This document shows, piece after piece, positions 1-64,000 of a stretch of DNA of 64,000 nucleotides. The position numbers and the translations under genes were made by a program. The notes under the pieces are model-generated. The model did not search any database, was not told where the DNA came from, and saw nothing but the letters and a program-made list of their open reading frames with translations. How positions within the stretch are numbered: the first letter of the stretch is position 1; each line of letters starts with the position of its first letter. This stretch comes from Chlorobiota bacterium (GTDB lineage: Bacteria > Bacteroidota > Ignavibacteria > OLB7), in the NCBI GenBank assembly GCA_021296135.1, contig JAGWAZ010000018.1, positions 31,808 through 95,807 of the forward strand. Reading direction: 5' to 3'.

Positions 1-468
1 TTGCTTGCGATCAAGCTGACGCCAAACGTCACCAGTATCGGAGAGTTCGCTCATGTCTGTGAAGCTGAAGGGGCCGATGCGGTCTCCTGCATAAACACAT
101 TTGTTGGTATGGATATCTTCGTCGACTCGCGTCGACCAAAGATTGCAACGATTACGGGTGGATTCTCGGGCCCAGCCATTCTGCCTATGGCCCTGGCCAA
201 GGTTTACGAGGTACGGAAGGCGGTCAGTATCCCCATTATTGGAATTGGCGGGATTACCACGGCCGAAGATGCTCTCAAGTTCCTGATTGTCGGTGCATCC
301 CTGGTTCAGGTGGGAACAGCGCTCTTTATCGACCCTGGAGCCGGACCAACAATTGCCGAGGGGATTGTAGCTTACATGGAGCGAAATGGAATAACCTCGC
401 TGACCGAGTTGATCGGCTCGCTCGACACATCTCTTCAACCCTCGTTGATTGCTGCAGGGTGGGAGTAA
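1..468 (+). CDS. pyrD: dihydroorotate dehydrogenase catalytic subunit (C-terminal part; 5' end lies outside window)
   Basis: Translation contains GFSGPAILPMALAKVYEV...IGIGGITTAEDALKFLIVGASLVQVGTALF, typical FMN-binding C-terminal region of class 1 DHODH; ORF runs from window edge. Confidence 0.7.
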   Translation: MLAIKLTPNVTSIGEFAHVCEAEGADAVSCINTFVGMDIFVDSRRPKIATITGGFSGPAILPMALAKVYEVRKAVSIPIIGIGGITTAEDALKFLIVGASLVQVGTALFIDPGAGPTIAEGIVAYMERNGITSLTELIGSLDTSLQPSLIAAGWE

Positions 469-569
469 GTCAGGGAGCCGCAGCTCTTTAGCTTGCGGGA
501 AACGAGTTAGGGCAAATGCCAGTGAGCCGACAAACTACTATCGACTGACCACTATCAATTATCTATCCT

Positions 570-1028
570 CTACATCTTGAACGTTGCCATGAAAACGTCC
601 CGATCCCGATCTCCCTGAATTTCTTCTCCCGCCTCCTTTGCCTTTGCTTTGTACTCCTCAGCCTTCTCCTTGTTTCCGGAGGCATCGTATGCTCTGGCAG
701 CAGCGTCATAGATGAGGGCAACGTCCCAGTCTGTTAGTCCCTTTGGGTCGTCCTGCTGTACTCTTATTGTCAGATCAGAGTAGTGTAGAGCAGCCTTCCC
801 GTCCCCTTTCATTGCATAGACATATGTCAGGAGGTTGTATGCGCGAAGAGTGTTGATGGGAGCTCCAACTTCCTTCCAGTGAAGAAAGGCCGCATGGGCA
901 CGATGAATCATTTCCTCTGACTCAGCATCGGATCGATCGGACGTTTCGAGAAAATCCCACGTTGTATTGTTGTACTCGACCGCAAACCAGCGATGAGCCT
1001 GTTGAAGATCAAATGATGGCTCCCTCAT
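570..1028 (-). CDS. hypothetical protein (152 aa, acidic/Lys-rich C-terminus)
   Basis: Clean 152-aa ORF in intergenic-size gap; no recognisable motif. Confidence 0.35.
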   Translation of the reverse strand: MREPSFDLQQAHRWFAVEYNNTTWDFLETSDRSDAESEEMIHRAHAAFLHWKEVGAPINTLRAYNLLTYVYAMKGDGKAALHYSDLTIRVQQDDPKGLTDWDVALIYDAAARAYDASGNKEKAEEYKAKAKEAGEEIQGDRDRDVFMATFKM

Positions 1029-1197
1029 GAATTATCTGAGTTTAATGTAAGAGTCAAAGGGTGCGTAGAGTGCGAGAGTCGAAGAATCAGAAAGTCACGC
1101 CAGACCAGTCTGCTATGCGCCACCAAGATACCGTTCATAGGGTTAGGTCGCAACCCAAAACTCTATGAAGGCTCAACTCTACGAACTCGTCAACCCT

Positions 1198-1788
1198 TTA
1201 TCCCTGTTCGTACGAAAATTTTGGTTGCCAGTCGCCCGGTCCGTTTGGAAGCATGTAGAAGAGATGCCAGAGACTGGAGTAAACATCACCTGGCCCAAAA
1301 AAGTCACGGGCCACGCGCGTGATGGTCCCATCCGCATCTTTTTTAAAGACCGAATATCCCGGGAGCTGATATGCCTCTCCTTCGTAGTCAACTTCGTACC
1401 CCATATCGCGCGAGAATGTGGAGCCCTCGGTCGATGCCATAGAAAACTTCCATCCCCGACTTGTTGAAAACTCCTGTTGAACCTCAGGAGAATTTGGCGA
1501 GACCACAACAAAGGCGGCGCGGTCAGCAAGGTGGTCGATTACACCGTTAAACCCATCAGCCCAAAGCGTACAGTAGGTACAACCCTTTCCCATGTTGTGA
1601 ATCAGGATCAGTTCCCCCTTGTCACCAAAGAGGTCCGAGAGCGCAGCTTCGGCGTTTTCATTTGTTTTGAACGTATAGTTCTCCACCGTTTCTCCTACAG
1701 AGCTCTTTAACAGCTCACGACGCTCATTCATCTTTGCCGTGATTTCGCTCTCAATCTGGGCAAGTTGTTCTTTGAGTTTTTCAGTCAT
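1198..1788 (-). CDS. DUF899 thioredoxin-like family protein
   Basis: Motif LILIHNMGKGCTYCTLWADGFNG and overall length ~196 aa match DUF899 family. Confidence 0.6.
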   Translation of the reverse strand: MTEKLKEQLAQIESEITAKMNERRELLKSSVGETVENYTFKTNENAEAALSDLFGDKGELILIHNMGKGCTYCTLWADGFNGVIDHLADRAAFVVVSPNSPEVQQEFSTSRGWKFSMASTEGSTFSRDMGYEVDYEGEAYQLPGYSVFKKDADGTITRVARDFFGPGDVYSSLWHLFYMLPNGPGDWQPKFSYEQG

Positions 1789-1934
1789 GATTGGTTAGAT
1801 AGTAGTTAGTAGATAACAGACGTCAGACGTTATGCTGCGAAGGCTGATTATGACAAGCCCTCCGAAAGAAGATAAGCCGGATATACGTTGGGTGCGGACG
1901 CGCAATATCGGTCTCCAATGAACTGTGCCTTACG

Positions 1935-2378
1935 TTAAAACTGGTCCACAAGAATCGTATTCCCATCGGGATCTTTCAGGATCATATGTGCAGGGCCTTC
2001 GGTAGTCCCATCCGCTTCGGTAATAATCTCAACCCCTTTCTGTTTGAGAGATTTCTGAATCGATCGTACATCTTCAGGGTTAAACGTGAGAATGTTCTCT
2101 TCAAACATTCCCTGAAACAGGCCAATAATTGCCTTCCCATTCTTCAAAATCACCCAGTTCTGTTTGATTTCGCCACCAATAACTTCAAATCCAAGATTTT
2201 TATAAAAGCTGATAGAGGCGTTAATGTCTGATACGGCGAGACTGATGGAGAACGTTCCAAGGTTCATAGCAGATGTTTCGGTCTCTGGTTGATCAAGATT
2301 CTCCTGTGCGACAACGTTGTCATGAAGGAGCGTAAAGAAGAAAAATACACAGATTATGCGTAACAAAATAATAAACAT
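1935..2378 (-). CDS. VOC (glyoxalase/bleomycin resistance/dioxygenase fold) family protein, secreted (signal peptide)
   Basis: N-terminal hydrophobic signal [18 protein letters not shown]...AQ; core [24 protein letters not shown]...DPDGNTILV typical VOC βαβββ module. Confidence 0.55.
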
Positions 2379-2508
2379 AGCAGTGGCTTTGAAGTTGATG
2401 ACGAAATCGTTGATGTAAGCCGTTACTCACCAGCAGTCGCTATGGATTGACCAGCCTTGAACGACTATATTTTAGCCCATGAAATTCCTGAACTGACGCT
2501 CAGAAGGT

Positions 2509-2919
2509 TCAGGTTGTCTTGTGTTCTTCTATTAATGTTGCCAGCCACCATCTATTGTCAAACTGATCTTTAACTCCCGCCGCACGAACACCATATTCTT
2601 CATCGTGAGGCTCATATATTGAAGATGCTCCGGCTACAAGGGCTTGCTCATATCGTTTGTCGGTATCTTCATCGTAGATATAGAGCGTGGTAGGGCTGGG
2701 TCGATACTCGGAAGTAGCATCTGCCAACATGATCGTACTGTCGCCAATCACAACCTCGGCATGCATTATCTCGTTTTCAGATTCTGATCGTAGAACCTGG
2801 AATCGTTCCTCGGCATCAAAGACCTGCTTCATAAAGTTGATAAACTTCTCTGCTCCCTCAACAATCAGGTAGGGCATAACTGTTTGATGGCCTTCAGCAC
2901 TGTTTAATTCTGACTTCAT
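2509..2919 (-). CDS. VOC family protein (PhnB-like)
   Basis: PYLIVEGAEKFINFMKQVFDAEE...HAEVVIGDSTIMLAD...DQFDNRWWLA pattern typical of PhnB/COG2764 VOC proteins. Confidence 0.6.
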   Translation of the reverse strand: MKSELNSAEGHQTVMPYLIVEGAEKFINFMKQVFDAEERFQVLRSESENEIMHAEVVIGDSTIMLADATSEYRPSPTTLYIYDEDTDKRYEQALVAGASSIYEPHDEEYGVRAAGVKDQFDNRWWLATLIEEHKTT

Positions 2920-2967
2920 AGTTGCTTCACTTAGGCTGATACAAAATTATTTTATGTCGTTAAGCCA

Positions 2968-3420
2968 TTAATCATTCTTGGATTCTCTCTCAGCAAAATC
3001 CCTGAACTGATCCAACCATTTTTGAGTCTGTTTCCTAAACATTCCGGGCATGAAGAGAGCCATCATTTTCGGCACGAATCCGACAAACTTTGTGTATTCA
3101 AGCTCTGCATCATATCGAGTTTTGTTCGGTCCAAGAGGGGTAAAACTATTCTTGATCGTGTTGACCATATGTTTGTGCTCATAGGTTCCGCTAAACTCCT
3201 GAGGCAAGTTTTTAACCGTGATGGTTTCAATCAGCTCCATCTCACGCTTTCCTGCTTTATAGATCAACCTTGCTTTTGCTCCCGGCTCTCCAGGCGTTCC
3301 ACTCAGATGCTCGTAGCTGACAAAGCCGTCTTGCCATTCCTTCATGTTTTCAACGCTATCAAACAACCTGACGACATCGTCTACCGGCTTTTCGATTTCT
3401 ACTGTACAAGTAAATTTCAT
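2968..3420 (-). CDS. SRPBCC family protein (polyketide cyclase/AHSA1-like fold)
   Basis: 150 aa, MKFTCTVEIEKPVDDVVRLFDSVENMKEWQDGF typical SRPBCC N-terminus. Confidence 0.55.
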   Translation of the reverse strand: MKFTCTVEIEKPVDDVVRLFDSVENMKEWQDGFVSYEHLSGTPGEPGAKARLIYKAGKREMELIETITVKNLPQEFSGTYEHKHMVNTIKNSFTPLGPNKTRYDAELEYTKFVGFVPKMMALFMPGMFRKQTQKWLDQFRDFAERESKND

Positions 3421-3531
3421 TTTCAGATTAATGCGTTTTAGAGTCTTGGTTACCTACTTGGACCTCTGTCAGGTCTGGAGATTCTCTGTTCTTTCCTTCG
3501 GGTTCAAAGTGTTTGACTGAGCTTTAATCTA

Positions 3532-3906
3532 TCAGTCGCTTACCAGCGCTAGCACCGCCCCTCCCGGATCGCGAATCGCACAGAACTTGCTACCACCCAT
3601 CATGCGTGGTCCGTCCAGCACCTCACCGCCATGCTCGCGGCACTTTGCAGCACTCTTCTCTACATCCTTGACATTGATGTATATCAGCCATTGCGCCGGA
3701 AGATTTGCGTTTGGACCTTTTGCGTGACAGATGCCGGCAATGGTCTTGCCATCATCTCCCTGCATGTCGTAATCGTGATACTCACCCATATCGTGCGGCG
3801 ATGCTTTCCAGCCGATGACTTCCGTATAAAACCTGCTGACTTCTTCAGCATTCTCTACGGTCAGATCCTGCCAGAGAATTGTTCCGAAAGATGTTGAAGT
3901 GCTCAT
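3532..3906 (-). CDS. VOC family protein
   Basis: 124 aa; ILWQDLTVENAEEVSRFYTEVIGW...CAIRDPGGAVLAL. Confidence 0.6.
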   Translation of the reverse strand: MSTSTSFGTILWQDLTVENAEEVSRFYTEVIGWKASPHDMGEYHDYDMQGDDGKTIAGICHAKGPNANLPAQWLIYINVKDVEKSAAKCREHGGEVLDGPRMMGGSKFCAIRDPGGAVLALVSD

Positions 3907-3949
3907 GCCCTGGAAGTCGTTAATATCATGTGAATGGTTTTGCTACCGG

Positions 3950-4351
3950 TTACTCCGCTCCGAACGCTTCAAGGACATTTCCTGCCGGATCATAAAACTG
4001 GAACCAGTAGTGTCCTTCTCCTACTTTAACGGGGGCTGTATCAATGATCGTCACTCCCGCATCTTTCAGCTTGGCAAAGAACTCTGAGGTTGAAGCGACA
4101 GTCAGTGTAAACGTTGAGCGTACGGTCGATACGTCTGTCTGTCTAACCTCATGACCGCCCTGAAGGTAAAGGCCGTGTTCATCACCAATGCCAAAAAAGC
4201 AGGCCTGATCTCCCATATTATATTTCTTTTCAAGTCCGAGGAGATTAGTATAGAAGTCGTAGGCTTTGTCGAAGTCATCGACATAGGCCGAGACAAAGGC
4301 CAGACCAGTGATTAAAGCTTGATCCGTGTCTGTCGTTTGATGCTGTTTCAT
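3950..4351 (-). CDS. VOC family protein
   Basis: 133 aa; LAFVSAYVDDFDKAYDFYTNLLGLE...FYDPAGNVLEAF. Confidence 0.6.
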   Translation of the reverse strand: MKQHQTTDTDQALITGLAFVSAYVDDFDKAYDFYTNLLGLEKKYNMGDQACFFGIGDEHGLYLQGGHEVRQTDVSTVRSTFTLTVASTSEFFAKLKDAGVTIIDTAPVKVGEGHYWFQFYDPAGNVLEAFGAE

Positions 4352-4371
4352 AGTTCTTTGTGGTTGATCTT

Positions 4372-4746
4372 TTATCCACGTGAATGAAGCGCCAGTCGAT
4401 TTCCCTCAGAATCGAGGAACTGGGCAGAGCATCCAATCTCCTCCGAAATCAGTTCTTTCCGGCTGAGGATTTTTCCACCGGCTGGCTCTACACAATCAAG
4501 AATCGGTTGAAGATCTTCACCGGCATTCAAGTAGATAAGCACTCCATTTTCGGAGGGAATTGCGCCAGTATGTTCTTTAATTCCGCCACTAACTGAACTC
4601 TCATGATCGAAGAACGCATATTTGGTCTCTGGTGAGCCAAAATGATGCAGTTTCGTTTCGAGAATTGTCTCATAGAACTTCACGGCACGATCGAAGTCTC
4701 TGGCTGGGATTTCGAACCAGGTAATTACATCAGGCTTTTCGTTCAT
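4372..4746 (-). CDS. VOC family protein
   Basis: 124 aa; ITWFEIPARDFDRAVKFYETIL...FLDSEGNRLALHS. Confidence 0.6.
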   Translation of the reverse strand: MNEKPDVITWFEIPARDFDRAVKFYETILETKLHHFGSPETKYAFFDHESSVSGGIKEHTGAIPSENGVLIYLNAGEDLQPILDCVEPAGGKILSRKELISEEIGCSAQFLDSEGNRLALHSRG

Positions 4747-5007
4747 GGTAGCACAAAATAAAAGAAGTGGCTAAGGCTAATGTTCAAAAGGCTATCTCGG
4801 TAACTATTCAGGCTGCATAATACAGAAGATCTTTTCCATCCGAAAACATTCTTGTAGAAGGCTGCTGCACGATCGGGATCTTCTGCGGTAAACTCAGAGT
4901 ATACTACGCGTGGCATAATTGGTTTGTGGTTGATTAACGATGCAATCTATTGGATAAAACGGGAGCGAAGCCTGGATGCTACGCTCCCGGATGTCTCTGT
5001 AATGAAA

Positions 5008-5373
5008 TTATGAGACAGATGCATCTGCCTGCATGATGCCGAACATGTTTCCTTCAGGGTCGTTAGCATACGCGGTCCATCCTACACCAGGAATTGGCAT
5101 CTTAGGAATTATAATTGTGCCCCCCGCTGACTCGATTTTGGCGACAAAATCATCTACTGAATCAACATCAATGATATTGACAACTGAAGGAAAACCTTCC
5201 TGCTTCCTTGCGACACCACCGTTAATGCCCACCCCTTCTTCACCGGTCTTTACAAGCCAGTAGTCCATCGGTCCATCCCATTTGTGGGATTCCCATCCAA
5301 AGACGTTGTTATAGAATGACAAAAGATCGTCAGGTTTGTCAGCCATGATTTCAAAGTGAACGATTCTTGACAT
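5008..5373 (-). CDS. VOC family protein
   Basis: 121 aa; IVHFEIMADKPDDLLSFYNNVFGWE...ANDPEGNMFGIMQ. Confidence 0.6.
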   Translation of the reverse strand: MSRIVHFEIMADKPDDLLSFYNNVFGWESHKWDGPMDYWLVKTGEEGVGINGGVARKQEGFPSVVNIIDVDSVDDFVAKIESAGGTIIIPKMPIPGVGWTAYANDPEGNMFGIMQADASVS

Positions 5374-5454
5374 GAGATACCTCCTTTCGCGATAGTTGAT
5401 TGATAGTATAGATTGATAGTATAGAATGAAAATAATGTCGGATTGTTTATGGTG

Positions 5455-5841
5455 CTACTCTATCCCGGATGTTTTGCATAACCGCAGTTGTTGAGAAGGG
5501 GATCCAGCAATTCGTTCTATAATTCCGCGAGTCTCCATATCGGGCTTGACAGTAGCGATGTACAAGGAAACCGAGCCCTTGAAAGGTGTTGTGAGCCTCT
5601 TTTCCACGGCAGCCGGCAGGTTCTTGAACTCAATCTCATCCTCTTCCGAAAGAACGTCAAGAATGGCTTGCTCGATCTGATGATACTTCTCCCTATTTAT
5701 GTTCACTCCCTCCTTGTTCGGTGTAGGTGTTTGCGCCTTGATCGACTGGGACGTTGAAGGTCGTCTGAGTACTAATTTTTGCCATAACTGAACCGAATCG
5801 AAATTGAATGTTCTACTCCGCTTCAACCTCCTGTGTTTCAC
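5455..5841 (-). CDS. hypothetical protein (start uncertain; overlaps downstream VOC gene start by 29 nt as drawn)
   Basis: 128-aa ORF, basic N-terminus; no motif recognised. Confidence 0.3.
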   Translation of the reverse strand: MKHRRLKRSRTFNFDSVQLWQKLVLRRPSTSQSIKAQTPTPNKEGVNINREKYHQIEQAILDVLSEEDEIEFKNLPAAVEKRLTTPFKGSVSLYIATVKPDMETRGIIERIAGSPSQQLRLCKTSGIE

Positions 5842-6247
5842 ACTTGACCATCCATTTCATACCGAATTTGTCCGTCAGCATTCCGAATGTTGCACCCCAG
5901 AATGCAGGCTCAAACGGCATGGTTATCCTCCCACCTTCTGCAAGCTTTGAAAAGAATCTCTCCGCTTCCTTCAAATCACGTGAAGCTATTGAAATAGAGA
6001 CTGCGCTCCCCTGTTCGGCAGGGTGCCCGGGCATGGTATCCGAAGCCATAATGATTGCATCACCGAACTGGAGTGAAGCATACATGATTTTATCCTTGTG
6101 CTCATCCGGTATTTCCATTGGTCCATCTCCAAAAGCCTTAACGAACAATTCACCACCAAGCGCTTCGTGATAGAAGGTCATTGCCTCCTTACAGTTGCCG
6201 TTAAAGGCGAGGTACGGATTCACCGTCGGTTTTGCTGAGTTCTCCAT
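5813..6247 (-). CDS. VOC family protein (PhnB-like)
   Basis: 144 aa; NPYLAFNGNCKEAMTFYHEALGGEL...ASLQFGDAIIMASD...FGMKWMV. Confidence 0.6.
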   Translation of the reverse strand: MENSAKPTVNPYLAFNGNCKEAMTFYHEALGGELFVKAFGDGPMEIPDEHKDKIMYASLQFGDAIIMASDTMPGHPAEQGSAVSISIASRDLKEAERFFSKLAEGGRITMPFEPAFWGATFGMLTDKFGMKWMVKCETQEVEAE

Positions 6248-6343
6248 GATTGGCTCCTGATTAATTGAGATATAACGTTGAGTAGTTTCGATACGAACAT
6301 CGTTGTCGATGTTGTCGATCTGTATATCAATTCCCTTCCCTCC

Positions 6344-9300
6344 TTATCTCTCTCCAAACATCTTCTCATCGATAAGCAGGGCATCTTTCCCTTTCTTCGT
6401 GCCGTTGTAGAACGTGATTGACTTCATGTCGGGTGTAGCTAATAGAATGCGAGAAGATTGTGAGAGATAACCGGAACCGACCGGGAATTCATGGCGACGG
6501 AGCTTCCCATCCTTGAACTCGATAACGGCATGCGTGTAGTGTTCATTTGGCTTCAGGCTGAGGATACGTCCATCGAAAGGACCATACTGGTGCTCGAAGA
6601 CCTGGGTTTTTGCATTGTTGTTCACCGCAATGAGATAAACAGTGCTATCTGAGTTGATGTCTACGAGCGCCAGGCTCCTTCCGTCCTGCGGAGCGAAAAA
6701 ACCGCTCTCTGTAACCGGGACAGCCGTAAATCCGCCGCGTCGGTTCCCTGCAAGATAGAGTCCAAACCCGGCATCATAACGGATAACTTCTCTGTCGGGA
6801 CCGTGAAAGTTCTCCAGCGCTAACACATCAAGGTTTCCATCGGCGTTGAAATCAAAGATAGTTGTTCCGAAGATAGGAGAAGCCTGGGCAAGAATCGGAA
6901 GGGGATGGAGCCGCATCGTTCCATCTCCAAGGTTTTCGATATAGGCACTGTACATCGTTGTTGCGTATCGCTGTTCGGCAGTTGCAAGAAGAGTCGGGTC
7001 AAAGACCTGATCGACAGTGGCAAGCGAGAATGGAACGTAGTCGACCCAATTCTTTTTGATATATGTGCCCATCTGAGTAGCAAGCGCATCCCTGTTGCGT
7101 GCCGGATACTCTTTCCCTTGAAAGTAGTACGTCATAACAAGATCACGACTTGAGTTGCGGTCGAAATCGTTGGCGTACAGCCTGATAGGATACTCCCGTG
7201 TCGGCTGGTATGTCTGACGCGTGTTCAGTCCGATGTTCCCAGCGATGTAATCCATGTCGCCGTCATTGTCGAAGTCACCGGCACTCAAGCTTTGCCACCA
7301 GCCGTTGATTGAATCGAGACCTGTTTCCGAGGTAACGTCAATCAGCTTTTTCCCCTTATCGTTACGAAAGAAATGGATGCCCATCCACTCACCGGTCAGG
7401 ATAAGATCTGGACGGTTGTCGTTATCGAAATCCGACCAGATAGCGGAAGTAACCATACCGGGTGAGACAAGTCCCGGCGCTACTTCCTCAGTAACATCGG
7501 TGAACATTCCTTTCTTGTTCGCAAGAAGGTAGCTGCGGGAAACATCAGGGTATTCACCTGGCGTACAACGTCCGGCGACAAAGAGATCGAGATCACCGTC
7601 ACCGTTATAGTCGCAGGCCACAACGCTCGATGTGCTTGAATACATTTCAGGAAGGCTATGCTCCGAGAGAGTGAAGAGCCCCGTCCCATCGTTCAGATAA
7701 AGGCGATCCTGCAGCAGACTGTCTCCCGGCTCGGTTTCGTTCCCTCCGCTTGCAACGTACAGGTCAAGGTCACCATCTCGATCAGCATCAAAGAAAATGC
7801 TTCCCATATCCTCCGAAGAGCGATCTGCGCTAAAGGCCTCAGCCTGGGGTGATAAAGCGAACAAACCCGGGGAGGTCTGCAGGTAAAGCTGTCCTGAGGA
7901 TTCCTTTGCTCCGCCAATCCAAACATCGTCAAGATCATTCCCGTCCACATCTCCAATCGCCAGGCCAGGCCCATTCCGCGAAAGAGCGTTCGGGAGAAGA
8001 CGCTCACGGTTAAAATCATCAAACCGGTTCTCCAAGTGCGCAAAGTCAATTCCAGTCTCCTCGAGTTCGGTAAACGTCTTTTTAGCGGTCGATTCTAACG
8101 GAGCAGCGCGAAGCGAAGCGATGTCGATACCATCGCTGGCATCCTTTTGCTCGAGGGTAACTACTCGGTTAGCCTCAATATGTTCAAGAACCTGAGCCGA
8201 TCCGTTGGGCCATGTCACCAGAAGTCTGTCGATTATCGACACATCTCCCAGTCCAAAATGGAGCTTGTTCTCAGTAGAAGAGAGATAACCACGAACCGGG
8301 TAGTGCTCCCGAATCTGTTGGTTTTCTCCGTACTGAATCTGCACGCGCGCGCCTATACCGAATCTGTTCATTCCCGTTCCTTTCAGATCTACCTGGAGCC
8401 AGTTCCCCTTGTTCAGTTCGCTGGCGTTGTTGCGATAGATCATTGCCACGGCGCTTGCCGCAGAGTCAGGACCGATATTGTTGACAATCAGATCGAGATC
8501 TCCATCATTATCGAGATCAGCGTATATAGCGCCGTTCGAGTTGACGTAATCGCCAAGGCCCCACTCTTTGCTGACTTTCTTGAACGTCAGATCGCCGTTG
8601 TTCTGGTAGGCATGGTTGTCGAGTTTGATTGAAGGGACCCGGAGAAGCACGCTGAGTGGGGCGTTGCGTGGGACCATTTTGATGACATCCCGATTGGCGA
8701 CATCCCGCATATAGCCGTTGGTGATGAAGAGGTCCTGATAACCGTCCAGGTCGTAATCGCCAAAGAGTACAGACCAACTCCAGTCGGTCTCGTCAACACC
8801 GGCAAGCTGGGCGACATCACTGAACATTCCGTTGCCACGGTTCAGATGAAGGTTGTTGCGCATCATCTGCGTTGAGTCAAAGAGTGGACTGAAAGAGTTT
8901 TGGCTCCCCATATGCGACATCTTTCGCCAATGGCTCTCGGGTAGCATATCGGCTGCCATAATATCGAGCAGCCCATCGTTGTTGAAATCCCCGATGTCCG
9001 ATCCCATACCAAACTCGGTTGTATGTTTCATCACATCCTTTGTTGCCTCACGAAACGTTCCATCTCCGTTGTTGTAGTAGAGCACGTCGCGCCAGACAAA
9101 GTCGTTGGTGATGTATATATCGGGATAACCATCATTGTTGACGTCGCCAACCGTCACGCTAAGGGCATAGCCCTCGTCGTGAATACCTGCCTCCTCAGTG
9201 ACATCGGTAAAGGTCCCATCACCATTATTACGGAAGAAATAGTCACTTATTCCCTTATTTGTATAGTCATTACCTGTTGCCACACCATTTACACCGATGT

Positions 9301-9859
9301 AGGCATCAAGATCTCCATCAAGATCGTAGTCCAGAAATGCCGTTTGTGTGCTACTACAGCAGTAATCGAGGCCATACTCTTTCCCACGTTCAGTAAACGT
9401 TCCATTCTTGTTGTTGATATAGAGAAGATTGGGATGATGTTGTTTGTTGACGTAAATGTCGAGCCACCCGTCACCGTTGATATCGATCATGGAAATGCCA
9501 TAACGAACGCCAACCGAATCGTCGACGCCTGCCTTTGCCGATACCTCCTCGAACTTCATGTTCCCCTTATTGATGTAGAGGCGATTTGGAGAATGTGCCT
9601 GGGTTCCGGAGAAATAGAGATCGATCAATCCGTCCTTGTTTATATCACCTGCGGCCACACCGCCACCGTTATAGGCATAGATAAAGACATTGATATTGAA
9701 CTCAGGTGTTTCCTGAACGTAGTTGGAGAAATCAATACCGGTCTCTTCAGGAGTGAGCCGAGTGAAGAGGGGTGGTTCACCCCCTTCCTGTGCAAGCATT
9801 AAAGTCGGCACACAGCCAAGTGAAAGGAGAAAACATATAGTAGCAATGATTTGCTTCAT
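6344..9859 (-). CDS. CRTAC1/VCBS (FG-GAP-like) repeat family protein, secreted, ~1170 aa
   Basis: Repeated DxNxDGxxDLxx motifs (DINGDGWLDIYV, DLDGDLDAYIG, DVNNDGYPDIYI, DFNNDGLLD, DLDNDGDLDL...) plus ASPIC/UnbV-like regions. Start set at internal Met (MKQIIATICFLLSLGCVPTLMLAQ signal peptide) rather than track start 9943. Confidence 0.7.
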   Translation of the reverse strand: MKQIIATICFLLSLGCVPTLMLAQEGGEPPLFTRLTPEETGIDFSNYVQETPEFNINVFIYAYNGGGVAAGDINKDGLIDLYFSGTQAHSPNRLYINKGNMKFEEVSAKAGVDDSVGVRYGISMIDINGDGWLDIYVNKQHHPNLLYINNKNGTFTERGKEYGLDYCCSSTQTAFLDYDLDGDLDAYIGVNGVATGNDYTNKGISDYFFRNNGDGTFTDVTEEAGIHDEGYALSVTVGDVNNDGYPDIYITNDFVWRDVLYYNNGDGTFREATKDVMKHTTEFGMGSDIGDFNNDGLLDIMAADMLPESHWRKMSHMGSQNSFSPLFDSTQMMRNNLHLNRGNGMFSDVAQLAGVDETDWSWSVLFGDYDLDGYQDLFITNGYMRDVANRDVIKMVPRNAPLSVLLRVPSIKLDNHAYQNNGDLTFKKVSKEWGLGDYVNSNGAIYADLDNDGDLDLIVNNIGPDSAASAVAMIYRNNASELNKGNWLQVDLKGTGMNRFGIGARVQIQYGENQQIREHYPVRGYLSSTENKLHFGLGDVSIIDRLLVTWPNGSAQVLEHIEANRVVTLEQKDASDGIDIASLRAAPLESTAKKTFTELEETGIDFAHLENRFDDFNRERLLPNALSRNGPGLAIGDVDGNDLDDVWIGGAKESSGQLYLQTSPGLFALSPQAEAFSADRSSEDMGSIFFDADRDGDLDLYVASGGNETEPGDSLLQDRLYLNDGTGLFTLSEHSLPEMYSSTSSVVACDYNGDGDLDLFVAGRCTPGEYPDVSRSYLLANKKGMFTDVTEEVAPGLVSPGMVTSAIWSDFDNDNRPDLILTGEWMGIHFFRNDKGKKLIDVTSETGLDSINGWWQSLSAGDFDNDGDMDYIAGNIGLNTRQTYQPTREYPIRLYANDFDRNSSRDLVMTYYFQGKEYPARNRDALATQMGTYIKKNWVDYVPFSLATVDQVFDPTLLATAEQRYATTMYSAYIENLGDGTMRLHPLPILAQASPIFGTTIFDFNADGNLDVLALENFHGPDREVIRYDAGFGLYLAGNRRGGFTAVPVTESGFFAPQDGRSLALVDINSDSTVYLIAVNNNAKTQVFEHQYGPFDGRILSLKPNEHYTHAVIEFKDGKLRRHEFPVGSGYLSQSSRILLATPDMKSITFYNGTKKGKDALLIDEKMFGER

Positions 9860-9939
9860 AACTATGGTTGTTGATATCTGTGTAATTTGTTCTGATTGCA
9901 AATCTACAAAGTCTCCCTCGTATGATACATAAGTCTTTT

Positions 9940-11157
9940 TCAAATAAGTTTCACTCGTACAGGCTCTCCAGGCCCGACGTGCTGCGTCTCTTCATCGATG
10001 AGAATAAAACAGTTTGCCTTGCTCATCGAACTCATTGCACCGCTCGACTGCGTTCCGGTTATCGAGACAGTCGGATTGCCATCTTCGCTGAACTGCAGAA
10101 CACCACGCATAAAATGGCGTTTGTTGTCCTTCTTTGTAATCTCATCTTCAAGTAGCGCGGTCATACCATCCCCTTCAGTCTTTTCTCCAAGCATCGACGT
10201 AATTGCAGGTACTGCAAACACCTGGAACGTGACGAGTGACGAGACCGGATTGCCCGGCAGACCAAAAACTAATGTTTTACGTTCTCCCTCTTGCCGGAGA
10301 CCAAAAAGAACCGGTTTCCCCGGCTTGATGTTTGCTTTATGGAATCGGACCTTTACACCCAGTTCCGGTAGCAAAGTCTGTAGAAGATCGTAGTCTCCGG
10401 CTGAGACGCCACCTGTGGTCAGCAGTAGGTCATATTGCAGTCCGGTCTCCAGGCTATCAAGAAGCTCGTTCCGGTCGTCCTCTGCAATGCCGAGATCAAT
10501 CGGTTCAGCTCCGGCCCGAACGCAAGCGGCATAGAGCGCCGGTCCGTTGCTGTTCCGTAGCTGTCCCGGTTCTGGCTTTCTATGTGGTTCTATGACTTCG
10601 TTTCCAGTGGCGAGGATACCGACTTTTGGCTTTATCCGAACGGGAACATTCGTGATTCCAAGCGATGCCAGAACACCTATATCGCCTGGCTGAAGACGTT
10701 TTCCCACGGGTATAATTTCCTCTCCAATCTTTATGTCTTCTCCAGCCAAACGTATCGATGAACCGACTGAAACGCTCCGAAGCACATGAACGGTATCCTC
10801 CTTCTCCTCTGTCGATTCCACCTCCACCACAGCATTGGCTCCATCCGGAACAATCCCACCGGTCATGATACGAACGGCTGTTCCGGGCTCAACGCTCCCT
10901 TGAAAAGGTGCACCGGCCGGGGCTTCCCCGATTACCCGAAGTCGGGCAGGTGATTTTTGCGATGCAGCTCGGGTATCCTCTGATAGAACTGCATAGCCGT
11001 CCATTGCCGAGTTGTTATATGCGGGAATCTGTTCGGTAGCAACGATGCCTTCAGCCACTGTTCGGCCCAGCGAGAGAACAAGAGGTACTCTTTCCGAGGG
11101 CAGGGGAGTGATGACCTCATCAAGGATAGTCTGTAAGGCTTCAGAGTATGATATCAT
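9940..11157 (-). CDS. moeA: molybdopterin molybdotransferase MoeA
   Basis: MoeA N-terminal and MoCF-binding domains (TTGGVSAGDYD, GLPGNPVSS). Start placed at MISYSEALQTILDEV; track ORF extends to 11235. Confidence 0.8.
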   Translation of the reverse strand: MISYSEALQTILDEVITPLPSERVPLVLSLGRTVAEGIVATEQIPAYNNSAMDGYAVLSEDTRAASQKSPARLRVIGEAPAGAPFQGSVEPGTAVRIMTGGIVPDGANAVVEVESTEEKEDTVHVLRSVSVGSSIRLAGEDIKIGEEIIPVGKRLQPGDIGVLASLGITNVPVRIKPKVGILATGNEVIEPHRKPEPGQLRNSNGPALYAACVRAGAEPIDLGIAEDDRNELLDSLETGLQYDLLLTTGGVSAGDYDLLQTLLPELGVKVRFHKANIKPGKPVLFGLRQEGERKTLVFGLPGNPVSSLVTFQVFAVPAITSMLGEKTEGDGMTALLEDEITKKDNKRHFMRGVLQFSEDGNPTVSITGTQSSGAMSSMSKANCFILIDEETQHVGPGEPVRVKLI

Positions 11158-11277
11158 AACACAATTCTGCTCAAAAACACCGTCAAAAGAGAAAAGATAC
11201 GATGAGAGAGAGTAAGTAGAGATGGGTGGAGCCAATGAAACCGAGATTTCGCCTATTTTCCTGCTTTATCACTTTTT

Positions 11278-11811
11278 TTGGAATCACGATGTATGAACTA
11301 TATGAACTTTCAAGTAGTTGAGGCTGATTTTAGTAATCAAGATCATTGCGAGGCAATTCCAACCTTGATCGATGACTACGCTCGCGATCCAGTGGGCCGA
11401 GGAGAAGGGCTGCAGAAGGAGATCCTTGAGAGGATTGTGCCGGGCTTAGCGGCACATCCGTCGGCCCTTGTTTTGTTAGCGTACGATGGTGATCGACCCG
11501 TAGGCATTGCCAACTGCTTCGTCGGGTTTTCGACATTTGCTGCGCGACCCCTAATCAATGTGCATGACCTCGCGGTGATTATGGAATATCGTGGTCAGGG
11601 AATTGGGGAAAAGCTCCTTAGGTCGGTCGAAACGAAAGCGAACGAGCTCGGTTGCTGCAAGTTAACGTTGGAAGTACGCGAAGATAACAGGGCACGACGT
11701 CTCTACGAACGATTCGGGTTTGGAGATTTTTCAACCGCAGAAGAAGGGACAAAGACAATCTTTTTGGAGAAGAAGTTGGGGGGACGTAGAAGTTGTTTGA
11801 TAGAGCCTTGA
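11278..11811 (+). CDS. GNAT family N-acetyltransferase
   Basis: RGQGIGEKLLRSVETKANELGCCKLTLEVREDNRARRLYERFGF acetyl-CoA binding motif; start could be 11293. Confidence 0.7.
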   Translation: MESRCMNYMNFQVVEADFSNQDHCEAIPTLIDDYARDPVGRGEGLQKEILERIVPGLAAHPSALVLLAYDGDRPVGIANCFVGFSTFAARPLINVHDLAVIMEYRGQGIGEKLLRSVETKANELGCCKLTLEVREDNRARRLYERFGFGDFSTAEEGTKTIFLEKKLGGRRSCLIEP

Positions 11812-12278
11812 ACAAAAGGAGAGGGGAATAATTGGCCACCGTACAACAGTATAACATACGCATCCCCGCCTCGGCCTCTCCTGAATGATAGGCTCCCTGA
11901 ACCCGAATATGTCGTGATGCCTCCAGGGAACAATGGATTGTTGTGGTGTTACGTACTGTTACTATCGATTGTTTTTTTAAGAATTTTCTGGCATATATTA
12001 CCCTTGCTCTTGCTCTGTTTGTGTTTGATATTATGAAGATAATGTATAATAGTATGTACGGGCCACGGGCCACAAAAAGCACCACGCCGTGGGGCGTGGC
12101 ACTTTACCTGAGTCTACTCCATCTCAAGTCTCCTTAACATACCAACATGCCCAAAAGTGCAGAGCCCCACCTGCGCACTTCTCAACGAAAATCGGAAAAA
12201 ACCTCCGCTCTTTGCTGAAGCGTGAGGTGTTACACGTTAAAAACTTTCATTTTATCTGAAATTCACGACATCTCATTC

Positions 12279-12356
12279 GATGTTCGTGGGGAATGAGAGG
12301 CCCAATCCCAATGTTCTGATGTTCGTACTGGAATGAGGGGCTCCAATTCCAACATT
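12279..12356. promoter_or_regulatory. Two tandem ~38-bp imperfect direct repeats (gatgttcgtgGGGAATGAGaGGccCAATcCCAA / gatgttcgtactGGAATGAGGGGctCCAATTCCAA) 37 bp upstream of a small secreted-protein gene
   Basis: Read directly: each unit has an internal inverted motif (GGAAT...ATTCC); position relative to start codon 12394 suggests operator/leader element. Confidence 0.35.
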
Positions 12357-12393
12357 ACAATAACCAAAAAACCAAATCATAAGGAGTTCTATT

Positions 12394-12789
12394 ATGACAA
12401 CTTCAGTCAAATTTATCGTGAGCTTTGTAGTGCTCGTCTTCGTTTCGATGAGCCTCTATGCAAAAACAATTACCATAACAAGAAGTGGTGGTGGCCCAAA
12501 TGGATTTTTGAATGTCAATGAAACTCATGAGGATAACCCATGGCCTCTAGCGGACGCATCTACACTTGACTGTACTGGATCTGGCTACAGCGCTTGCGAG
12601 TGGATGTACCCGCCGAAGATTTCAGCCATTCCGCAGGTCGAGGATGAGATTGATGCCGGTAATTATAGCGGCATGTTGGAGTTTACCCATCGAGGAGGTG
12701 AAGTCAGCGTTGTTGTGTGGGAGGGGACCGGTCCTTATGACGTCCTCATTGAAGAGACCATAACACTTCCAGATTCAGTAGTGGAGTAA
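12394..12789 (+). CDS. small secreted Cys-containing protein (131 aa)
   Basis: Signal peptide MTTSVKFIVSFVVLVFVSMSLYA; mature part has CTGSGYSACEW. Confidence 0.45.
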   Translation: MTTSVKFIVSFVVLVFVSMSLYAKTITITRSGGGPNGFLNVNETHEDNPWPLADASTLDCTGSGYSACEWMYPPKISAIPQVEDEIDAGNYSGMLEFTHRGGEVSVVVWEGTGPYDVLIEETITLPDSVVE

Positions 12790-12821
12790 GGGATGTTCAC
12801 GTCATTCGTGGAGAATATTCT

Positions 12822-14150
12822 ATGAAAAGGCCTCCTTATAGCGAACGCCCCCTCTACGGGGCGTTCGCTATCGTTCTTCTTTCAACAGTTATGCTGTTGA
12901 GCTGCACAACCAAATCTTCTCTTGAGCGAACCACTCTGCCCACAATACAATCCTGGTTCTCTCTCGATACAATTCTCCCCTTGATAGATAATGCCGAGCT
13001 TGTAGATAGGTATACCGTTGTCGAGCTGACAGATTCTCTATGTTTTCTCTACTACTCTGGGTTGCGGATTAGTGATTCGGTCATGGGGGTTCTGCGAATT
13101 GTTCTCGATCAACCAGATACTCGGGACACTCTCTGGTTTGAAATTCCAGGCAACATCAGAGATACGTATTTTTTTGTGAAAGACATTACCGTAGATGCCT
13201 CGGCTATGGGTATCCTGGTGTCTGATCATCTCCTTGTATACGATCTCCAGAGCCTCGGTCAGGAGAACGTGTCCGGCTCTTCGGTCATCCCTGTATGGCG
13301 AAGCGTTCCGTTAGATGATTTCTACTACCAGATACAGGCTTCCGGAGATGCTTTTGTCATGCATGAGTGCGCAGTGAGCAGTACTCTAAGAATTGGTGAC
13401 TATACTGGGATGCGATTATACAGGCCCAAAGAGGACACATTATTCGACCATATCGTATTGCCAAACCCTGAAGGGGTTGAGTATACCCTCTTTAGGCCAC
13501 GAAGCGTTATTGCTGTGTGGGATCAGATGGTTGTGGTTTCAGATATCACGCAGTATAGGGTCAAGCTGTACGATCTCTCCGGAGCAGAAAGGGGAGTTAT
13601 TCAGCGAGAGGTTCCTGGTTGGATTGCCGTTGATATAGAGAAACGTGGCACGATTGATCCTGAGGAGCTCTCTCCGCTTAGCCCTAAGAACAGAATGTCT
13701 ATACGCCAGTATATCGATACCCTACGCCCTACAGCATACTCTACAAGCAACATTCGGCGCGTAGACTTCCTGAACGATTCTACGTTGCTGGTAACATATT
13801 TCAATGGGAAGACGGCAGAGAAAGGGCTACTAAAAGGCAGAGCACTAATAGAGTATGATATCTGGAGGAGACGGAACAATAGGTGGGAGTTGCTTGCTGG
13901 CGATATCCCCGATTTTTCGTCCGATCTGGATAGTAATCTTAGTATCGAACGCATGCTCCCGCTCAGATATGGATTCAAAAGGGGTGGTCTCCCCAATGTC
14001 CTCTATAGGATACAGGAGTACGTGCCTCTTCAGACATTCGATATAAAATACTCGGAATTACCCTCTATAATGGAACAGTACTTGATAGAACATGGAAAGT
14101 TATATCACTCTCTATTTCTCTATTCGTTCAAAGAACCATCGATGCCATAA
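12822..14150 (+). CDS. lipoprotein, possible NHL-like beta-propeller (442 aa)
   Basis: Lipoprotein signal (LLSC); repeated segments resembling NHL blades (GILVSDHLLVYDLQS, MVVVSDITQYRVKLYDLSG). Confidence 0.45.
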   Translation: MKRPPYSERPLYGAFAIVLLSTVMLLSCTTKSSLERTTLPTIQSWFSLDTILPLIDNAELVDRYTVVELTDSLCFLYYSGLRISDSVMGVLRIVLDQPDTRDTLWFEIPGNIRDTYFFVKDITVDASAMGILVSDHLLVYDLQSLGQENVSGSSVIPVWRSVPLDDFYYQIQASGDAFVMHECAVSSTLRIGDYTGMRLYRPKEDTLFDHIVLPNPEGVEYTLFRPRSVIAVWDQMVVVSDITQYRVKLYDLSGAERGVIQREVPGWIAVDIEKRGTIDPEELSPLSPKNRMSIRQYIDTLRPTAYSTSNIRRVDFLNDSTLLVTYFNGKTAEKGLLKGRALIEYDIWRRRNNRWELLAGDIPDFSSDLDSNLSIERMLPLRYGFKRGGLPNVLYRIQEYVPLQTFDIKYSELPSIMEQYLIEHGKLYHSLFLYSFKEPSMP

Positions 14151-14165
14151 TGACAATAGTTCATC

Positions 14166-14732
14166 ATGACAATGTTTATTCTCTATCTTCTCTTATCGTT
14201 GCTTATCGTTGGGTGTAATAGTTCTGGGCAACAGACCGAGGGTCAATCATCGTATTTATCTCAAGAGTCATCATTGGAGCAATTATACACTTCGGATTCA
14301 TCAACATTTGCCGTTCTGGTAAACGCGTATGCATGTCATAGCTGTTTTCTTGTACTTGACAAAGCTTTAGATAGGCTACATGAGACCTACGCGCCGGTCA
14401 GATTTGTTGGAATAGCTCGGTCTGGACCTGATGCGGTATCAAAACATCGAGCATTCACGGGTGCAAAGAGAGTGTTGCCTCATGCCGAGGGAATTTTTCT
14501 GGATGTAAACACATCGGGTAAGCCAGACCCATGGCCTCCAATCGGTCTGAAGAACGGATTGTTTGGGAAATACTCAGTGGTCAAGACCCCTGCTCTATTG
14601 TTCATCCGTCAAGGGAATGTCGAGGTTGTGTTACGATACAGTGACCTTTTTCGGAAAGATGTGGTTGATTTACAATCTTCTATAGAGGAGAATGCTATGC
14701 GTTTAGATAGCCTTTTACGATTAAAGAGTTGA
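14166..14732 (+). CDS. thioredoxin-fold (TlpA/redoxin-like) lipoprotein with CHSC motif
   Basis: Lipoprotein signal LLIVGC; FAVLVNAYACHSCF resembles WCxxC redoxin active-site context; cis-Pro-like KTPALLF. Confidence 0.45.
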   Translation: MTMFILYLLLSLLIVGCNSSGQQTEGQSSYLSQESSLEQLYTSDSSTFAVLVNAYACHSCFLVLDKALDRLHETYAPVRFVGIARSGPDAVSKHRAFTGAKRVLPHAEGIFLDVNTSGKPDPWPPIGLKNGLFGKYSVVKTPALLFIRQGNVEVVLRYSDLFRKDVVDLQSSIEENAMRLDSLLRLKS

Positions 14733-14869
14733 ATGTAGAGATACCCAACCGTTGGTAGTGGATTATTAAGGCAGGTAATGTGTTTAAGGATGATAGATTA
14801 TTATGGCTATGTTCTCAACAAGATCCAAAGCTCTATATGGTTCTATTTGTGCAAAGCTCCTTGCGCAGT

Positions 14870-14935
14870 AATGCGTCATCCTGAGCTTCGAGTGTCACCC
14901 TTCGACAGGCTCAGGGTGACAGGCTGAGTCGATTC
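14870..14935. repeat. Complex palindromic element (GTCATCCTGAGC...TGTCACCC...GCTCAGGGTGACA) followed by T-rich tract, between convergent genes; candidate bidirectional terminator
   Basis: Inverted repeats read directly; both upstream arms can pair with the same downstream arm. Confidence 0.35.
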
Positions 14936-15075
14936 GTTATTTCTGTTGTTTGTTTCGTATCGTTCGTGTTGGTTTTATGAAGATTCGGTTGTTACTAAGA
15001 GTCCATAACGCTAAAGATATATATCTCTTTCATATCTTTATTAGAGCTTAGCCATTATTATCTATCTCTGCAAAC

Positions 15076-16210
15076 TCAGCCCTTTTCTACACGCCACAAA
15101 TTCAGAATTCCAATGAGAAGAAAGAGGCCGTTTGCCAACCATGCTGTGAAGACCGGGGGGACATCGGCCGTGAAGCTGAGAGTTTTGCTGACTTCGGTGA
15201 AGATCAGGTAGATAGCGCTTATCAAAGCGGTAAGCGCCATTGGAATTGCCGCGCCTCCCTTACGTTGCGCCGTTGTGAACGGAATACCAAAGAAGACAAC
15301 GAAACTTTGAATGATAGTCGATCAGAAGCGACCGTACATCTCTTCCTCCTCTTTCTTCACGTTGGATCTTTCCCTGAAGTTCTGTCAGGGTCAACTCATC
15401 CGAACTCTGTTGCGAGAGACGCAATTGTTCAGGAGTGATCGGTAGTCCCTTGATCTCACGTCTATCGAACGGTGTTGCGGCAACCTGTTCCGGATCACGC
15501 ATGTTCCTGGCGATACCCCTTATCATTGTCCATACTCCGGTAACCGAGTCATACTCCATCGACTTTGCGTCGATGCGTTCAACGATGGCAAGAGTGTAGA
15601 GTGAGTCCCGTCCTGTGACGACCGTTCTCTCATCAATGGTTTCAGTTCGTGGCACAAGAAGAAGGGCCGCCGAGTCCATTCGTTCAAGACTGACAATCCT
15701 TGCAGTGTTGTTCTTCGTGTCAAAATAATCCATCTGCAGTGTGAGGGTAGGGGAGACGCGAAGCAGGAGATTGCTGACTCCACCGACAATGTTCCTCCCA
15801 AGATACTGCCGATCGATTTCGAACCGCTTTGCGTTTATTTCGGGGACAAACCAGCCATTAAACCAGATCATTCCGCCCCCGACAAGGAAGCCAAAGATGA
15901 GTAGAGGAAGGGCAATACGTCTCATGCCAAATCCCGCAGAGCGAAGTGCTGTCAGCTCATGTGTTGAATCGAGACGACTGAACGTAAAAAGAGCAGCAAG
16001 GAGCATCGCAATCGGAGCAATTAATTTGATGATTTCGGGAAAGAAATAGAGGTAATAGAGGAGAATTGCTTTGAAGGGAACGTTTCTGTCGCTAAAATCG
16101 TCCAGACTTTCAATCAGATCGACGACTACATAGATCGTGATGAACGCAAGCAGACCAAAGAGGAAGGTCTGGATAAACTGACGAAGGATATAGCGATCAG
16201 CGCGTGTCAT
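15076..16210 (-). pseudogene. LptF/LptG-family LPS export permease (YjgP/YjgQ) interrupted by a +/-1 frameshift near 15295-15320
   Basis: ORF 15260-16210 encodes the N-terminal TM helices plus periplasmic domain and ends abruptly (..LLIDYHSKFRCLLWYSVHNGAT*). An alternate frame continues as a canonical C-terminus (VVFFGIPFTTAQRKGGAAIPMALTALISAIYLIFTEVSKTLSFTADVPPVFTAWLANGLFLLIGILNLWRVEKG*) to a stop at 15076. Confidence 0.7.
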
Positions 16211-16285
16211 CTTTGAAAGAATTCAAAATGAAAAAAGAGGATCATTGCTCGGAGATATCTTTCTCCTTTTTTGAATTTTGCGGTT

Positions 16286-17158
16286 CTAATTTATCATTGA
16301 TCCCTTAGCTATTGAATATCCCCCGGCAACCCCGGATCCAATCAAGCCAAGCAGACCACCAAGAAACGGAAACCCTATCAATCCTGGGATGATATACTCC
16401 GTGTTGATTTGGCGGCTCAGTACTGGTAGCAACTGGCCTATGCTGTATAGCCCTCCTGCGGCAATGGCTCCACCGATAAGCCCGATCAGAAATCCCTGAA
16501 GGACAAAAGGCGCAATAATCCATCGTCGCTCCGCACCAAGGAGTTGCATGGTCCGAATCATTGACCGGCGTGTCACGACTGTCAATTGCGCTGTCACGGC
16601 TACAATGCCGATAACGCCGAGGAGCAACAGAATGCCGAGAAGCAAAGCAATGCGGGAGAACAGGATCAATCGTTCTTCTACGGTCTTCAACAGATCACTT
16701 GCAAAGGCAACGTCTTCGATGCTCTTCATCTTCATGAGCCCGGATCGGATAGACTCCACCTGGCTTGTTGTGCGTGATTCTTTCCGTAGATCGACCCTGA
16801 TGGTTGTCGGTAGTGGCAGGATGCCTCCGGTAACACTGGTATCGAGACGAATTGCATCCCCAAATAACTCCGCTCCTTCTTCGGGAGTTCGTACTCGGGT
16901 CGAAAGGACTTCGGGGAGTCGAGCGATTTCCCTGGCCGTCTCCTCTGCTTGGTTGTTTGAAAGGCTATCTACGAGGAAAACTTCGACGACTGCGGAGGCG
17001 CGGGCACGATCAAGTTCTGCCCGGTATCCGAATACAATCAGGAGGAAGCCACCAACAATGGCAAGAGAGACTCCGGTCAGAAGAGCTCCAATGATCGACG
17101 CGCCTGCAACACGACGAATGGAGGCAAATCCTTCCGAGACCATAAAGCCGATTGTCAT
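16286..17158 (-). CDS. ftsX: cell division protein FtsX-like permease
   Basis: 290 aa, N-terminal TM, large periplasmic loop, three C-terminal TM helices; typical FtsX topology. Confidence 0.6.
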   Translation of the reverse strand: MTIGFMVSEGFASIRRVAGASIIGALLTGVSLAIVGGFLLIVFGYRAELDRARASAVVEVFLVDSLSNNQAEETAREIARLPEVLSTRVRTPEEGAELFGDAIRLDTSVTGGILPLPTTIRVDLRKESRTTSQVESIRSGLMKMKSIEDVAFASDLLKTVEERLILFSRIALLLGILLLLGVIGIVAVTAQLTVVTRRSMIRTMQLLGAERRWIIAPFVLQGFLIGLIGGAIAAGGLYSIGQLLPVLSRQINTEYIIPGLIGFPFLGGLLGLIGSGVAGGYSIAKGSMIN

Positions 17159-17967
17159 GATTCCGTATTCGATGACAGAGAAACAGTTTCGGAATGCCTT
17201 TCCTGCAGGTCGAGTTTCCAGGTGCGAAGTTCACCAAGCATTGCCTCATCGGTCAACCGATAGTGAATCGGAGTCACCGAGACAAAGCCGTTGTTTACTA
17301 CATGGTCATCACTTTCCTGGCCAACCAATACGTAATCGCCATGTAGCCAGAAGTAGTTCCTTTCTATTGGATCGGTCCGTTCATCGTAACGATCATTCCA
17401 ATAAGAATCGCCTTGTGGTACAACTTTAATTCCGCGAATCTCTTCGAACGGTATTGCAGGAACGTTTACGTTCAAAAGAACGCCTGGAGGCAGACTCCGT
17501 TCGAGAACATGCTGAGCAATATGGCTTGCGACTTTGGCTGCCCCCTGGAAGTCAGCCTCCGGGGAGAAGTCATCGAGCGATATGGCAATTGAGGGTATGC
17601 CTAACATTGTTCCCTCGGTTGCACCGGAAACAGTCCCTGAGTAGACCAGGGAAACGGCAGTGTTGCGTCCATGATTGATGCCGCTGACCAGTAGATCAGG
17701 TTTGCGGGGGAGGAGGTGGCACGTTGCCAGCTTTACACAATCGGCCGGTGTGCCGTTGACGGCCCAACCGAAAAACTCATCGTTGTGTTCATACCGTTCA
17801 ACACGGAGGGGAACAGAGACTGTCAGGGCATGACCGACAGCAGATTGTTGCGCGTTAGGGGCCACAACATCAACGTGGCCAATCTTTTCAAGCTCTGTAA
17901 CCAGAGCACGAATCCCTTTCGAGAAGATTCCATCGTCGTTTGAAACAAGTATTCGAGGCTGGACCAT
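17155..17967 (-). CDS. surE: 5'/3'-nucleotidase SurE
   Basis: ILVSNDDGIFSKGIRALVTELEKIGHVDVVAPNAQQSAVGHALT hallmark SurE N-terminus; 4-nt overlap with ftsX. Confidence 0.85.
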   Translation of the reverse strand: MVQPRILVSNDDGIFSKGIRALVTELEKIGHVDVVAPNAQQSAVGHALTVSVPLRVERYEHNDEFFGWAVNGTPADCVKLATCHLLPRKPDLLVSGINHGRNTAVSLVYSGTVSGATEGTMLGIPSIAISLDDFSPEADFQGAAKVASHIAQHVLERSLPPGVLLNVNVPAIPFEEIRGIKVVPQGDSYWNDRYDERTDPIERNYFWLHGDYVLVGQESDDHVVNNGFVSVTPIHYRLTDEAMLGELRTWKLDLQERHSETVSLSSNTES

Positions 17968-18058
17968 AGCATCTATGTAGTGGAGAAAACAAAATGGTAG
18001 CGATCAGGCACTGAGGCTGGCCGCTGCCGGAATATACGAATGATCCGAATCGACCGAT

Positions 18059-19435
18059 TCATCGAGTAAAGTCATTGTAGAAGAGATAGACCATAAAGAC
18101 GAGAAGAATCAGAAAACCGACCTGTTGTGCAGCGATGCGAACCTTCAAGGGAACTTCTCTTCGTATGATCCCTTCAATAAAAACAAAGACGAGATGACCG
18201 CCATCCAGAGCAGGGATTGGAAGGATGTTCAGGAAGGCGAGCATAACCGAGAGTGACGCCATCAAAGTTAGGAAGAGGACCGGACCGAGCACAAAGGTTT
18301 TCCCGGCCATATTGAAGATTTCGACCGGGCCTGCAATAGACTCCTTCAACTTCTGTTTTCCGGTGAAGAGATCACCGATCAGTCCGGTAATCAACGAAAG
18401 CTGCTTGCCGACATCCTTGAATCCACCACTAATAGCAGCAACAAAGCCGTACGTCCGTTGCGTTTTTGGTCCAACATATTCGGTCTTGATGTGAATTCCG
18501 AGCTTGCCATCCTCGTTGGGGGTTGCGGTCTTGGTCAGCCTCTCCCCACCCCGTAGTATCGTTAATAGAATACTCTCTTCCTTATGTCCCGAGACATAGG
18601 TTATAAATTCATCGGTTGAACTTATTCGTTGTCCATCAACGGATGTGACCAGATCGCCTATTTCTAGTCCGGCATTGTATGCCGCAGATGCTCCGAGCAC
18701 ACTCTCTATTTCAATACCGAGATTATCGGGAAGGAGGATCTCTCCTTCCTTGCTCGGGTTGGCAGGAATCTCTGATCGGGGGATTGAAATAGAGATTGGC
18801 ATTCCATCCCGTTCAATCTGGAACCTTAGGTCCTCTCCTGCCTGCGAAACATATATTTGATCACGAATCTCCTGGTAGTCATGTACACTGTCACCATTGA
18901 TGGCGATCACCTGATCTCCGGCTCGAAGGCCTGCGTCATAGGCTACTGCAGTTGCTCCCTTTTGTGGGAGAGGGCCAATAATGGTGGTGTTCCATATTTC
19001 ATCGCCATGAAAGAACTTCAGGCCGGCAAAGAGGACGATGGCAAGAAGGATGTTCATGATAACACCGGCTGAGAGGACAAAGGCTTTCTGAAGAGTGTTC
19101 TTGCTGCGAAATTCCCATGGTTCTGGTTCTTTCGTTGTAAACTCGGTCTCCATGCTCTCATCGATCATACCAAGAATTTTGACGTAACCACCGATAGGTA
19201 AAGCGGCGACACGATAGTCGGTATCTTCTCCCAGCTCGATATCGTCCGGCAACTTGCCGAAGGAAAATCCATTGATGCGGTTCCAGCCCATCACTCGCGG
19301 GCCAATACCGACAGCAAAAACCTCCGCACGCATTCCGGTCCATCGTGCAGCAAGAAAGTGACCCAGCTCATGAATGAAGACCAGAACACCGATCAGAATA
19401 AAAAAGGCTATGATCGTAATCAAAATCTCAGGCAT
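18059..19435 (-). CDS. rseP: RIP metalloprotease RseP (site-2 protease) with PDZ domains
   Basis: HELGHFLAAR zinc motif; two PDZ-like segments; C-terminal TM region. Confidence 0.85.
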   Translation of the reverse strand: MPEILITIIAFFILIGVLVFIHELGHFLAARWTGMRAEVFAVGIGPRVMGWNRINGFSFGKLPDDIELGEDTDYRVAALPIGGYVKILGMIDESMETEFTTKEPEPWEFRSKNTLQKAFVLSAGVIMNILLAIVLFAGLKFFHGDEIWNTTIIGPLPQKGATAVAYDAGLRAGDQVIAINGDSVHDYQEIRDQIYVSQAGEDLRFQIERDGMPISISIPRSEIPANPSKEGEILLPDNLGIEIESVLGASAAYNAGLEIGDLVTSVDGQRISSTDEFITYVSGHKEESILLTILRGGERLTKTATPNEDGKLGIHIKTEYVGPKTQRTYGFVAAISGGFKDVGKQLSLITGLIGDLFTGKQKLKESIAGPVEIFNMAGKTFVLGPVLFLTLMASLSVMLAFLNILPIPALDGGHLVFVFIEGIIRREVPLKVRIAAQQVGFLILLVFMVYLFYNDFTR

Positions 19436-19660
19436 TGTTTTTCTATCGTTGAAATCTTTGTTGTTAGCTAAAGAAGATAGTGGGTTACGTTACTCTTTTA
19501 GTTGTTGGTTCCAATGGTTTCGTAGTCCTATGGTTGTCAGAATAACCACGTTACTCTGGTTGTTGAACTATCAACCATCCAACCAAATCAACGAACGACT
19601 TAGGTTAGGTCATAGTTCTAAAACTGGGACAGTTTCTCTTTCGACCCATGACTCTTTGGC

Positions 19661-20836
19661 CTACGAACTATCCTCGGGAACATACGAACGAACGAATTCC
19701 CGTGTTCGTTTATCAGTATCGAAGATATCCTGCAACGACGGGTAATCGACGATCGGAATATTCTCGAGCCCTTCTGTTATCAATCGTGGAATGTCAGTGA
19801 AACCAATCCTTTTTTCCAGAAATGCGCTCACTGCAATTTCGTTAGCAGCATTTAAAATCGTTGGGGCCGTTCCATCACGTTCCAGCGATTCATAAGCAAG
19901 ACCGAGGCATGGAAATCGGCTCATATCAGGTTTCTCGAAGTTGAGAGAACCGACCGCCGCCAGATCAAGTTGCTCAAACTCTCCTGCAATTCGCTCCGGC
20001 CAGCCTAGGGCATAACGGATTGGCATACGCATGTCTGGCAAGCTCAGTTGCGCTTTGATCGACCCGTCCGTAAAAAGTACCATCGAATGAATAATTGACT
20101 CAGGGTGAACAACGACCGTGATCTTTTCAGCGTCGAGGTGAAACAATCGACTCGCTTCGATGACCTCCAGGCCTTTATTCATCATTGTTGCCGAGTCAAT
20201 CGTGATCTTCGCTCCCATCTCCCAGTTCGGATGCTTCAATGCACGCTCAGGGGTGATCTGGTCGAACTCTTCGATCGGTTTCTGCCGAAACGGGCCGCCA
20301 GATGCTGTCAGAATAATCTTTGTTAGCGAAGAGATCTCTTCTCCTACCAATGACTGGAAAACAGCGCTATGTTCGCTATCGACAGGGAGAAGTGTTGCCT
20401 TGCTTTCAGCTATTGCTTTGTTGATGAGATGACCGGCAACAACAAGGGTCTCCTTGTTTGCCAGCGCAATCTGTTTGCCGGCACGGGCTGCTTCAATTGT
20501 TGGACGCAGACCGGCAAAGCCGACCATGGCGCTCATAACGATGTCAACCTCATCCTTTGTCACGACATCAACACAGGCATCCTCACCGCAGAGCACAGTA
20601 GTCTGGTTCCCAAAGCGTCTGCTGCCTTCTTCTGCTGCCTGTTCGTTCTGTATAACGACTGCCTCCGGCTCAAACTCATTGATCTGTCTTTCCAGAAGAT
20701 CAACGTTCCGATTCGTTGTCAGAGATCGGACGCAAAATCGATCTCGGTGTTTCCGGACAACATCAAGTGTTTGCGTTCCAATAGAACCGGTCGATCCAAG
20801 TATGGCAAGAGACGAATTCAAACTTGTTCTCGGCAA
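19661..20836 (-). CDS. dxr: 1-deoxy-D-xylulose-5-phosphate reductoisomerase
   Basis: LAILGSTGSIGTQTLDVV NADPH-binding motif and conserved Dxr core; conserved dxr-rseP synteny. Confidence 0.9.
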   Translation of the reverse strand: MPRTSLNSSLAILGSTGSIGTQTLDVVRKHRDRFCVRSLTTNRNVDLLERQINEFEPEAVVIQNEQAAEEGSRRFGNQTTVLCGEDACVDVVTKDEVDIVMSAMVGFAGLRPTIEAARAGKQIALANKETLVVAGHLINKAIAESKATLLPVDSEHSAVFQSLVGEEISSLTKIILTASGGPFRQKPIEEFDQITPERALKHPNWEMGAKITIDSATMMNKGLEVIEASRLFHLDAEKITVVVHPESIIHSMVLFTDGSIKAQLSLPDMRMPIRYALGWPERIAGEFEQLDLAAVGSLNFEKPDMSRFPCLGLAYESLERDGTAPTILNAANEIAVSAFLEKRIGFTDIPRLITEGLENIPIVDYPSLQDIFDTDKRTREFVRSYVPEDSS

Positions 20837-20874
20837 TAGTTTCGCTGTTCAAAAAGTGAAATGGCATGATCCCT

Positions 20875-23451
20875 TTACTTCGGCATGTACTCTTGGGTAA
20901 TATCTTCCTGTCGTCGAACTGAGAAGAAGCGGAAAATCTCCATATCGAGCGGTTCATCCGGAACAACCTTGATGCGAACAAAATATTTGAGCATCAGTTT
21001 TGTCAGTCGGCTCATGGTATCTCCTTCAGTCAAAAATTCGATGATGTGTGGGTTAGCGGTCAGAGTCAGGCGAAACTCTCGTGTTTCGGATCGAAATTTG
21101 GCCAGCCAGCCTTCGATACGGCGAAGGATTGTGCTCTTTGACTGAACGATGCCTTTGCCATTACATGTTGGACATGGCTCGGACATCGTCTGTACGAGTT
21201 GCTGGCGTACCCGCTGACGAGTCATCTGAATGATACCGAACTGTGTCATCGGGAGGGCTACAGACTTTGCACGATCACGACTCAGTTCCTTCTTTAACTC
21301 GTCATAGACTTTCTTCCGGTTTTTTTCATCGTAGAGATCGATGAAGTCAATGACAATCAAACCACCGATGTCGCGCAATCGTATCTGTCTGGCAATCTCC
21401 CGGGCCGACTCGAGGTTGATCTTCAAAGCGTTCAGTTCCTGTTCTTTCTCTTTTGCATAGCGACCGGAGTTGACGTCAATAACCATCATCGCCTCGGTCT
21501 GCTCAAGAATGATGTAACCACCGGTAGAGAGCCAGACTTTGGAGGCAAACATCTTGTCAAGCTCTTTTTCGATACCAAAGGCCTGAAAGATTGGTGCGCG
21601 TTCTCCATAGTGTTCAATCTTGTCGATGAGGGGGGGGGCTGCCCAGGTAACGTAATCGCGAATCTCCTGATAGAGCCCTTTATTGTCGATGACGACACGT
21701 GAGATATCCGGGGTAAACAGATCACGCATGACTGTGTTTGTGACCGATTGATCTTTGTACAGGAGCATCGGTGCCTTTGCATTTTTCAAACGTTCGTCAA
21801 CAGCTTTCCATCGGTCAAGAAGCATCTGGAGTTCCTGCTCGAGCATTTCGGAATCCTTATCCTGCGCAACTGTTCTGATGATGCAACCGAATCCTTCCGG
21901 CAACATCTTTCGTGCAATGCCTCGCAAGCGTCTGCGTTCCTTTGAGTCCTGCACTTTTCTCGATATACCAACTCCCGGATCATGCGGCATCAGCACAAGA
22001 AAACGACCTGGAAGAGCAATTTTGGTTGAAATCTTTACTCCCTTTGTTGCGTAGGATTCACGGGTCACCTGAGTCAAAATTTCTTGTCCCTTTTCCAGCG
22101 ATATGGTGATCTCGCCGAAGCGTTTTGTCTGAAAGGTTGGAAGCTGAGCATCCATTCTGCGCGAACGCTTAGGTTTGTCGTTCGATGTATCCCGGGTTTT
22201 TTTTGTTGAACTGTTCCTTCGGCTACTACGTCGACGTGTGGAAGTGCTGCGGGAAGATGTTGAAGATGCTTTTTTATTCGATTGCTGTTCAGTCCCTCCT
22301 TCTATTGCAGTAGTGGCGTTTGATCCGTGGCCACTACTGTCATCGCTATTCTTCCTCTTCGCCTCATTTTGACTCTCACTCCTCTTCAATTTTTGTCTGC
22401 TACTCCGGGTCTTTGGAGCGGGTCTTTCTGATTTTACATCCTTTGTTTCCTTGTCCTCTTTCTCTTCTTTCGGTTGCCTGGAAGATTTTGAGGTCCCCCC
22501 CGATCGTGAACGTCGGGACTTCGATTCTTCCTGTTTATTCTTGGTAGTAACGCCGATTGTCTCGGTCTCTTGAGAGGATTGCTCTCCAGACTTCCTGCGA
22601 GAGCTTCGGAGAGATCGCTGTGAACGTTCCCTTGAACTCTCTCTTCTCTTGCTTTGATCCCCTTCTTCCTTCTTCAGCAAGCCCTTTGTTGACTTCTCTT
22701 TTGGGGAAATGGTTTTCGACACAGCTTCACTCTCGCGTTGGCGATTTCGGGAACCACCTCTTTGCTGACTTGAGCCGGACTTCTCTTCTGTTTTCGGTCT
22801 CTGAGGCTTGTCCGGGGTCTTATTCACCGTTGCTTCCTCAGTCTCTTTCCGTGCTGCCTCTTTTGGGATGTTCCGCTTAGGTCTTGGGCGCCGAGAACTG
22901 CTCTTCTTGGCTGGACTATCGTCGGTGGTTTTCTTCTCATCTTTCCTGGGATCGGACTTCGCTCTCTTCGATTGCTCCTCGTCTGCGCCCTGCCTATCTT
23001 CTCTCCCTTCCTTGGTTTTCTCTTTGGAGGAGGATCCCTTTAAGGCTTTCTTTTGAGCTGACGGTTTCTTTTCCGCCTTTCTCTCCTCTTCCTGTTTCTT
23101 TCTCTGCGACTTGCTCTTTGTGTCGCTTTTTTTTGTCTTTCTTTGCTGAACTACTTCATCCTCGTTCTCTTCATCCTCGTTCTCTTCATCCTCGTCGGTC
23201 AAGAGCTCTGAGAAATCTTCGCCTGCCTTTGCGGCATCGGAAAAGTGAAGGAAGGCATGTTGCTCAAGACCGATGTCAACGAAAGCAGCATTCATCCCCT
23301 GCACAACCCGTTCCACACGACCAAGGTATATGGAGCCTATATGTCGTTCTTTGTCGGGCAGTTCAAGGAAAAGCTCTGCCAGGCGTTCATCTTCGGTAAG
23401 AGCCACGCGAATCTCCGTGGAGGTCGCGTTGATGATAATCTCCTTTTTCAT
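20875..23451 (-). CDS. ribonuclease E/G family protein with ~340-aa low-complexity insertion in S1 domain
   Basis: N-terminal S1 (IYLGRVERVVQGMNAAFVDIG), DNase I-like/catalytic (ALPGRFLVLMPH), Zn-link region CPTCNGKG; long K/S/R/E-rich segment between. Confidence 0.8.
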   Translation of the reverse strand: MKKEIIINATSTEIRVALTEDERLAELFLELPDKERHIGSIYLGRVERVVQGMNAAFVDIGLEQHAFLHFSDAAKAGEDFSELLTDEDEENEDEENEDEVVQQRKTKKSDTKSKSQRKKQEEERKAEKKPSAQKKALKGSSSKEKTKEGREDRQGADEEQSKRAKSDPRKDEKKTTDDSPAKKSSSRRPRPKRNIPKEAARKETEEATVNKTPDKPQRPKTEEKSGSSQQRGGSRNRQRESEAVSKTISPKEKSTKGLLKKEEGDQSKRRESSRERSQRSLRSSRRKSGEQSSQETETIGVTTKNKQEESKSRRSRSGGTSKSSRQPKEEKEDKETKDVKSERPAPKTRSSRQKLKRSESQNEAKRKNSDDSSGHGSNATTAIEGGTEQQSNKKASSTSSRSTSTRRRSSRRNSSTKKTRDTSNDKPKRSRRMDAQLPTFQTKRFGEITISLEKGQEILTQVTRESYATKGVKISTKIALPGRFLVLMPHDPGVGISRKVQDSKERRRLRGIARKMLPEGFGCIIRTVAQDKDSEMLEQELQMLLDRWKAVDERLKNAKAPMLLYKDQSVTNTVMRDLFTPDISRVVIDNKGLYQEIRDYVTWAAPPLIDKIEHYGERAPIFQAFGIEKELDKMFASKVWLSTGGYIILEQTEAMMVIDVNSGRYAKEKEQELNALKINLESAREIARQIRLRDIGGLIVIDFIDLYDEKNRKKVYDELKKELSRDRAKSVALPMTQFGIIQMTRQRVRQQLVQTMSEPCPTCNGKGIVQSKSTILRRIEGWLAKFRSETREFRLTLTANPHIIEFLTEGDTMSRLTKLMLKYFVRIKVVPDEPLDMEIFRFFSVRRQEDITQEYMPK
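23157..23198. repeat. 15-bp tandem repeat (catcctcgttctctt x ~2.7) encoding EDEENEDEENEDE within RNase E/G insertion
   Basis: Read directly. Confidence 0.6.
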
Positions 23452-23790
23452 GTGCTACAAAATTGTATGAACTAACTCCAGCAGGAGGGGGAGAAATGGA
23501 GAGCTGTAAAAAGAAGCTATCGGCGGGCGGGAGAAATCGAATCCGACTGAGAGATTTCGACCAATGGATACAACTTTTCGGAGAAACGGGTGCTTTGGTA
23601 CTACTTATGACATCCGAGCGCAACCGTTTACGTTTATAATCCGCCTTGTCGCCCTGCGCCGTAAGGCGCCTTTTCCCTTCTACTCTCTCCCTGTTCATCC
23701 CGGCAAGCATTGTACGCTTTCCCCTGACGGAGATTGATTATAGAATAAAAAAGAGGTCAAGCGATACCACGTCGCTCCAAACCGTTACCG

Positions 23791-23821
<31 letters not shown>

Positions 23822-23996
23822 GAGCAAGGTTTGGTCGCGCGGAACTTGACCTCTAAAACCTTCTGAGTGTATAAATTCTTCAAAATGATGCGCATACTGA
23901 GCGCGAGTGAGAACAAATATAGCAAAGTAGAGGCAAGAAGAGTACCGGGGAACTGCTCCGGTTACAGAAGATCACGCCGGAAGGGCGAAATTTAGC

Positions 23997-26495
23997 TCAA
24001 AATTCAAATGTTCGTTCCAGGTCACGAAGCATTGAGGGGGTAAAACCGATTCTGAAGAAGATTCCCGTCCGCTGTGTTCGGGTCTGTTGCCATTCCAGAC
24101 TCATTTCCCAGTCATGCAGGTCCTTTACCAGACGGATAGTGGGGATATTGAAGCGTCCTTCAAGTACGTTGTATGATCCGCCGCTTGTAATTCGGGTTGT
24201 CGGCGTTAGTGAGAAGGAGATGTCAGGGTTGATCGTAAAGGTGGTAATTGCATCTCCGGTTGCCTGTGGAGTTATCGTATAGGTGCCACTCAGACCGATT
24301 TCCCACGGAATTCTGAACGTGTTGTTTCCCCGTACACGTTCACCATAAAAGGCCTCTCTATCGAATCCACTCCTATGTTCCACAAAGCGTTCTCGACGCG
24401 ACTCCACGGAATCACTTTGGGTGGCCAGAAAGGGGTTATCGTTAAAGCCCTGATCGCTGAACGATGTGCTGAATGTAAGCCTTGCACTTGTTACGCGAAC
24501 CCACGGGAATCCCATTCGCTGCGGGATACGCGTTCCAATTGAGTCAACGTGATACGGGTCAAGGGTGGCAGAGCCTGTAAAGTTGCCAACCCGACCAAGG
24601 GTGGTAAAGGCTGAAAGGCCAATTGTAGAGAAAGGAAAAAGGGAGTCCGCGAAATTGTACGATCCATCGAGTCTCAGATTCAGAAGGGTGATCTTTCTGT
24701 CCTCGAGTGTATCCCCCCGAGCGATTTTTGCCTCGAAGGAGTTTTCCAATTCCCATTTCAGCCTCCGTGTCTCTCCCTGGCTTGGCCTTTTAACGACGTC
24801 GTCACCAACAAAGATTGAGTAGCGCTCGATTCGATTTGTGAAAGGATTGAAGTACTCGTCGAAATATCCGAAGTCCGATTCGCTGAAGTCAGGACTATAA
24901 GTTATGCCAATAGTAGGACTCATTCTGTGACGAATGCCGTTTATTCCTAAGATTCGAGGCTGAACAATACCATACAGAGTTGTGCTTATGTCCGCGCTCG
25001 CACTGTACCAGAATGGAGTGTATAGCCCGTTAACAAATGCTGTGTCAATCTTGTCCCTGTCCGGTTGCAGAACAATGCGACGGAAAAAGATGGAAGAATT
25101 CAACGAAACAGAAGGGGTCAAGGTGAAGTATCCAAACTTCGGACTGAGTCGCACTGATGGACTGAGACCGATTCCCTGCTTCGTCGTACTCCTGAAGATG
25201 TCGGAAGTAATGGTATCTCTTCTGAACTCACGAACATATCTTGGCCTAACGCCAACCGAGAATGTGTTAAGTATCTCGGATTCATTTCGTGCAAAGGGGT
25301 ACCACGGCTGTGGATTCAGGTTGATAGTAAAGCCTTCCGGTTGAATCTCCCGGCTGACGATATTCTGAGTGCGACGATACTCAATCCCCCAGGGAAGCCG
25401 AAGACCAAACAGATCAGCAACTGACGTGATTGAGAAGTTTGATTGAATCTCCTGCGTGGTGATATCATCGATCCGATTCGGAATTTCAAAGCGGTTTGTC
25501 GTCGCCCGAATAGCATCTTCCGTTGCATATCTTAATGTCCCTCCCAGTTTCGTCTCTTTGAGTAAACGGTGTCCATGCCTGTATGTGAGCGTCCAGTTAT
25601 TCCCGAACGGTTCATCAATGTTATTCCGACTCCTGCCGTAGGTGACCGAGAGATCGCTTCGTTCAATCACACCGCGCAGACGAAAGCGCGTCCGGTTGTC
25701 GACATTGAAAAAGCCTTTGCTTGTGATGTCCGTCGTAAATCGAGTATCGAGGTAGTCGTTGATTGCCCAGAAGTAGCCAAGTCCGTTCAATTCTACTCCT
25801 CGCAGTTGGGATTGATTGAAGGAAGGGAGGATAATGCCGGACTGTCGTCCCCCACCGAGTGCAAAAAAAACGCTAATTGGAAGAGCGATCACCGGAACGT
25901 CTTCGATAGACAGTTTGAGCTGATCGGCATAAATTTTCTCATCAATGATCAACTTCGATTTCGATGCTTTGAAATAAAAGTGAGGATGAGGGGCGTCACA
26001 GGTGGTGAACAGGAGGTTCTCTCCAAAGACTGTGTTCTCCGAGACACGTTTGAACCGGTCAACATGGATGAAACCATCCTCTATAGCAATTTCAGCCTCT
26101 GAACTGACACCTCGCCCAGTCTCGAAGTTATACGTCATCGTCAACGCTGAAAGTTCTTCTCCGGCGTAGTTCAGCAACGGAACACCAACATGCTTCCCAG
26201 TGGCAGAGTCAAGGCGTGCCCTTGCGTATACTTCTTTTGTGTCCAGATCAAATTCAATGTATGCAGCCTGAAGTTTATCCTCTTCCTGCGTAACAATGGC
26301 GTTGTTGTAGAGATAGACCTTCTTCCCGTCAATGGAAAAGATGATGCTGTCCGCATCGAACGTTACCCTCTTGTCAAATCCTGACCCACCGGTGCTGACG
26401 TTGATAGAGTCAATGCCGAGCGTATCGACGACCGGAGCCTCTGTCGCATCCTGAGCAAATGTTGGCAGTATGGCAAGGGAGAACAGAGAGAGCAT
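23997..26495 (-). CDS. lptD: LPS-assembly protein LptD homologue (OstA-like N-terminal domain + large beta-barrel)
   Basis: Signal peptide MLSLFSLAILPTFAQ; OstA_N-like region (DSIIFSIDGKKVYLYNNAIVTQEEDKLQAAYIEFDLDTKEVYARA); ~830 aa; C-terminal F. Track ORF extends upstream to 26657. Confidence 0.6.
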   Translation of the reverse strand: MLSLFSLAILPTFAQDATEAPVVDTLGIDSINVSTGGSGFDKRVTFDADSIIFSIDGKKVYLYNNAIVTQEEDKLQAAYIEFDLDTKEVYARARLDSATGKHVGVPLLNYAGEELSALTMTYNFETGRGVSSEAEIAIEDGFIHVDRFKRVSENTVFGENLLFTTCDAPHPHFYFKASKSKLIIDEKIYADQLKLSIEDVPVIALPISVFFALGGGRQSGIILPSFNQSQLRGVELNGLGYFWAINDYLDTRFTTDITSKGFFNVDNRTRFRLRGVIERSDLSVTYGRSRNNIDEPFGNNWTLTYRHGHRLLKETKLGGTLRYATEDAIRATTNRFEIPNRIDDITTQEIQSNFSITSVADLFGLRLPWGIEYRRTQNIVSREIQPEGFTINLNPQPWYPFARNESEILNTFSVGVRPRYVREFRRDTITSDIFRSTTKQGIGLSPSVRLSPKFGYFTLTPSVSLNSSIFFRRIVLQPDRDKIDTAFVNGLYTPFWYSASADISTTLYGIVQPRILGINGIRHRMSPTIGITYSPDFSESDFGYFDEYFNPFTNRIERYSIFVGDDVVKRPSQGETRRLKWELENSFEAKIARGDTLEDRKITLLNLRLDGSYNFADSLFPFSTIGLSAFTTLGRVGNFTGSATLDPYHVDSIGTRIPQRMGFPWVRVTSARLTFSTSFSDQGFNDNPFLATQSDSVESRRERFVEHRSGFDREAFYGERVRGNNTFRIPWEIGLSGTYTITPQATGDAITTFTINPDISFSLTPTTRITSGGSYNVLEGRFNIPTIRLVKDLHDWEMSLEWQQTRTQRTGIFFRIGFTPSMLRDLERTFEF

Positions 26496-26692
26496 GACAA
26501 GGAGAAGAAGGAAAGGGGAATGACAAGAGGCGACTTGGAGGAGCACACGGTGTGCGCCATACTGGTTCTGTTGTCGTTGAATACAACTCCGATCTTCCGA
26601 CCGGATCAGTGAGAAGACAAGGGATGATAAATATGATTTCCAGGCAGTGAATCTCATAGCTTTTGTTAAAACTTCCCCGCTACGAATTTCTG

Positions 26693-27472
26693 CTACAATG
26701 TCTCTCGGTTCATATTGCTCGGAACGTCGATTGTAAGCCGCTCATCTTCAGCAATCCCACCCCTGATCTTGTCTACCGTTACAGTCATCCTCATGTCATT
26801 GTCGTTTATCTCAATGCGTGCTTCCTCTGGGAACTTTCTATCGCCAACCTTCTTGAAAAACTTGTCGTAGATGACGAGCAGATCAGTATAAGTCCTGTCG
26901 CCAACGGTTCTTCTCTTGCTGTACTCAATGATGACCAGCTTTTCCGGATCAATCGTAAACGATTCTACTATATCACCCTGCGGAATGGTATAAATGATCT
27001 TACCATTCTCTTGTTCAACACTCATCGTTCCTGCATCCATCTCTTCTTTTGTTGGAATGTGGGGAACTTCGCACCGCATCAGCGAGATGATCTCTTGATA
27101 GTTGAGCTGCAGCGATGATGCGCGTTGAAGGGTTTCCCGATCCGGTTTCCCTTCGTAGGCGATTCCATCCTGAAAGTTCAAAAAGAGAAAATGTTCGGGG
27201 GTTGCGGCCAGGGCGCCGACTGCAACACCGAATGGACCGTTCATGACAATTTTCAGAGAATCATATCCCTTGACCAGAGCCTCGTACCAGATGGTAACCG
27301 GGGCTAACGAGACTTTCATGGTTCCTTTGATAGTGAGGTCTTGTGTTTGTCGATAACTCCCCTCAATGTTTGAAAGAACTGCATCGGCATCATGAACGAT
27401 TCCCTTTGATCCACCACACGATGCAAGCAATACCGATAGAACTAATAGCGATACAGGCAGGGTATTCTTCAT
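26693..27472 (-). CDS. outer-membrane lipoprotein (LolB/DUF4292-like), 259 aa
   Basis: Lipoprotein signal LLASCGGS; size and context (upstream TPR ORF, near lptD) match Bacteroidota DUF4292 lipoproteins. Confidence 0.45.
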   Translation of the reverse strand: MKNTLPVSLLVLSVLLASCGGSKGIVHDADAVLSNIEGSYRQTQDLTIKGTMKVSLAPVTIWYEALVKGYDSLKIVMNGPFGVAVGALAATPEHFLFLNFQDGIAYEGKPDRETLQRASSLQLNYQEIISLMRCEVPHIPTKEEMDAGTMSVEQENGKIIYTIPQGDIVESFTIDPEKLVIIEYSKRRTVGDRTYTDLLVIYDKFFKKVGDRKFPEEARIEINDNDMRMTVTVDKIRGGIAEDERLTIDVPSNMNRETL

Positions 27473-27549
27473 TCTTTTTCAACATCAAGTTTGCTCTGAA
27501 TTCGATTGCTCTCTTCTTCAGTTCCAGTACTTAGATCAAGGGCTTGGGT

Positions 27550-27849
27550 TCATGCTGCCCTGGCAGTCTCCTTCTGCTCAAGGGCAAAATGGCTATTACC
27601 CAGTAACTCCAAACGATCCACCGTAGCTCCGCCTGCATCAACCACTTTCTGAAGATACGATGCTGCGGAACGATAGTCTCCACTTTGATAGTCAAGCAGA
27701 CCTTGTGTTGTGAGAAATATCTCGTTTTCCGGCTCAAAGCCCAGCGCTCGATCGATCAGTTGAGCTGACACGAAAGCATTCGATGCAAATCCGAACCGGT
27801 TCCGATTTTTGTAGCTTGCGTCAACATAACGGAAAAGCTTGATCAACAA
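27550..27849 (-). CDS. short TPR-repeat protein or remnant (99 aa, TTG start abutting prfA start)
   Basis: TPR-like helices ([21 protein letters not shown]). Its start is 7 nt from the divergent prfA start codon, so a promoter would have to lie inside prfA. Confidence 0.25.
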
Positions 27850-27855
27850 AAGGAA

Positions 27856-28938
27856 ATGTTGCTCGATAAACTACAGGAAATACACAAGCGTTACGTTGCT
27901 GTCGAGCAGAGTCTGGCCAATCCAGATGTTGTAAACAACATGAAAGCGTATCGTTATGCGATGCGTGAACAGAGCCGACTTGCTCCGATTGAGGAGGCAT
28001 TTCAGGAATATGTACAGTTGATTGAAGAGATTGAAGGTGCGGAAGATCTGATTGAGTCGGCAGGTGACCCGGAGATGCGTCAGCTTGCTCGGGCTGAACT
28101 GGATGATCTCGAATTACGAAGAGAGAGTGTGGAGGAGAGAGTACGCTATCTGCTGATTCCGACTAATCCGGACGATTCAAAGAACTGTATTGTTGAGATC
28201 AGGGCCGGAACAGGAGGGGAGGAGGCTGCTCTTTTTGCAGGTGATCTCCATCGGATGTATACTCGCTACGCCGAAAACAAGAGGTGGAAGGCGGAGATGA
28301 TCGACTTTAACGAGTCTGGTATGGGAGGATTCAAGGAAATTGTCTTTCAACTTTCCGGAGAAGGTGCCTTTGGTGCGATGAAGTTTGAATCGGGTGTTCA
28401 CAGGGTTCAGCGTGTGCCGGAAACCGAAACTCAGGGGCGCATCCATACTTCTGCTGCTACAGTAGCAGTTCTGCCGGAGGCAGAAGAGGTTGATGTTGAG
28501 GTCAATCTGGCTGATATTGAAATGGATACGTTCCGTTCGGGCGGCAAGGGAGGACAAAATGTTAACAAGGTGGAAACCGCTGTTCGACTTACTCATAAGC
28601 CGACCGGGATTTCTGTTGCATGTCAGCAGGAAAGGTCACAGTTACAGAACCGAGAGCAAGCCATGAGAATGCTTCGTGCAAGGCTCTATGAGATCGAACG
28701 TGAAAAACAAGAGAGTGCGCAGGCCGCTCAACGGAAGTCGATGGTAGGGAGTGGAGACCGGTCGGACAAGATTCGGACCTATAACTGGCCTCAGAATCGC
28801 GTAACGGATCATCGACTTGAGGGTGATGTAAAGAACTATGCGTTGCAAGAAATTGTTGATGGTAATCTCGATCCGGTGATTGAGGCGTTGAAACTGGCCG
28901 ATCGGACCGAGAAACTGAAAGCCGGAGGAACGCTTTGA
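27856..28938 (+). CDS. prfA: peptide chain release factor 1
   Basis: GGQ motif [25 protein letters not shown] and PxT-region; 360 aa. Confidence 0.9.
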
Positions 28939-29065
28939 TTCTCAGACGACGAGTTCCGAATGTTGAGTGTTGTCAGAAATCTGATCGGAACGTTGTTTGG
29001 AGCTCGAAAGAACGATGATTGTATGACTCAAATCCGTTATGCTCTGTTCCGACATCTGGCTATCT

Positions 29066-30262
29066 ATGAATTGTGTTTCAAGACTTCGTCTATCGCGAGG
29101 GGTGCTTGTCTCTGCTCTCCTTGTTCTCTGCTCTTGCGTATCCGCCGAAGAACGAGCTCGCGATGCTGCGCGAGAGAAGGCAGCTGCGCGACTTACAGTT
29201 GCACGCATCTATGCAGACAGTCTGCGTGTGCTGGATTCGATACGTGCGGCCAGACTTCAGGCTGCTGAAGAGGAATTCTCTGCTGTTACCTACAGGACTG
29301 TGCATATTGCAAACCGGGCGGTTCTCGATTCGATCCGTAAGGCGTTTGATTATGGCAAGTTAAAGTCGGAGCGGTATAAGACCTTTGTTACTATGAATCG
29401 TCGTGTCTTTGGGAGCGTGAGAATTGGTGATACAGTTGTTGTGCCGGACAAGATCGTCGACGATGTGCGTGCCTATTCGGTTTTTCCGCAACTTTGGATT
29501 GAGGCAGAGGAGATACCGAAGTTGATTGTAATCTCAAATGCTCAACAGTCGTATGCCTGCTATGAAAACGGGAAACAGGTGCGCTTTGCCGCCTGCAACA
29601 CCGGTACGGAGAGCAAGCCGACGCTTCCGGGTCGTTACGCAATTAACTGGAAGGAACGCTTGCGCATATCATCCCTAAATGAGAACTGGAAACTTCCGTT
29701 CAATCTCAACTTTCATCTCTTTGCGGGGAATGCTTTCCATCAATACTACATGCCGGGCCGGCCAGCCTCGCATTCGTGTATCCGTCAGTTCATCGATGAT
29801 GCGAAGTGGCTTTTCGAGTGGGCACAGGTCGGGACAAGGAATAGGGGTGGTCGCGTCATCAGATTTACCGGCACTCCCGTTATCATTATAGATATGTTCG
29901 ATTATGCCCGGCCAAAGTTTGGTCCCTGGCTTGATCTGAAAGGCAATCGTGATGAAAAGCTGGAGTTGCCCGAAGATCCGATGGGAGTTGAAGAGGCATT
30001 GATCCCGATCTCACAAATTCCTCCCTCTATTCGTGGCTTATTACCGGATCGACATAGATACAAACACGCAGAGGATACTCTTCGGGCGCGGGGTGTTATT
30101 CGTAAGGAGGCGCGTCTTGCTCCCTCTATTGAATATACCCGTCTGAAACGTGAGCGGGAGCGAAGACGGCAACAAGAACAGAATGCGGAGGAGACGAATG
30201 AGAGTCAGCCTGCGCCGTCAACTCCGGCTCCAAGCACTCCACCTTCAGCCACTGAAGAATAA
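29066..30262 (+). CDS. L,D-transpeptidase family lipoprotein (YkuD domain) with Pro/Ser/Thr-rich C-terminal tail
   Basis: Catalytic region HLFAGNAFHQYYMPGRPASHSCIR (H...SHxC); lipobox LVLCSC; start chosen at MNCVSRL. Confidence 0.7.
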   Translation: MNCVSRLRLSRGVLVSALLVLCSCVSAEERARDAAREKAAARLTVARIYADSLRVLDSIRAARLQAAEEEFSAVTYRTVHIANRAVLDSIRKAFDYGKLKSERYKTFVTMNRRVFGSVRIGDTVVVPDKIVDDVRAYSVFPQLWIEAEEIPKLIVISNAQQSYACYENGKQVRFAACNTGTESKPTLPGRYAINWKERLRISSLNENWKLPFNLNFHLFAGNAFHQYYMPGRPASHSCIRQFIDDAKWLFEWAQVGTRNRGGRVIRFTGTPVIIIDMFDYARPKFGPWLDLKGNRDEKLELPEDPMGVEEALIPISQIPPSIRGLLPDRHRYKHAEDTLRARGVIRKEARLAPSIEYTRLKRERERRRQQEQNAEETNESQPAPSTPAPSTPPSATEE

Positions 30263-30429
30263 GGAGGGTTGTGAGTTAAGGGTCAAGGATCAGAAGCCAA
30301 GGGGTAAAAGGATTCCAGGCTTTCAGCATTAGTGGATCCGGGTAGCATCAGATTGCATGTATGAAGCAATGTAAGGCCTCTGACTACCCCCGACTCTTGG
30401 ACTCTCAACTCTTCGACTCCTTACTCTTC

Positions 30430-31431
30430 CTACGTTCTCTTCTCTTTTCGACGCTTTCTTTTGCGCGACGGTATTTTTTCCGCGATCTTGTGGAATGTAC
30501 GTCGTGCATTCCAAGTGCTCTGTTTGATATGGTAAGCAACTTCCGCCCCAACCAAAAAGACCAGAGCCGTGTAGTAAATCCAGAAGGCGCTCGCCGCAAG
30601 GAAGGCATAGGCTCCGTATACACGGGAAAATGTCCTGAACTCAGCCAGGTAGATTGTAAAAACGACGCGTGCAAGCATCCAGAGGAGCGCACTGGTAAGC
30701 GTGCCGGCGAAGATGATGGTGTTCGGTTGCTTCTGGTACGGAGTAAAGCGGAAAATGACATAGAAGAGGATAAACGCAAGGCCGAGGTTTATCGACTCTG
30801 AAATAAACCAGTCCAGGTTGGCAATCGGGATAGCCTCGGCAATCCTGTCGTTGATTGATGCCACAACCTGGAGAAGAGGGCCAACAAGAATTGAGATGAA
30901 GACGAGGATTCCAATCAGTGCGATTGTGAGGATATCGTAAAGTTTGTAGACAAGGAAGAACTTTTCCTCACGACATCGCAGGATGTTATTGATGCCGACC
31001 CGGATTGATGAGGCAAGGGCAGAGCTTGTCCAGAGCAGGCCAATGAAACCGAGCACTCCGGCCAGACCACGGTTGGCTACAATGGCGCTGACCTGCGAGC
31101 CAACAAGCTCGATAATCTGTTCCTGTGAGCCGGCAGCAATTATGAACCGGTCGAGGTAAACCTTAAGCTGCTCTGTTACCTGATCCGGCTCAAGGACATA
31201 TCCAAGCACAAAAAACAGAATAAGAATGGTTGGCACAAGTGCGATAGTGATGTTGAAGGCGATGCCGGCTGCCTGCAAAAAGATGTGGTCGCCATCCGAG
31301 CGGAGAGCTATCTGCCAGATATTTTCACCAACCCAACGAAACCAGTCGCGAAGAGTGCGTGCTCTCTCGGCGAGTGGTTCGCCAAGAACCGAAAAGTTCG
31401 GTAATCTCTTATCGAGCAGTTGTTTCAGCAT
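30430..31431 (-). CDS. YihY/BrkB family inner-membrane protein
   Basis: Six TM helices, conserved YihY core (GIAFNITIALVPTILILF...). Confidence 0.7.
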   Translation of the reverse strand: MLKQLLDKRLPNFSVLGEPLAERARTLRDWFRWVGENIWQIALRSDGDHIFLQAAGIAFNITIALVPTILILFFVLGYVLEPDQVTEQLKVYLDRFIIAAGSQEQIIELVGSQVSAIVANRGLAGVLGFIGLLWTSSALASSIRVGINNILRCREEKFFLVYKLYDILTIALIGILVFISILVGPLLQVVASINDRIAEAIPIANLDWFISESINLGLAFILFYVIFRFTPYQKQPNTIIFAGTLTSALLWMLARVVFTIYLAEFRTFSRVYGAYAFLAASAFWIYYTALVFLVGAEVAYHIKQSTWNARRTFHKIAEKIPSRKRKRRKEKRT

Positions 31432-31538
31432 ACTCTCTCGTGTCTGAAACCTGCATACTAAGAAAAGCGCCCGACATCATGGAATCTTATGACGAGCATT
31501 TGTGATCCCTCTAACGATAAAGCATCTACTGGCGTAGC

Positions 31539-32180
31539 TTACTTTGTCAGATCAATTATGTTCGCTCCTTTCGGAGGAGTAAACGTAAAACGGGAAGAAG
31601 AAATCGTTTTGTTGTAATTAGCGCTCGTAATTGTCAACGTCATTGTTCCAAGCGATGCACTGTTGACGGTGATTTTACGGAAGCGATATGTGCTCTTGTC
31701 AATGTATAGTGTTGCGCTGGAGATGTCTCCAACGCGACTTGAGTCGGATGCAGTGCATTGAACTATCCAGCAGCTCTTACCATTCACAGTTGTACTTCCG
31801 TCAAGAGTTGAGGAGTAATCTCCGGGAAATGATCGAAGTATATCGTTCGGTGTGACCTGTCGGCCACTTGCCGCCTTGTTGATCACGACCTGATTTCTCT
31901 CCTTGATATATGTCCAGCTCTTTGTCCCATTGCTGACAATGGTCTGACTTGGGAGCGTGAGTCGGAATTTATTCCCGGAAGAATACTCTAGTCTACCGGT
32001 TGCGGTCCCTGTAGAACCCGACTGGGAAAACGTGATTTTTGCCGAAGTTGTTTTACTGTATAACTCTTTGGTCTTTTTCACAATGTTCTCAACATCATCC
32101 TTAAGCATATGGGCCTGGAGTGCAAGGGGAAAGAAAAAGGCAATAGTGAGAAGTCCGAGTATTCTTTGCATAATGGTCAA
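31539..32180 (-). CDS. LolA-like outer-membrane lipoprotein carrier/sorting protein
   Basis: Signal peptide, ~200 aa mature; LolA-like pattern (AKITFSQ...SGNKFRLTLP...). Confidence 0.45.
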   Translation of the reverse strand: MTIMQRILGLLTIAFFFPLALQAHMLKDDVENIVKKTKELYSKTTSAKITFSQSGSTGTATGRLEYSSGNKFRLTLPSQTIVSNGTKSWTYIKERNQVVINKAASGRQVTPNDILRSFPGDYSSTLDGSTTVNGKSCWIVQCTASDSSRVGDISSATLYIDKSTYRFRKITVNSASLGTMTLTITSANYNKTISSSRFTFTPPKGANIIDLTK

Positions 32181-32331
32181 TCAAATCAGTTGTTCGGTCA
32201 ATATCGCATGTTTGTCGGACTACATGGAGAAGTGTTTAACGGAAAATGCCAATTTTTCTAATGTCAATTGTCGAATGATACAAGTAATCGGTACAACCTT
32301 CGTTCGACATTCGAACTTTGAAAATCACAAT

Positions 32332-34509
32332 TCACCATTTCCAATCTGCCTGGAGAGTCCATCTTCCGCTTAGGTTTCCCCGAATTTCCTGCAAACTTCC
32401 TTCAGAGATGATCTCCCGGTCGGCATACCATGTTTCCGCATACCGGGCGGAAATAGAAAAAGATTCTTCGGGAGACCATTCGGCCATCAGATAAAACCGA
32501 CGTCCTTCCCCTGAGAGTGCAATGTTCGTTAATCTTCCTGGAACATCCTGTTCAAATTCGTACAGGCGAACATCACTCCTTTCGGCATTAAACAATATAA
32601 GCCGAGAACCGAATCTTACGGTTGATAGCGGTTTCCATTGGATGTCAAGAAAGCTCAAGGTGCCATCGGCATCCTCTATACTGTTTGAATATCTTGCAAC
32701 CTTCTGCTCAAGACGTGCGCGGATTTCTATTGGACTATCATGGGGTTTCCAAATAGCTGTGATACGGCCGTTGGCAATTATACGATCTACCAGTTGCTCT
32801 ATGCCACGTCCAAGCTCATCTTCTGTTTTGATAACATCATCACGTTTCTCCGTTTTTAATCGTGCCTGAAGTTGCAATGCGGGTGTTATCCTATACTCAA
32901 ACAAACCCATGGCATCGATTCCCGAAACCGGAAGGGGTACTGTTGAGGTAGCTTCCGGTAGGCGATAGATATCCGTATAGAACGAGAGGAATGCTCTCGG
33001 GAACAACCGAGTGCGCACACCAAGATAAAGACCGAATTCATTCCGGGGATTTGCCGGAGATTCGCCGAACCCAACGCCATAGGGGGAGAAGAAAGATGTC
33101 TGGTAATATCGTGTGGAGAGGGTCAGGTCAATTCCTGAAAGCCGGATGGCCGTGCCAACTATTCCGGCAAAGGCCCCATTGCCTGTGAGGGCAAACTCCC
33201 CAAAGGTTCGACCCGCAGCAAATGGAGTTTCAAAGTCAAGGCTGGCAAGATCCCATTGACTACCATGAAAATCATAGGGAAGGGTTCCACCGAGCGGGCT
33301 ATCATACTGGCCGGTAGAGGCGGTCAATCCAATCCGGGACTCACTGATATGACCTGAGATATTTCCACCGATGATTTGTTCGGTCAGCCTGCCGGCTCTG
33401 CGAATATCTCTTCGTGTTCGAAGCAGTCCGTCATCTCGAATCGAAGTCACAAGGACCTCTGCATCGGCTCCACCCTCAGTCTGAGGAATAATGCTTGCGG
33501 CCAGTGAACGTTGTGAATAAAACCCGGTTACCTCGAGCCAGGAGGGGAGCCAGTCACCACGCCCAAGGATGATTCCGGCACCACGAAAGAAGTATCGCTC
33601 TCCGGTTGATCGGTAACCTTGCAATCCTCCTCGTCCGTTGTATGGATCACGCGTTGGGGAACTTCCTTTTCTACCCCCAAACGTTCTGCCAAAGAGAAGT
33701 CCCTGACCAAAATTTGCGGAGTAATCACCGAGGAAAATGGTTGCCGGTTCCAACTCAGCAACCAGATGTCCGCTCAGGAATCCTCCGAATCCCGAGCGCG
33801 TCGTAAAGGAAGAAAGCTCTTGCGGATCAACCTTCTCGAAATTGTTGTAGGTAAACTCTGCTGTGTCTCTATAGATCAATTCCTCTCCTGGATCTTTTTC
33901 AAAGGTGATACCGGCCGAAATCCGGTCATGGCCTAAAAGAAGACGAGTCAGTATCCCTTGTTCGGTTCCCAAGTATCGGGATCCAAGCGCTATCGTGTCG
34001 AGACCTGTGGAGTCACCGGTCAACAGATCTCGTCGGATAAGAAGACGGTACTCTTTTTCGGAGAAGCCACGCCGTTTCTGGACATCTTGGGTAACCCGGG
34101 AACGGAGTTGTATTGAAAGCGGGGGTTTGCCAGATGCTCCCTGTCGAAGTTCCAGCGTAGTGAAGGCGCTGAGAAGCTGTAGCAGATATGAGTCAATCCA
34201 GTCGAGTCCGGCGAAATCTTCGAAGTTGGATGGAGATTCCGTCTGAAGAAATTCGATGATGCGTGCCGCGGTCTGTAGAGAAACCCCGGGAAGCTCTACG
34301 AGTTTCTCCACTGTTGTATTGTAGAGAGGAAGAGGCTGTGCAAGGTAACCTTCAAGAAGGTCAATGATCGATTGATCGACCTCCTCTTCGCTCCCCATCT
34401 CTTCGAGAAGGCGTTCAAGCTCTGCTTCGGTTGGGAGTTGAGCAAAGAGTATATGAGGAAGAATTATCCAAAGGCAAAACAAAAGGACTTGTGGGAAATA
34501 TGTCTTCAT
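32332..34509 (-). CDS. helix-hairpin-helix (ComEA-like) domain protein with large C-terminal beta-rich region, secreted
   Basis: Signal peptide; HhH motif EKLVELPGVSLQTAARIIEFL; 725 aa. Confidence 0.5.
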   Translation of the reverse strand: MKTYFPQVLLFCLWIILPHILFAQLPTEAELERLLEEMGSEEEVDQSIIDLLEGYLAQPLPLYNTTVEKLVELPGVSLQTAARIIEFLQTESPSNFEDFAGLDWIDSYLLQLLSAFTTLELRQGASGKPPLSIQLRSRVTQDVQKRRGFSEKEYRLLIRRDLLTGDSTGLDTIALGSRYLGTEQGILTRLLLGHDRISAGITFEKDPGEELIYRDTAEFTYNNFEKVDPQELSSFTTRSGFGGFLSGHLVAELEPATIFLGDYSANFGQGLLFGRTFGGRKGSSPTRDPYNGRGGLQGYRSTGERYFFRGAGIILGRGDWLPSWLEVTGFYSQRSLAASIIPQTEGGADAEVLVTSIRDDGLLRTRRDIRRAGRLTEQIIGGNISGHISESRIGLTASTGQYDSPLGGTLPYDFHGSQWDLASLDFETPFAAGRTFGEFALTGNGAFAGIVGTAIRLSGIDLTLSTRYYQTSFFSPYGVGFGESPANPRNEFGLYLGVRTRLFPRAFLSFYTDIYRLPEATSTVPLPVSGIDAMGLFEYRITPALQLQARLKTEKRDDVIKTEDELGRGIEQLVDRIIANGRITAIWKPHDSPIEIRARLEQKVARYSNSIEDADGTLSFLDIQWKPLSTVRFGSRLILFNAERSDVRLYEFEQDVPGRLTNIALSGEGRRFYLMAEWSPEESFSISARYAETWYADREIISEGSLQEIRGNLSGRWTLQADWKW

Positions 34510-34577
34510 AGTTCAGTTGGTAGTGAGTTAATGATTGTGATGATCTGTCGCGACACAAAGCTGTCAGAAGAGCTGGA

Positions 34578-35405
34578 TTACCACGTGATTCCTGCTCCGA
34601 ATACGTGACGAAGGCCGAGTGGATCGACATACGATCCGCCATAATCAACGATAACGTTGTCGGTTCGGAATCCCAGGCCAAAGCCAACTGTCGATGGCTC
34701 TGATCCCATCCCGGCTCGAAGAGAAAGGTTCTTGAGTGGTTCAAGCTCAATTCCAAAAGCAAAGCCAAGATCGCGACGTAGCTCTTGGATCACGTCGAGC
34801 GATAGAGAAAGCATTGAGTCTGGAGTCCACCCAAAACCGAACGCCAGGCGTTGCGGAATATCCTGATCCGTTATTGCGCTTCGCGTAGTGTTGATAAAGG
34901 AGGCGCCGAAAGTTGCTTTCGGTGAAACCTGAACCTGTACCCCTATATCGAGAAGCGGAATAACACTTGAACCATAGCGTTGAATCGAGACGCTCTGTAG
35001 CAACAGAGTAGCCCCAACGCTCAGGTGTTTCTCAATCTGTGCTGCTCCAACGATTCCTCCGGCGGCTTCGCGGTATTCTCCGCTTCCAAAGGCGGCTCCA
35101 GACAAACCGACCTGAACCGATTCTCCAATTACGGCTCCTCCAATGAATGCACCTTCCTTGTAATCTTCAATACCAAGTGCTGATGGTGAGAAACAGCCGA
35201 GCAGAACTCCACTCTGAAGCGAAGCGAGTGAAGCCGGATTTTGGTGTACGAACCATGCGCTGCCGGTCCGTCCGGTTGTTGAGCCGGCAAACCCAGCCTC
35301 AAGTGGATCGACTCGTTGAAGCGTCTGAGCAAACATGAAGGAGGAAGTGCAGGCAATAAGGGCTACAAAAACTGACAGCCTCCGAAGCATCGAAAACGTA
35401 TACAT
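34578..35405 (-). CDS. putative outer-membrane beta-barrel protein (PorQ/PorP-like?)
   Basis: Signal peptide, alternating amphipathic strands, C-terminal ...GAGITW. Confidence 0.35.
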   Translation of the reverse strand: MYTFSMLRRLSVFVALIACTSSFMFAQTLQRVDPLEAGFAGSTTGRTGSAWFVHQNPASLASLQSGVLLGCFSPSALGIEDYKEGAFIGGAVIGESVQVGLSGAAFGSGEYREAAGGIVGAAQIEKHLSVGATLLLQSVSIQRYGSSVIPLLDIGVQVQVSPKATFGASFINTTRSAITDQDIPQRLAFGFGWTPDSMLSLSLDVIQELRRDLGFAFGIELEPLKNLSLRAGMGSEPSTVGFGLGFRTDNVIVDYGGSYVDPLGLRHVFGAGITW

Positions 35406-35494
35406 GACAGCGTCGTTCAGGGTTGATTGAACTGTTGGAATAACTTAGCCTCGATAATGCAAAACATTTTTGATTCACGCAAGACCTACTCTCA

Positions 35495-36511
35495 ATGAAT
35501 ATTCTTGTTATAGGGGGAACGATCTTCCTCGGTCGCCACTTCGTTCAAGCTGTGTTAAATGCGGGACATCAACTTACGCTCTTCCATCGTGGCAAATCAA
35601 ATCCCAATCTCTTCCCCGAAGCAGAACATATACTTGGCGATCGACGTTTGACCGAGGACTTGAAGAAGTTGGAGGGCCGATCATGGGATGCCCTTTTCGA
35701 TCCGAGCGGATACTTCCCACGCGATGTTGAGACCTTGCTTGATGTGGTCGGGCTGAACGTCAACCACTACACGTTTATCTCAAGCATCGGTGTTTATCCT
35801 CATGGTAAGGAGGGATCGAATGAGAATTCTCCTGTTGAAGAGTTGACTTCTCAGATGTCCCGTGATAAGATTACCCCGGAGAACTATGGCCCTTTGAAAG
35901 CGGCTGCCGAGGCAAAGGGAGAAGAGATGTTGTCCGGGAAAACGCTGAATATCCGACCTGGATTGATTGCCGGACCGCACGATCCAAGCGATCGTTTTAC
36001 CTATTGGCCCTGGCGTGTATTGCAGGGAGGAAGAGTCCTCGCTCCAGGTATACCGGAGCAGTCCGTGCAGGTTATTGATGGACGCGATCTTGCCGGGTGG
36101 ATATTGCGGTTGGTTGAGACCGGTACTACTGGCCTCTTTAACGGAACCGGACCCGCACAACCTATGCCAATGAATCGATTTCTGGGGACGTGCAAGGAAT
36201 CTCTTGGATCTGATGCTGAATTCCTCTGGGCAAGCGAAGAGTTTCTTGCAGAACATAAGGTCTCCGCATATACTGAAATGCCTCTCTGGATTCCTTCTGA
36301 GTCGAATGGAATGAATCAGGCAGATATCTCTCGTGCCCTGGAAGCAGGGTTGACCTTTCGCCCGATTGAAGAGACAATTCGTGAGACTATGGAATGGTTC
36401 AAGACGACAGATCGATTTGAAGATGGGTTGCGGGCTGGAATTTCGCGTGATCGTGAACGCGAATTACTGGGAGAGTTGAGCCTGAAAGGAGAATCTATCG
36501 AAAAAGAATAG
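35495..36511 (+). CDS. NAD(P)-dependent epimerase/dehydratase (atypical SDR) family protein
   Basis: MNILVIGGTIFLGRHFV Rossmann GxxGxxG start. Confidence 0.7.
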   Translation: MNILVIGGTIFLGRHFVQAVLNAGHQLTLFHRGKSNPNLFPEAEHILGDRRLTEDLKKLEGRSWDALFDPSGYFPRDVETLLDVVGLNVNHYTFISSIGVYPHGKEGSNENSPVEELTSQMSRDKITPENYGPLKAAAEAKGEEMLSGKTLNIRPGLIAGPHDPSDRFTYWPWRVLQGGRVLAPGIPEQSVQVIDGRDLAGWILRLVETGTTGLFNGTGPAQPMPMNRFLGTCKESLGSDAEFLWASEEFLAEHKVSAYTEMPLWIPSESNGMNQADISRALEAGLTFRPIEETIRETMEWFKTTDRFEDGLRAGISRDRERELLGELSLKGESIEKE

Positions 36512-36535
36512 GCACAAAGAGATGGATGCGATGGA

Positions 36536-37393
36536 CTATCCCCCAAGCAAAACTACTGCCACCGCAGCAAAGCCGATGCCAATCCATGCAGGGCGTGTAA
36601 GCTGTTTCCGCCATATCGACACTGCAGCAAGCGTTGCAGTAACAACACCTCCTGCGCTGACGATCGGGAAGACAACCGAGGCTGGAACTTCATGAAGAGC
36701 CTGGATAAGAAACCAACTGGCGAGGCAGCTTGGGATGCCAAGCAGTCCACCGAGCAAGAGATCATGTCTTTCTATAGCGGCTGATGCCTGTTGTTTACCC
36801 TGAATCGATCGAAAGGCAATAATCCTCCAACAGATCACGGCTGAACATCCAAACAGATAAAAGAGCAAGGGCCCATGCTCCACATGGTTGGCTTGAGCAA
36901 TCTTCATTGAGAATTCGTTAAGCGTCATAACGAAGAAGAGGAGAGTAAGGAGGAGTATCGTTCCGAAGTCATAGCTCTTCTTTTTTGCATCTGCGCGTTG
37001 TGACAGCCCGAGGAAGATAAATGTAATGAGGCCAAGAAGAATGCCGAGAATTCTGAGCGGATCAGGCTGCTCGTGGTAAATGATAATTGAGAGGATAATC
37101 GGCCCGATAGTGGCGGTTCGTGCAACACTGCCGGTGATGGCAAGTCCTGTCGACCTGATGGCCTTCATCAATAGCAGAAAGCCTGCAACAAATCTACCCC
37201 CAACAAGCAAGGCAAATCCTAACCACGGTGTTGCCAGCGTGGGATTCCCTTTCGCAATTACAAAGCCCGGAACCGAGACAACAATATAGTTCGCTCCGGC
37301 AACAACGATGCGGTCTCCCTTCCGGGTTTCATTGAACTTAAGAATGAGAGCGATTGCAAGAGAAGAGATAACGGTCAGCAGAACATAGAACAT
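36536..37393 (-). CDS. DMT-superfamily (EamA-like) membrane transporter
   Basis: ~10 TM helices in two repeats, 285 aa. Confidence 0.5.
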   Translation of the reverse strand: MFYVLLTVISSLAIALILKFNETRKGDRIVVAGANYIVVSVPGFVIAKGNPTLATPWLGFALLVGGRFVAGFLLLMKAIRSTGLAITGSVARTATIGPIILSIIIYHEQPDPLRILGILLGLITFIFLGLSQRADAKKKSYDFGTILLLTLLFFVMTLNEFSMKIAQANHVEHGPLLFYLFGCSAVICWRIIAFRSIQGKQQASAAIERHDLLLGGLLGIPSCLASWFLIQALHEVPASVVFPIVSAGGVVTATLAAVSIWRKQLTRPAWIGIGFAAVAVVLLGG

Positions 37394-37408
37394 ACTACTA
37401 CCGGAGAG

Positions 37409-37780
37409 TCAGTTCAGATGAGTTGGCATAAGCCTTTTCTGCTTGCGACGGTAATGGAGTAGATCGTGGAGGAGGCTCTGGAGCGCTGCCCGGCTTATCT
37501 GTTCTTCGCCAAACTCTTCATGTCGTACACGATAAATACGATTCCTTCCTTCATGCCCATCATACGGTTCAATTGTCAACGCCCCGTAGCCCATGTCAAA
37601 GAAGGGACTTTTCCCGCGAAGGTACTCCTGAACCTCGTGTATCTCCTCAACGCCAAGCTCTGCGTTCAGCATCTTCCAGAGGATATCATCGTTCTGTCGT
37701 GATCGATTCGCCATGTGTGATAATAGTTCCTGGCGTTTAGCGAATGAAGATAAAGAACGAAGCCGGATCAGTAAGAACAT
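37409..37780 (-). CDS. hypothetical protein (likely starts at internal MANRSRQ)
   Basis: ORF only. Confidence 0.3.
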   Translation of the reverse strand: MFLLIRLRSLSSFAKRQELLSHMANRSRQNDDILWKMLNAELGVEEIHEVQEYLRGKSPFFDMGYGALTIEPYDGHEGRNRIYRVRHEEFGEEQISRAALQSLLHDLLHYRRKQKRLMPTHLN

Positions 37781-37822
37781 TCCGACCCGGCCTCACAACC
37801 AAATGGTTCAAAGCGCATCTGT

Positions 37823-38546
37823 TCAGTCGTGTGACTCCTCATGTTTGACCATCACTATTTGTGCATCGATGCTATCACCCTCGTCAAGCGTTCCTGTAAG
37901 TGCAACTGTATAGATATACCTCTCCTCAAGAGTAAATGGGAGATCAGGAAGAATAGGCTGTTTGCCATCAACTTCCTGAATTCTCAGCGTGACCTCTCCG
38001 GCATCAACCGACGTGAAATTTTCGGTTTTTTCAAGGAATGCAGCGTCGGGGATAATTGCCCCCTGGCCCGTTCCCTGAAAAGAGAGCTTGACGTTGGAGG
38101 CATCAGGGATAAGGTGTGCAATGCGAATGTGCCCTTTGCCGGCAGAAGGTTCGGAAAGATTATCCTGGAAGCGTAGAAGGCTGAAGACGTTTTGATCATT
38201 ATTGACGGCAAAAAGTGTGTAGTGTTCGTCTTTTGTAAGCGTCAGGTTCTCATCTATGACCGGATTGGCAGCATCGCCTGTTGGAGTAACCCGTACCCGT
38301 CGTTCACCCGCCTCGATCTCATCATAGCCCGCTCCGAATTGACTAAATGTTGCGTTGGTGACGGCAGTCATAATCATCAATCAGGAGATCAACGCCTGCC
38401 GCTGCCGGTGCTGCGTGTATGAAGAGAATCTCCGTATGGTCATCGCTCTCCTCTGGTGGTTGGGTCGTATCCTCTTCACATCCCTGGAAAAGAGGGAGTC
38501 CGACTACGATAACCGGAAGCAGTAAGAAGAATTTGATCTTCTTCAT
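37823..38546 (-). pseudogene. DUF4397 lipoprotein gene split by frameshift (ORFs 38343-38546 and 37823-38380)
   Basis: Upstream ORF carries the signal peptide plus ILFIHAAPAAAGVDLLIDDY. Downstream ORF continues with TNATFSQFGAGY...YTLFAVNNDQ...IRIAHLIPDASNVKL. Both halves are colinear with the intact paralog at 38557-39273. Confidence 0.55.
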
Positions 38547-38556
38547 TTCGTGTTCT

Positions 38557-39273
38557 TCAATTATGCTTGATGACCGTTAATGATGGGGCAGCAGTTGTGC
38601 CGGTGGCAGCAAGAGTATAGATCTTCCCGTCCTCCAACGTTACCTGCTCTTCCAGGATTGGGTCTATTCCTGTTCCGGTAGTATCGCCAGGTCCGGTCAG
38701 CTGCGCATCCATAAACCTGACGACCTGATATGGGTTAGGAGGAACTGCTTGGACAAAAGATTCGCTATTCTGTTTGAACTCAAGGCTGTCATATAACGGT
38801 CCAAGACCAGACTCCTTGAGAGCTACACGTGTTTTCGGAGCATCAAAAATCAGATGTGCTGCACGAATCAAAGCCGTTCCTGACGCCGGCGTTGTCAAAT
38901 CATCCCTGAACAGAAGTAGGTCTGCGTTCCCGGCCCCATCGTTGATGGCAATAAGCGTGTAGCTCTCACTCTCTTCAAAGCGATGAATACCCTCAAAGAT
39001 TGTGTTTGTCGTACCAGAGGAGACAAGCTTGACGTTACGTGTTCCGGATGCCACATCGAGATATGTGGTCACGTTACCAAAACTGTGATTGAGAGCGACG
39101 GACTCTCCTTCTACAAGGAGGTGAACGCCTTGTACGGCAGTATCGGGAGCCGCATGGAAAAATATAACTTTTGGTTTTACCTCAACCGGATCGATTGTGT
39201 CTTCGCTACAACCTGTGGCGAATATACCGGCAGTAAGTATGAGGGGAAGTAGAACAGAATACATTTGTTTCAT
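38557..39273 (-). CDS. DUF4397 domain lipoprotein
   Basis: Lipobox FATGCSED; VIFFHAAPDTAVQGVHLLVEGE...YTLIAINDGAGNADLLLF...IRAAHLIFDAPKTRVAL repeats. Confidence 0.6.
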   Translation of the reverse strand: MKQMYSVLLPLILTAGIFATGCSEDTIDPVEVKPKVIFFHAAPDTAVQGVHLLVEGESVALNHSFGNVTTYLDVASGTRNVKLVSSGTTNTIFEGIHRFEESESYTLIAINDGAGNADLLLFRDDLTTPASGTALIRAAHLIFDAPKTRVALKESGLGPLYDSLEFKQNSESFVQAVPPNPYQVVRFMDAQLTGPGDTTGTGIDPILEEQVTLEDGKIYTLAATGTTAAPSLTVIKHN

Positions 39274-39315
39274 GATTTCTTTGTATCGATAGATGTCCCA
39301 GAAACGTATTTACCA

Positions 39316-39415
39316 AATGATACCACATTTCTATGATAGACGGTTATATCAAGATGTTACAGATATGTGTTTATTCGGATGATAACACGCTTCTATGATA
39401 GACAGTTAAATCGAG
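39316..39415. promoter_or_regulatory. Two ~38-bp imperfect direct repeats (AATGATAcCACatTTCTATGATAGACgGTTAtATCaAG / GATGATAaCACgcTTCTATGATAGACaGTTAaATCgAG) 43-140 bp upstream of the DUF4397 gene pair
   Basis: Read directly. Confidence 0.3.
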
Positions 39416-39473
39416 TTGATAGAACACTCGATAGGTATGGAATGTTCACCTTTTGATCTGATGTCGAAGTCTC

Positions 39474-41639
39474 TCAGAAATTGACAAGTTGATCTATCCT
39501 TGCCCCAATCTCTTCGGTTCCGGGAACAACTGCCTTCATCAAGGTAGGGTTGTAGGGGATTGGCACATCCGGTGTTGCCATCCGTTCAACCGGGGCATCA
39601 AGATGTGTGAAGGCTTCCTGCGCAATCACAGCTCCGATTTCACCCCCAAATCCGCACGTCCAGTTGTCCTCGTGCAGAACGAGACAGCGATTTGTTTTCC
39701 GAACAGAATCAAGAACTCTCTCTTTGTCCCACGGCGAGATTGTCCGCAAGTCAATGATTTCAACACTTGCATTACTCTTCTCGGCCGCTGCTGTTGCTCG
39801 GTGCACCATCTCTCCCCATGTCACGATCGTGATGTCGGATCCCTCACGAACAACTCTGGCAACTCCGTAAGGCAGTGTGAAATGATCTCCGGGCCAGGGG
39901 CGTCGTCCGTCTCGTGTGTCGAGCAAAGAACGATGCTCAAAGAACATCGTGGGATCGTTCCCACGCAAAGCTGAGCGAAGCAGACCGACCGCATCTTCGG
40001 CATTTGACGGAATTGCAATACGCCATCCTACAAGATGAGCGTAGAGAGCTTCACTGGAAACAGAATGCCAGGGATCACCGGTCTTCTTTCCGTAACCAAC
40101 CGGGATGCGGACGACCAGAGGAGCGGCAAATTTGCCTGCCGTTCTCCAGCGAATGGTTCCACAATCGGTGATCTGTTCGTGTGCAGGGTCGGCATACTTC
40201 CTGAACTGAATCTCGGGAATCGGCATCAGTCCGGCCAGCGCCATGCCGACCGAGCGCCCGATGATTCCCTCTTCGTTCAATGATGTATCGAAGACGCGTT
40301 CTCTTCCAAACTTGTGCTGTAGATCTATGGTTGCACCATGCACGCCTCCTTTCACGCCAACATCTTCGCCAAAAAGAAGGATGCGATTATCCCGTTGCAA
40401 CTCTGTCTCAAGCGTCCGACGAATTGCATCGATCATGTTCATGCGCGGCCCTTCCGGCTTTGTCTCTTGGGTCCCTTTACTCCACTCCTGATAACTCTTC
40501 TCTCCGCCTTCGGCCATGCGTCCGCCAACAATCTGTGGTGAACCGGCATGATAAAACCGATTATGAAACACAGTCTCCATATCTGGCTCATCTGCGTTCT
40601 TTGCGCCTTCTGCGGCTTTGCGTGCCACTTCTTCCGCTTCGACTTCCATGCGTTTCCATTCATCGTCGGTCAACATCGTATTCCTGATCAGATACTCTCT
40701 CAGCTTCGGCAACGGGTCATTTGTCTCTTCCTCTGCCACTTGCTTTGCCGACTTATATGCTTGATTATCCTCAAAGGAATGCCCGCTCAGGCGTGGCACA
40801 TTCAGGTGAAGCAGTACAGGCCCCTTTCCTGAACGAGTGTGTGCAACCCCCTCGGCAATCAGTTCTGCAGTCTCTTCAGGTTCAACCCCATTCCCGGAAA
40901 GGATGGTAAGACCCGAGAACGACGCAAGGTTTTCCGAGATGCTTCCGCCAGGAGTCTGGAGATCACCCGTGACAGAGATACCATATCCATTATCTTCAAT
41001 AAAAAAGAGGTAGGGGAGCTGTAGTGTTGTGGCGATGGTCAGTGCCGACCAGAAGCCGTTTGTAGCGCAGGCTGCATCTCCCCCCAGAGCGACGGCAATT
41101 GCACCATCCCAGTCATTTTCCTTCAGGCTCTCGGAACGGTATTGAATCGCTTGCGCCCAGCCAATAGCTGGTGTGAACTGAGCGCCGACATCACCGCTCG
41201 TAGGAAGGACAGTACCTTTCTCGCGGCGGGGCAGGTTGTGGACAACCCCGATGTCACGCCCCTCACTGATGCCTCCGGAACGACCCATTGTGCTGCGGAG
41301 CGCCTCTTCCGGGGTCAGACCTTGTGTCAGAACAAAGGGACGCGAACGATAGTAGAGTGTGGCAGCATCATGTTCGTGCGTAATATGTTCGCCCAGGATG
41401 ATCTGCGACAGATCATGGCCTCGGGAGGAGAACTGGTAGGTGATGAGTCCGGCCGGTGCAAGCTCCTCTTCTTCAATCTTATCAAGAGCACGTGAGATGA
41501 AAAGAGTCTTCGTGACGCGTTTCCAGTCTACTGTTGTGTTCCCCTTTGCGGTCGCACGGTTGCCGTTCTTCCTCCGAGATGAGCCGTTAGCTGTCGGTTG
41601 CTTTTTTGCCGATCTCTTTTGCGCCGTCCCTTGCGCCAT
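39474..41639 (-). CDS. 2-oxoacid dehydrogenase E1 component, fused alpha+beta subunits (TPP-dependent)
   Basis: N-terminal half E1-alpha-like (GRDIGVVHNLP..., TPP-binding GDGA region); C-terminal half E1-beta/transketolase-like (ILLFGEDVGVKGGVHGATIDLQHKFGRERVFDTSLNEEGIIG). Confidence 0.75.
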   Translation of the reverse strand: MAQGTAQKRSAKKQPTANGSSRRKNGNRATAKGNTTVDWKRVTKTLFISRALDKIEEEELAPAGLITYQFSSRGHDLSQIILGEHITHEHDAATLYYRSRPFVLTQGLTPEEALRSTMGRSGGISEGRDIGVVHNLPRREKGTVLPTSGDVGAQFTPAIGWAQAIQYRSESLKENDWDGAIAVALGGDAACATNGFWSALTIATTLQLPYLFFIEDNGYGISVTGDLQTPGGSISENLASFSGLTILSGNGVEPEETAELIAEGVAHTRSGKGPVLLHLNVPRLSGHSFEDNQAYKSAKQVAEEETNDPLPKLREYLIRNTMLTDDEWKRMEVEAEEVARKAAEGAKNADEPDMETVFHNRFYHAGSPQIVGGRMAEGGEKSYQEWSKGTQETKPEGPRMNMIDAIRRTLETELQRDNRILLFGEDVGVKGGVHGATIDLQHKFGRERVFDTSLNEEGIIGRSVGMALAGLMPIPEIQFRKYADPAHEQITDCGTIRWRTAGKFAAPLVVRIPVGYGKKTGDPWHSVSSEALYAHLVGWRIAIPSNAEDAVGLLRSALRGNDPTMFFEHRSLLDTRDGRRPWPGDHFTLPYGVARVVREGSDITIVTWGEMVHRATAAAEKSNASVEIIDLRTISPWDKERVLDSVRKTNRCLVLHEDNWTCGFGGEIGAVIAQEAFTHLDAPVERMATPDVPIPYNPTLMKAVVPGTEEIGARIDQLVNF

Positions 41640-42081
41640 AATAGTGTATAGAGAGTTTTAGAAATATCGTTCGATAACAAAATTATAAAGATAGCCAATC
41701 ACCAATGAAGAAGCGGGGAGGGGGAAATCTTGAAACAAGGCAGTTTATATGCCGTTATTGCAGGTGAAATTTTTGCTTTACTTCCCCGTATGTAATCCCG
41801 TATCTTTGCCCCACTTTGTTAACCTGGGACTACAGCACAATGGCATACCTATACTATCGACTGCAACACATAGTACGTTCCCCGATGGATCAAAGGTCAT
41901 TTGTGCCTGCTCTGATCTTTCGATGATTCATAACTTCATATCGAGTCATAGTTCCAGCTAACAACTCATTCTGTATGTCTCGCTGATCGAAGCACGCTTT
42001 TCTGTTAAGAAGGAACATGCCCCGCGCTTGGCTCAGGGCGTCGTGCAGGAAACAACAACCGTATAAAACTATTGTAACTCT

Positions 42082-45000
42082 ATGAAGATTTCCCGTCTCT
42101 ATACGACCACTGGTAAAAATGTCTACGACATGTTTGAGTATTCCCTCCGCAGTTCTATTCTTCGGAATCCTGATGGATCGATTGTCTTCGAGATGCACGA
42201 CATCGAGGTTCCGATCCAGTGGTCACAGATGGCGACTGATATCCTCGCACAAAAGTATTTCCGCAAGACAAGTGTGCCGCAATTTGATGCCGAGGGGAAC
42301 CGGCTCTTTAACGAAAACGGGAAGCCGATTCTCGGTCCAGAGAAGAGCGTAAAGCAGGTTGTCCATCGTCTTGCAGGATGCTGGCGTCACTGGGGGGAAG
42401 AGCATGGTTACTTCGATTCGGAAGCTGATGCACAGGCCTTCTACGATGAGATTGCCTACATGCTCGTGAACCAGATGTCTGCCCCGAATTCACCTCAGTG
42501 GTTCAACACTGGACTCCACTGGGCCTATAACATTGAAGGACCTGCGCAGGGGCACTATTACGTCGATCCCGTAACCGGAAAGCTGACCCGTTCGAAAGAT
42601 GCCTACACACATCCGCACGCGCACGCCTGTTTTATTCAGTCGGTCAGGGATGACCTGGTCAACGAAGGTGGAATCTTTGATCTCGTGACTCGGGAGGCGA
42701 GGATCTTTAAATATGGTTCGGGCACAGGAAGTAATTTCTCTGCGCTCCGAGCCGAAGGAGAGTCTCTTTCAGGCGGCGGTGTCTCGAGTGGGCTCATGAG
42801 CTTCCTGAAAGTGAACGATCGGGCCGCCGGCGCTGTGAAGTCGGGTGGCACAACACGACGTGCTGCAAAGATGGTGATCTTGAACATCGACCACCCTGAC
42901 ATCGAGAAGTTCATCGACTGGAAGATGGTGGAGGAGCAGAAGGTGGCCGCTCTTGTTGCCGGATCACGCATCTGCAAGGCTTTTCTTTCGGGGATTGCCG
43001 AGGTTGCACGGGAACATGGAACCGATTATTCCGATCCATCTTCCGAACTTCACAATCTCGTACAGCGTGCGCTCAGTCGCGGTGTACCGTTCAACTATAT
43101 TATCCGTGTTGTCGCCCTTGTTGAACAGGGAGTGGAGAAGATTGACTTCAGCGAGTACGATTTGAACTATGAGGGAGAAGCATACAATACTGTCAGCGGA
43201 CAGAACTCCAACAACTCGGTCCGTGTCTCTAACGATTTCATGAAAGCTGTTGCCGAGGATGCCGACTGGCATCTGACCTGGCGGATAAACGGAGATGCGG
43301 CGAAGACGGTGAAGGCCAAATATCTCTGGGAGAAGATTAACCACGCTGCCTGGAGTTGCGCTGATCCCGGCCTGCAGTTCGATACCATCATCAACGAGTG
43401 GCACACAAGTCCGAGAGAAGGACAGATTAACGGGAGCAATCCTTGCAGTGAGTACATGTACCTCGACGACACGGCATGTAACCTGGCGAGTCTCAACCTC
43501 GGCCATTTCTATGACGAGGAGATCGAGGTCTTCGATGTTGAGAGCTATAAACATGCTACGCGGCTCTGGACAATTGTTCTCGAAATCTCTGTGCTGATGG
43601 CGCAGTTCCCATCGAAAGAGATTGCGCAGAAGAGCTTCGAAACACGGACGCTCGGACTTGGCTATGCAAATCTTGGTACGATCCTGATGCGTGCTGGTAT
43701 TCCGTACGACTCGGATGAAGGGCGTGCTTGGGCCGGGGCGATCACTGCAATCATGACCGGTGAGGCTTATGCCACAAGCGCAGAGATAGCAGGTGAGCTT
43801 GGAGCCTTCAACAAATACAAGCGGAATGCAAAGGAGATGCTTCGTGTCATGCGGAACCATCGTCGAGCCGCATATAATGCACCGGAAGGGGAGTACGAGG
43901 GATTGACCGTAACACCTGTCGGCATCGATCATTCGATTTGCCCCGTAAATCTTTCCATAGCTGCAAAGGAATGCTGGGATCGCGCAGTCAAGCTCGGCGA
44001 AGAGCATGGGTACCGGAACGCCCAGGTCTCGGTTATCGCTCCGACCGGAACTATAAGTCTGGTTATGGACTGCGATACCACTGGTATCGAGCCGGACTTT
44101 GCTCTGGTTAAATACAAGAAACTTGCCGGAGGTGGATATTTCAAGATCGTCAACCAGTCGGTGCCAAAGGCGTTGACCAACCTCGGTTACACCGATGCTG
44201 AGATCGCTGAGATATCCTCCTACATCAAAGGATATGCTTCGCTGAATGGCTGCCCACGCATCAATCGTGCCTCGCTCAAGACGAAAGGCTTTACCGACGA
44301 GAAGGTTGATGTTGTGGAGTCAGGACTGGAGACGGCGTTTGACATCACTTTTGCCTTCAACCGTTACACGCTCGAGGATGATTTTCTGAGAACTATCGGC
44401 TTCACCGACGAGCAGCTTGAGGATCCGTCGCTCAATATCCTGGCCGAACTCGGGTTCAGCAAGGAGGAAATAGAAGAGGCCAACCTGTATGTCTGTGGTA
44501 CCATGACAATCGAGGGAGCGCCCTATCTGAAGAAAGAGCATCTGCCGGTCTTCGATTGCGCCAACAGGTGTGGAAAGCTCGGTAAGCGGTACATTGAGTA
44601 CATGGGGCACGTAAAGATGATGGCTGCTGCACAGCCCTTTATCTCAGGAGCGATCTCGAAGACGATCAACATGCCACGTGAGGCAACGCTCGAGGATGTC
44701 GAGAAAGTCTACAATGAATCGTGGAAGTTGATGCTGAAGGCGATTGCTCTTTACCGTGACGGCTCGAAGCTTTCACAGCCGCTGAACGTCTCGGCAGATT
44801 CTGAACTTGTTGAGCAGGTGATGCTTGGCGACATCGATGTGGAGGCCTCCCATATGATCGGCAGTGATGAAAACTTCAATGAGGAGATTGGACCGCAGCA
44901 GGTGCAGGAGAAGATTATCGAGAAGGTCTATCACCGGGCAGAACGTCGGCGTCTGCCAAAGCGACGACACGGGTTTGTTCGAGAGGCAACCGTTGGCGGA

Positions 45001-45645
45001 CACAAGGTCTTCCTTCGTACCGGTGAATACGAGGACGGTACAATTGGAGAAATCTTCATCGATATGTACAAGGAGGGGGCGAGCTTCAAAGGATTGCTTA
45101 ACTGCTTTGCCGTGCTTGCCTCAAAGGCATTGCAGTATGGTATGCCGCTGGAGAAGATGGTCGACACCTTTACCTTTACCCGCTTCGAACCGTCAGGTCC
45201 AGTGCAGGGACACGAGGCGATCAAAAACGCAACTTCTATTATCGACTATGTCTTCCGTGCCGTCGGTTACGAGTATCTCGGTCGTGAAGACTTCGTTCAC
45301 GTCAGGGCGGTGGATGAAACCGAAGGGATTGAGTACGGTTCGGGAGACCGGGAGGGAGTGACAGCGTGGCTCTCACCAGGACGTGAATTGTGGGAACGCC
45401 AACAGAGCAGGAAGCGGGAGGCAAAAGGCGGAACCAATAACCCCACAAATGGGAACGGAGTGAACGGCTCAAACCGCCCGGCACAAGCGACGGGTACAGC
45501 AAGCGATCTGGAGGTGAAGGTGGCGGCTGCAAAAGCACACGGCTACACCGGCGAACAGTGTGGCAACTGTGGCTCGATGCGTGTAAAGCAGAACGGAGCC
45601 TGTCATGTCTGTGAGGAATGCGGGACGACAAGCGGATGCTCATAA
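42082..45645 (+). CDS. nrdJ: ribonucleoside-diphosphate reductase, class II (adenosylcobalamin-dependent), 1187 aa
   Basis: NPCSEYMYLDDTACNLASLNL active-site cysteine region; C-terminal CxxC...CxxC zinc ribbon (CGNCGSMRVKQNGACHVCEECG). Confidence 0.9.
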   Translation: MKISRLYTTTGKNVYDMFEYSLRSSILRNPDGSIVFEMHDIEVPIQWSQMATDILAQKYFRKTSVPQFDAEGNRLFNENGKPILGPEKSVKQVVHRLAGCWRHWGEEHGYFDSEADAQAFYDEIAYMLVNQMSAPNSPQWFNTGLHWAYNIEGPAQGHYYVDPVTGKLTRSKDAYTHPHAHACFIQSVRDDLVNEGGIFDLVTREARIFKYGSGTGSNFSALRAEGESLSGGGVSSGLMSFLKVNDRAAGAVKSGGTTRRAAKMVILNIDHPDIEKFIDWKMVEEQKVAALVAGSRICKAFLSGIAEVAREHGTDYSDPSSELHNLVQRALSRGVPFNYIIRVVALVEQGVEKIDFSEYDLNYEGEAYNTVSGQNSNNSVRVSNDFMKAVAEDADWHLTWRINGDAAKTVKAKYLWEKINHAAWSCADPGLQFDTIINEWHTSPREGQINGSNPCSEYMYLDDTACNLASLNLGHFYDEEIEVFDVESYKHATRLWTIVLEISVLMAQFPSKEIAQKSFETRTLGLGYANLGTILMRAGIPYDSDEGRAWAGAITAIMTGEAYATSAEIAGELGAFNKYKRNAKEMLRVMRNHRRAAYNAPEGEYEGLTVTPVGIDHSICPVNLSIAAKECWDRAVKLGEEHGYRNAQVSVIAPTGTISLVMDCDTTGIEPDFALVKYKKLAGGGYFKIVNQSVPKALTNLGYTDAEIAEISSYIKGYASLNGCPRINRASLKTKGFTDEKVDVVESGLETAFDITFAFNRYTLEDDFLRTIGFTDEQLEDPSLNILAELGFSKEEIEEANLYVCGTMTIEGAPYLKKEHLPVFDCANRCGKLGKRYIEYMGHVKMMAAAQPFISGAISKTINMPREATLEDVEKVYNESWKLMLKAIALYRDGSKLSQPLNVSADSELVEQVMLGDIDVEASHMIGSDENFNEEIGPQQVQEKIIEKVYHRAERRRLPKRRHGFVREATVGGHKVFLRTGEYEDGTIGEIFIDMYKEGASFKGLLNCFAVLASKALQYGMPLEKMVDTFTFTRFEPSGPVQGHEAIKNATSIIDYVFRAVGYEYLGREDFVHVRAVDETEGIEYGSGDREGVTAWLSPGRELWERQQSRKREAKGGTNNPTNGNGVNGSNRPAQATGTASDLEVKVAAAKAHGYTGEQCGNCGSMRVKQNGACHVCEECGTTSGCS

Positions 45646-45649
45646 TCAG

Positions 45650-46100
45650 GGATGAGGGAAGTCAGAAGTAAGAAAGTCAGAAGCCCACATTCAAGTCTGA
45701 AGTGCAACAGGTGGAGGAGCTTTACCGCAATATACTTCCCAGGGTCTCTTCCACCCCAGACGAGCATTTCTATCTCCACATCGCTCACTCTGTTGAAGTC
45801 GGTCCCCTTTGGGAAGTACCGACGAATCAACCCGTTGCTCTGCTCGTTCGTTCCACGCTGTGAGGCACGATACGGGTCGGTGAAGTAGAACTCGATCCCC
45901 GGCTCTTCGGCTATCAGTTGATGCAAGGCAAACTCCTGTCGATAGGCCATAGTGCTTCGCTTTGATGGAGTTGTTATCACAAAGCTACGGCATCGGTTCG
46001 GCAAGAGGAAGCTTCCGGGCTTCCTCTTCAGCCTTCAGGCCGATTTTCCGTCGCCTTATGACTCCTCCGGCAACCGTTGCACTTCAGAGTTGAATTCGGG
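45650..46100 (-). mobile_element. IS30-family transposase C-terminal fragment (remnant; includes left direct repeat)
   Basis: EFYFTDPYRASQRGTNEQSNGLIRRYFPKGTDF matches the hallmark IS30 catalytic-domain C-terminus (F-DPY-W-RGTNEN-NGLLRQY-PKGTD); no intact N-terminal domain. Confidence 0.6.
45916..46100. repeat. Direct repeat copy 1 (185 bp) of IS30-derived sequence; near-identical copy at 57139-57324
   Basis: Base-by-base comparison: ~172/185 identical, same orientation. Confidence 0.8.
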
Positions 46101-46303
46101 GTTTATAAGTGATTGATTCGGTATATTAGCAGTGATATTAAACCCGATTATCTACCGGGTAGTAAGGTTAATGTTTAAAAATTAGCTTGAGATGATTGTC
46201 CGGGCGGCTGGGTTTTTTGCAAAATAGGGGGAATTTGGTAGGATTGGTAAGTAAATAAGTACTTCTATTAATAATAAAACAAATCGGCACTTAAATTATA
46301 TAT

Positions 46304-48532
46304 ATGCAGAAAATTAAACTTACGGAGAATGAGAAGAGGGATGTGCTTAAATATATTGAGGCTGATAAACCACTGCCGGAAAAATATCGTTGGCTTTTGT
46401 TTGCAGACAAAAAACAAGTAGAGTTGGTGTGGCATGGAAAGACATCGGAAGTGACAAAAACGGTTCTGCCGTTTCAGACGATTGAGGTAGTAGACGAACC
46501 ACGTGCCGAAACCACAAAAGAGACCAAAGAAAATCCACAACAAGCCCTGTTTGATTTCGACGAACGAGGGCGGCAGATTTCCGGTTGGACAAACAAGCTC
46601 ATCTGGGGAGATAATAAACTGATTCTGTCCAGTCTTAAAAGCGGACCGCTCCGCGAGGAGATAGAGAAAGCCGGCGGACTTAAACTTATCTACATTGACC
46701 CGCCCTTTGATGTCGGTGCTAATTTTTCAATGAAAGTTGAAATCGGTGATGACGAGCTAACCAAAAAGCCGAATGTTTTGGAAGAGTTGGTCTATCGTGA
46801 CACCTGGGGTAAAGGCGCGGATAGTTTTATTGCGATGATATATGAGAGATTAAGTTTAATGCGTGACCTATTAGCCGACGATGGCAGTATTTATGTGCAT
46901 TGTGATTGGCGAGTGAATAGCTATATGCGGTTGGTGTTGGATGAGGTGTTTGGAAAGGATGACTATAGAAACGAAATTATTTGGCAAAGAGATGCCGTTG
47001 GTAAGGGAGGAAAGAAAATTTCAAAACAATGGTCAAAAGAAATTGATCACTTGCTGTGGTATTCAAATAGCAATAACTATTATTTTGAACAACAATTTAA
47101 ACAATCTGATGAATTGACACATACTCAACTTAAGGAATTTAGATATAAGGAAGACAACGGGCGTCTATTTAAAATAGTTACACTTGGTAATTACTCGAAA
47201 GATTCAATTGAGAAGATGCGTAAAAAAAATCTTATACATACAACATCAACAGGCAAAGAATATAAAAAATATTATCTGGATGAGTTTCAGTTAGCCATTG
47301 GATCACTATGGCATGATATACCTAATATTTCTCATGGTAAGAATCCAGAAGCCCTAAATTACCCCACCCAAAAACCCGAAAAGCTCCTTGAACGCATAGT
47401 CAAAGCATCTTCCAACGAAGGCGACCTAGTAGCCGATTTTTTCTGTGGTTCGGGTACTACTCTGGCAGTAGCGGAAAAACTGGGTCGCAAATGGATTGGC
47501 TCCGACCTGGGCAAGTTTTCTATTCATACTACTCGCAAACGGATGATTAGTGTGCAGAGAGAAATAAAAGAATCGGGTAAAGGTTTTCGGGCCTTTGAGA
47601 TTTTAAACCTCGGCAAGTATGAACGCCAACACTACATCGGAGTCAATGACAATCTGCGTGAGGAACAAAAGCAAAAACAGATAGCTGAAAAAGAGAATGA
47701 TTTTATAAAGCTCATCATCAAAGCGTATAAAGCCGAGGCGGTAGAAAACTTTAAAACTTTTGTCGCCAAGAAAGCCGGGCGGTTGGTGGCGGTCGGACCG
47801 ATTAATTTACCGACCTCGCGCCTTCTCGTGGAAGCGGTAATAAAAGAATGTATTGAAAAAAAGATTACCAAAGTGGACATTTTATCCTTTGAGTTTGAGA
47901 TGGGCTTGTTTCCCAAGATTCAAGAGGAAGCCAAAGGTAAGGGGATTGATTTGGCACTGAAGTACATACCACGGGAAGTTTTCGACAAGCGAGCGATTGA
48001 AAAAAATCAAATAGAATTCCATGATGTGTCATACATTGAAATTAAGCCCCACATAAAGCCGGCCGGAAAACGCACCCCGGGTACTGTGGCTGTTGAGCTG
48101 AAAGATTTCTCTGTTTTCTATAATCAGGATATTGTAGATAATGTGATTGCGGGTCTTAAAAAAGGCGCTCATAAGGTATTGGTTGAGGCAGGTAATATCA
48201 TTAAGGTAACCAAAGACAAAGACGGGGTTGTGAATCGTGAAGTGCTGACCAAAAAATGGACGGATTGGATTGATTACTGGGCGGTGGACTTTGATTTTGA
48301 GAGCAAGGAAGAGATTGTCCGCATTAAAAATGATGAGGGTGAAATTGAAAAAGTGTGGACTGGCGATTATATTTTTGAGAATGAGTGGCAGAGTTTTCGG
48401 ACCAAAAAAGATCGCTCGATCGAGCTTAAGAGTGTGAGCCGTGAATGTGGTGCCGGACGGCGCAAGATAGCCGTTAAGGTGGTTGATATTTTCGGCAATG
48501 ATACTATGAAAGTAATTGAGGTTAAAATATAA
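46304..48532 (+). CDS. mod: Type III restriction-modification system methyltransferase (Mod; beta-class N6A/N4C MTase)
   Basis: Motif IV YIDPPFDVGANF precedes motif I FFCGSGTTLAVAEKLGRKWIGSD (beta order); 5-nt gap to res. Confidence 0.85.
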   Translation: MQKIKLTENEKRDVLKYIEADKPLPEKYRWLLFADKKQVELVWHGKTSEVTKTVLPFQTIEVVDEPRAETTKETKENPQQALFDFDERGRQISGWTNKLIWGDNKLILSSLKSGPLREEIEKAGGLKLIYIDPPFDVGANFSMKVEIGDDELTKKPNVLEELVYRDTWGKGADSFIAMIYERLSLMRDLLADDGSIYVHCDWRVNSYMRLVLDEVFGKDDYRNEIIWQRDAVGKGGKKISKQWSKEIDHLLWYSNSNNYYFEQQFKQSDELTHTQLKEFRYKEDNGRLFKIVTLGNYSKDSIEKMRKKNLIHTTSTGKEYKKYYLDEFQLAIGSLWHDIPNISHGKNPEALNYPTQKPEKLLERIVKASSNEGDLVADFFCGSGTTLAVAEKLGRKWIGSDLGKFSIHTTRKRMISVQREIKESGKGFRAFEILNLGKYERQHYIGVNDNLREEQKQKQIAEKENDFIKLIIKAYKAEAVENFKTFVAKKAGRLVAVGPINLPTSRLLVEAVIKECIEKKITKVDILSFEFEMGLFPKIQEEAKGKGIDLALKYIPREVFDKRAIEKNQIEFHDVSYIEIKPHIKPAGKRTPGTVAVELKDFSVFYNQDIVDNVIAGLKKGAHKVLVEAGNIIKVTKDKDGVVNREVLTKKWTDWIDYWAVDFDFESKEEIVRIKNDEGEIEKVWTGDYIFENEWQSFRTKKDRSIELKSVSRECGAGRRKIAVKVVDIFGNDTMKVIEVKI

Positions 48533-48537
48533 ATTTT

Positions 48538-51225
48538 ATGGCATTGCATAAAGACTTACCAAAATCACCGCACACTATACTTGACCCTAAGATCAGGTGG
48601 TTTCCGGCCGATGAGGTATTGCGTGATAAGGGTTATGAAAAATTATTGCCACCATTGGTTCATAAACTGCGACAGGAAGTGGCTGATTGGCGAGCCAAAA
48701 ATTATGCGGGAGTGAGTGACACTGGCCGAGCTCTTTTGGAGTGGTGGTTTAATACACCGCACCCGATAGAGACCGCCGACGGCATGGCGAATTTTCAATA
48801 CTACTTTGCTCAACGAGAGGCGGTGGAGACAATTATTTATTGTTATGAAGTAGCGGATGTTAAGGATAAATACGATTTGATTCGTTACGATAGCTCCGAG
48901 GCTGTCTCGGCCAGTATGTTCCCCGAGAATTGGCTTCGGTTGGTTATAAAAATGGCGACCGGCAGTGGAAAAACAAAAGTAATGAGTTTACTCATCGCCT
49001 GGAGCTATTTTCACAAACTGTATGAGGAGACATCGGGCTTGTCGCGCAATTTCTTGCTCATCACTCCCAACATTATCGTGCTCGATCGTATCAAAAGTGA
49101 TTTTGCCGGATTAAAAATATTCTGGGAAGACCCGATTTTGCCGGATAATGGTTTTGCCGGACAAAATTGGCAGGACGATTTTCAAATGACCATACATATG
49201 CAGGACAATGTCGGTACTGTCTCAAAAACCGGCAATATCTTTTTAACCAACATCCACCGCGTGTATAGCAGTAAAGATGTGGTGCCGAGTGCGGACGATG
49301 ATGACACTATGGATTACTTTCTCGGTGAGCGACCGGTTGCCAACACTAGTGATTCAAAAGTTAACCTCGGTGAGATTGTGCGGGATATTGACGAGCTAAT
49401 GGTACTAAATGACGAAGCCCACCATATCCATGACGAACGACTGGCTTGGTTTAAGTCCATTGAAGACATTAGCAATCGTATGAAAATGAAAGATGAATTT
49501 CTATCTTTGCAAATTGATGTTACCGCCACCCCCAAACATAACAACGGCTCAATCTTTGTCCAGACAGTTTCCGATTATCCATTGGTGGAAGCAATTTATC
49601 AGGATGTGGTAAAGCGCCCGGTGCTACCCGATGCTGCCAGTCGCGCCAAATTGCAAGAATACAAAAGTGCCAAATTCACCGAAAAATACAAAGATTATAT
49701 TCATCTTGGATATTTGGAGTGGCAGAAGGCCTATAAAGTACATGAGAAGATGGGCAAGAAAGCAATCTTCTTCATTATGACTGACGACACCAGGAATTGC
49801 GATGAAGTGGCGGAATACTTGATTAACAATCCGGCCTATCCGGAATTTCAATCAGAAAAAGATGTACTGGTTATTCACACAAAAAAGAATGGTGAAATAT
49901 CAGAGAGTGTGACCGGCAAAAAAGAAGAGGAGTTAAAAAAGTTACGCCAAGCCGCTAATGAGATTGATAACTGGGACAGTCCGCATAAAGCCATTATTTC
50001 CGTCTTAATGCTTAAAGAAGGGTGGGATACAAAGAATGTTACTACTATTGTCGGTCTGCGGGCTTATTCAGCCAAGAGTAATATTTTACCCGAGCAAACC
50101 CTCGGCCGGGGTTTGCGCCGAATGTACCGCGATAAAGATGTGACCGAGTATGTCAGTGTGGTCGGTACGGACGCTTTTATGGATTTTGTGGAATCGATCA
50201 GGAGCGAAGGGGTCGAACTCGAGACCACTAAAATGGGTACCGGGACGGAACCAAAAACACCGCTGGTAATTGAGGTAGATAAAGAAAACCCTAAAAAAGA
50301 TATTGAAAAACTGGATATTGAGATTCCTATTTTGTCACCGCGTATTTATAGAGAGTATAAAAATCTTTCTGATTTGGACATCAGCGATTTTACCCATAAC
50401 AAAATTGCTGTCAAAGAGTTTAGCGAAAAGGAGAAAAAGCAAATTGTTTTTCGTGATATAACTTCCGGCGATATTACACACACAACCGAATTCGACAATA
50501 ATTTTGTACCTAACTATCAAAGTGTGATCGGCTACTTCACGCAAATTATCAGAAAAGAGCTTAGACTGGTGGGCGGATACGATGTCTTGTATGAAAAAGT
50601 GAAATACTTTGTTATCGACCATCTTTTTGAGCAAGAAGTTGACTTAAACGATCTTAATATCCTGCGTAACTTGTCAGAAATGGAAGCGTCAAAGACCATT
50701 GTGGAAACTTTCAAGAAAGAGATTAATGAATTGACTGTCTTGGATAAAGGTGAAGCGGAAATCCGTAACTATATAAAAGTCAGCCAAGCAAGACCGTTTG
50801 TAATTAAGGACCAGGGATTTGTGGTGCCCCAAAAGAGCGTCTTCAATAAAATCGTCGGTGATAGTCATTTTGAGTTGCAATTCGCCGGCTTTTTAGAAGG
50901 TTGTGATGACATCATTTCGTATGCCAAAGACTATTTTGCGGTAAATTTCAAAATTGACTACAAAGACGCGGACGGAAATATTAGAGATTATTATCCGGAT
51001 TTCTTGGTTAAGGTATCAAATAAAGAGATGTACATCGTAGAGACCAAGGGGTTTGAAGATTTGGACGCTGTGGAAAAAAGAGAGCGATTGTATCAGTGGT
51101 GTGAGGATATCAATGCGGTGCAGAAAAAAGTGAAATTCACCGCCCTATATATCAAGCAAGAGGACTTTGAAAAATACACCCCCGAGAATTTTGGTGAGTT
51201 GGTGAGTAGTTTTGGTGATAAGTAA
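48538..51225 (+). CDS. res: Type III restriction endonuclease Res subunit (SF2 helicase + PD-(D/E)xK)
   Basis: Walker A MATGSGKT, DEAH VLNDEAHH, helicase motif VI QTLGRGLR, C-terminal nuclease YYPDF...VETKG. Confidence 0.85.
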   Translation: MALHKDLPKSPHTILDPKIRWFPADEVLRDKGYEKLLPPLVHKLRQEVADWRAKNYAGVSDTGRALLEWWFNTPHPIETADGMANFQYYFAQREAVETIIYCYEVADVKDKYDLIRYDSSEAVSASMFPENWLRLVIKMATGSGKTKVMSLLIAWSYFHKLYEETSGLSRNFLLITPNIIVLDRIKSDFAGLKIFWEDPILPDNGFAGQNWQDDFQMTIHMQDNVGTVSKTGNIFLTNIHRVYSSKDVVPSADDDDTMDYFLGERPVANTSDSKVNLGEIVRDIDELMVLNDEAHHIHDERLAWFKSIEDISNRMKMKDEFLSLQIDVTATPKHNNGSIFVQTVSDYPLVEAIYQDVVKRPVLPDAASRAKLQEYKSAKFTEKYKDYIHLGYLEWQKAYKVHEKMGKKAIFFIMTDDTRNCDEVAEYLINNPAYPEFQSEKDVLVIHTKKNGEISESVTGKKEEELKKLRQAANEIDNWDSPHKAIISVLMLKEGWDTKNVTTIVGLRAYSAKSNILPEQTLGRGLRRMYRDKDVTEYVSVVGTDAFMDFVESIRSEGVELETTKMGTGTEPKTPLVIEVDKENPKKDIEKLDIEIPILSPRIYREYKNLSDLDISDFTHNKIAVKEFSEKEKKQIVFRDITSGDITHTTEFDNNFVPNYQSVIGYFTQIIRKELRLVGGYDVLYEKVKYFVIDHLFEQEVDLNDLNILRNLSEMEASKTIVETFKKEINELTVLDKGEAEIRNYIKVSQARPFVIKDQGFVVPQKSVFNKIVGDSHFELQFAGFLEGCDDIISYAKDYFAVNFKIDYKDADGNIRDYYPDFLVKVSNKEMYIVETKGFEDLDAVEKRERLYQWCEDINAVQKKVKFTALYIKQEDFEKYTPENFGELVSSFGDK

Positions 51226-51360
51226 TTTTTTAATAAGACTATGCGTATTTATAATAATTTTTTGCGTGCGGATATATTTGAAATGATGCTATAATGAAAA
51301 ATATGAATATAATCCGAGTGATTTGAAAGGTTGGAGATTTGTTGGAATTAAAATAAAAAT

Positions 51361-52227
51361 ATGTTTATCAAAAAAATTACAATTCAAAATTTTCGTGGCA
51401 TTGATAATTTGACACCTCTGGAGATATCAAGAATAAATACCTTTGTTGGTAAAAATGATTCTGGTAAATCCGCAATCTTACAGGCAATAGGATGCTTTTT
51501 TGACGAGAAAAAGTTTAATAAGAAAGATATATTTAAAGCAAAACCAGATGATGAAAAAACTGTCATTGAAATTTCTTTTTTACCACCCACTGAAATAGAT
51601 AATTTGGCATTAGACAGCCAAGGACAAATTACAATTAAAAAGGAATTTGAGTTAATTGACGGAAAAATAAAGGTAAATTCGTTTTACAAATGTTTTGATT
51701 TCAGAGATGAAAGATATCAAGATTTATGGAACAAAAAAGAAGCCGATCTAAACCAAATTATTACTAACTTAGGAGAAGTGCCAGAGAGATCTGGCCGTGG
51801 AAAGAAAAATGTAATAAGAATTGAACAGATAAAAAATTCTGTTCCATCAGATGTTGTGCGGGAGAATAGATATAATCCTCTTGGCAATTATATAAAAAAT
51901 TTGGATAAAATATACGGAAGTGTGACATATCCTGAGTATTCTCTTTTTACTGCTGAACAAGATTTGAATATTGAAGCGACAAATTTTCAATCACAATTTA
52001 AGCCAATTATCTCTGCATACTTTTATAAAACCGAGACACAGACAGCAGAAATTGAGGCAGGCTTGAAAGAAGATTTAGCAATAGAGTTTGAAGAAATCAG
52101 AAAATTCATGAAGAAAAATGTCTCGGGTTTAAAAAAATTCAATCCCACAACTGAATTTGATTGGACGAAATCTCTTAAGAAGTTTGATTTAAATCTTGAA
52201 TTTGAGGGTCATGAATTTGATTACTAA
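51361..52227 (+). CDS. OLD-family nuclease, N-terminal ABC-ATPase half (Walker A)
   Basis: MFIKKITIQNFRGID...FVGKNDSGKSAILQAIG; stops at TAA overlapping next ATG (TAATG). Confidence 0.65.
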   Translation: MFIKKITIQNFRGIDNLTPLEISRINTFVGKNDSGKSAILQAIGCFFDEKKFNKKDIFKAKPDDEKTVIEISFLPPTEIDNLALDSQGQITIKKEFELIDGKIKVNSFYKCFDFRDERYQDLWNKKEADLNQIITNLGEVPERSGRGKKNVIRIEQIKNSVPSDVVRENRYNPLGNYIKNLDKIYGSVTYPEYSLFTAEQDLNIEATNFQSQFKPIISAYFYKTETQTAEIEAGLKEDLAIEFEEIRKFMKKNVSGLKKFNPTTEFDWTKSLKKFDLNLEFEGHEFDY

Positions 52228-53135
52228 TGGTTGCATATTTTGAACATCTTGCCAGTAAGCAAACTATGAGAGAGCATATTTTTGCAATTGAAGAACCAGA
52301 GACTTATTTACATCCTTCTGCTCAAGAAGACTTACTTAAATCTATTATAAAGATTTCCGAAAATTCTCAATTTTTTATAACCACACATTCTCCTATATTT
52401 GCTGGTGCAACTAATGGCGAAAATTCAATCTTGGTCTCAAAAAATGCAAGTGGGGTATCTCAATATAACAGAGGATCTGAGGATATAATACAGAAAATCA
52501 TTTCTGAACTTGGTATAAAACCAGATCATAATTTAATCAGAGAATGCAAGTTTTTGGTTTTTGCTGAGGGTGCAGACGATGTTAAATTTTTAAATATTGC
52601 AGCAAGAACTCTACTGGACAAAGATTTGAGCAAAGATGGTATAGTCTGTCTGATTGGTGGTGGGTCATCTCTATCAAATTATGCAGACTTGGATTTATTT
52701 AAGCAGATTCATGGAGAAAAATATGCGGTAATTGTAGATGGTGATAATGGCGACGAGAGAAAGCAGATAGAGAAAGTAAAAATTAAATCCAAGTGCGATT
52801 CAGATGGTGCTTTATTTAAACAATTGTCTAAACGAGAAATTGAAAATTTTTGTCCTCCGGAAAAGATAAAAGAGTGTTACATCTCAGAAATTAGAAGTAA
52901 AGAGGGGGCTGAGAGTATCAACCCTAGAATAACCAAAATAGACAAAACGACACTTACGATAGATGATGATACAGATGTCGAAAAATATTTAAAGGATCAA
53001 GGAATAAACGGTTTTAAAAATGGAATGAATATTAAAGTTTTTGAATCAATGGATATCTCTGACTGGGAATCTGTAGATGGTGACAACGAAATAAAAACAT
53101 TTCTTGAATCAGTGTACGAAAGAATTGAAAGGTAA
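52227..53135 (+). CDS. OLD-family nuclease, C-terminal half: ABC Walker B/H-loop + TOPRIM domain
   Basis: IFAIEEPETYLHP (Walker B/D-loop), ITTHSP (H-loop), TOPRIM FLVFAEGADDVKF ... AVIVDGDNGDE. Confidence 0.65.
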   Translation: MVAYFEHLASKQTMREHIFAIEEPETYLHPSAQEDLLKSIIKISENSQFFITTHSPIFAGATNGENSILVSKNASGVSQYNRGSEDIIQKIISELGIKPDHNLIRECKFLVFAEGADDVKFLNIAARTLLDKDLSKDGIVCLIGGGSSLSNYADLDLFKQIHGEKYAVIVDGDNGDERKQIEKVKIKSKCDSDGALFKQLSKREIENFCPPEKIKECYISEIRSKEGAESINPRITKIDKTTLTIDDDTDVEKYLKDQGINGFKNGMNIKVFESMDISDWESVDGDNEIKTFLESVYERIER

Positions 53136-53788
53136 TAAACATGTCCAATTAACGCTTGGAGAGTTATAACGAATATAATCAAAGTCGCCCAAGTGAACAC
53201 CAAGCAGGCACACGAACGAATGTGAGTGGCCCATGCGAGGTGCTTCTGCAGTGTGAGCGATTGATACATAACCATAGAGTATAAGGTACGGCACCAAGTG
53301 CTCGGGGCGTCCGTTTGATGTCAATCGTTAAGGCAAAGAGTACAGGCGAGGACGCCGCAAAAACACCGCCCGAGCGTTAGCGATGGCGGGGTCTCTGGCC
53401 GGATAAATTTCATACCTTATCGGGGTGGGTAGTATTGGTGGTGTTTTGGTGAGCGGTGAGGTGGGGCGGGAAATATGAATGAAATTTGTCTGGTCAGAGA
53501 GGTGGATTTAACGGTTGCTTTGCTTCAAGCTCTCACAAGTTGACAAGTGGACACAGAATAGCAGCGGAGATGATTCCGTGAGTAGCCCATCGGGCAAGAC
53601 GGCTAAGAACGAGAGAGACCGGTAAGAACGGCTGAGAAAAGGGAATACCCGTTGGGTACTGAAACCGCCATCCGGGAAGGACAGGTTCTAAACTGGCCCG
53701 CTGTTCAGCAGGCCGGTGCAAGTCGGGGAGAATTCGCCAAGGGACAAAGGTGAATGATGATCGCAAAGGTGAAGCGATGAGCAGCGAC

Positions 53789-54928
53789 ATGAAGATTCGA
53801 AAACTAGGCCTGAACAATTGGAAGAATTTCCCCAAGGTCGAGGTCGCCATAGAGGATCGCGTCTTTCTCGTAGGGCCTAACGCATCGGGGAAATCCAACT
53901 TCCTCGATGTTTTTCGGTTCTTGGGTGATCTCGCTGTTCCTGGCGGCGGTTTTCAGGAGGCGGTCCGTCGGCGCGGTGGGGTGAGCGCCATCCGGTGCTT
54001 GGCGGCGCGTAGCAGGCCGGATATCGAGGTCCATGTGGAATTGCAGAGTGAAAGAGGGGAGTCTCGATGGGAGTATGAGATCGCTTTCCATCAGGACAAG
54101 CAGCGTCGGCCACTTCTCCGCAAAGAACGTGTAATCCACGATCAGAGTCCGCTTGTTGATCGGCCCAACAAAGATGACAAGGACGATCCTGCGCGTTTGA
54201 CACAGACCCACCTCGAGCAAGTGAACGTCAACAAGCCCTTTCGCCCCCTGGTGGAGTTCTTTACATCTATCCGGTATCTGCACATCGTCCCGCAGCTCGT
54301 GCGCGAGCCCGATCGTTCGGTCGGGCGAACGAACGACCCTTATGGAGGCGATTTCCTGGAGCAGGTAACAAAGACCCAGGAACGAACGCGCAATGCGCGG
54401 CTAAAGCGCATACAGCAAGCCCTTCGGGTCGCTGTTCCCCGACTCGAAGAAATCGGTCTGTGGCGCGACGCCCGCGGCACGCCACACCTGCGGGGCAAGC
54501 ACCGACATTGGCGCCCGCAGGGGGCCTGGCAGACGGAAGAGCAATTCTCGGACGGAACCTTGCGGCTCATGGGGCTTCTCTGGGCGACCATGGAGAAGAA
54601 GGGGCCGTTGCTCCTCGAAGAGCCGGAGCTCTCGCTCCATCCGGAGATTGTGCGCGTCTTGCCCCAAATGCTTGCCCGGGTTCAGCGAAAAACTGGCCGG
54701 CAGATCTTCCTGAGCACCCACTCATCGGACCTGCTGCGAGACGAGGGAATTGGGCTCGACGAGACGCTGCTCATCATTCCCAAAAGAGAAGGTGTCGAGG
54801 TAAAGCCGGCTTCATCGTTCCAGGAATCCCGCGATCTGTTGGCGGGCGGTCTTTCGCTTGCGGATGTCGTAATCCCGAAAACCCGGCCTGAGCGAGCGGA
54901 ACAACTCTCCTTGTTCGGAGGTTCGTGA
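53789..54928 (+). CDS. ABC-type (AAA_15/AAA_21-like) ATPase of abortive-infection/OLD-like systems
   Basis: Walker A GPNASGKSN, signature-like FSDGTLRLMGLL, Walker B LLLEEPELSLHP, H-loop LSTHS; alternative starts at 53750/53777. Confidence 0.7.
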   Translation: MKIRKLGLNNWKNFPKVEVAIEDRVFLVGPNASGKSNFLDVFRFLGDLAVPGGGFQEAVRRRGGVSAIRCLAARSRPDIEVHVELQSERGESRWEYEIAFHQDKQRRPLLRKERVIHDQSPLVDRPNKDDKDDPARLTQTHLEQVNVNKPFRPLVEFFTSIRYLHIVPQLVREPDRSVGRTNDPYGGDFLEQVTKTQERTRNARLKRIQQALRVAVPRLEEIGLWRDARGTPHLRGKHRHWRPQGAWQTEEQFSDGTLRLMGLLWATMEKKGPLLLEEPELSLHPEIVRVLPQMLARVQRKTGRQIFLSTHSSDLLRDEGIGLDETLLIIPKREGVEVKPASSFQESRDLLAGGLSLADVVIPKTRPERAEQLSLFGGS

Positions 54929-55440
54929 ACGTGCCTATATCTACGATCATCTCCGCGGCGGTCGAAGGCGACGTCGACGAAGCGGTCGTCCGAAGGCTGG
55001 TCGCCCATGCGGGCGGACAAACCGGTGACGTATACGGAAAGAACGGCAAGCCTGCGTTGCGTCAGAGAATCGACGGCTATAACAACGCGGCTCGCTACGC
55101 ACCGTGGGTGGTGCTCGTCGATCTCGATAACGATGCCGATTGCGCCCCGTCGATACGCGAAGAGTGGGTACCGGCGCCCGCGCCTAATCTTTGCTTCCGA
55201 ATAGCTGTGCGCGAAGTCGAGGCTTGGCTGATGGCGGATGTTCAAACGCTCGCACGCTATCTGAGCGTAGGATTAAGCAGAATATCCGCGGACCCCGAGA
55301 CGCTGGAATGCCCGAAGGACGCGATGGTCGACTTGGCACGCCGCTCGCGACGCAACGATATCCGTAAGGACATGGTGCCGCGGCAGAAGAGCGGGCGTCG
55401 CGTCGGTCCGGCATACGCGTCGAGACTCAAGCCCTCATGA
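54925..55440 (+). CDS. small TOPRIM-like (E...DxD) protein, DUF4276-like; GTG start overlapping upstream stop (GTGA)
   Basis: SAAVEGDVDEAVV (acidic E) and WVVLVDLDNDADC (LVD/DxD) spaced as in TOPRIM folds; 171 aa. Confidence 0.45.
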   Translation: MNVPISTIISAAVEGDVDEAVVRRLVAHAGGQTGDVYGKNGKPALRQRIDGYNNAARYAPWVVLVDLDNDADCAPSIREEWVPAPAPNLCFRIAVREVEAWLMADVQTLARYLSVGLSRISADPETLECPKDAMVDLARRSRRNDIRKDMVPRQKSGRRVGPAYASRLKPS

Positions 55441-55796
55441 GAATATGGGATCTTCCACCGGCTCTGCTCTGCCGGCAACACCTTCTCGGTGAACACCGGG
55501 AGCTGCACGGGCTGTGGAACGTGTTGACTCAAGGAAAGACGGGATACCGGCGGCATCCAGAAACACAGAGGTGGGTCGGCCGCCTGGCGGCCTTGTACAG
55601 CCGGCACGAAGCCTTGGTCGGCGAAATGCTCGCCCGCGGCTATCGACACAAGTCACCGCTGGATGCATCGCTCGCCACCGGACTCGGGACTCAGAGCCAG
55701 CTAATCGATTCTTTGAGCGATCAGTACAAGATCCTGTGCAGCAAGCCGTGCCCATGTCCTCTGGCCCAGTGGACCGCCAACGACACGAGGGAGTAG
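55437..55796 (+). CDS. pyrimidine-dimer DNA glycosylase (T4 endonuclease V/DenV, Pyr_excise) family protein
   Basis: MRIWDLPPALLCRQHLLGEHRELHGLW aligns with T4 DenV [28 protein letters not shown] (catalytic N-terminus, E-x-REL). ATGA overlap with upstream gene. Confidence 0.6.
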   Translation: MRIWDLPPALLCRQHLLGEHRELHGLWNVLTQGKTGYRRHPETQRWVGRLAALYSRHEALVGEMLARGYRHKSPLDASLATGLGTQSQLIDSLSDQYKILCSKPCPCPLAQWTANDTRE

Positions 55797-55852
55797 ACCG
55801 CAGGTCGGATGAGACGAATCGATCTCCTGAGATGTGCATGGCCTCTAGTAAG

Positions 55853-55875
55853 GGCCGTCGCTTCGGCCGTTTTTT
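55853..55875 (+). terminator. Rho-independent terminator candidate (GGCCG-tcgctt-CGGCC + T6) after the ATPase/TOPRIM-like/DenV-like operon
   Basis: 5-bp GC stem, 6-nt loop, followed by GTTTTTT. Confidence 0.4.
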
Positions 55876-56157
55876 CGACCTGAAGAGAGGAAGTCATCTT
55901 GACACCGCTTTCGCTTTTGCCGAACGGCCAGAATTCTATAAGAACCCTTTGAATAAGATCTCATTATATCCACATTCTTCTTTATTTGAAGAATATTCCT
56001 TTTTCTGTTGAGTGTTTTATGATTTTCTGGACTCATTGTTCTCCTTTTCTGTGCTTCTTCGGTCTTTTTCGACCCAAAAGGACACACCTTTCCCCTTGGT
56101 TATACCTTTGACAGTATATACTCTGCCCTGAAAATATTCTACAACATACAATTGAAA

Positions 56158-56908
56158 TCAAATCGTAATTGATTCCGCTCCAAGGTCTTCGCTACTGCTT
56201 TGCTGTAATGCAATTTCTCTTTTAGCTAAGCAAAAGGATGTTCTACCTTGCAGCGTATTCGGGACCTCTTTTTGTTGCCTTTTTTTGGGTGTTGGACAGC
56301 TTCTTTCTCCTTGTCCCTTTCTCCAGTATACCATAGTATACTCCCTCCTTTCGAGCCTTTCGTTTATCACTCTTCTTCGAATAGGCGCTATCCCCGAATA
56401 CCGCCTTCTCATCTCCACTCAACAAAGCCTCTTTTACTTGTGAGTCATGAGGTCGGGCAGATGTAAAGGCGCGTTTGCGTATCAAAGTACTTCCTACATC
56501 GACACCTATATGCCCTTTGTATCGAAAATACTTCTTGCCTCCTTTGACTGTTGAATGTGCATCAGTATCTATTTGTGAGGAAGGATGCTCATCGAACGCT
56601 GCTCTTCGTTCTTTGCTCAATGCTCTTGTGGTCGATGGGATAATCGTGGCATCTACACAGGTACCCTTCTTCAACAGCAAACCCTTCGATTCTATAAAGG
56701 ATAAGATCAATGCAAATACCTTGTCATTGAGCTTCTCTTTTATCAACGACTCCTTAAAACGCCATATCGTGGTAAACTCTGGTACCGTTGTGGCATAATC
56801 GATCCCTGCAAAGCGCTGGAAACTCAAGCGATCATTCACCTGGTCTTCTAACTCAGGGTCGCTTAAATTATACAGGTGTTGTAAAAACAGCATTTTCACT
56901 TTGCTCAA
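56158..56908 (-). mobile_element. IS5/IS1182-like DDE transposase, probably degenerate (221-aa ORF + out-of-frame tail)
   Basis: MLFLQHLYNLSDPELEDQVNDRLSFQRFAGI (InsH-like N-terminus), CVDATII and GDSAY DDE signatures; C-terminal region absent/out of frame. Confidence 0.5.
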
Positions 56909-57138
56909 GAGGTCTCGATGGGGGCACTTCCGATGATAGGATTGGTCTTATCTACTACTTTGACCAGTTTCAACACCTCGTTCCAATCTACTATGGCGTT
57001 TATCTTGTCTAGTTTTACCGAAACTCTGCTGGGTTTTCTACTTTGACTTAGTTCTATGTCTGAAAAACTTAATTGGCTCATGATCGATTTTTTCTATAGA
57101 TTTACCAAAATGGATGCCCTTTTGCAAAGGGTTCTATT

Positions 57139-57324
57139 AGTTGATGCAAGGCAAACTCCTGTCGATAGGCCATAGTGCTTCGCTTTGATGGAGTTATTAT
57201 CAGAAAGCTACGGCATCGCTTCGGCAAGAGGAAGCTTCCGGGTTTCCTCATTCTGCCTTCAGGCCGATTTTCTGTCGCCTTATGACTCCTCCGGCAGCCG
57301 TTGCACTTCAGAGTTGAATTCGGG
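57139..57324. repeat. Direct repeat copy 2 (186 bp) of IS30-derived sequence (remnant only)
   Basis: Near-identical to 45916-46100; contains ...RSTMAYRQEFALHQLI coding remnant. Confidence 0.8.
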
Positions 57325-57497
57325 CAGTCTATCAGCCATTGCCTTTGCATCGAACACCGCCTGGATGGGATATAAGAATATAGCCATAAATAATATACTA
57401 TTTAGAACATAGCTATGAAAAATTAAAAACGAGGAATCAGGGATACCATACTGAATTGATTTTTTGAATTTTTTATTTTTACTTTTTAATTGCCTTC

Positions 57498-57884
57498 ATG
57501 AAGTTACGTATTCGATCAAATACATTGCGGTTCCGTCTTGGTCAGGTAGAAGTATCCTCACTGGCTAAGGAGGGTTTTGTTGAGGAGCAGACACAATTAG
57601 GTCCCAATGCAGAGGATGTTTTTATCTATCGCATTGAGTCTTCGTCAGATGTTGAACGTTTGGGACTGCGCTACCAACCTGGTAGGATAAGGATCCTTAT
57701 TGCCAAATCACTTGCTGGGGGCTGGAGTGACTCCGATGAGGTAGGTTTTGAAGGGAATGTCGAGGTTGGAGGGGGAGAATGTGTTTCGCTTCTTGTAGAA
57801 AAAGACTTTGCCTGTCTCAAGCCACGCGACCTGAAAGAGGACGAGGGGGCGTTCCCACATCCGGAAGCCGGGATACAATGTTAA
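57498..57884 (+). CDS. hypothetical protein (128 aa)
   Basis: ORF only. Confidence 0.3.
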   Translation: MKLRIRSNTLRFRLGQVEVSSLAKEGFVEEQTQLGPNAEDVFIYRIESSSDVERLGLRYQPGRIRILIAKSLAGGWSDSDEVGFEGNVEVGGGECVSLLVEKDFACLKPRDLKEDEGAFPHPEAGIQC

Positions 57885-58333
57885 TGTTTCAGGTTGTTTC
57901 GAAAGAAAAACCCGCCCTCGATATTATTGGCTCTGATTTATTGTTCGGGAAGCTTTGTCGTGCATCGATTGACTTTGAAAAGGTCTCAATGGTCGGGTAA
58001 CGATGTCCGATGCCGGCAAAGGCAAGGGCATAATCGTTCTTTGCAATCATCAGGTTGAACATTACTGCGAAGTTGCTGGCCTATTCGTTAAAAGCATTTG
58101 GATTGCTTTGGAGCATCCGTGTCTGTTGTGTAATTGAGGTTTCCCATTCATCAAGCCCGACAAGTTGCTTGTGGAGATGATTGAAGCTTGCCCTGGCCGG
58201 TTGCAACCAGTTGTGGAATATTGAAACGTAGCGAACATAGCGATTGTGGGAGATGTCCCGTCCATCGCCTCAATCGTGATTCGTGCGTAGTAGTAATGCT
58301 CCTCAGGAGTGAGAATACCGCCTTCACGACTTC

Positions 58334-59737
58334 CTACAGATTCAATCCTGCTTCCAACAATTGGTTTACTTTATTCTCGGAGTCAGCTTCAGCGTAATAA
58401 CGGAGGAGTGGTTCGGTTCCGGAGGCGCGAATCAAGAGCCACCCGTTATCTACGAAAAACTTGTAGCCGTCGAGGGTGCTTGCTTTCGTTACTGGATATT
58501 TGTCGAGCTTCGTTAGTCCGGCAGCCGCCCGTTTCAGGATTGCATCTTTTCGCTCTTGCGTCATCGGTTTGTCGATACGGCGGTAGCGATGTGGTCCGAA
58601 CTCATCATCAAGTTCACGTGATAGCTGACCGATCGACTTCCCTTTCTTTGCCATCAGCTCCAGAAGAAGCAGTCCGTTGAAAATGCCGTCTCGTTCCGGA
58701 ATATGCAGGATTGTGCCGAGTCCACCTGACTCCTCACCTCCGATGAGAATCCGCTCGTTGGCCATCAAGTCAGCAATATATTTGAAGCCGACCGGTGTCT
58801 CTATCAGTTTGATCTTGTTCCGCTCACAGTAATCGTTGACCATTGTTGTAAGGGAGATTGTCTTTGCCACAGTGCCACGTTTGTTACGGTCTTCATAGAG
58901 ATACTTCATCAGAAGAACAAAGACGCGATGTGAGTCGATGAAGCTCCCATCCTCAGCGATCACACCAAGCCGATCCGCATCGCCGTCAGAGGCGAGTCCG
59001 ATAGCATAACCTTCAGAACCGACGCGCTGGCTCAACTCGCCAAGGTACTCGCCGAGTGGTTCCGGGTGATCGATTCCGGTGAAGGCAGGATTGTGCTCGT
59101 TGTGAATATGATCGACATCCTTCAGAAGCAGATCCATCGTCTGAATGCCTGCGCCGAACATCGGATCATAAAGCACCTTGAACTTTGCTTTGCTGATCGC
59201 GTTCAGATCGATCTTCTTCTTCACATACTCCACGTACTCCTTTCGAGCATCGAAATAGCGAAGAGTTTTCTCCTTCAGATACTCATCCAGACTTGCAACC
59301 TTTGGAAGCCGCTTCGGAAGCTTCTTCTCAAAGGCCCTCACGGTCTTCTGAACTTTCGCGATGTCTGCAGGAGCCGAAGGGCCGCCATATCCTGCCTTCA
59401 GCTTGAAGCCGTTGTACTCGGCCGGATTGTGGCTTGCGGTAATCACTACACCTCCGGCCAGTCGTTTTCTTTTCGCCGCAAGCGATACCTGCGGAGTTGT
59501 CGAGATGCGATCCGTCAGCCAGACCTTCATGCCCTCTGAGGCAAAGAGACGCGCGGTTGTCTCAGCAAACTTATCCGAGAGAAATCGAGAGTCGTAGCCC
59601 ACAACGATCCCTCGGTCAGCATTCTTCTGTCGTTTGTAAAATCTGGCTGCAGCTCGAGCAACGAGTGCAACATTCTCGAACGTAAAGTCGTGGGCGATAA
59701 GACCTCGCCATCCGTCAGTTCCAAAAATGATAGGCAT
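58334..59737 (-). CDS. phosphoglucomutase/phosphomannomutase (alpha-D-phosphohexomutase) family protein
   Basis: Active-site TASHNPAEYNGFK, metal-binding DGDADR, sugar-binding GEESGG. Confidence 0.8.
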   Translation of the reverse strand: MPIIFGTDGWRGLIAHDFTFENVALVARAAARFYKRQKNADRGIVVGYDSRFLSDKFAETTARLFASEGMKVWLTDRISTTPQVSLAAKRKRLAGGVVITASHNPAEYNGFKLKAGYGGPSAPADIAKVQKTVRAFEKKLPKRLPKVASLDEYLKEKTLRYFDARKEYVEYVKKKIDLNAISKAKFKVLYDPMFGAGIQTMDLLLKDVDHIHNEHNPAFTGIDHPEPLGEYLGELSQRVGSEGYAIGLASDGDADRLGVIAEDGSFIDSHRVFVLLMKYLYEDRNKRGTVAKTISLTTMVNDYCERNKIKLIETPVGFKYIADLMANERILIGGEESGGLGTILHIPERDGIFNGLLLLELMAKKGKSIGQLSRELDDEFGPHRYRRIDKPMTQERKDAILKRAAAGLTKLDKYPVTKASTLDGYKFFVDNGWLLIRASGTEPLLRYYAEADSENKVNQLLEAGLNL

Positions 59738-59860
59738 GAGTAGAAGTTAGAAGTTCGATGTTAGAAGTGTGAAGTTTCATTTTTAGAAGGTAGGAGATAG
59801 AAGGTAGAATCTATGAAGTCTATGCCCCTCTATTCTCTCTACTACCTTTTCCATACTTCT

Positions 59861-61456
<1,596 letters not shown>

Positions 61457-62051
61457 CTACCATGTTTGCTGATTCTGCGTAACATCAGCTCGGATATTGA
61501 TTCCTTTCCCCAGATGCGCATATACTTGGCTAACGGCAGATATTCGGGCACGGGGCGATCAGTAAAACACCTCTTCTCCGGTTGAACCTCTTGAATGCAT
61601 CAATCTGAAACCGTATTTTTACTCCATGAATCATGCCTCACCGCATCATTCAGAAATCTTCTATTGGAGTGAGAAAAGAGGCCTAGTCCCGGTACCTTGT
61701 ATCCGAATCACATGATCAATGCGATCAAGTTCTACTGCGAGAAAGTACTTGGACCACCCCTCAGGTTTATCGCTTGCCACATCCAAAAAAGGACATAATA
61801 ACAGGGTAGAAGTGCAACTTGGGTTGACGAGCTTACCTCTTACTAATCCTCGTCTCCATACTGTTGATGGGCGGGAAGTCTATAGTACCGTATATGAAGA
61901 TAGTTTGTATGATGAGCAGAGGTTACAAATAGGTCTTCCCCGAGAACTCCCCTGATCTGTATATTCTGACTCTCACCTTTGAAAATGTGGTAAAGAGCCT
62001 GAAGGTGAGATAGAGCAATTTGAAAGAGGGTGTAGAGACCGAGAACTGCTG

Positions 62052-62600
62052 ATGACGAGCCACAAAACAACAACTCTTGGTGGAGGATGTTTCTGGTGTG
62101 TCGAAGCAATCATGCTACGATTGAACGGGGTGATCTCTGCTGTTTCAGGATATTCGGGAGGGAAGACTGATAATCCTTCCTATCAGGATGTCTGCTCTGG
62201 GACAACCGGCTATGCAGAGGTTGTGCAGGTGACATTTGATCCGGAAGTCATTTCCTTTGAGGATATTCTTAAAGTTTTCTTCCATACTCATGATCCAACA
62301 ACGCTCAACAGACAAGGGGCTGATGTTGGTACTCAATATCGTTCAGTGATCTTCTACCACAACGAAGGTCAGAAGCAGATTGCAGAGCTAAAGAAGGCTG
62401 AGGTAGATGCAAGTGATCTCTGGCCAAATCCGATTGTGACAGAGATTGCTCCGTTTGAGAAGTTTTATCCGGCCGAGAACTACCACCAGAACTACTTCGA
62501 CACCAATCCGGATCAACCATACTGCATGGCAGTGATTGATCCGAAGGTGCGGAAGTTCATGAAGAACTTTGCAGAGAAGGTGACTGGAGACGTCAGATAG
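62052..62600 (+). CDS. msrA: peptide-methionine (S)-S-oxide reductase
   Basis: GGGCFWCVEA active site, 182 aa. Confidence 0.9.
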   Translation: MTSHKTTTLGGGCFWCVEAIMLRLNGVISAVSGYSGGKTDNPSYQDVCSGTTGYAEVVQVTFDPEVISFEDILKVFFHTHDPTTLNRQGADVGTQYRSVIFYHNEGQKQIAELKKAEVDASDLWPNPIVTEIAPFEKFYPAENYHQNYFDTNPDQPYCMAVIDPKVRKFMKNFAEKVTGDVR

Positions 62601-62663
62601 CAGACCTCAAGACCTTAAGGCAAAGCAGTCCACTTCCTTTTCAGAGGTTTGAGAACTGATGAC

Positions 62664-63185
62664 TCAGTCGGCTGGCTCACCGAGTCGAAATGCCTTTGCA
62701 TACCAGGTAGCTCCCGCCCTCTGCTCAAAACTTCCGGCTCGCAGCTCGCCAACAGATGGAACTGTCAGATTGAATACCGTAGTCTCAGAATCGACCGCTC
62801 CTTTGTTTGCGAGCGAGCCGAATGTGATTCGATCCACACAGCGAATTGTCTCTCCATCTCTATAGCAGCAGTTCGGAGCGTCAAGGAAATCGACGTCGAT
62901 CTCTTTGCCAAGCTCGCGCAAAAAGCGCGTCATAGCGTCGATTGAGCAGCCGGATGGCCCTGTCTGGTCCTGATCGACACCAATCAAGAGAAAACGGTTG
63001 TGCAAGATCAAGGTTGAGGCGGTCAGCTCAGTGCCATGTGCAGCCCAACCACCAAGAAACTCCCGTACTCTATTCTCGACGAACTCTTTTTGCTCTTCAG
63101 ACAATGGATATCCCGATGTAAAGGCCCAGAGCTGAGCATGGTCGGGCAACGCATCAAATGGAGTCAATCCCATGGTTGTATACAA
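62664..63185 (-). CDS. conserved hypothetical protein (173 aa)
   Basis: ORF only. Confidence 0.35.
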   Translation of the reverse strand: MYTTMGLTPFDALPDHAQLWAFTSGYPLSEEQKEFVENRVREFLGGWAAHGTELTASTLILHNRFLLIGVDQDQTGPSGCSIDAMTRFLRELGKEIDVDFLDAPNCCYRDGETIRCVDRITFGSLANKGAVDSETTVFNLTVPSVGELRAGSFEQRAGATWYAKAFRLGEPAD

Positions 63186-63261
63186 TATATTAGTTGTCAG
63201 ACATTAGTGATCAGACCTCAGAAATGATCGGAGTATTTCTCTGATGTCTCATATCTGATGT

Positions 63262-63999
63262 CTACCCTACCATCTCCGATATTTCCAGGGCAGCATCAAC
63301 AGGCACATATTCAAGATCAAATGCCTCTGCGACTCCCTTGTGGGTTACAAGGCCGTTGATAATGTTGAGTCCATCACGAAGTCCTTCATCCTCTTCTAAT
63401 GCTTTTTCGTAGCCCTTGTTGGCCAGTTCGAGCATGTAGGGAAGTGTGGCATTCGTCAGACCGATCGTTGAAGTAAACGGAACTGCTCCCGGCATATTTG
63501 CGACGCCGTAATGAACGATGCCGTCAACCTCGTAGACCGGATCAGCATGTGTTGTCGGCTTCGAGGTCTCAACGCAGCCGCCCTGATCAACCGATACATC
63601 GACGATAACCGATCCAGGCTTCATCTCCGAGAGCATTGCGCGTGTGATGAGCCATGGAGCCTTTGCACCCGGAATAAGGACAGCGCCGATTACCAGATCA
63701 GCTTCGCGAATTGCTCCGAGGATACCGTGCGGTGTTGACATCATTGTGTCGGTGTTCTTCGGCATCACATCGTCGAGGTAGCGGAGACGATAGAGATTGT
63801 TGTCCATGATTGTCACGTTCGCCCCGAATCCTGCTGCTATCTTTGCAGCATGTGTTCCGACAACGCCGCCACCAAGTACAAGAACGTTGGCCGGCTTTGT
63901 GCCGGGAATACCACCAAGCAGCACACCACGTCCGCCCATCGGCTTCTCAAGGTACTTCGCCCCTTCCTGTGTTGCCATGCGTCCGGCAACTTCCGACAT
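63262..63999 (-). CDS. ald: alanine dehydrogenase (C-terminal NAD-binding part; 5' end beyond window)
   Basis: VLVLGGGVVGTHAAKIAAGFGANVTIMD Rossmann motif and AlaDH C-terminus. Confidence 0.8.
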   Translation of the reverse strand: MSEVAGRMATQEGAKYLEKPMGGRGVLLGGIPGTKPANVLVLGGGVVGTHAAKIAAGFGANVTIMDNNLYRLRYLDDVMPKNTDTMMSTPHGILGAIREADLVIGAVLIPGAKAPWLITRAMLSEMKPGSVIVDVSVDQGGCVETSKPTTHADPVYEVDGIVHYGVANMPGAVPFTSTIGLTNATLPYMLELANKGYEKALEEDEGLRDGLNIINGLVTHKGVAEAFDLEYVPVDAALEISEMVG

Positions 64000-64000
64000 T

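Follow-up and report, generated by a model that had tools for sequence, protein, structure and literature searches.

A ribonuclease gene with a long insert in its S1 domain

The host is an uncultured, Kapaibacteria-like member of the Bacteroidota. Within the window (the whole 64,000-nucleotide stretch of DNA that was analysed), the minus strand encodes an 858-residue protein of the Rne/Rng family of ribonucleases. The protein (P0121 in our set of homologs) is identical to NCBI entry MCE2503266.1, which is from a metagenome-assembled genome (MAG) labelled Chlorobi bacterium. The features of the gene are:

20875..23451, minus strand: Rne/Rng-family ribonuclease gene; one open reading frame, 858 amino acids plus stop
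23236..23451, minus strand: N-terminal RNase H-like subdomain and S1 strands beta1-beta3; residues 1-72, aligning with E. coli residues 2-75
23197..23235, minus strand: loop-opening helical segment AAKAGEDFSELLT; residues 73-85
23155..23196, minus strand: acidic head DEDEENEDEENEDE; residues 86-99, coded by a perfect 15-bp tandem repeat
22144..23196, minus strand: K/S/R/E-rich polyampholyte insert, predicted to be disordered; residues 86-436, about 350 amino acids
22873..22908, minus strand: Arg/Pro-rich basic island KKSSSRRPRPKR; residues 182-193
22588..22650, minus strand: RS-like tract KRRESSRERSQRSLRSSRRKS; residues 268-288, read from the sequence
22156..22251, minus strand: basic tail RSTSTRRRSSRRNSSTKKTRDTSNDKPKRSRR; residues 401-432
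22102..22143, minus strand: re-entry segment LPTFQTKRFGEITI; residues 437-450, a predicted small beta-hairpin just before S1 strand beta4
20878..22101, minus strand: S1 strands beta4-beta5 through to the small domain; residues 451-858, from alignment to 2BX2/2VRT

The initial annotation called this protein an RNase E/G homolog, and two family models agree. PF10150 (RNase_E_G) matches residues 480-748 (E = 3e-101; 338.8 bits, with a cutoff of 25.5), and TIGR00757 matches with 470.2 bits (cutoff 325.95). Among the more specific models in NCBIfam, the protein does not reach the cutoff for the RNase G equivalog (NF008689, 352 versus 594) or for the RNase E equivalogs (NF008074, 264 versus 908; NF052586, 273 versus 900; NF052588, 255 versus 1400). 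We therefore assign it to the Rne/Rng family and go no further.

The N-terminal segment (residues 1-72) includes the RNA-contact residues F57 and F67. Beyond the insert, K470 corresponds to K112 of E. coli RNase E (an RNA contact in the beta4-beta5 part of S1); R526 and T527 correspond to R169 and T170 of the 5' sensor; D659 and D702 correspond to D303 and D346, which bind magnesium in the DNase I-like catalytic domain; and C760 and C763 correspond to C404 and C407 of the zinc link. All of these residues are invariant across 119 homologs. In the AlphaFold2 (AF2) model, strands at 41-50, 55-59, and 66-69 have pLDDT of 84-95, residues 451-858 are mostly at 90 or above, and the best matches from Foldseek are E. 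coli RNase E (E ~ 1e-30). Judging from the sequence and the model, the product is a complete and probably active endoribonuclease of the RNase E/G family. It does not have a C-terminal extension: 408 amino acids follow beta4, which is the same as in short homologs.

We considered an autoregulatory 5' leader like that of E. coli and rejected it, as the 300-nucleotide leader did not fold better than shuffled sequences did (z = -1.95) and there was no match to rne5 from Rfam. An enolase gene lies 36 kb from the ribonuclease gene in the window, which has no bearing on binding.

Position and extent of the insert

Against structures of E. coli RNase E, residues 3-75 align with residues 2-75 and residues 451-856 align with residues 93-501. 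This implies that the 17-residue loop of the E. coli protein (76-92) is replaced by residues 76-450, or 375 amino acids. When residues 87-435 are deleted in silico, what is left gives a single colinear alignment to E. coli 2-210. By alignment, then, the insert separates beta3 from beta4. As the initial annotation had described, it lies inside the S1 domain; after it, the S1 fold continues and the catalytic domains follow. In the structures from E. coli and Caulobacter, the beta3-beta4 loop is solvent-exposed and adjoins the RNA channel.

The insert had originally been placed at 22206-23223 (residues 77-415) and described as about 340 amino acids. The start holds up, but the end was set 20-35 residues too early: the basic Ser/Arg tail continues to around residue 436 (nucleotide 22144). 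The length is better given as about 350 disordered amino acids or as 375 amino acids of extra loop.

The two ends of the loop are its most recognizable parts. The opening segment (73-85) is kept in every long-loop homolog, with a clade consensus of A.DEF.DLL, and AF2 places helices at 70-74 and 78-84 (pLDDT about 61-66). At re-entry, AF2 places strands at 440-442 and 446-448, and DAKLPTFQTKR.GEVTI is kept in every long-loop protein as well as in the short-loop relatives nearest to them.

Between these ends, the insert is 15.9% Lys, 16.1% Ser, 12.7% Glu, and 11.9% Arg. Over the 378-residue loop (73-450), FCR is 0.46, NCPR is +0.095, and 6.6% of residues are hydrophobic. Ser and Thr account for 24% of the loop, which contains 21 RS or SR dipeptides. 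AF2 gives pLDDT under 50 and no secondary structure over about residues 100-435, and the Uversky H value (0.27, with a boundary of 0.45) falls on the disordered side. There are no Pfam domains at E <= 0.1 in the insert, either in this protein or in eight other long homologs. Nor did we find an amphipathic membrane-targeting helix, as AF2 shows no helix between residues 85 and 436. Kappa is 0.24, compared to 0.17 +- 0.02 for shuffled sequences; most of the excess is due to the single acidic head, and the remainder is well mixed. The charge profile, the Uversky value, and AF2 thus agree with the original description of a segment that is first acidic, then basic and Ser-rich, and predicted to be disordered. 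The peptides that were quoted in that description are all present in the translation.

The insert belongs to a single gene

The same gene is present on 13 independent contigs, either identical or with a single substitution (T303I). These contigs are from different samples and assemblers, and they include a 3.4 Mb long-read contig. ERZ18545484 and ERZ15614537 are among the source samples. There are no stops in the 351 codons of the insert, while the other two sense frames have 7 and 22. From base composition, 15 stops would be expected, and the probability of finding none is about 2e-7. The 858-residue frame is uninterrupted and the architecture is clade-wide (see below), which confirms that this is one gene rather than two, as first annotated, and led us to reject a frameshift or a mis-assembly.

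The insert does have an anomalous composition (the AT skew on the plus strand ranges from -0.45 to -0.73), and several spurious antisense reading frames overlap it. Still, we find it barely conceivable that the insert is an artefact of mis-assembly, that a frameshift has fused two genes, or that an intein, intron, IS, or other mobile or foreign element has entered the gene: besides the 13 contigs and the open frame, the homologs of one clade are all expanded at the same site, the two halves of S1 make one fold, Pfam and Rfam find neither a domain nor an intron, and the AF2 model is structureless where a hidden folded domain or an intein would lie.

The loop is expanded throughout a clade

In a tree of the core domains, all of the close homologs with loops of over 300 amino acids (28/28) lie in one clade. 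Their loops are 378-722 amino acids long, and a related genome (L011) has a loop of 976. The shortest loop in the clade is 378 amino acids even though the core domains are as little as 43% identical or so, and none of the 28 members has reverted to a short loop. In Ignavibacteria-type relatives, the same loop already has 55-90 amino acids and is acidic at its head and basic at its tail. So the insert did not arise de novo in a loop of normal size, which is how it had been viewed; instead, a loop that is already enlarged in relatives has been expanded to an extreme.

Conservation within the loop is confined to the entry helix and the acidic run that follows it, and to the basic tail and the LPTFQTKR hairpin. 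The acidic head is common to long and short loops (NCPR of -0.41 and -0.51, respectively). A basic tail is found in all 28 long loops (NCPR of +0.05 to +0.30 over the last 60-20 residues); only its basic character is kept, not its sequence.

The interior is another matter. Gapped local alignments of the interior to 24 members of the clade all gave z < 3 relative to shuffled controls (24/24). An ungapped scan with 12-mers found a single significant match, to the closest relative (P0002): residues 182-193 match KKSGSRRRRPKR with a score of 48, compared to 37.4 +- 2.7 for shuffled sequences (z = 4.0). Similar RRRPRP islands are visible in the alignment for P0003, P0004, and P0007. The RS-like tract (268-288) is not kept in relatives. 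Since these searches yielded just one basic island, and only in the closest relative, we rejected the idea that the loop carries conserved docking motifs. Without position-specific conservation of the interior, there is no sign of the docking microdomains that define the known degradosome scaffolds.

What the long loops do share is their net charge. NCPR ranges from -0.03 to +0.12, and the mean FCR is 0.44. Across the relatives' loops, K/(K+R) varies from 0.12 to 0.93, Ser content varies from 4% to 30%, and the dominant residues switch among K/S, R/D/E, Q/P, and N/K. We asked if the composition of the insert reflects genomic bias, but as stated this was not supported, as K/(K+R) in the insert is hardly correlated with K/(K+R) in the core (r = 0.17).

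Tandem repeats and growth of the loop

Tandem Repeats Finder (TRF) reports a repeat at 23154-23195 with a period of 15, 2.8 copies, and 100% match. It encodes (EDEEN)n. This is the repeat that was initially reported at 23157-23198; the repeat is real and the position is slightly different. The repeat was also suspected of varying in length, and it does: P0122 (locus L007), which is from a near-identical strain, has 853 amino acids and exactly one 15-bp unit fewer, and the DNA that flanks the missing unit is identical. In the insert DNA of relatives, decayed in-frame tandem repeats with periods of 9-60 bp are abundant. They are densest in L011, which carries the 976-residue loop. The one-unit difference between strains and the in-frame repeats in relatives suggest that successive rounds of tandem duplication or slippage, all in frame, probably lengthened the loop.

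Relationship to known insertions and scaffolds

Charged, disordered insertions of 50-150 amino acids in the S1 domain of RNase E have been described from alpha-proteobacteria and plants (Voss et al. 2014, PMC4245959), and an S1 insertion in RNase E from Chlorobium tepidum was also noted (Mudd et al. 2008, PMC2486463). The insert of Caulobacter crescentus (PDB 4OXP) occupies the same position as ours and is exposed to solvent next to the RNA site; a fragment with the S1 domain and the 5' sensor binds RhlB; and deleting the insert from the Arabidopsis enzyme reduces its activity (PMC4245959). The insert that we describe shares the site of this class (the loop before beta4), its high charge and predicted disorder, its variability in sequence and length among relatives, and its acidic residues near the RNA channel. 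It differs in its host, which is a Kapaibacteria-like member of the Bacteroidota, and in its size. 4OXP has about 77 extra residues and our protein has about 358; also, the loop of 378 amino acids (up to 976 in the clade) is 2.5 to 7 times the published 50-150, which is a descriptive range and not a defining criterion. Unlike in the Caulobacter insert, a helix is predicted only in the first 12 residues or so, and Caulobacter RNase E also has a C-terminal scaffold, which our protein lacks.

Nor is a loop of this size unique, as the initial annotation implied: besides the shorter insertions in the literature, there are loops of 300-771 amino acids at the same site in at least four other lineages. 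They include the Acidobacteriota (Silvibacterium sp. WP_415199114.1, 653 amino acids), the Sumerlaeota (Sumerlaeaceae MBX7245812.1, 527), the Rubricoccaceae (HYE96823.1, 402), and a deltaproteobacterial MAG (MBS2023569.1, 310). The proteins are unannotated members of the Rne/Rng family, 31-41% identical overall to ours. Like our insert, their loops are of low complexity and poor in hydrophobic residues; they start with an acidic head and end in a tail rich in Arg and Gly. In contrast to ours, they are rich in E, A, P, and G, and the Acidobacteriota type is net acidic. Among the first 120 matches, loop length had seemed to be bimodal (55-121 or at least 378 amino acids). A wider search gave 21,342 homologs, and in a broader survey of the family this pattern was lost, with a continuous range from 12 to 771 amino acids, so we no longer propose a discrete functional class based on loop length.

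Long loops tend to occur in proteins that lack a long C-terminus. Across 43 representatives with loops of at least 100 amino acids, the lengths of the loop and of the C-terminal extension are anticorrelated (Spearman rho = -0.50, p = 6e-4), as computed without regard to phylogeny from a list ranked by similarity to our insert-containing query. In the same similarity-ranked list, 49 proteins have loops of at least 300 amino acids, and just 3 of these have a C-terminal extension of over 150.

How does the insert compare to the C-terminal scaffold of RNase E from E. coli and other gamma-proteobacteria? Both are long, disordered, rich in Arg and Lys, and fast-diverging, and they are attached to the same catalytic domain. 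The insert, however, is inside the S1 fold instead of at the C-terminus, and our alignments and the AF2 model showed neither conserved short linear motifs nor an amphipathic helix like those that define the scaffold. AR-RBD and AR2 are RNA-binding segments of E. coli RNase E, and the basic tracts of the insert are reminiscent of these.

Al-Husini and colleagues reportedly found in 2018 that the C-terminal IDR of Caulobacter RNase E drives the formation of BR-body condensates. Alternating blocks of opposite charge are a feature of this type of IDR. Both that IDR and our insert are highly charged polyampholytes on an oligomeric enzyme of the RNase E family, which implies multivalency. But our insert is internal, and its kappa (0.24 versus 0.17) indicates charge segregation that is only slightly above random. 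In RNase E from Streptomyces and other actinobacteria, non-catalytic regions are said to lie both before and after the catalytic domain (work from 2003 that is attributed to Lee and Cohen). Those regions flank the domain, whereas here a domain is interrupted; both cases illustrate how varied the placement of disordered material can be relative to the catalytic core.

A possible substitute for the C-terminal scaffold

We propose that the loop grew by in-frame tandem duplication, that it is kept for its bulk properties, and that it replaces the absent C-terminal scaffold. We give this explanation roughly an even chance of being correct. Under this proposal, each subunit of the oligomer would have a long, flexible, Lys/Arg-rich arm that is rooted beside the channel formed by S1 and the 5' sensor. 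The arm would add non-specific, multivalent binding of RNA, and it might also recruit partners or form condensates. What is retained would be length, high charge, and a near-neutral to slightly positive net charge, rather than specific motifs. RNA binding might be tempered by the conserved acidic head, serving either as a counter-ion within the molecule or as an RNA mimic. And the loop would stand in for the non-catalytic region that other family members have at their C-terminus and that is missing here.

Several lines of evidence are consistent with this proposal, besides the intact catalytic core and the open frame of the insert. First, the long loop seems to have been retained, as it is present in all 28 members of the clade, with no reversions and with a minimum of 378 amino acids at about 43% identity of the core. 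Second, the narrow range of NCPR despite divergent compositions, together with the conserved acidic head and basic tail, suggests selection on bulk properties. Third, the lack of a C-terminal extension in this protein and the anticorrelation between loops and C-termini point to a substitution. The repeat variation between strains and in relatives fits the proposed mode of growth, and the Caulobacter insert, the RhlB-binding fragment, and the effect of the Arabidopsis deletion (PMC4245959) provide precedents. Counting against the proposal, the interior has no position-specific conservation even among the closest relatives, no amphipathic helix is predicted, and kappa is only modestly above random. 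The anticorrelation, for its part, carries no phylogenetic correction and comes from matches ranked with a query that itself has the insert. Also, the continuous distribution of loop lengths is what we would expect if length drifts freely.

This brings us to near-neutral, runaway expansion, in which any hydrophilic filler is tolerated in the loop and the insert itself serves no function. The DNA here is rich in purines and prone to repeats; replication slippage would lengthen the loop, and selection would maintain only the open frame and solubility. Such a process would account for an interior that is conserved only in composition, and for a composition that itself varies widely among relatives. 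The copy-number polymorphism between strains, the many decayed repeats, the unbroken range of lengths across the family, and the similar expansions in several phyla would fit as well. But bacterial genomes are deletion-biased, and yet no loop in the clade is under 378 amino acids. Runaway expansion also does not explain why net charge stays in a narrow band across radically different compositions, or why a long loop and a long C-terminal extension tend not to occur together. Furthermore, the Arabidopsis insert is much smaller, and its removal impairs activity (PMC4245959). Overall, we view functionless expansion as possible but on the unlikely side.

A primarily regulatory loop seems distinctly improbable to us. 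The acidic run would mimic RNA in the channel of S1 and the 5' sensor, the basic remainder would compete for the acidic run, and the gate would respond to ionic conditions, RNA load, or phosphorylation of Ser or Thr. The acidic head is indeed kept in both long and short loops, and a quarter or so of the loop (24%) is Ser or Thr, with RS-like tracts. Also, in Caulobacter a helix of the insert reaches into the RNA site, and RNA mimicry has been proposed for the acidic side chains of this helix (PMC4245959). However, the acidic head is older than the expansion, so regulation of this kind leaves the extra 300 or more amino acids unexplained. Ser content is not conserved either (4-30%), and AF2 does not place the loop in contact with the channel with confidence (pLDDT < 50).

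Returning to the scaffold-replacement proposal, it could be extended beyond this clade. The RNase E/G scaffold might have relocated to the interior of the enzyme in the Kapaibacteria-like group and, independently, in certain Acidobacteriota, Sumerlaeota, and Rhodothermota, with a disordered S1 arm of 350-1000 amino acids as the sole non-catalytic region. The arm would capture RNA and assemble degradosomes or condensates by means of sequence-independent bulk properties, and its length would be tuned by repeat slippage. In this general form the idea is speculative, and we hold it only as an unlikely, tentative extension.

Significance

RNase E-family enzymes set the lifetimes of mRNAs in most Gram-negative bacteria and in chloroplasts, and the disordered regions of RNase E organize degradosomes and RNA-decay condensates. 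To our knowledge, almost everything that is known about these regions comes from the C-terminal regions of proteobacterial enzymes. The insert described here is not new in kind: insertions like it are known, though unexplained, and this one is oversized. Whatever the loop does, the enzyme is an ordinary housekeeping ribonuclease, and S1 insertions in general are already in the literature. What this locus and its relatives add is that a loop of an OB fold, right beside the RNA channel, can hold hundreds of disordered residues (nearly 1,000 at the extreme), and that giant S1 loops occur across a number of phyla that have been little studied, usually where the protein has no C-terminal region. 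Should the loop be neutral filler, it would strikingly illustrate the capacity of a folded domain to tolerate disorder. If the loop does the job of the scaffold, then these enzymes would be a natural test of whether position and sequence matter, or whether bulk chemistry is enough.

An intact ribonuclease with an enlarged S1 loop

The disordered insert is encoded within one gene, a single unbroken open reading frame:

20875-23451, minus strand: Rne/Rng-family ribonuclease, 858 amino acids

Residues 480-748 match the RNase E/G catalytic domain (PF10150, E = 3e-101), and there is a second, weaker match to the RNase E/G thioredoxin-like small domain. The protein passes the TIGR00757 model for the Rne/Rng subfamily (470 bits vs. 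a cutoff of 326) and falls below every equivalog cutoff for RNase G and RNase E, so we describe it only as an Rne/Rng-family ribonuclease. When aligned to solved structures, residues 3-75 correspond to residues 2-75 of E. coli RNase E, and residues 451-856 correspond to 93-501. Residues 76-450 therefore replace a 17-residue loop (E. coli 76-92) that lies between strands beta3 and beta4 of the S1 domain. If residues 87-435 are deleted, the sequence is colinear with E. coli 2-210 in a single stretch and exceeds it by only ~10 residues.

Every residue known to matter functionally in E. coli is retained. The catalytic aspartates (D659/D702, equivalent to E. coli D303/D346), the 5' sensor (R526/T527; E. 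coli R169/T170), the S1 contacts (F57, F67, and K470; E. coli F57, F67, and K112), and the Zn-link cysteines (C760 and C763) are invariant across 119 homologs. An AlphaFold2 model from the 119-sequence alignment has pLDDT of 84-97 across most of the core, and Foldseek aligns this model, including both halves of S1, with structures of E. coli RNase E. The protein ends 408 residues past beta4, as short homologs do, so the C-terminal non-catalytic region is absent.

Residues 73-450 are 15.9% K, 16.1% S, 12.7% E, 11.9% R, and only 6.6% hydrophobic. Their charged fraction is 0.46, their net charge per residue is +0.095, and they lie deep within the disordered region of a Uversky plot. In the AlphaFold2 model, residues ~100-435 score below 50 in pLDDT and lack secondary structure; short helices are predicted for residues 70-74 and 78-84, as is a small hairpin (440-448) immediately before beta4. 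Searching Pfam with the insert alone gave no matches at E ≤ 0.1, nor did the inserts of eight other long homologs have any.

Across 351 codons, the true frame contains no stop codons, compared with 7 and 22 in the other two sense frames; 15 would be expected from base composition, and the probability of having none is ~2e-7. The coding strand of the insert is very rich in purines (A 40%, T 11%), which explains its strong AT skew and the spurious antisense ORFs. The insert's coding sequence also contains two A8 runs (T8 on the plus strand, at 23127-23134 and 22197-22204), which are potential slippage sites and are unchanged in all contigs examined.

The protein is identical to MCE2503266.1 from a "Chlorobi bacterium" MAG in NCBI, and a version that differs at one residue (T303I) is encoded by 13 contigs, which come from various samples and assemblers and include a 3.4 Mb long-read contig. 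Artefact explanations are excluded. The initial annotation's main observation, an oversized disordered insertion within S1, is confirmed: the gene securely encodes an intact housekeeping ribonuclease whose beta3-beta4 loop is greatly expanded, disordered, and translated.

The initial annotation had also noticed a tandem repeat and suggested that its length could vary. We find the repeat at 23154-23195 (period 15, 2.8 copies, 100% match), where its product is the acidic run DEDEENEDEENEDE. At locus L007, from a near-identical strain, the gene encodes 853 residues: precisely one 15-bp unit is missing and the flanking DNA is unchanged, so the suggested polymorphism does exist in nature.

Neighboring genes

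Other features in the window include:

23752-23851, minus strand: bacterial small SRP RNA (RF00169, 59.6 bits, E = 1e-10)
23452-23751, minus strand: 300-nt ribonuclease leader, from the SRP RNA to the start codon
42082-45645, plus strand: class II ribonucleotide reductase (1187 amino acids), with a TSCPD domain near the C-terminus
46304-51225, plus strand: DNA methylase (PF01555, 742 amino acids) and adjacent ResIII helicase-nuclease (895 amino acids)
59861-61375, minus strand: enolase, with ~79 residues preceding Enolase_N

The SRP RNA gene is separated from the downstream ribonuclease start codon by 300 nt and sits between the ribonuclease and an LptD-like gene. The leader does not fold better than shuffled sequences (z = -1.95), and an Rfam search of it found no match to the rne 5'UTR. 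A 107-residue ORF that overlaps it (23387-23710, minus strand) is probably spurious. The barrel domain of the ribonucleotide reductase matches in two stretches, which could reflect an insertion; a 347-residue antisense ORF (42964-44007) overlaps this gene. The methylase and helicase-nuclease are likely a Type III restriction-modification system. The extra residues of the enolase arise because the ORF finder probably chose an upstream TTG start, and the presence of enolase is uninformative about association with a degradosome. Two ORFs, at 12822-14150 (plus strand, 442 amino acids) and 32332-34509 (minus strand, 725 amino acids), have no Pfam matches at E ≤ 1e-5.

A clade of long-loop ribonucleases

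Among the best 120 database matches, 28 complete proteins (858-1488 amino acids) and one N-terminally truncated protein are enlarged at the same site in S1. The named carriers are labelled as Candidatus Kapaibacterium or as MAGs of Chlorobi/Chlorobiota or Ignavibacteria. Within these matches, long loops span 378-722 residues, and the window's is the shortest; species-representative genomes contribute further loops of 382-976 residues. Loops are 55-90 residues in Ignavibacteria-type relatives (proteins of 532-567 amino acids) and 38-40 residues in Marinimicrobia-type relatives. When the core domains are placed in a neighbor-joining tree, all 28 long-loop proteins group as a single clade that includes no short-loop protein.

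The edges of the loop are conserved across the clade: it is entered by A.DEF.DLL and an acidic run, and exited by DAKLPTFQTKR.GEVTI. The LPTF.TKRSG motif and the layout of an acidic head and a basic tail are also found in the nearest short-loop relatives; the "insertion" is therefore an extreme enlargement of a variable loop that was already present.

The largest loop that we saw (976 residues) is from a Bacteroidota MAG (L011, JBEHWX010000052.1). A contig labelled as Armatimonadota (L013, JADZEY010000073.1) encodes an Rne/Rng of the Kapaibacteria-like long-loop type that is nearly the same as protein P0025, and this contig may be mis-binned.

Large loops in other lineages

Scanning 1.84 billion representative proteins in full with HMMER gave 21,342 homologs. 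In 141 of the best 150, we measured loop lengths, which range continuously from 12 to 771 residues; this list is enriched for long loops because the ranking query includes the insert. Unnamed representatives account for the longest of these, at 771 residues. Named carriers with loops of at least 300 residues, among the matches listed, are:

Silvibacterium sp. (Acidobacteriota): 653 residues
Sumerlaeaceae MAG: 527 residues
Bacteroidota MAG: 486 residues
Rubricoccaceae MAG: 402 residues
"Deltaproteobacteria" MAG: 310 residues

In these named carriers (P0235, P0239, P0129, P0277, and P0224), the loops are likewise of low complexity, combining an acidic head with a tail that is Arg/Gly-rich. These five proteins are annotated merely as Rne/Rng family ribonucleases.

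Among proteins with loops of at least 100 residues, the lengths of the loop and of the C-terminal extension are anticorrelated (Spearman -0.50, p = 6e-4, n = 43, ignoring kinship). C-terminal extensions of over 150 residues occur in 3 of 49 proteins with loops of at least 300 residues vs. 14 of 22 with loops of 100-300 residues. This pattern, from few independent lineages and with kinship ignored, fits a trade-off in where disordered material is placed. Two exceptions from the clade, P0022 (1488 amino acids) and P0027 (1193 amino acids), combine a giant S1 loop with a low-complexity, Arg/Ala/Gly/Pro-rich C-terminal extension of 300-367 residues.

Potential functions of the loop

Inside the loop, little sequence is conserved. 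When the interior of the window's loop was aligned locally, with gaps, to 24 clade members, scores were no higher than those obtained after shuffling the members' sequences (all z below 3 and most near 0). An ungapped 12-mer scan found one significant island, KKSSSRRPRPKR (residues 182-193), which aligns to KKSGSRRRRPKR in the closest relative (P0002; z = 4.0). Composition also diverges radically, from K/S-rich in the window to R/D/E-rich, Q/P-rich, or N/K-rich in relatives, and across the clade the insert's K/(K+R) spans 0.12-0.93, vs. only 0.26-0.54 for the core. In contrast, bulk properties are kept within limits: the net charge per residue of long loops stays between -0.03 and +0.12, the charged fraction averages 0.44, heads are acidic, with a mean net charge per residue of -0.41, and tails are basic, from +0.05 to +0.30. 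Since the net charge of short loops is acidic (-0.15), the material gained in expansion was mainly basic and mixed-charge.

The insert DNA of relatives contains many decayed tandem repeats, all but two with periods divisible by three (9-60 bp), and their density is highest in the genome with the 976-residue loop. Together with the indel between strains, these repeats point to growth by in-frame tandem duplication.

The reading that we favor, at about even odds, is that the loop has a bulk-property role, as an arm standing in for the absent C-terminal region. Each subunit would have a flexible, slightly basic polyampholyte arm, rooted beside the RNA channel, that would supply non-specific multivalent RNA binding and might also supply interactions with partners or in condensates. 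The conserved acidic head would be an internal counter-ion.

The main rival, which we consider rather unlikely, is that slippage inflated a permissive loop in a near-neutral manner.

Insertions in S1 have been described before, including in Chlorobium tepidum and plant enzymes (Mudd et al. 2008, PMC2486463). According to Voss et al. (PMC4245959), those of RNase E are 50-150 residues long and are consistent only in location, abundance of charged residues, and predicted disorder. Our protein agrees in all three respects and presumably works as these homologs do, and we group it with them, as an unusually large example. In the papers searched, we found none that describes S1 inserts several hundred residues long, or any S1 insert from Kapaibacteria-like bacteria. 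At the same site, ~77 additional residues are present in Caulobacter RNase E (4OXP). A helical part of the Caulobacter insert is exposed to solvent in the tetramer and extends into the RNA-binding site, where RNA mimicry was proposed for its acidic side chains; a fragment comprising S1 and the 5' sensor binds RhlB, and deleting the Arabidopsis insert impairs activity (PMC4245959). A mainly regulatory, RNA-mimic role agrees with the acidic head of our loop, but leaves 300 additional residues unexplained, and we consider it improbable.

The initial annotation had likened the insert to the E. coli scaffold region, and its interpretation is partly supported: the charged, disordered S1 insertion stands, but in the loop we detected neither the conserved microdomains nor the amphipathic helix of an E. 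coli-type scaffold. This lowers the case for a degradosome scaffold; a scaffold that does not depend on motifs would be compatible with these results.

These results do not demonstrate a new mechanism, and public databases already contain similar proteins that have gone unremarked. They extend a little-studied S1 insertion several-fold in size and to new phyla, and they offer a natural length polymorphism.

Follow-up and report, generated by a model that had tools for sequence, protein, structure and literature searches.

The run of three overlapping genes in the defense island of the window (the whole 64,000-nt stretch of DNA analyzed here) very probably represents a known HEC-01 pair that a deletion has joined to a separate Pyr_excise gene, with truncation of HEC-01B. 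The ORF list places three co-directional ORFs on the + strand, at 53750 to 54928, 54925 to 55440 (171 aa), and 55437 to 55796 (119 aa). Genes 1 and 2 overlap in GTGA (54925 to 54928) and genes 2 and 3 in ATGA (55437 to 55440), and a terminator-like hairpin on the same strand (GGCCGTCGCTTCGGCC, 55853 to 55868), followed by GTTTTTT, extends over 55853 to 55874. These features, presented in a preliminary description of the DNA as those of an undescribed three-gene defense operon, were all confirmed in the sequence. The GC contrast that it gave (about 60% for the segment versus about 40% for the adjacent R-M and OLD genes and about 50% for the host) also held, with values of 0.59, 0.61, and 0.61 for genes 1 to 3, 0.41 to 0.42 for the Type III R-M genes, 0.32 for the OLD-like gene, and 0.48 for the whole window.

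Gene 1 (53789 to 54928, + strand, 379 aa) encodes an ABC ATPase, as had been proposed, with matches to Pfam AAA_21 (2.4e-35) and, almost end to end, to the PADLOC HEC-01A model (PDLC04180, E = 3.7e-158, model positions 1 to 380 of 382). It carries a Walker A motif (GPNASGKS), a Walker B-like motif (LLLEEPE), and an H-loop (STHS). The reading frame is open from both GTG 53750 and ATG 53789; the ATG is most likely the true start, since the match to the PADLOC model sets in at residue 14 counted from the GTG and gene 1 of the sibling contigs is called at 379 aa. Gene 2 (54925 to 55440, + strand) matches Pfam DUF4276 (4.4e-7, 30.8 bits versus a cutoff of 30.2) and the PADLOC HEC-01B model (PDLC04194, E = 1.7e-54). 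Its predicted fold is of the OLD-type TOPRIM class, with the acidic metal-binding residues (Glu, DxD) in place, in agreement with the earlier guess of a minimal TOPRIM/DUF4276 protein.

HEC-01 (Hma-embedded candidate 01) is a published two-gene candidate defense system composed of the ABC ATPase HEC-01A and the DUF4276/TOPRIM protein HEC-01B, the effector being of OLD-type TOPRIM fold (bioRxiv 10.1101/2024.01.29.577857; PMC12881386). The literature on the anti-phage activity of other HEC-01 representatives is mixed, and DUF4276 has been described as a Toprim/Mad4 homologue. Judged by these matches, genes 1 and 2 are the known and already catalogued HEC-01 pair, and the existence of PADLOC models for both of them removes the term “undescribed.” The two genes have the same order and 4-nt overlap as in the other loci examined, and the effector shares the predicted OLD-type TOPRIM fold. 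The copy in the window differs in lacking the last 41 residues of HEC-01B, and the module, instead of being embedded in an Hma system, follows a Type III R-M system and an OLD-like gene.

Other systems fit the pair less well. HEC-01 has its general logic, an ABC ATPase as presumed sensor or regulator combined with a TOPRIM nuclease as presumed effector, in common with OLD, Gabija, and PARIS; however, the nuclease is fused to the ATPase in OLD and GajA, whereas it is a separate gene in HEC-01. The effector of PARIS (AriA ABC ATPase plus AriB TOPRIM) is a DUF4435 protein of about 300 aa, in contrast to the DUF4276 proteins of about 200 aa in HEC-01; gene 2 belongs to DUF4276 and not to DUF4435, and gene 1 matches the HEC-01A models much better (E-158) than it does AriA (E-33). 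MADS likewise pairs an AAA_21-type ATPase with a DUF4276 Toprim protein (Mad3/Mad4), and gene 1 matches both NCBIfam MAD3 and PADLOC mad3, but its score of 66.7 bits against MAD3 (NF047739) is far under the 420-bit cutoff for the equivalog and no further MADS genes occur at the locus. Menshen and Mad3/Mad4 have DUF4276 effectors related to the HEC-01 pair; a literature search on MADS/Mad4 yielded only the paper on Menshen. None of the three proteins has an equivalog in NCBIfam, the matches to MAD3 and TIGR02328 being far under their cutoffs.

The small size of gene 2, taken in the preliminary description as a trait of the protein, results from a 1,218-bp deletion. Members of the HEC-01B family are 200 to 209 aa long and end in a conserved C-terminal helical segment (about residues 169 to 209), which gene 2 lacks; the match to the PADLOC model covers only positions 5 to 168 of 204, and the match to the family HMM spans 1 to 166, compared with about 1 to 200 in all other loci. 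Residues 1 to 168 are authentic and are followed by three junction-encoded residues (KPS) and a stop. In an alignment of 16 sequences, three copies, those of the window and of two siblings, stop at ASRL plus KPS, whereas the remainder carry about 40 further, conserved residues. Across 51 sequences, 2 columns of the lost part are invariant and 11 nearly so, and an AF2 model shows this part as helices (pLDDT 92 to 98). The TOPRIM core residues (E14, D66/D68/D70, E99) are kept and the frame is open in all three deleted genomes; the copy in sibling assembly L006 has changes at two near-invariant columns (W101R, L102P). Synonymous and nonsynonymous counts across the sibling alleles are too few to show relaxed selection. 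The loss of this segment suggests that the truncated nuclease is impaired and that the HEC-01 module is probably inactive here.

The origin of the truncation is seen in the sibling contig L114, whose synteny with the window extends from the RNR gene through enolase. L114 has a 209-aa gene 2, then a spacer of 1.1 kb, and then an identical Pyr_excise gene. BLAST aligns it with the window in two collinear blocks, L114 8272 to 10505 with window 53196 to 55429 and L114 11724 to 20298 with window 55430 to 64000, so that the junction of the 1,218-bp deletion lies at 55429/55430, 7 nt upstream of the Pyr_excise ATG, with both reading frames left open. The overlap of genes 2 and 3, previously read as translational coupling, is therefore a deletion scar and not an ancestral or designed feature. 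The junction is common to three independent assemblies (the window, L005, and L006), and because these are about 99% identical, their shared arrangement is one event inherited by descent. The reverse polarity, with the L114-type allele derived by a 1.2-kb insertion that restored a family-conserved C terminus, is implausible. In another carrier of the module, L003/L113, the R-M and HEC-01 module occupies another chromosomal site, near yidC/rnpA/dnaA; homology with L003 also stops at window 55429, and at this other site homology ends 80 nt past the HEC-01B stop, with Pyr_excise absent. Since L114, collinear from window 55430 onward, has the hairpin after Pyr_excise, the hairpin is the glycosylase gene's own terminator.

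Gene 3 (55437 to 55796, + strand, 119 aa) is a stand-alone Pyr_excise gene of the T4 endonuclease V-like DNA glycosylase family. The DenV-like assignment made from the sequence was borne out by a strong match to Pfam PF03013 (1.9e-27, 95.8 bits versus a cutoff of 23, profile positions 1 to 79 of 81) and by the predicted fold. A PDB sequence-profile search with the Pyr_excise subfamily gave only chance matches (E > 0.1) and did not reach T4 endonuclease V, and a fold comparison was therefore used instead. The AF2 model (pLDDT 86.7) adopts the all-alpha fold of endonuclease V, and its best four Foldseek matches in the PDB are T4 endonuclease V structures (2end, 1enj, 1eni, and 1enk), with probabilities of 0.90 to 1.00 and TM scores of 0.60 to 0.62 but an E value of only 0.09; the next matches have TM scores below 0.4. 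The N termini appear to be in register: in a BLASTP comparison with a T4 sequence, Met1, whose amine would have to serve as the nucleophile, aligns with Thr2, and Glu22, in a QHLxxExREL motif, aligns with the catalytic T4 Glu23. Glu22 is nearly invariant in the gene 3 subfamily. The two proteins share just about 21 to 26% identity, and gene 3 differs from the 138-aa T4 enzyme in its length, in a conserved C-terminal KPCxC motif, and in its N-terminal residues, Met-Arg instead of Thr. Its putative activity is that of a cyclobutane-dimer glycosylase/AP lyase. More than 3,000 Pyr_excise homologues are found in varied contexts, and a literature search on a defense role of Pyr_excise or pyrimidine dimer glycosylases returned nothing relevant. 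Gene 3 appears to be an ordinary base-excision repair glycosylase of the UV-photoproduct type, which would have no role in HEC-01.

The preliminary description had asked whether homologues of the trio co-occur in this order across genomes, and they do not. Pyr_excise is absent within ±6 kb of all 28 other ATPase plus DUF4276 loci (26 genome loci from at least 10 phyla, together with L003/L113 and L004), each of which has a full-length DUF4276 gene, and neither a DUF4276 gene nor a gene 1-like ATPase was found near Pyr_excise in 80 loci. A DUF4276 gene, on the other hand, adjoins the gene 1 homologue in every independent locus with its upstream flank present. The trio itself occurs only among the siblings of about 99% identity, that is, in one species-level lineage. 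Among 146 neighbor ORFs from 18 Pyr_excise loci, most are housekeeping genes and none is recurrent, the commonest families being NUDIX, TspO, transketolase, Ddl, ATP synthase, PolA, and MreB. Two neighbor ORFs matched the PADLOC mad3 model; they are probably the two ABC_tran proteins among these neighbors and were rejected as relatives of gene 1 (phmmer E > 0.4, with no DUF4276 gene in those loci).

The surroundings of the trio are modular. A GC-richer leader without a called gene (53196 to 53788, + strand) lies upstream of gene 1 and forms the left part of the HEC-01 module; homology to other module carriers begins at 53196 (L114), 53344 (L005), or 53510 (L003/L113). A different cassette lies upstream of the module in L005. 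An Rfam scan of 45600 to 57600, which includes the leader, gave no match. The defense island of about 11 kb is bracketed by direct repeats of about 193 bp, at 45911 to 46103 and 57134 to 57327 (both + strand), which are about 95% identical and the only two copies in the window. Downstream of the trio lies an IS5-family insertion sequence (55940 to 57133, − strand; inverted repeats at 55936 to 55957 and 57119 to 57140) with a flanking CTAT duplication. Its transposase (DUF772, DDE_Tnp_1) is frameshifted by a 1-nt gap at 56925 relative to the siblings, whose transposases are 244 to 279 aa long. Deletion of adjacent DNA by this element and carriage of Pyr_excise as its passenger were both rejected, as the element has its own CTAT duplication and is also present in undeleted L114; it therefore had no part in joining gene 2 to gene 3. 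The island also has a split OLD-like gene. Taken together, the locus most likely consists of a crippled HEC-01 module and, next to it, an independent glycosylase gene of repair type, within a modular island that is decaying.

The course of events was very probably as follows. In the HEC-01 family, the presumed sensor or regulator is the ABC ATPase, and the presumed effector is the small DUF4276 OLD-type TOPRIM nuclease. The ancestor of the strain cluster carried an island with full-length HEC-01A and HEC-01B, followed by a GC-rich spacer of about 1.1 kb (noncoding or pseudogene-like) and a separate Pyr_excise gene that had a terminator of its own. The last 41 HEC-01B codons and the spacer were then lost in an illegitimate deletion of 1,218 bp, so that codon 168 came to lie next to a position 7 nt ahead of the Pyr_excise ATG; the 171-aa length and the ATGA overlap are both by-products, and Pyr_excise would now presumably be transcribed by read-through from the HEC-01 promoter. 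One observation points elsewhere: the GC content of gene 3 (0.61) equals that of genes 1 and 2 (0.59 and 0.61), and the undeleted allele, too, has all three genes in one GC-rich block, with only 1.1 kb ahead of gene 3. For this reason, a looser association of gene 3 with HEC-01, or co-transfer of both from one donor, is still conceivable.

The same deletion may have been adaptive, selected for silencing a costly or toxic TOPRIM effector or for driving the glycosylase from the HEC-01 promoter and so increasing repair, which we regard as unlikely. A junction just 7 nt before the Pyr_excise ATG with both frames open would suit such an origin, as would the presence of the deleted allele in three assemblies that stem from two or more studies (undeleted L114 and L005 belong to one study) and the visible decay of the island's genes, namely, the split OLD-like gene and the frameshifted IS transposase. 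The sparse sibling substitution counts, however, give no sign of selection, and a neutral deletion in a decaying island accounts for the same facts. It is quite improbable that Pyr_excise is an independent single-gene anti-phage factor against modified phage bases, next to HEC-01 by chance: although it sits in a horizontally acquired island and a few homologues are near toxin-antitoxin, R-M, SoFic, or PDC genes, no PADLOC model matches gene 3, the neighbors are housekeeping or miscellaneous genes, and both the catalytic Glu and the fold, that of T4 endonuclease V, suggest known repair chemistry.

A genuine undescribed three-gene system, with the DenV-like glycosylase recognizing or processing modified phage DNA and so licensing the ATPase/TOPRIM pair, is highly improbable. 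The co-directional overlapping genes with a single downstream terminator, the setting beside the Type III R-M and OLD-like genes, and the retention of the arrangement in three sibling assemblies with 100% identical Pyr_excise genes all speak for such a system; however, the pair alone is catalogued as HEC-01, the trio is missing from the 28 HEC-01 and 80 Pyr_excise loci, the overlap was made by a deletion that truncated the nuclease, and the siblings count as one event. By its own standards the proposal thus fails twice: the ATPase/TOPRIM pair is catalogued, and the trio stays within one species-level lineage. Hardly better is the prospect that the shortened DUF4276 nuclease still partners the ATPase and that the co-translated glycosylase contributes, for instance, by nicks in damaged or modified invading DNA that serve as TOPRIM entry points; if so, HEC-01 would have gained a third component here, very recently and in this lineage alone. 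That the junction of genes 2 and 3 results from faulty assembly or binning (a chimeric contig) can practically be dismissed: the source is a MAG and homology changes abruptly at 55429/55430, but three independent assemblies have the identical junction, and collinearity with L114 extends for 2.2 kb on one side of it and 8.6 kb on the other.

The locus offers little new biology, and its value lies in the correction: a tidy overlapping “operon” in a defense island can be a deletion scar, which comparison with sibling genomes reveals at once. It is a small documented case of the decay and reshuffling of a defense island: the effector is truncated, the OLD-like gene is split, an IS has inserted, and close relatives have swapped cassettes. 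For any test of HEC-01, the natural allele pair, full-length in L114 and truncated in the window, already provides the comparison that would show whether the effector needs its C-terminal helices.

Three ORFs were called on the forward strand, namely, gene 1 (53750-54928 as a GTG-started ORF), gene 2 (54925-55440), and gene 3 (55437-55796). The layout given in the preliminary description holds: the ORFs overlap at GTGA (54925-28) and ATGA (55437-40), as read off the sequence, and a G+C-rich hairpin (55853-55868) followed by GTTTTTT forms the claimed terminator 3' of gene 3. The three genes are also GC rich as described (0.59, 0.61, and 0.61), compared with 0.41 to 0.42 for the adjoining Type III R-M genes, 0.32 for the OLD-like gene, and 0.48 for the entire window. 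Sibling contigs have gene 1 called as 379 aa, and its PADLOC match begins at residue 14 of the GTG-started ORF; the true start is therefore probably the ATG at 53789, which yields a product of 379 aa.

Gene 1 is an AAA_21/AAA_15 ABC-type ATPase (Pfam, 2.4e-35), gene 2 lies marginally above the DUF4276 threshold (30.8 bits versus 30.2; Pfam), and gene 3 clearly belongs to Pyr_excise (95.8 bits; Pfam). On the Pfam, PADLOC, and fold results, all three proposed families (ABC/AAA-type ATPase, DUF4276-like, and DenV-like) were correct. The proposal of an undescribed system was not, as gene 1 matches HEC-01A over its full length (PDLC04180, E=3.7e-158) and gene 2 matches HEC-01B (PDLC04194, E=1.7e-54), both catalogued in PADLOC; genes 1 and 2 belong to HEC-01. 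HEC-01 is counted among the "Hma-embedded candidate" systems, is described as pairing an ABC ATPase with a TOPRIM-like protein that carries the OLD metal-binding site, and was not protective in the original E. coli screen (bioRxiv 10.1101/2024.01.29.577857). A different representative gave protection from one or more of T4, T5, and T7 (PMC12881386), and DUF4276 has been placed in the Toprim superfamily as a homologue of Mad4 of MADS (PMC12065111). The ~650 bp 5' of gene 1 (53136-53788) lack a convincing ORF and had no match in an Rfam scan; they are kept in other carriers of the module, with different left end-points (53196, 53344, and 53510), and may hold the HEC-01 promoter or regulatory region.

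A C-terminal segment conserved among homologues is missing from gene 2. Its homologues (n=1,834) are nearly all 198 to 209 aa among the matches listed, and their alignment shares a C-terminal stretch, ASRL-IEYVRDHWQP and, farther on, LQWLVE; gene 2 of the window and two siblings (96 to 98% identity) end in ASRL-KPS-stop. The 41 absent residues include 2 invariant and 11 near-invariant columns (51 sequences) and are modeled as helices with pLDDT values of 92 to 98, and gene 2 covers only positions 5 to 168 of 204 in the PADLOC HEC-01B model. Among sibling genomes, gene 2 (54925-55428) is the most divergent 500-bp stretch, with 12 to 16 differences versus contigs L005 and L006 against a regional average of ~0.5% and no difference in the adjacent Pyr_excise gene; in L006, it carries W101R and L102P, both in near-invariant columns. 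Relaxed constraint or recombination between alleles could account for this divergence.

The undeleted allele is found in the syntenic contig L114 (ENA ERZ23495265, 68.9 kb), in the order class II RNR, Type III mod, res, OLD-like gene, HEC-01A, HEC-01B, IS5 transposase, DUF7009, phosphoglucomutase, and enolase. There, HEC-01B has its full 209 aa, and 1.1 kb farther 3' comes an identical Pyr_excise gene. Two collinear BLASTN blocks (L114 8272-10505 to window 53196-55429, 98.5% identity; L114 11724-20298 to window 55430-64000, 99.6% identity) abut in the window, which therefore lacks L114 10506-11723, that is, 1,218 bp comprising the final 125 nt of HEC-01B and a spacer. The junction, GAGACTCA/AGCCCTCATG, has essentially no microhomology and lies 7 nt 5' of the Pyr_excise ATG, where the TGA within "ATGA," in frame by chance, stops the truncated gene 2. 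The overlap of genes 2 and 3 is thus a deletion scar, with gene 3 a stand-alone Pyr_excise-family gene placed beside gene 2 by the deletion. An adaptive neo-operon, in which the deletion silences the effector or boosts repair, is unlikely, and no observation supports it. The deleted spacer (L114 10631-11723, 1.1 kb) is GC rich; it contains nothing but an ORF with a sub-threshold match to an Acyl-CoA_dh_N fragment (E=0.0025), which may be left over from donor-genome DNA transferred along with the Pyr_excise gene.

Gene 3 matched no PADLOC model. In its AF2 model (pLDDT 86.7), the best four PDB matches are all T4 endonuclease V (probability 0.9 to 1.0, TM about 0.62, E-value only 0.09), and pairwise BLASTP against a T4 sequence tentatively aligned Glu22 with T4 Glu23 and Met1 with Thr2. 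Homologue alignment places gene 3 in a subfamily of short bacterial Pyr_excise proteins (about 110 to 125 aa) with an MRIWD N terminus and an invariant C-terminal K-x-C-x-C motif, both absent from T4 endonuclease V; one close homologue (P0004) has Val in place of the catalytic Glu. Genomic contexts make it very improbable that Pyr_excise is an independent defence gene: its neighbours (146 ORFs, 18 loci) are mostly of housekeeping or miscellaneous families with only scattered defence matches, and no neighbour of the subfamily recurs, the top cluster occurring in 6 of 82 loci.

A true three-gene defence system of ATPase, TOPRIM, and Pyr_excise, the central claim of the preliminary description, is rejected, as its second overlap was made by deletion and the trio does not co-occur in the other loci examined. 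When relatives of gene 2 were scanned with one genome per species, the 26 loci came from Latescibacterota, Rhodothermales, Entotheonella/Tectimicrobiota, Gammaproteobacteria, Acidobacteriota, Nitrospirales, Myxococcota, Acidimicrobiia, and other groups; the ATPase gene lay immediately 5' wherever upstream flank was present, the DUF4276 profile was matched to about position 200 in all, and none had a Pyr_excise ORF within ±6 kb. Conversely, neither a DUF4276 ORF nor a gene-1-like ATPase was found near Pyr_excise in 80 metagenomic loci (upstream sequence of 1.7 kb or more was available in 39). The pair is also absent around the two nearest Pyr_excise homologues on long contigs, one located after a PIN toxin gene and the other among glyoxalase and DNA_alkylation genes. 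In the related contigs L003 and L113, the R-M and HEC-01 module occupies another chromosomal site, near yidC, rnpA, and dnaA, where homology to the L114 module runs out 80 nt past the HEC-01B stop, with no Pyr_excise gene. With the pair catalogued and no co-occurrence found, both of them outcomes that the preliminary description had itself named as refuting its claim, the components are not new and the three genes do not make up a system. L005 and L006, two more independent assemblies, have the identical junction, which rules out an assembly artefact; the junction is real and reflects a single event inherited in a ~99% identical cluster.

The island as a whole looks to be decaying and being reshuffled. 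A ~193-bp direct repeat (45911-46103 and 57134-57327, about 95% identical, two copies only in the window) brackets the entire ~11-kb island, from the Type III R-M genes through the OLD-like gene, HEC-01, and Pyr_excise to the IS, with no integrase; a 37- to 39-nt piece of the repeat is inverted at 45681-45719, and the repeat may define the island as an att-like sequence or a recombination hotspot. The OLD/GajA-like ABC ATPase-TOPRIM gene (GC 0.32) is broken up into the ORFs 51361-52227 and 52227-53135 and is probably a pseudogene in the window genome; it is a single intact 603-aa gene in L006, with about 37 extra nt at window ~52220, and a 521-aa version in L114. An IS5-family element on the reverse strand (55940-57133; DUF772 and DDE_Tnp_1), with ~22-nt imperfect inverted repeats and a CTAT duplication, is inserted at the exact left edge of the right-hand repeat, and its transposase is frameshifted (221 aa versus 244 to 279 aa in siblings), with a 1-nt indel at 56925. 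In L005 (1-6456), another upstream cassette with an SNF2 helicase, an Eco57I-like N6-methyltransferase, and two small ORFs (Hma/BREX-like) replaces the Type III R-M and OLD-like genes of the same island; in L003 (1708-4440) and L113, a 910-aa SMC_N-like protein replaces the OLD-like gene, and the R-M and HEC-01 block is not between the RNR and PGM genes.

From family knowledge, gene 3 would most likely process UV photoproducts as a base-excision glycosylase/AP lyase, presumably expressed by read-through from the HEC-01 promoter, with the transcript ending at its own terminator. By analogy with OLD, Gabija, and PARIS, the ABC ATPase of an intact HEC-01 is probably the infection sensor that controls the TOPRIM nuclease. 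The truncated gene 2 effector is probably impaired, and the HEC-01 module of the window is therefore likely inactive.
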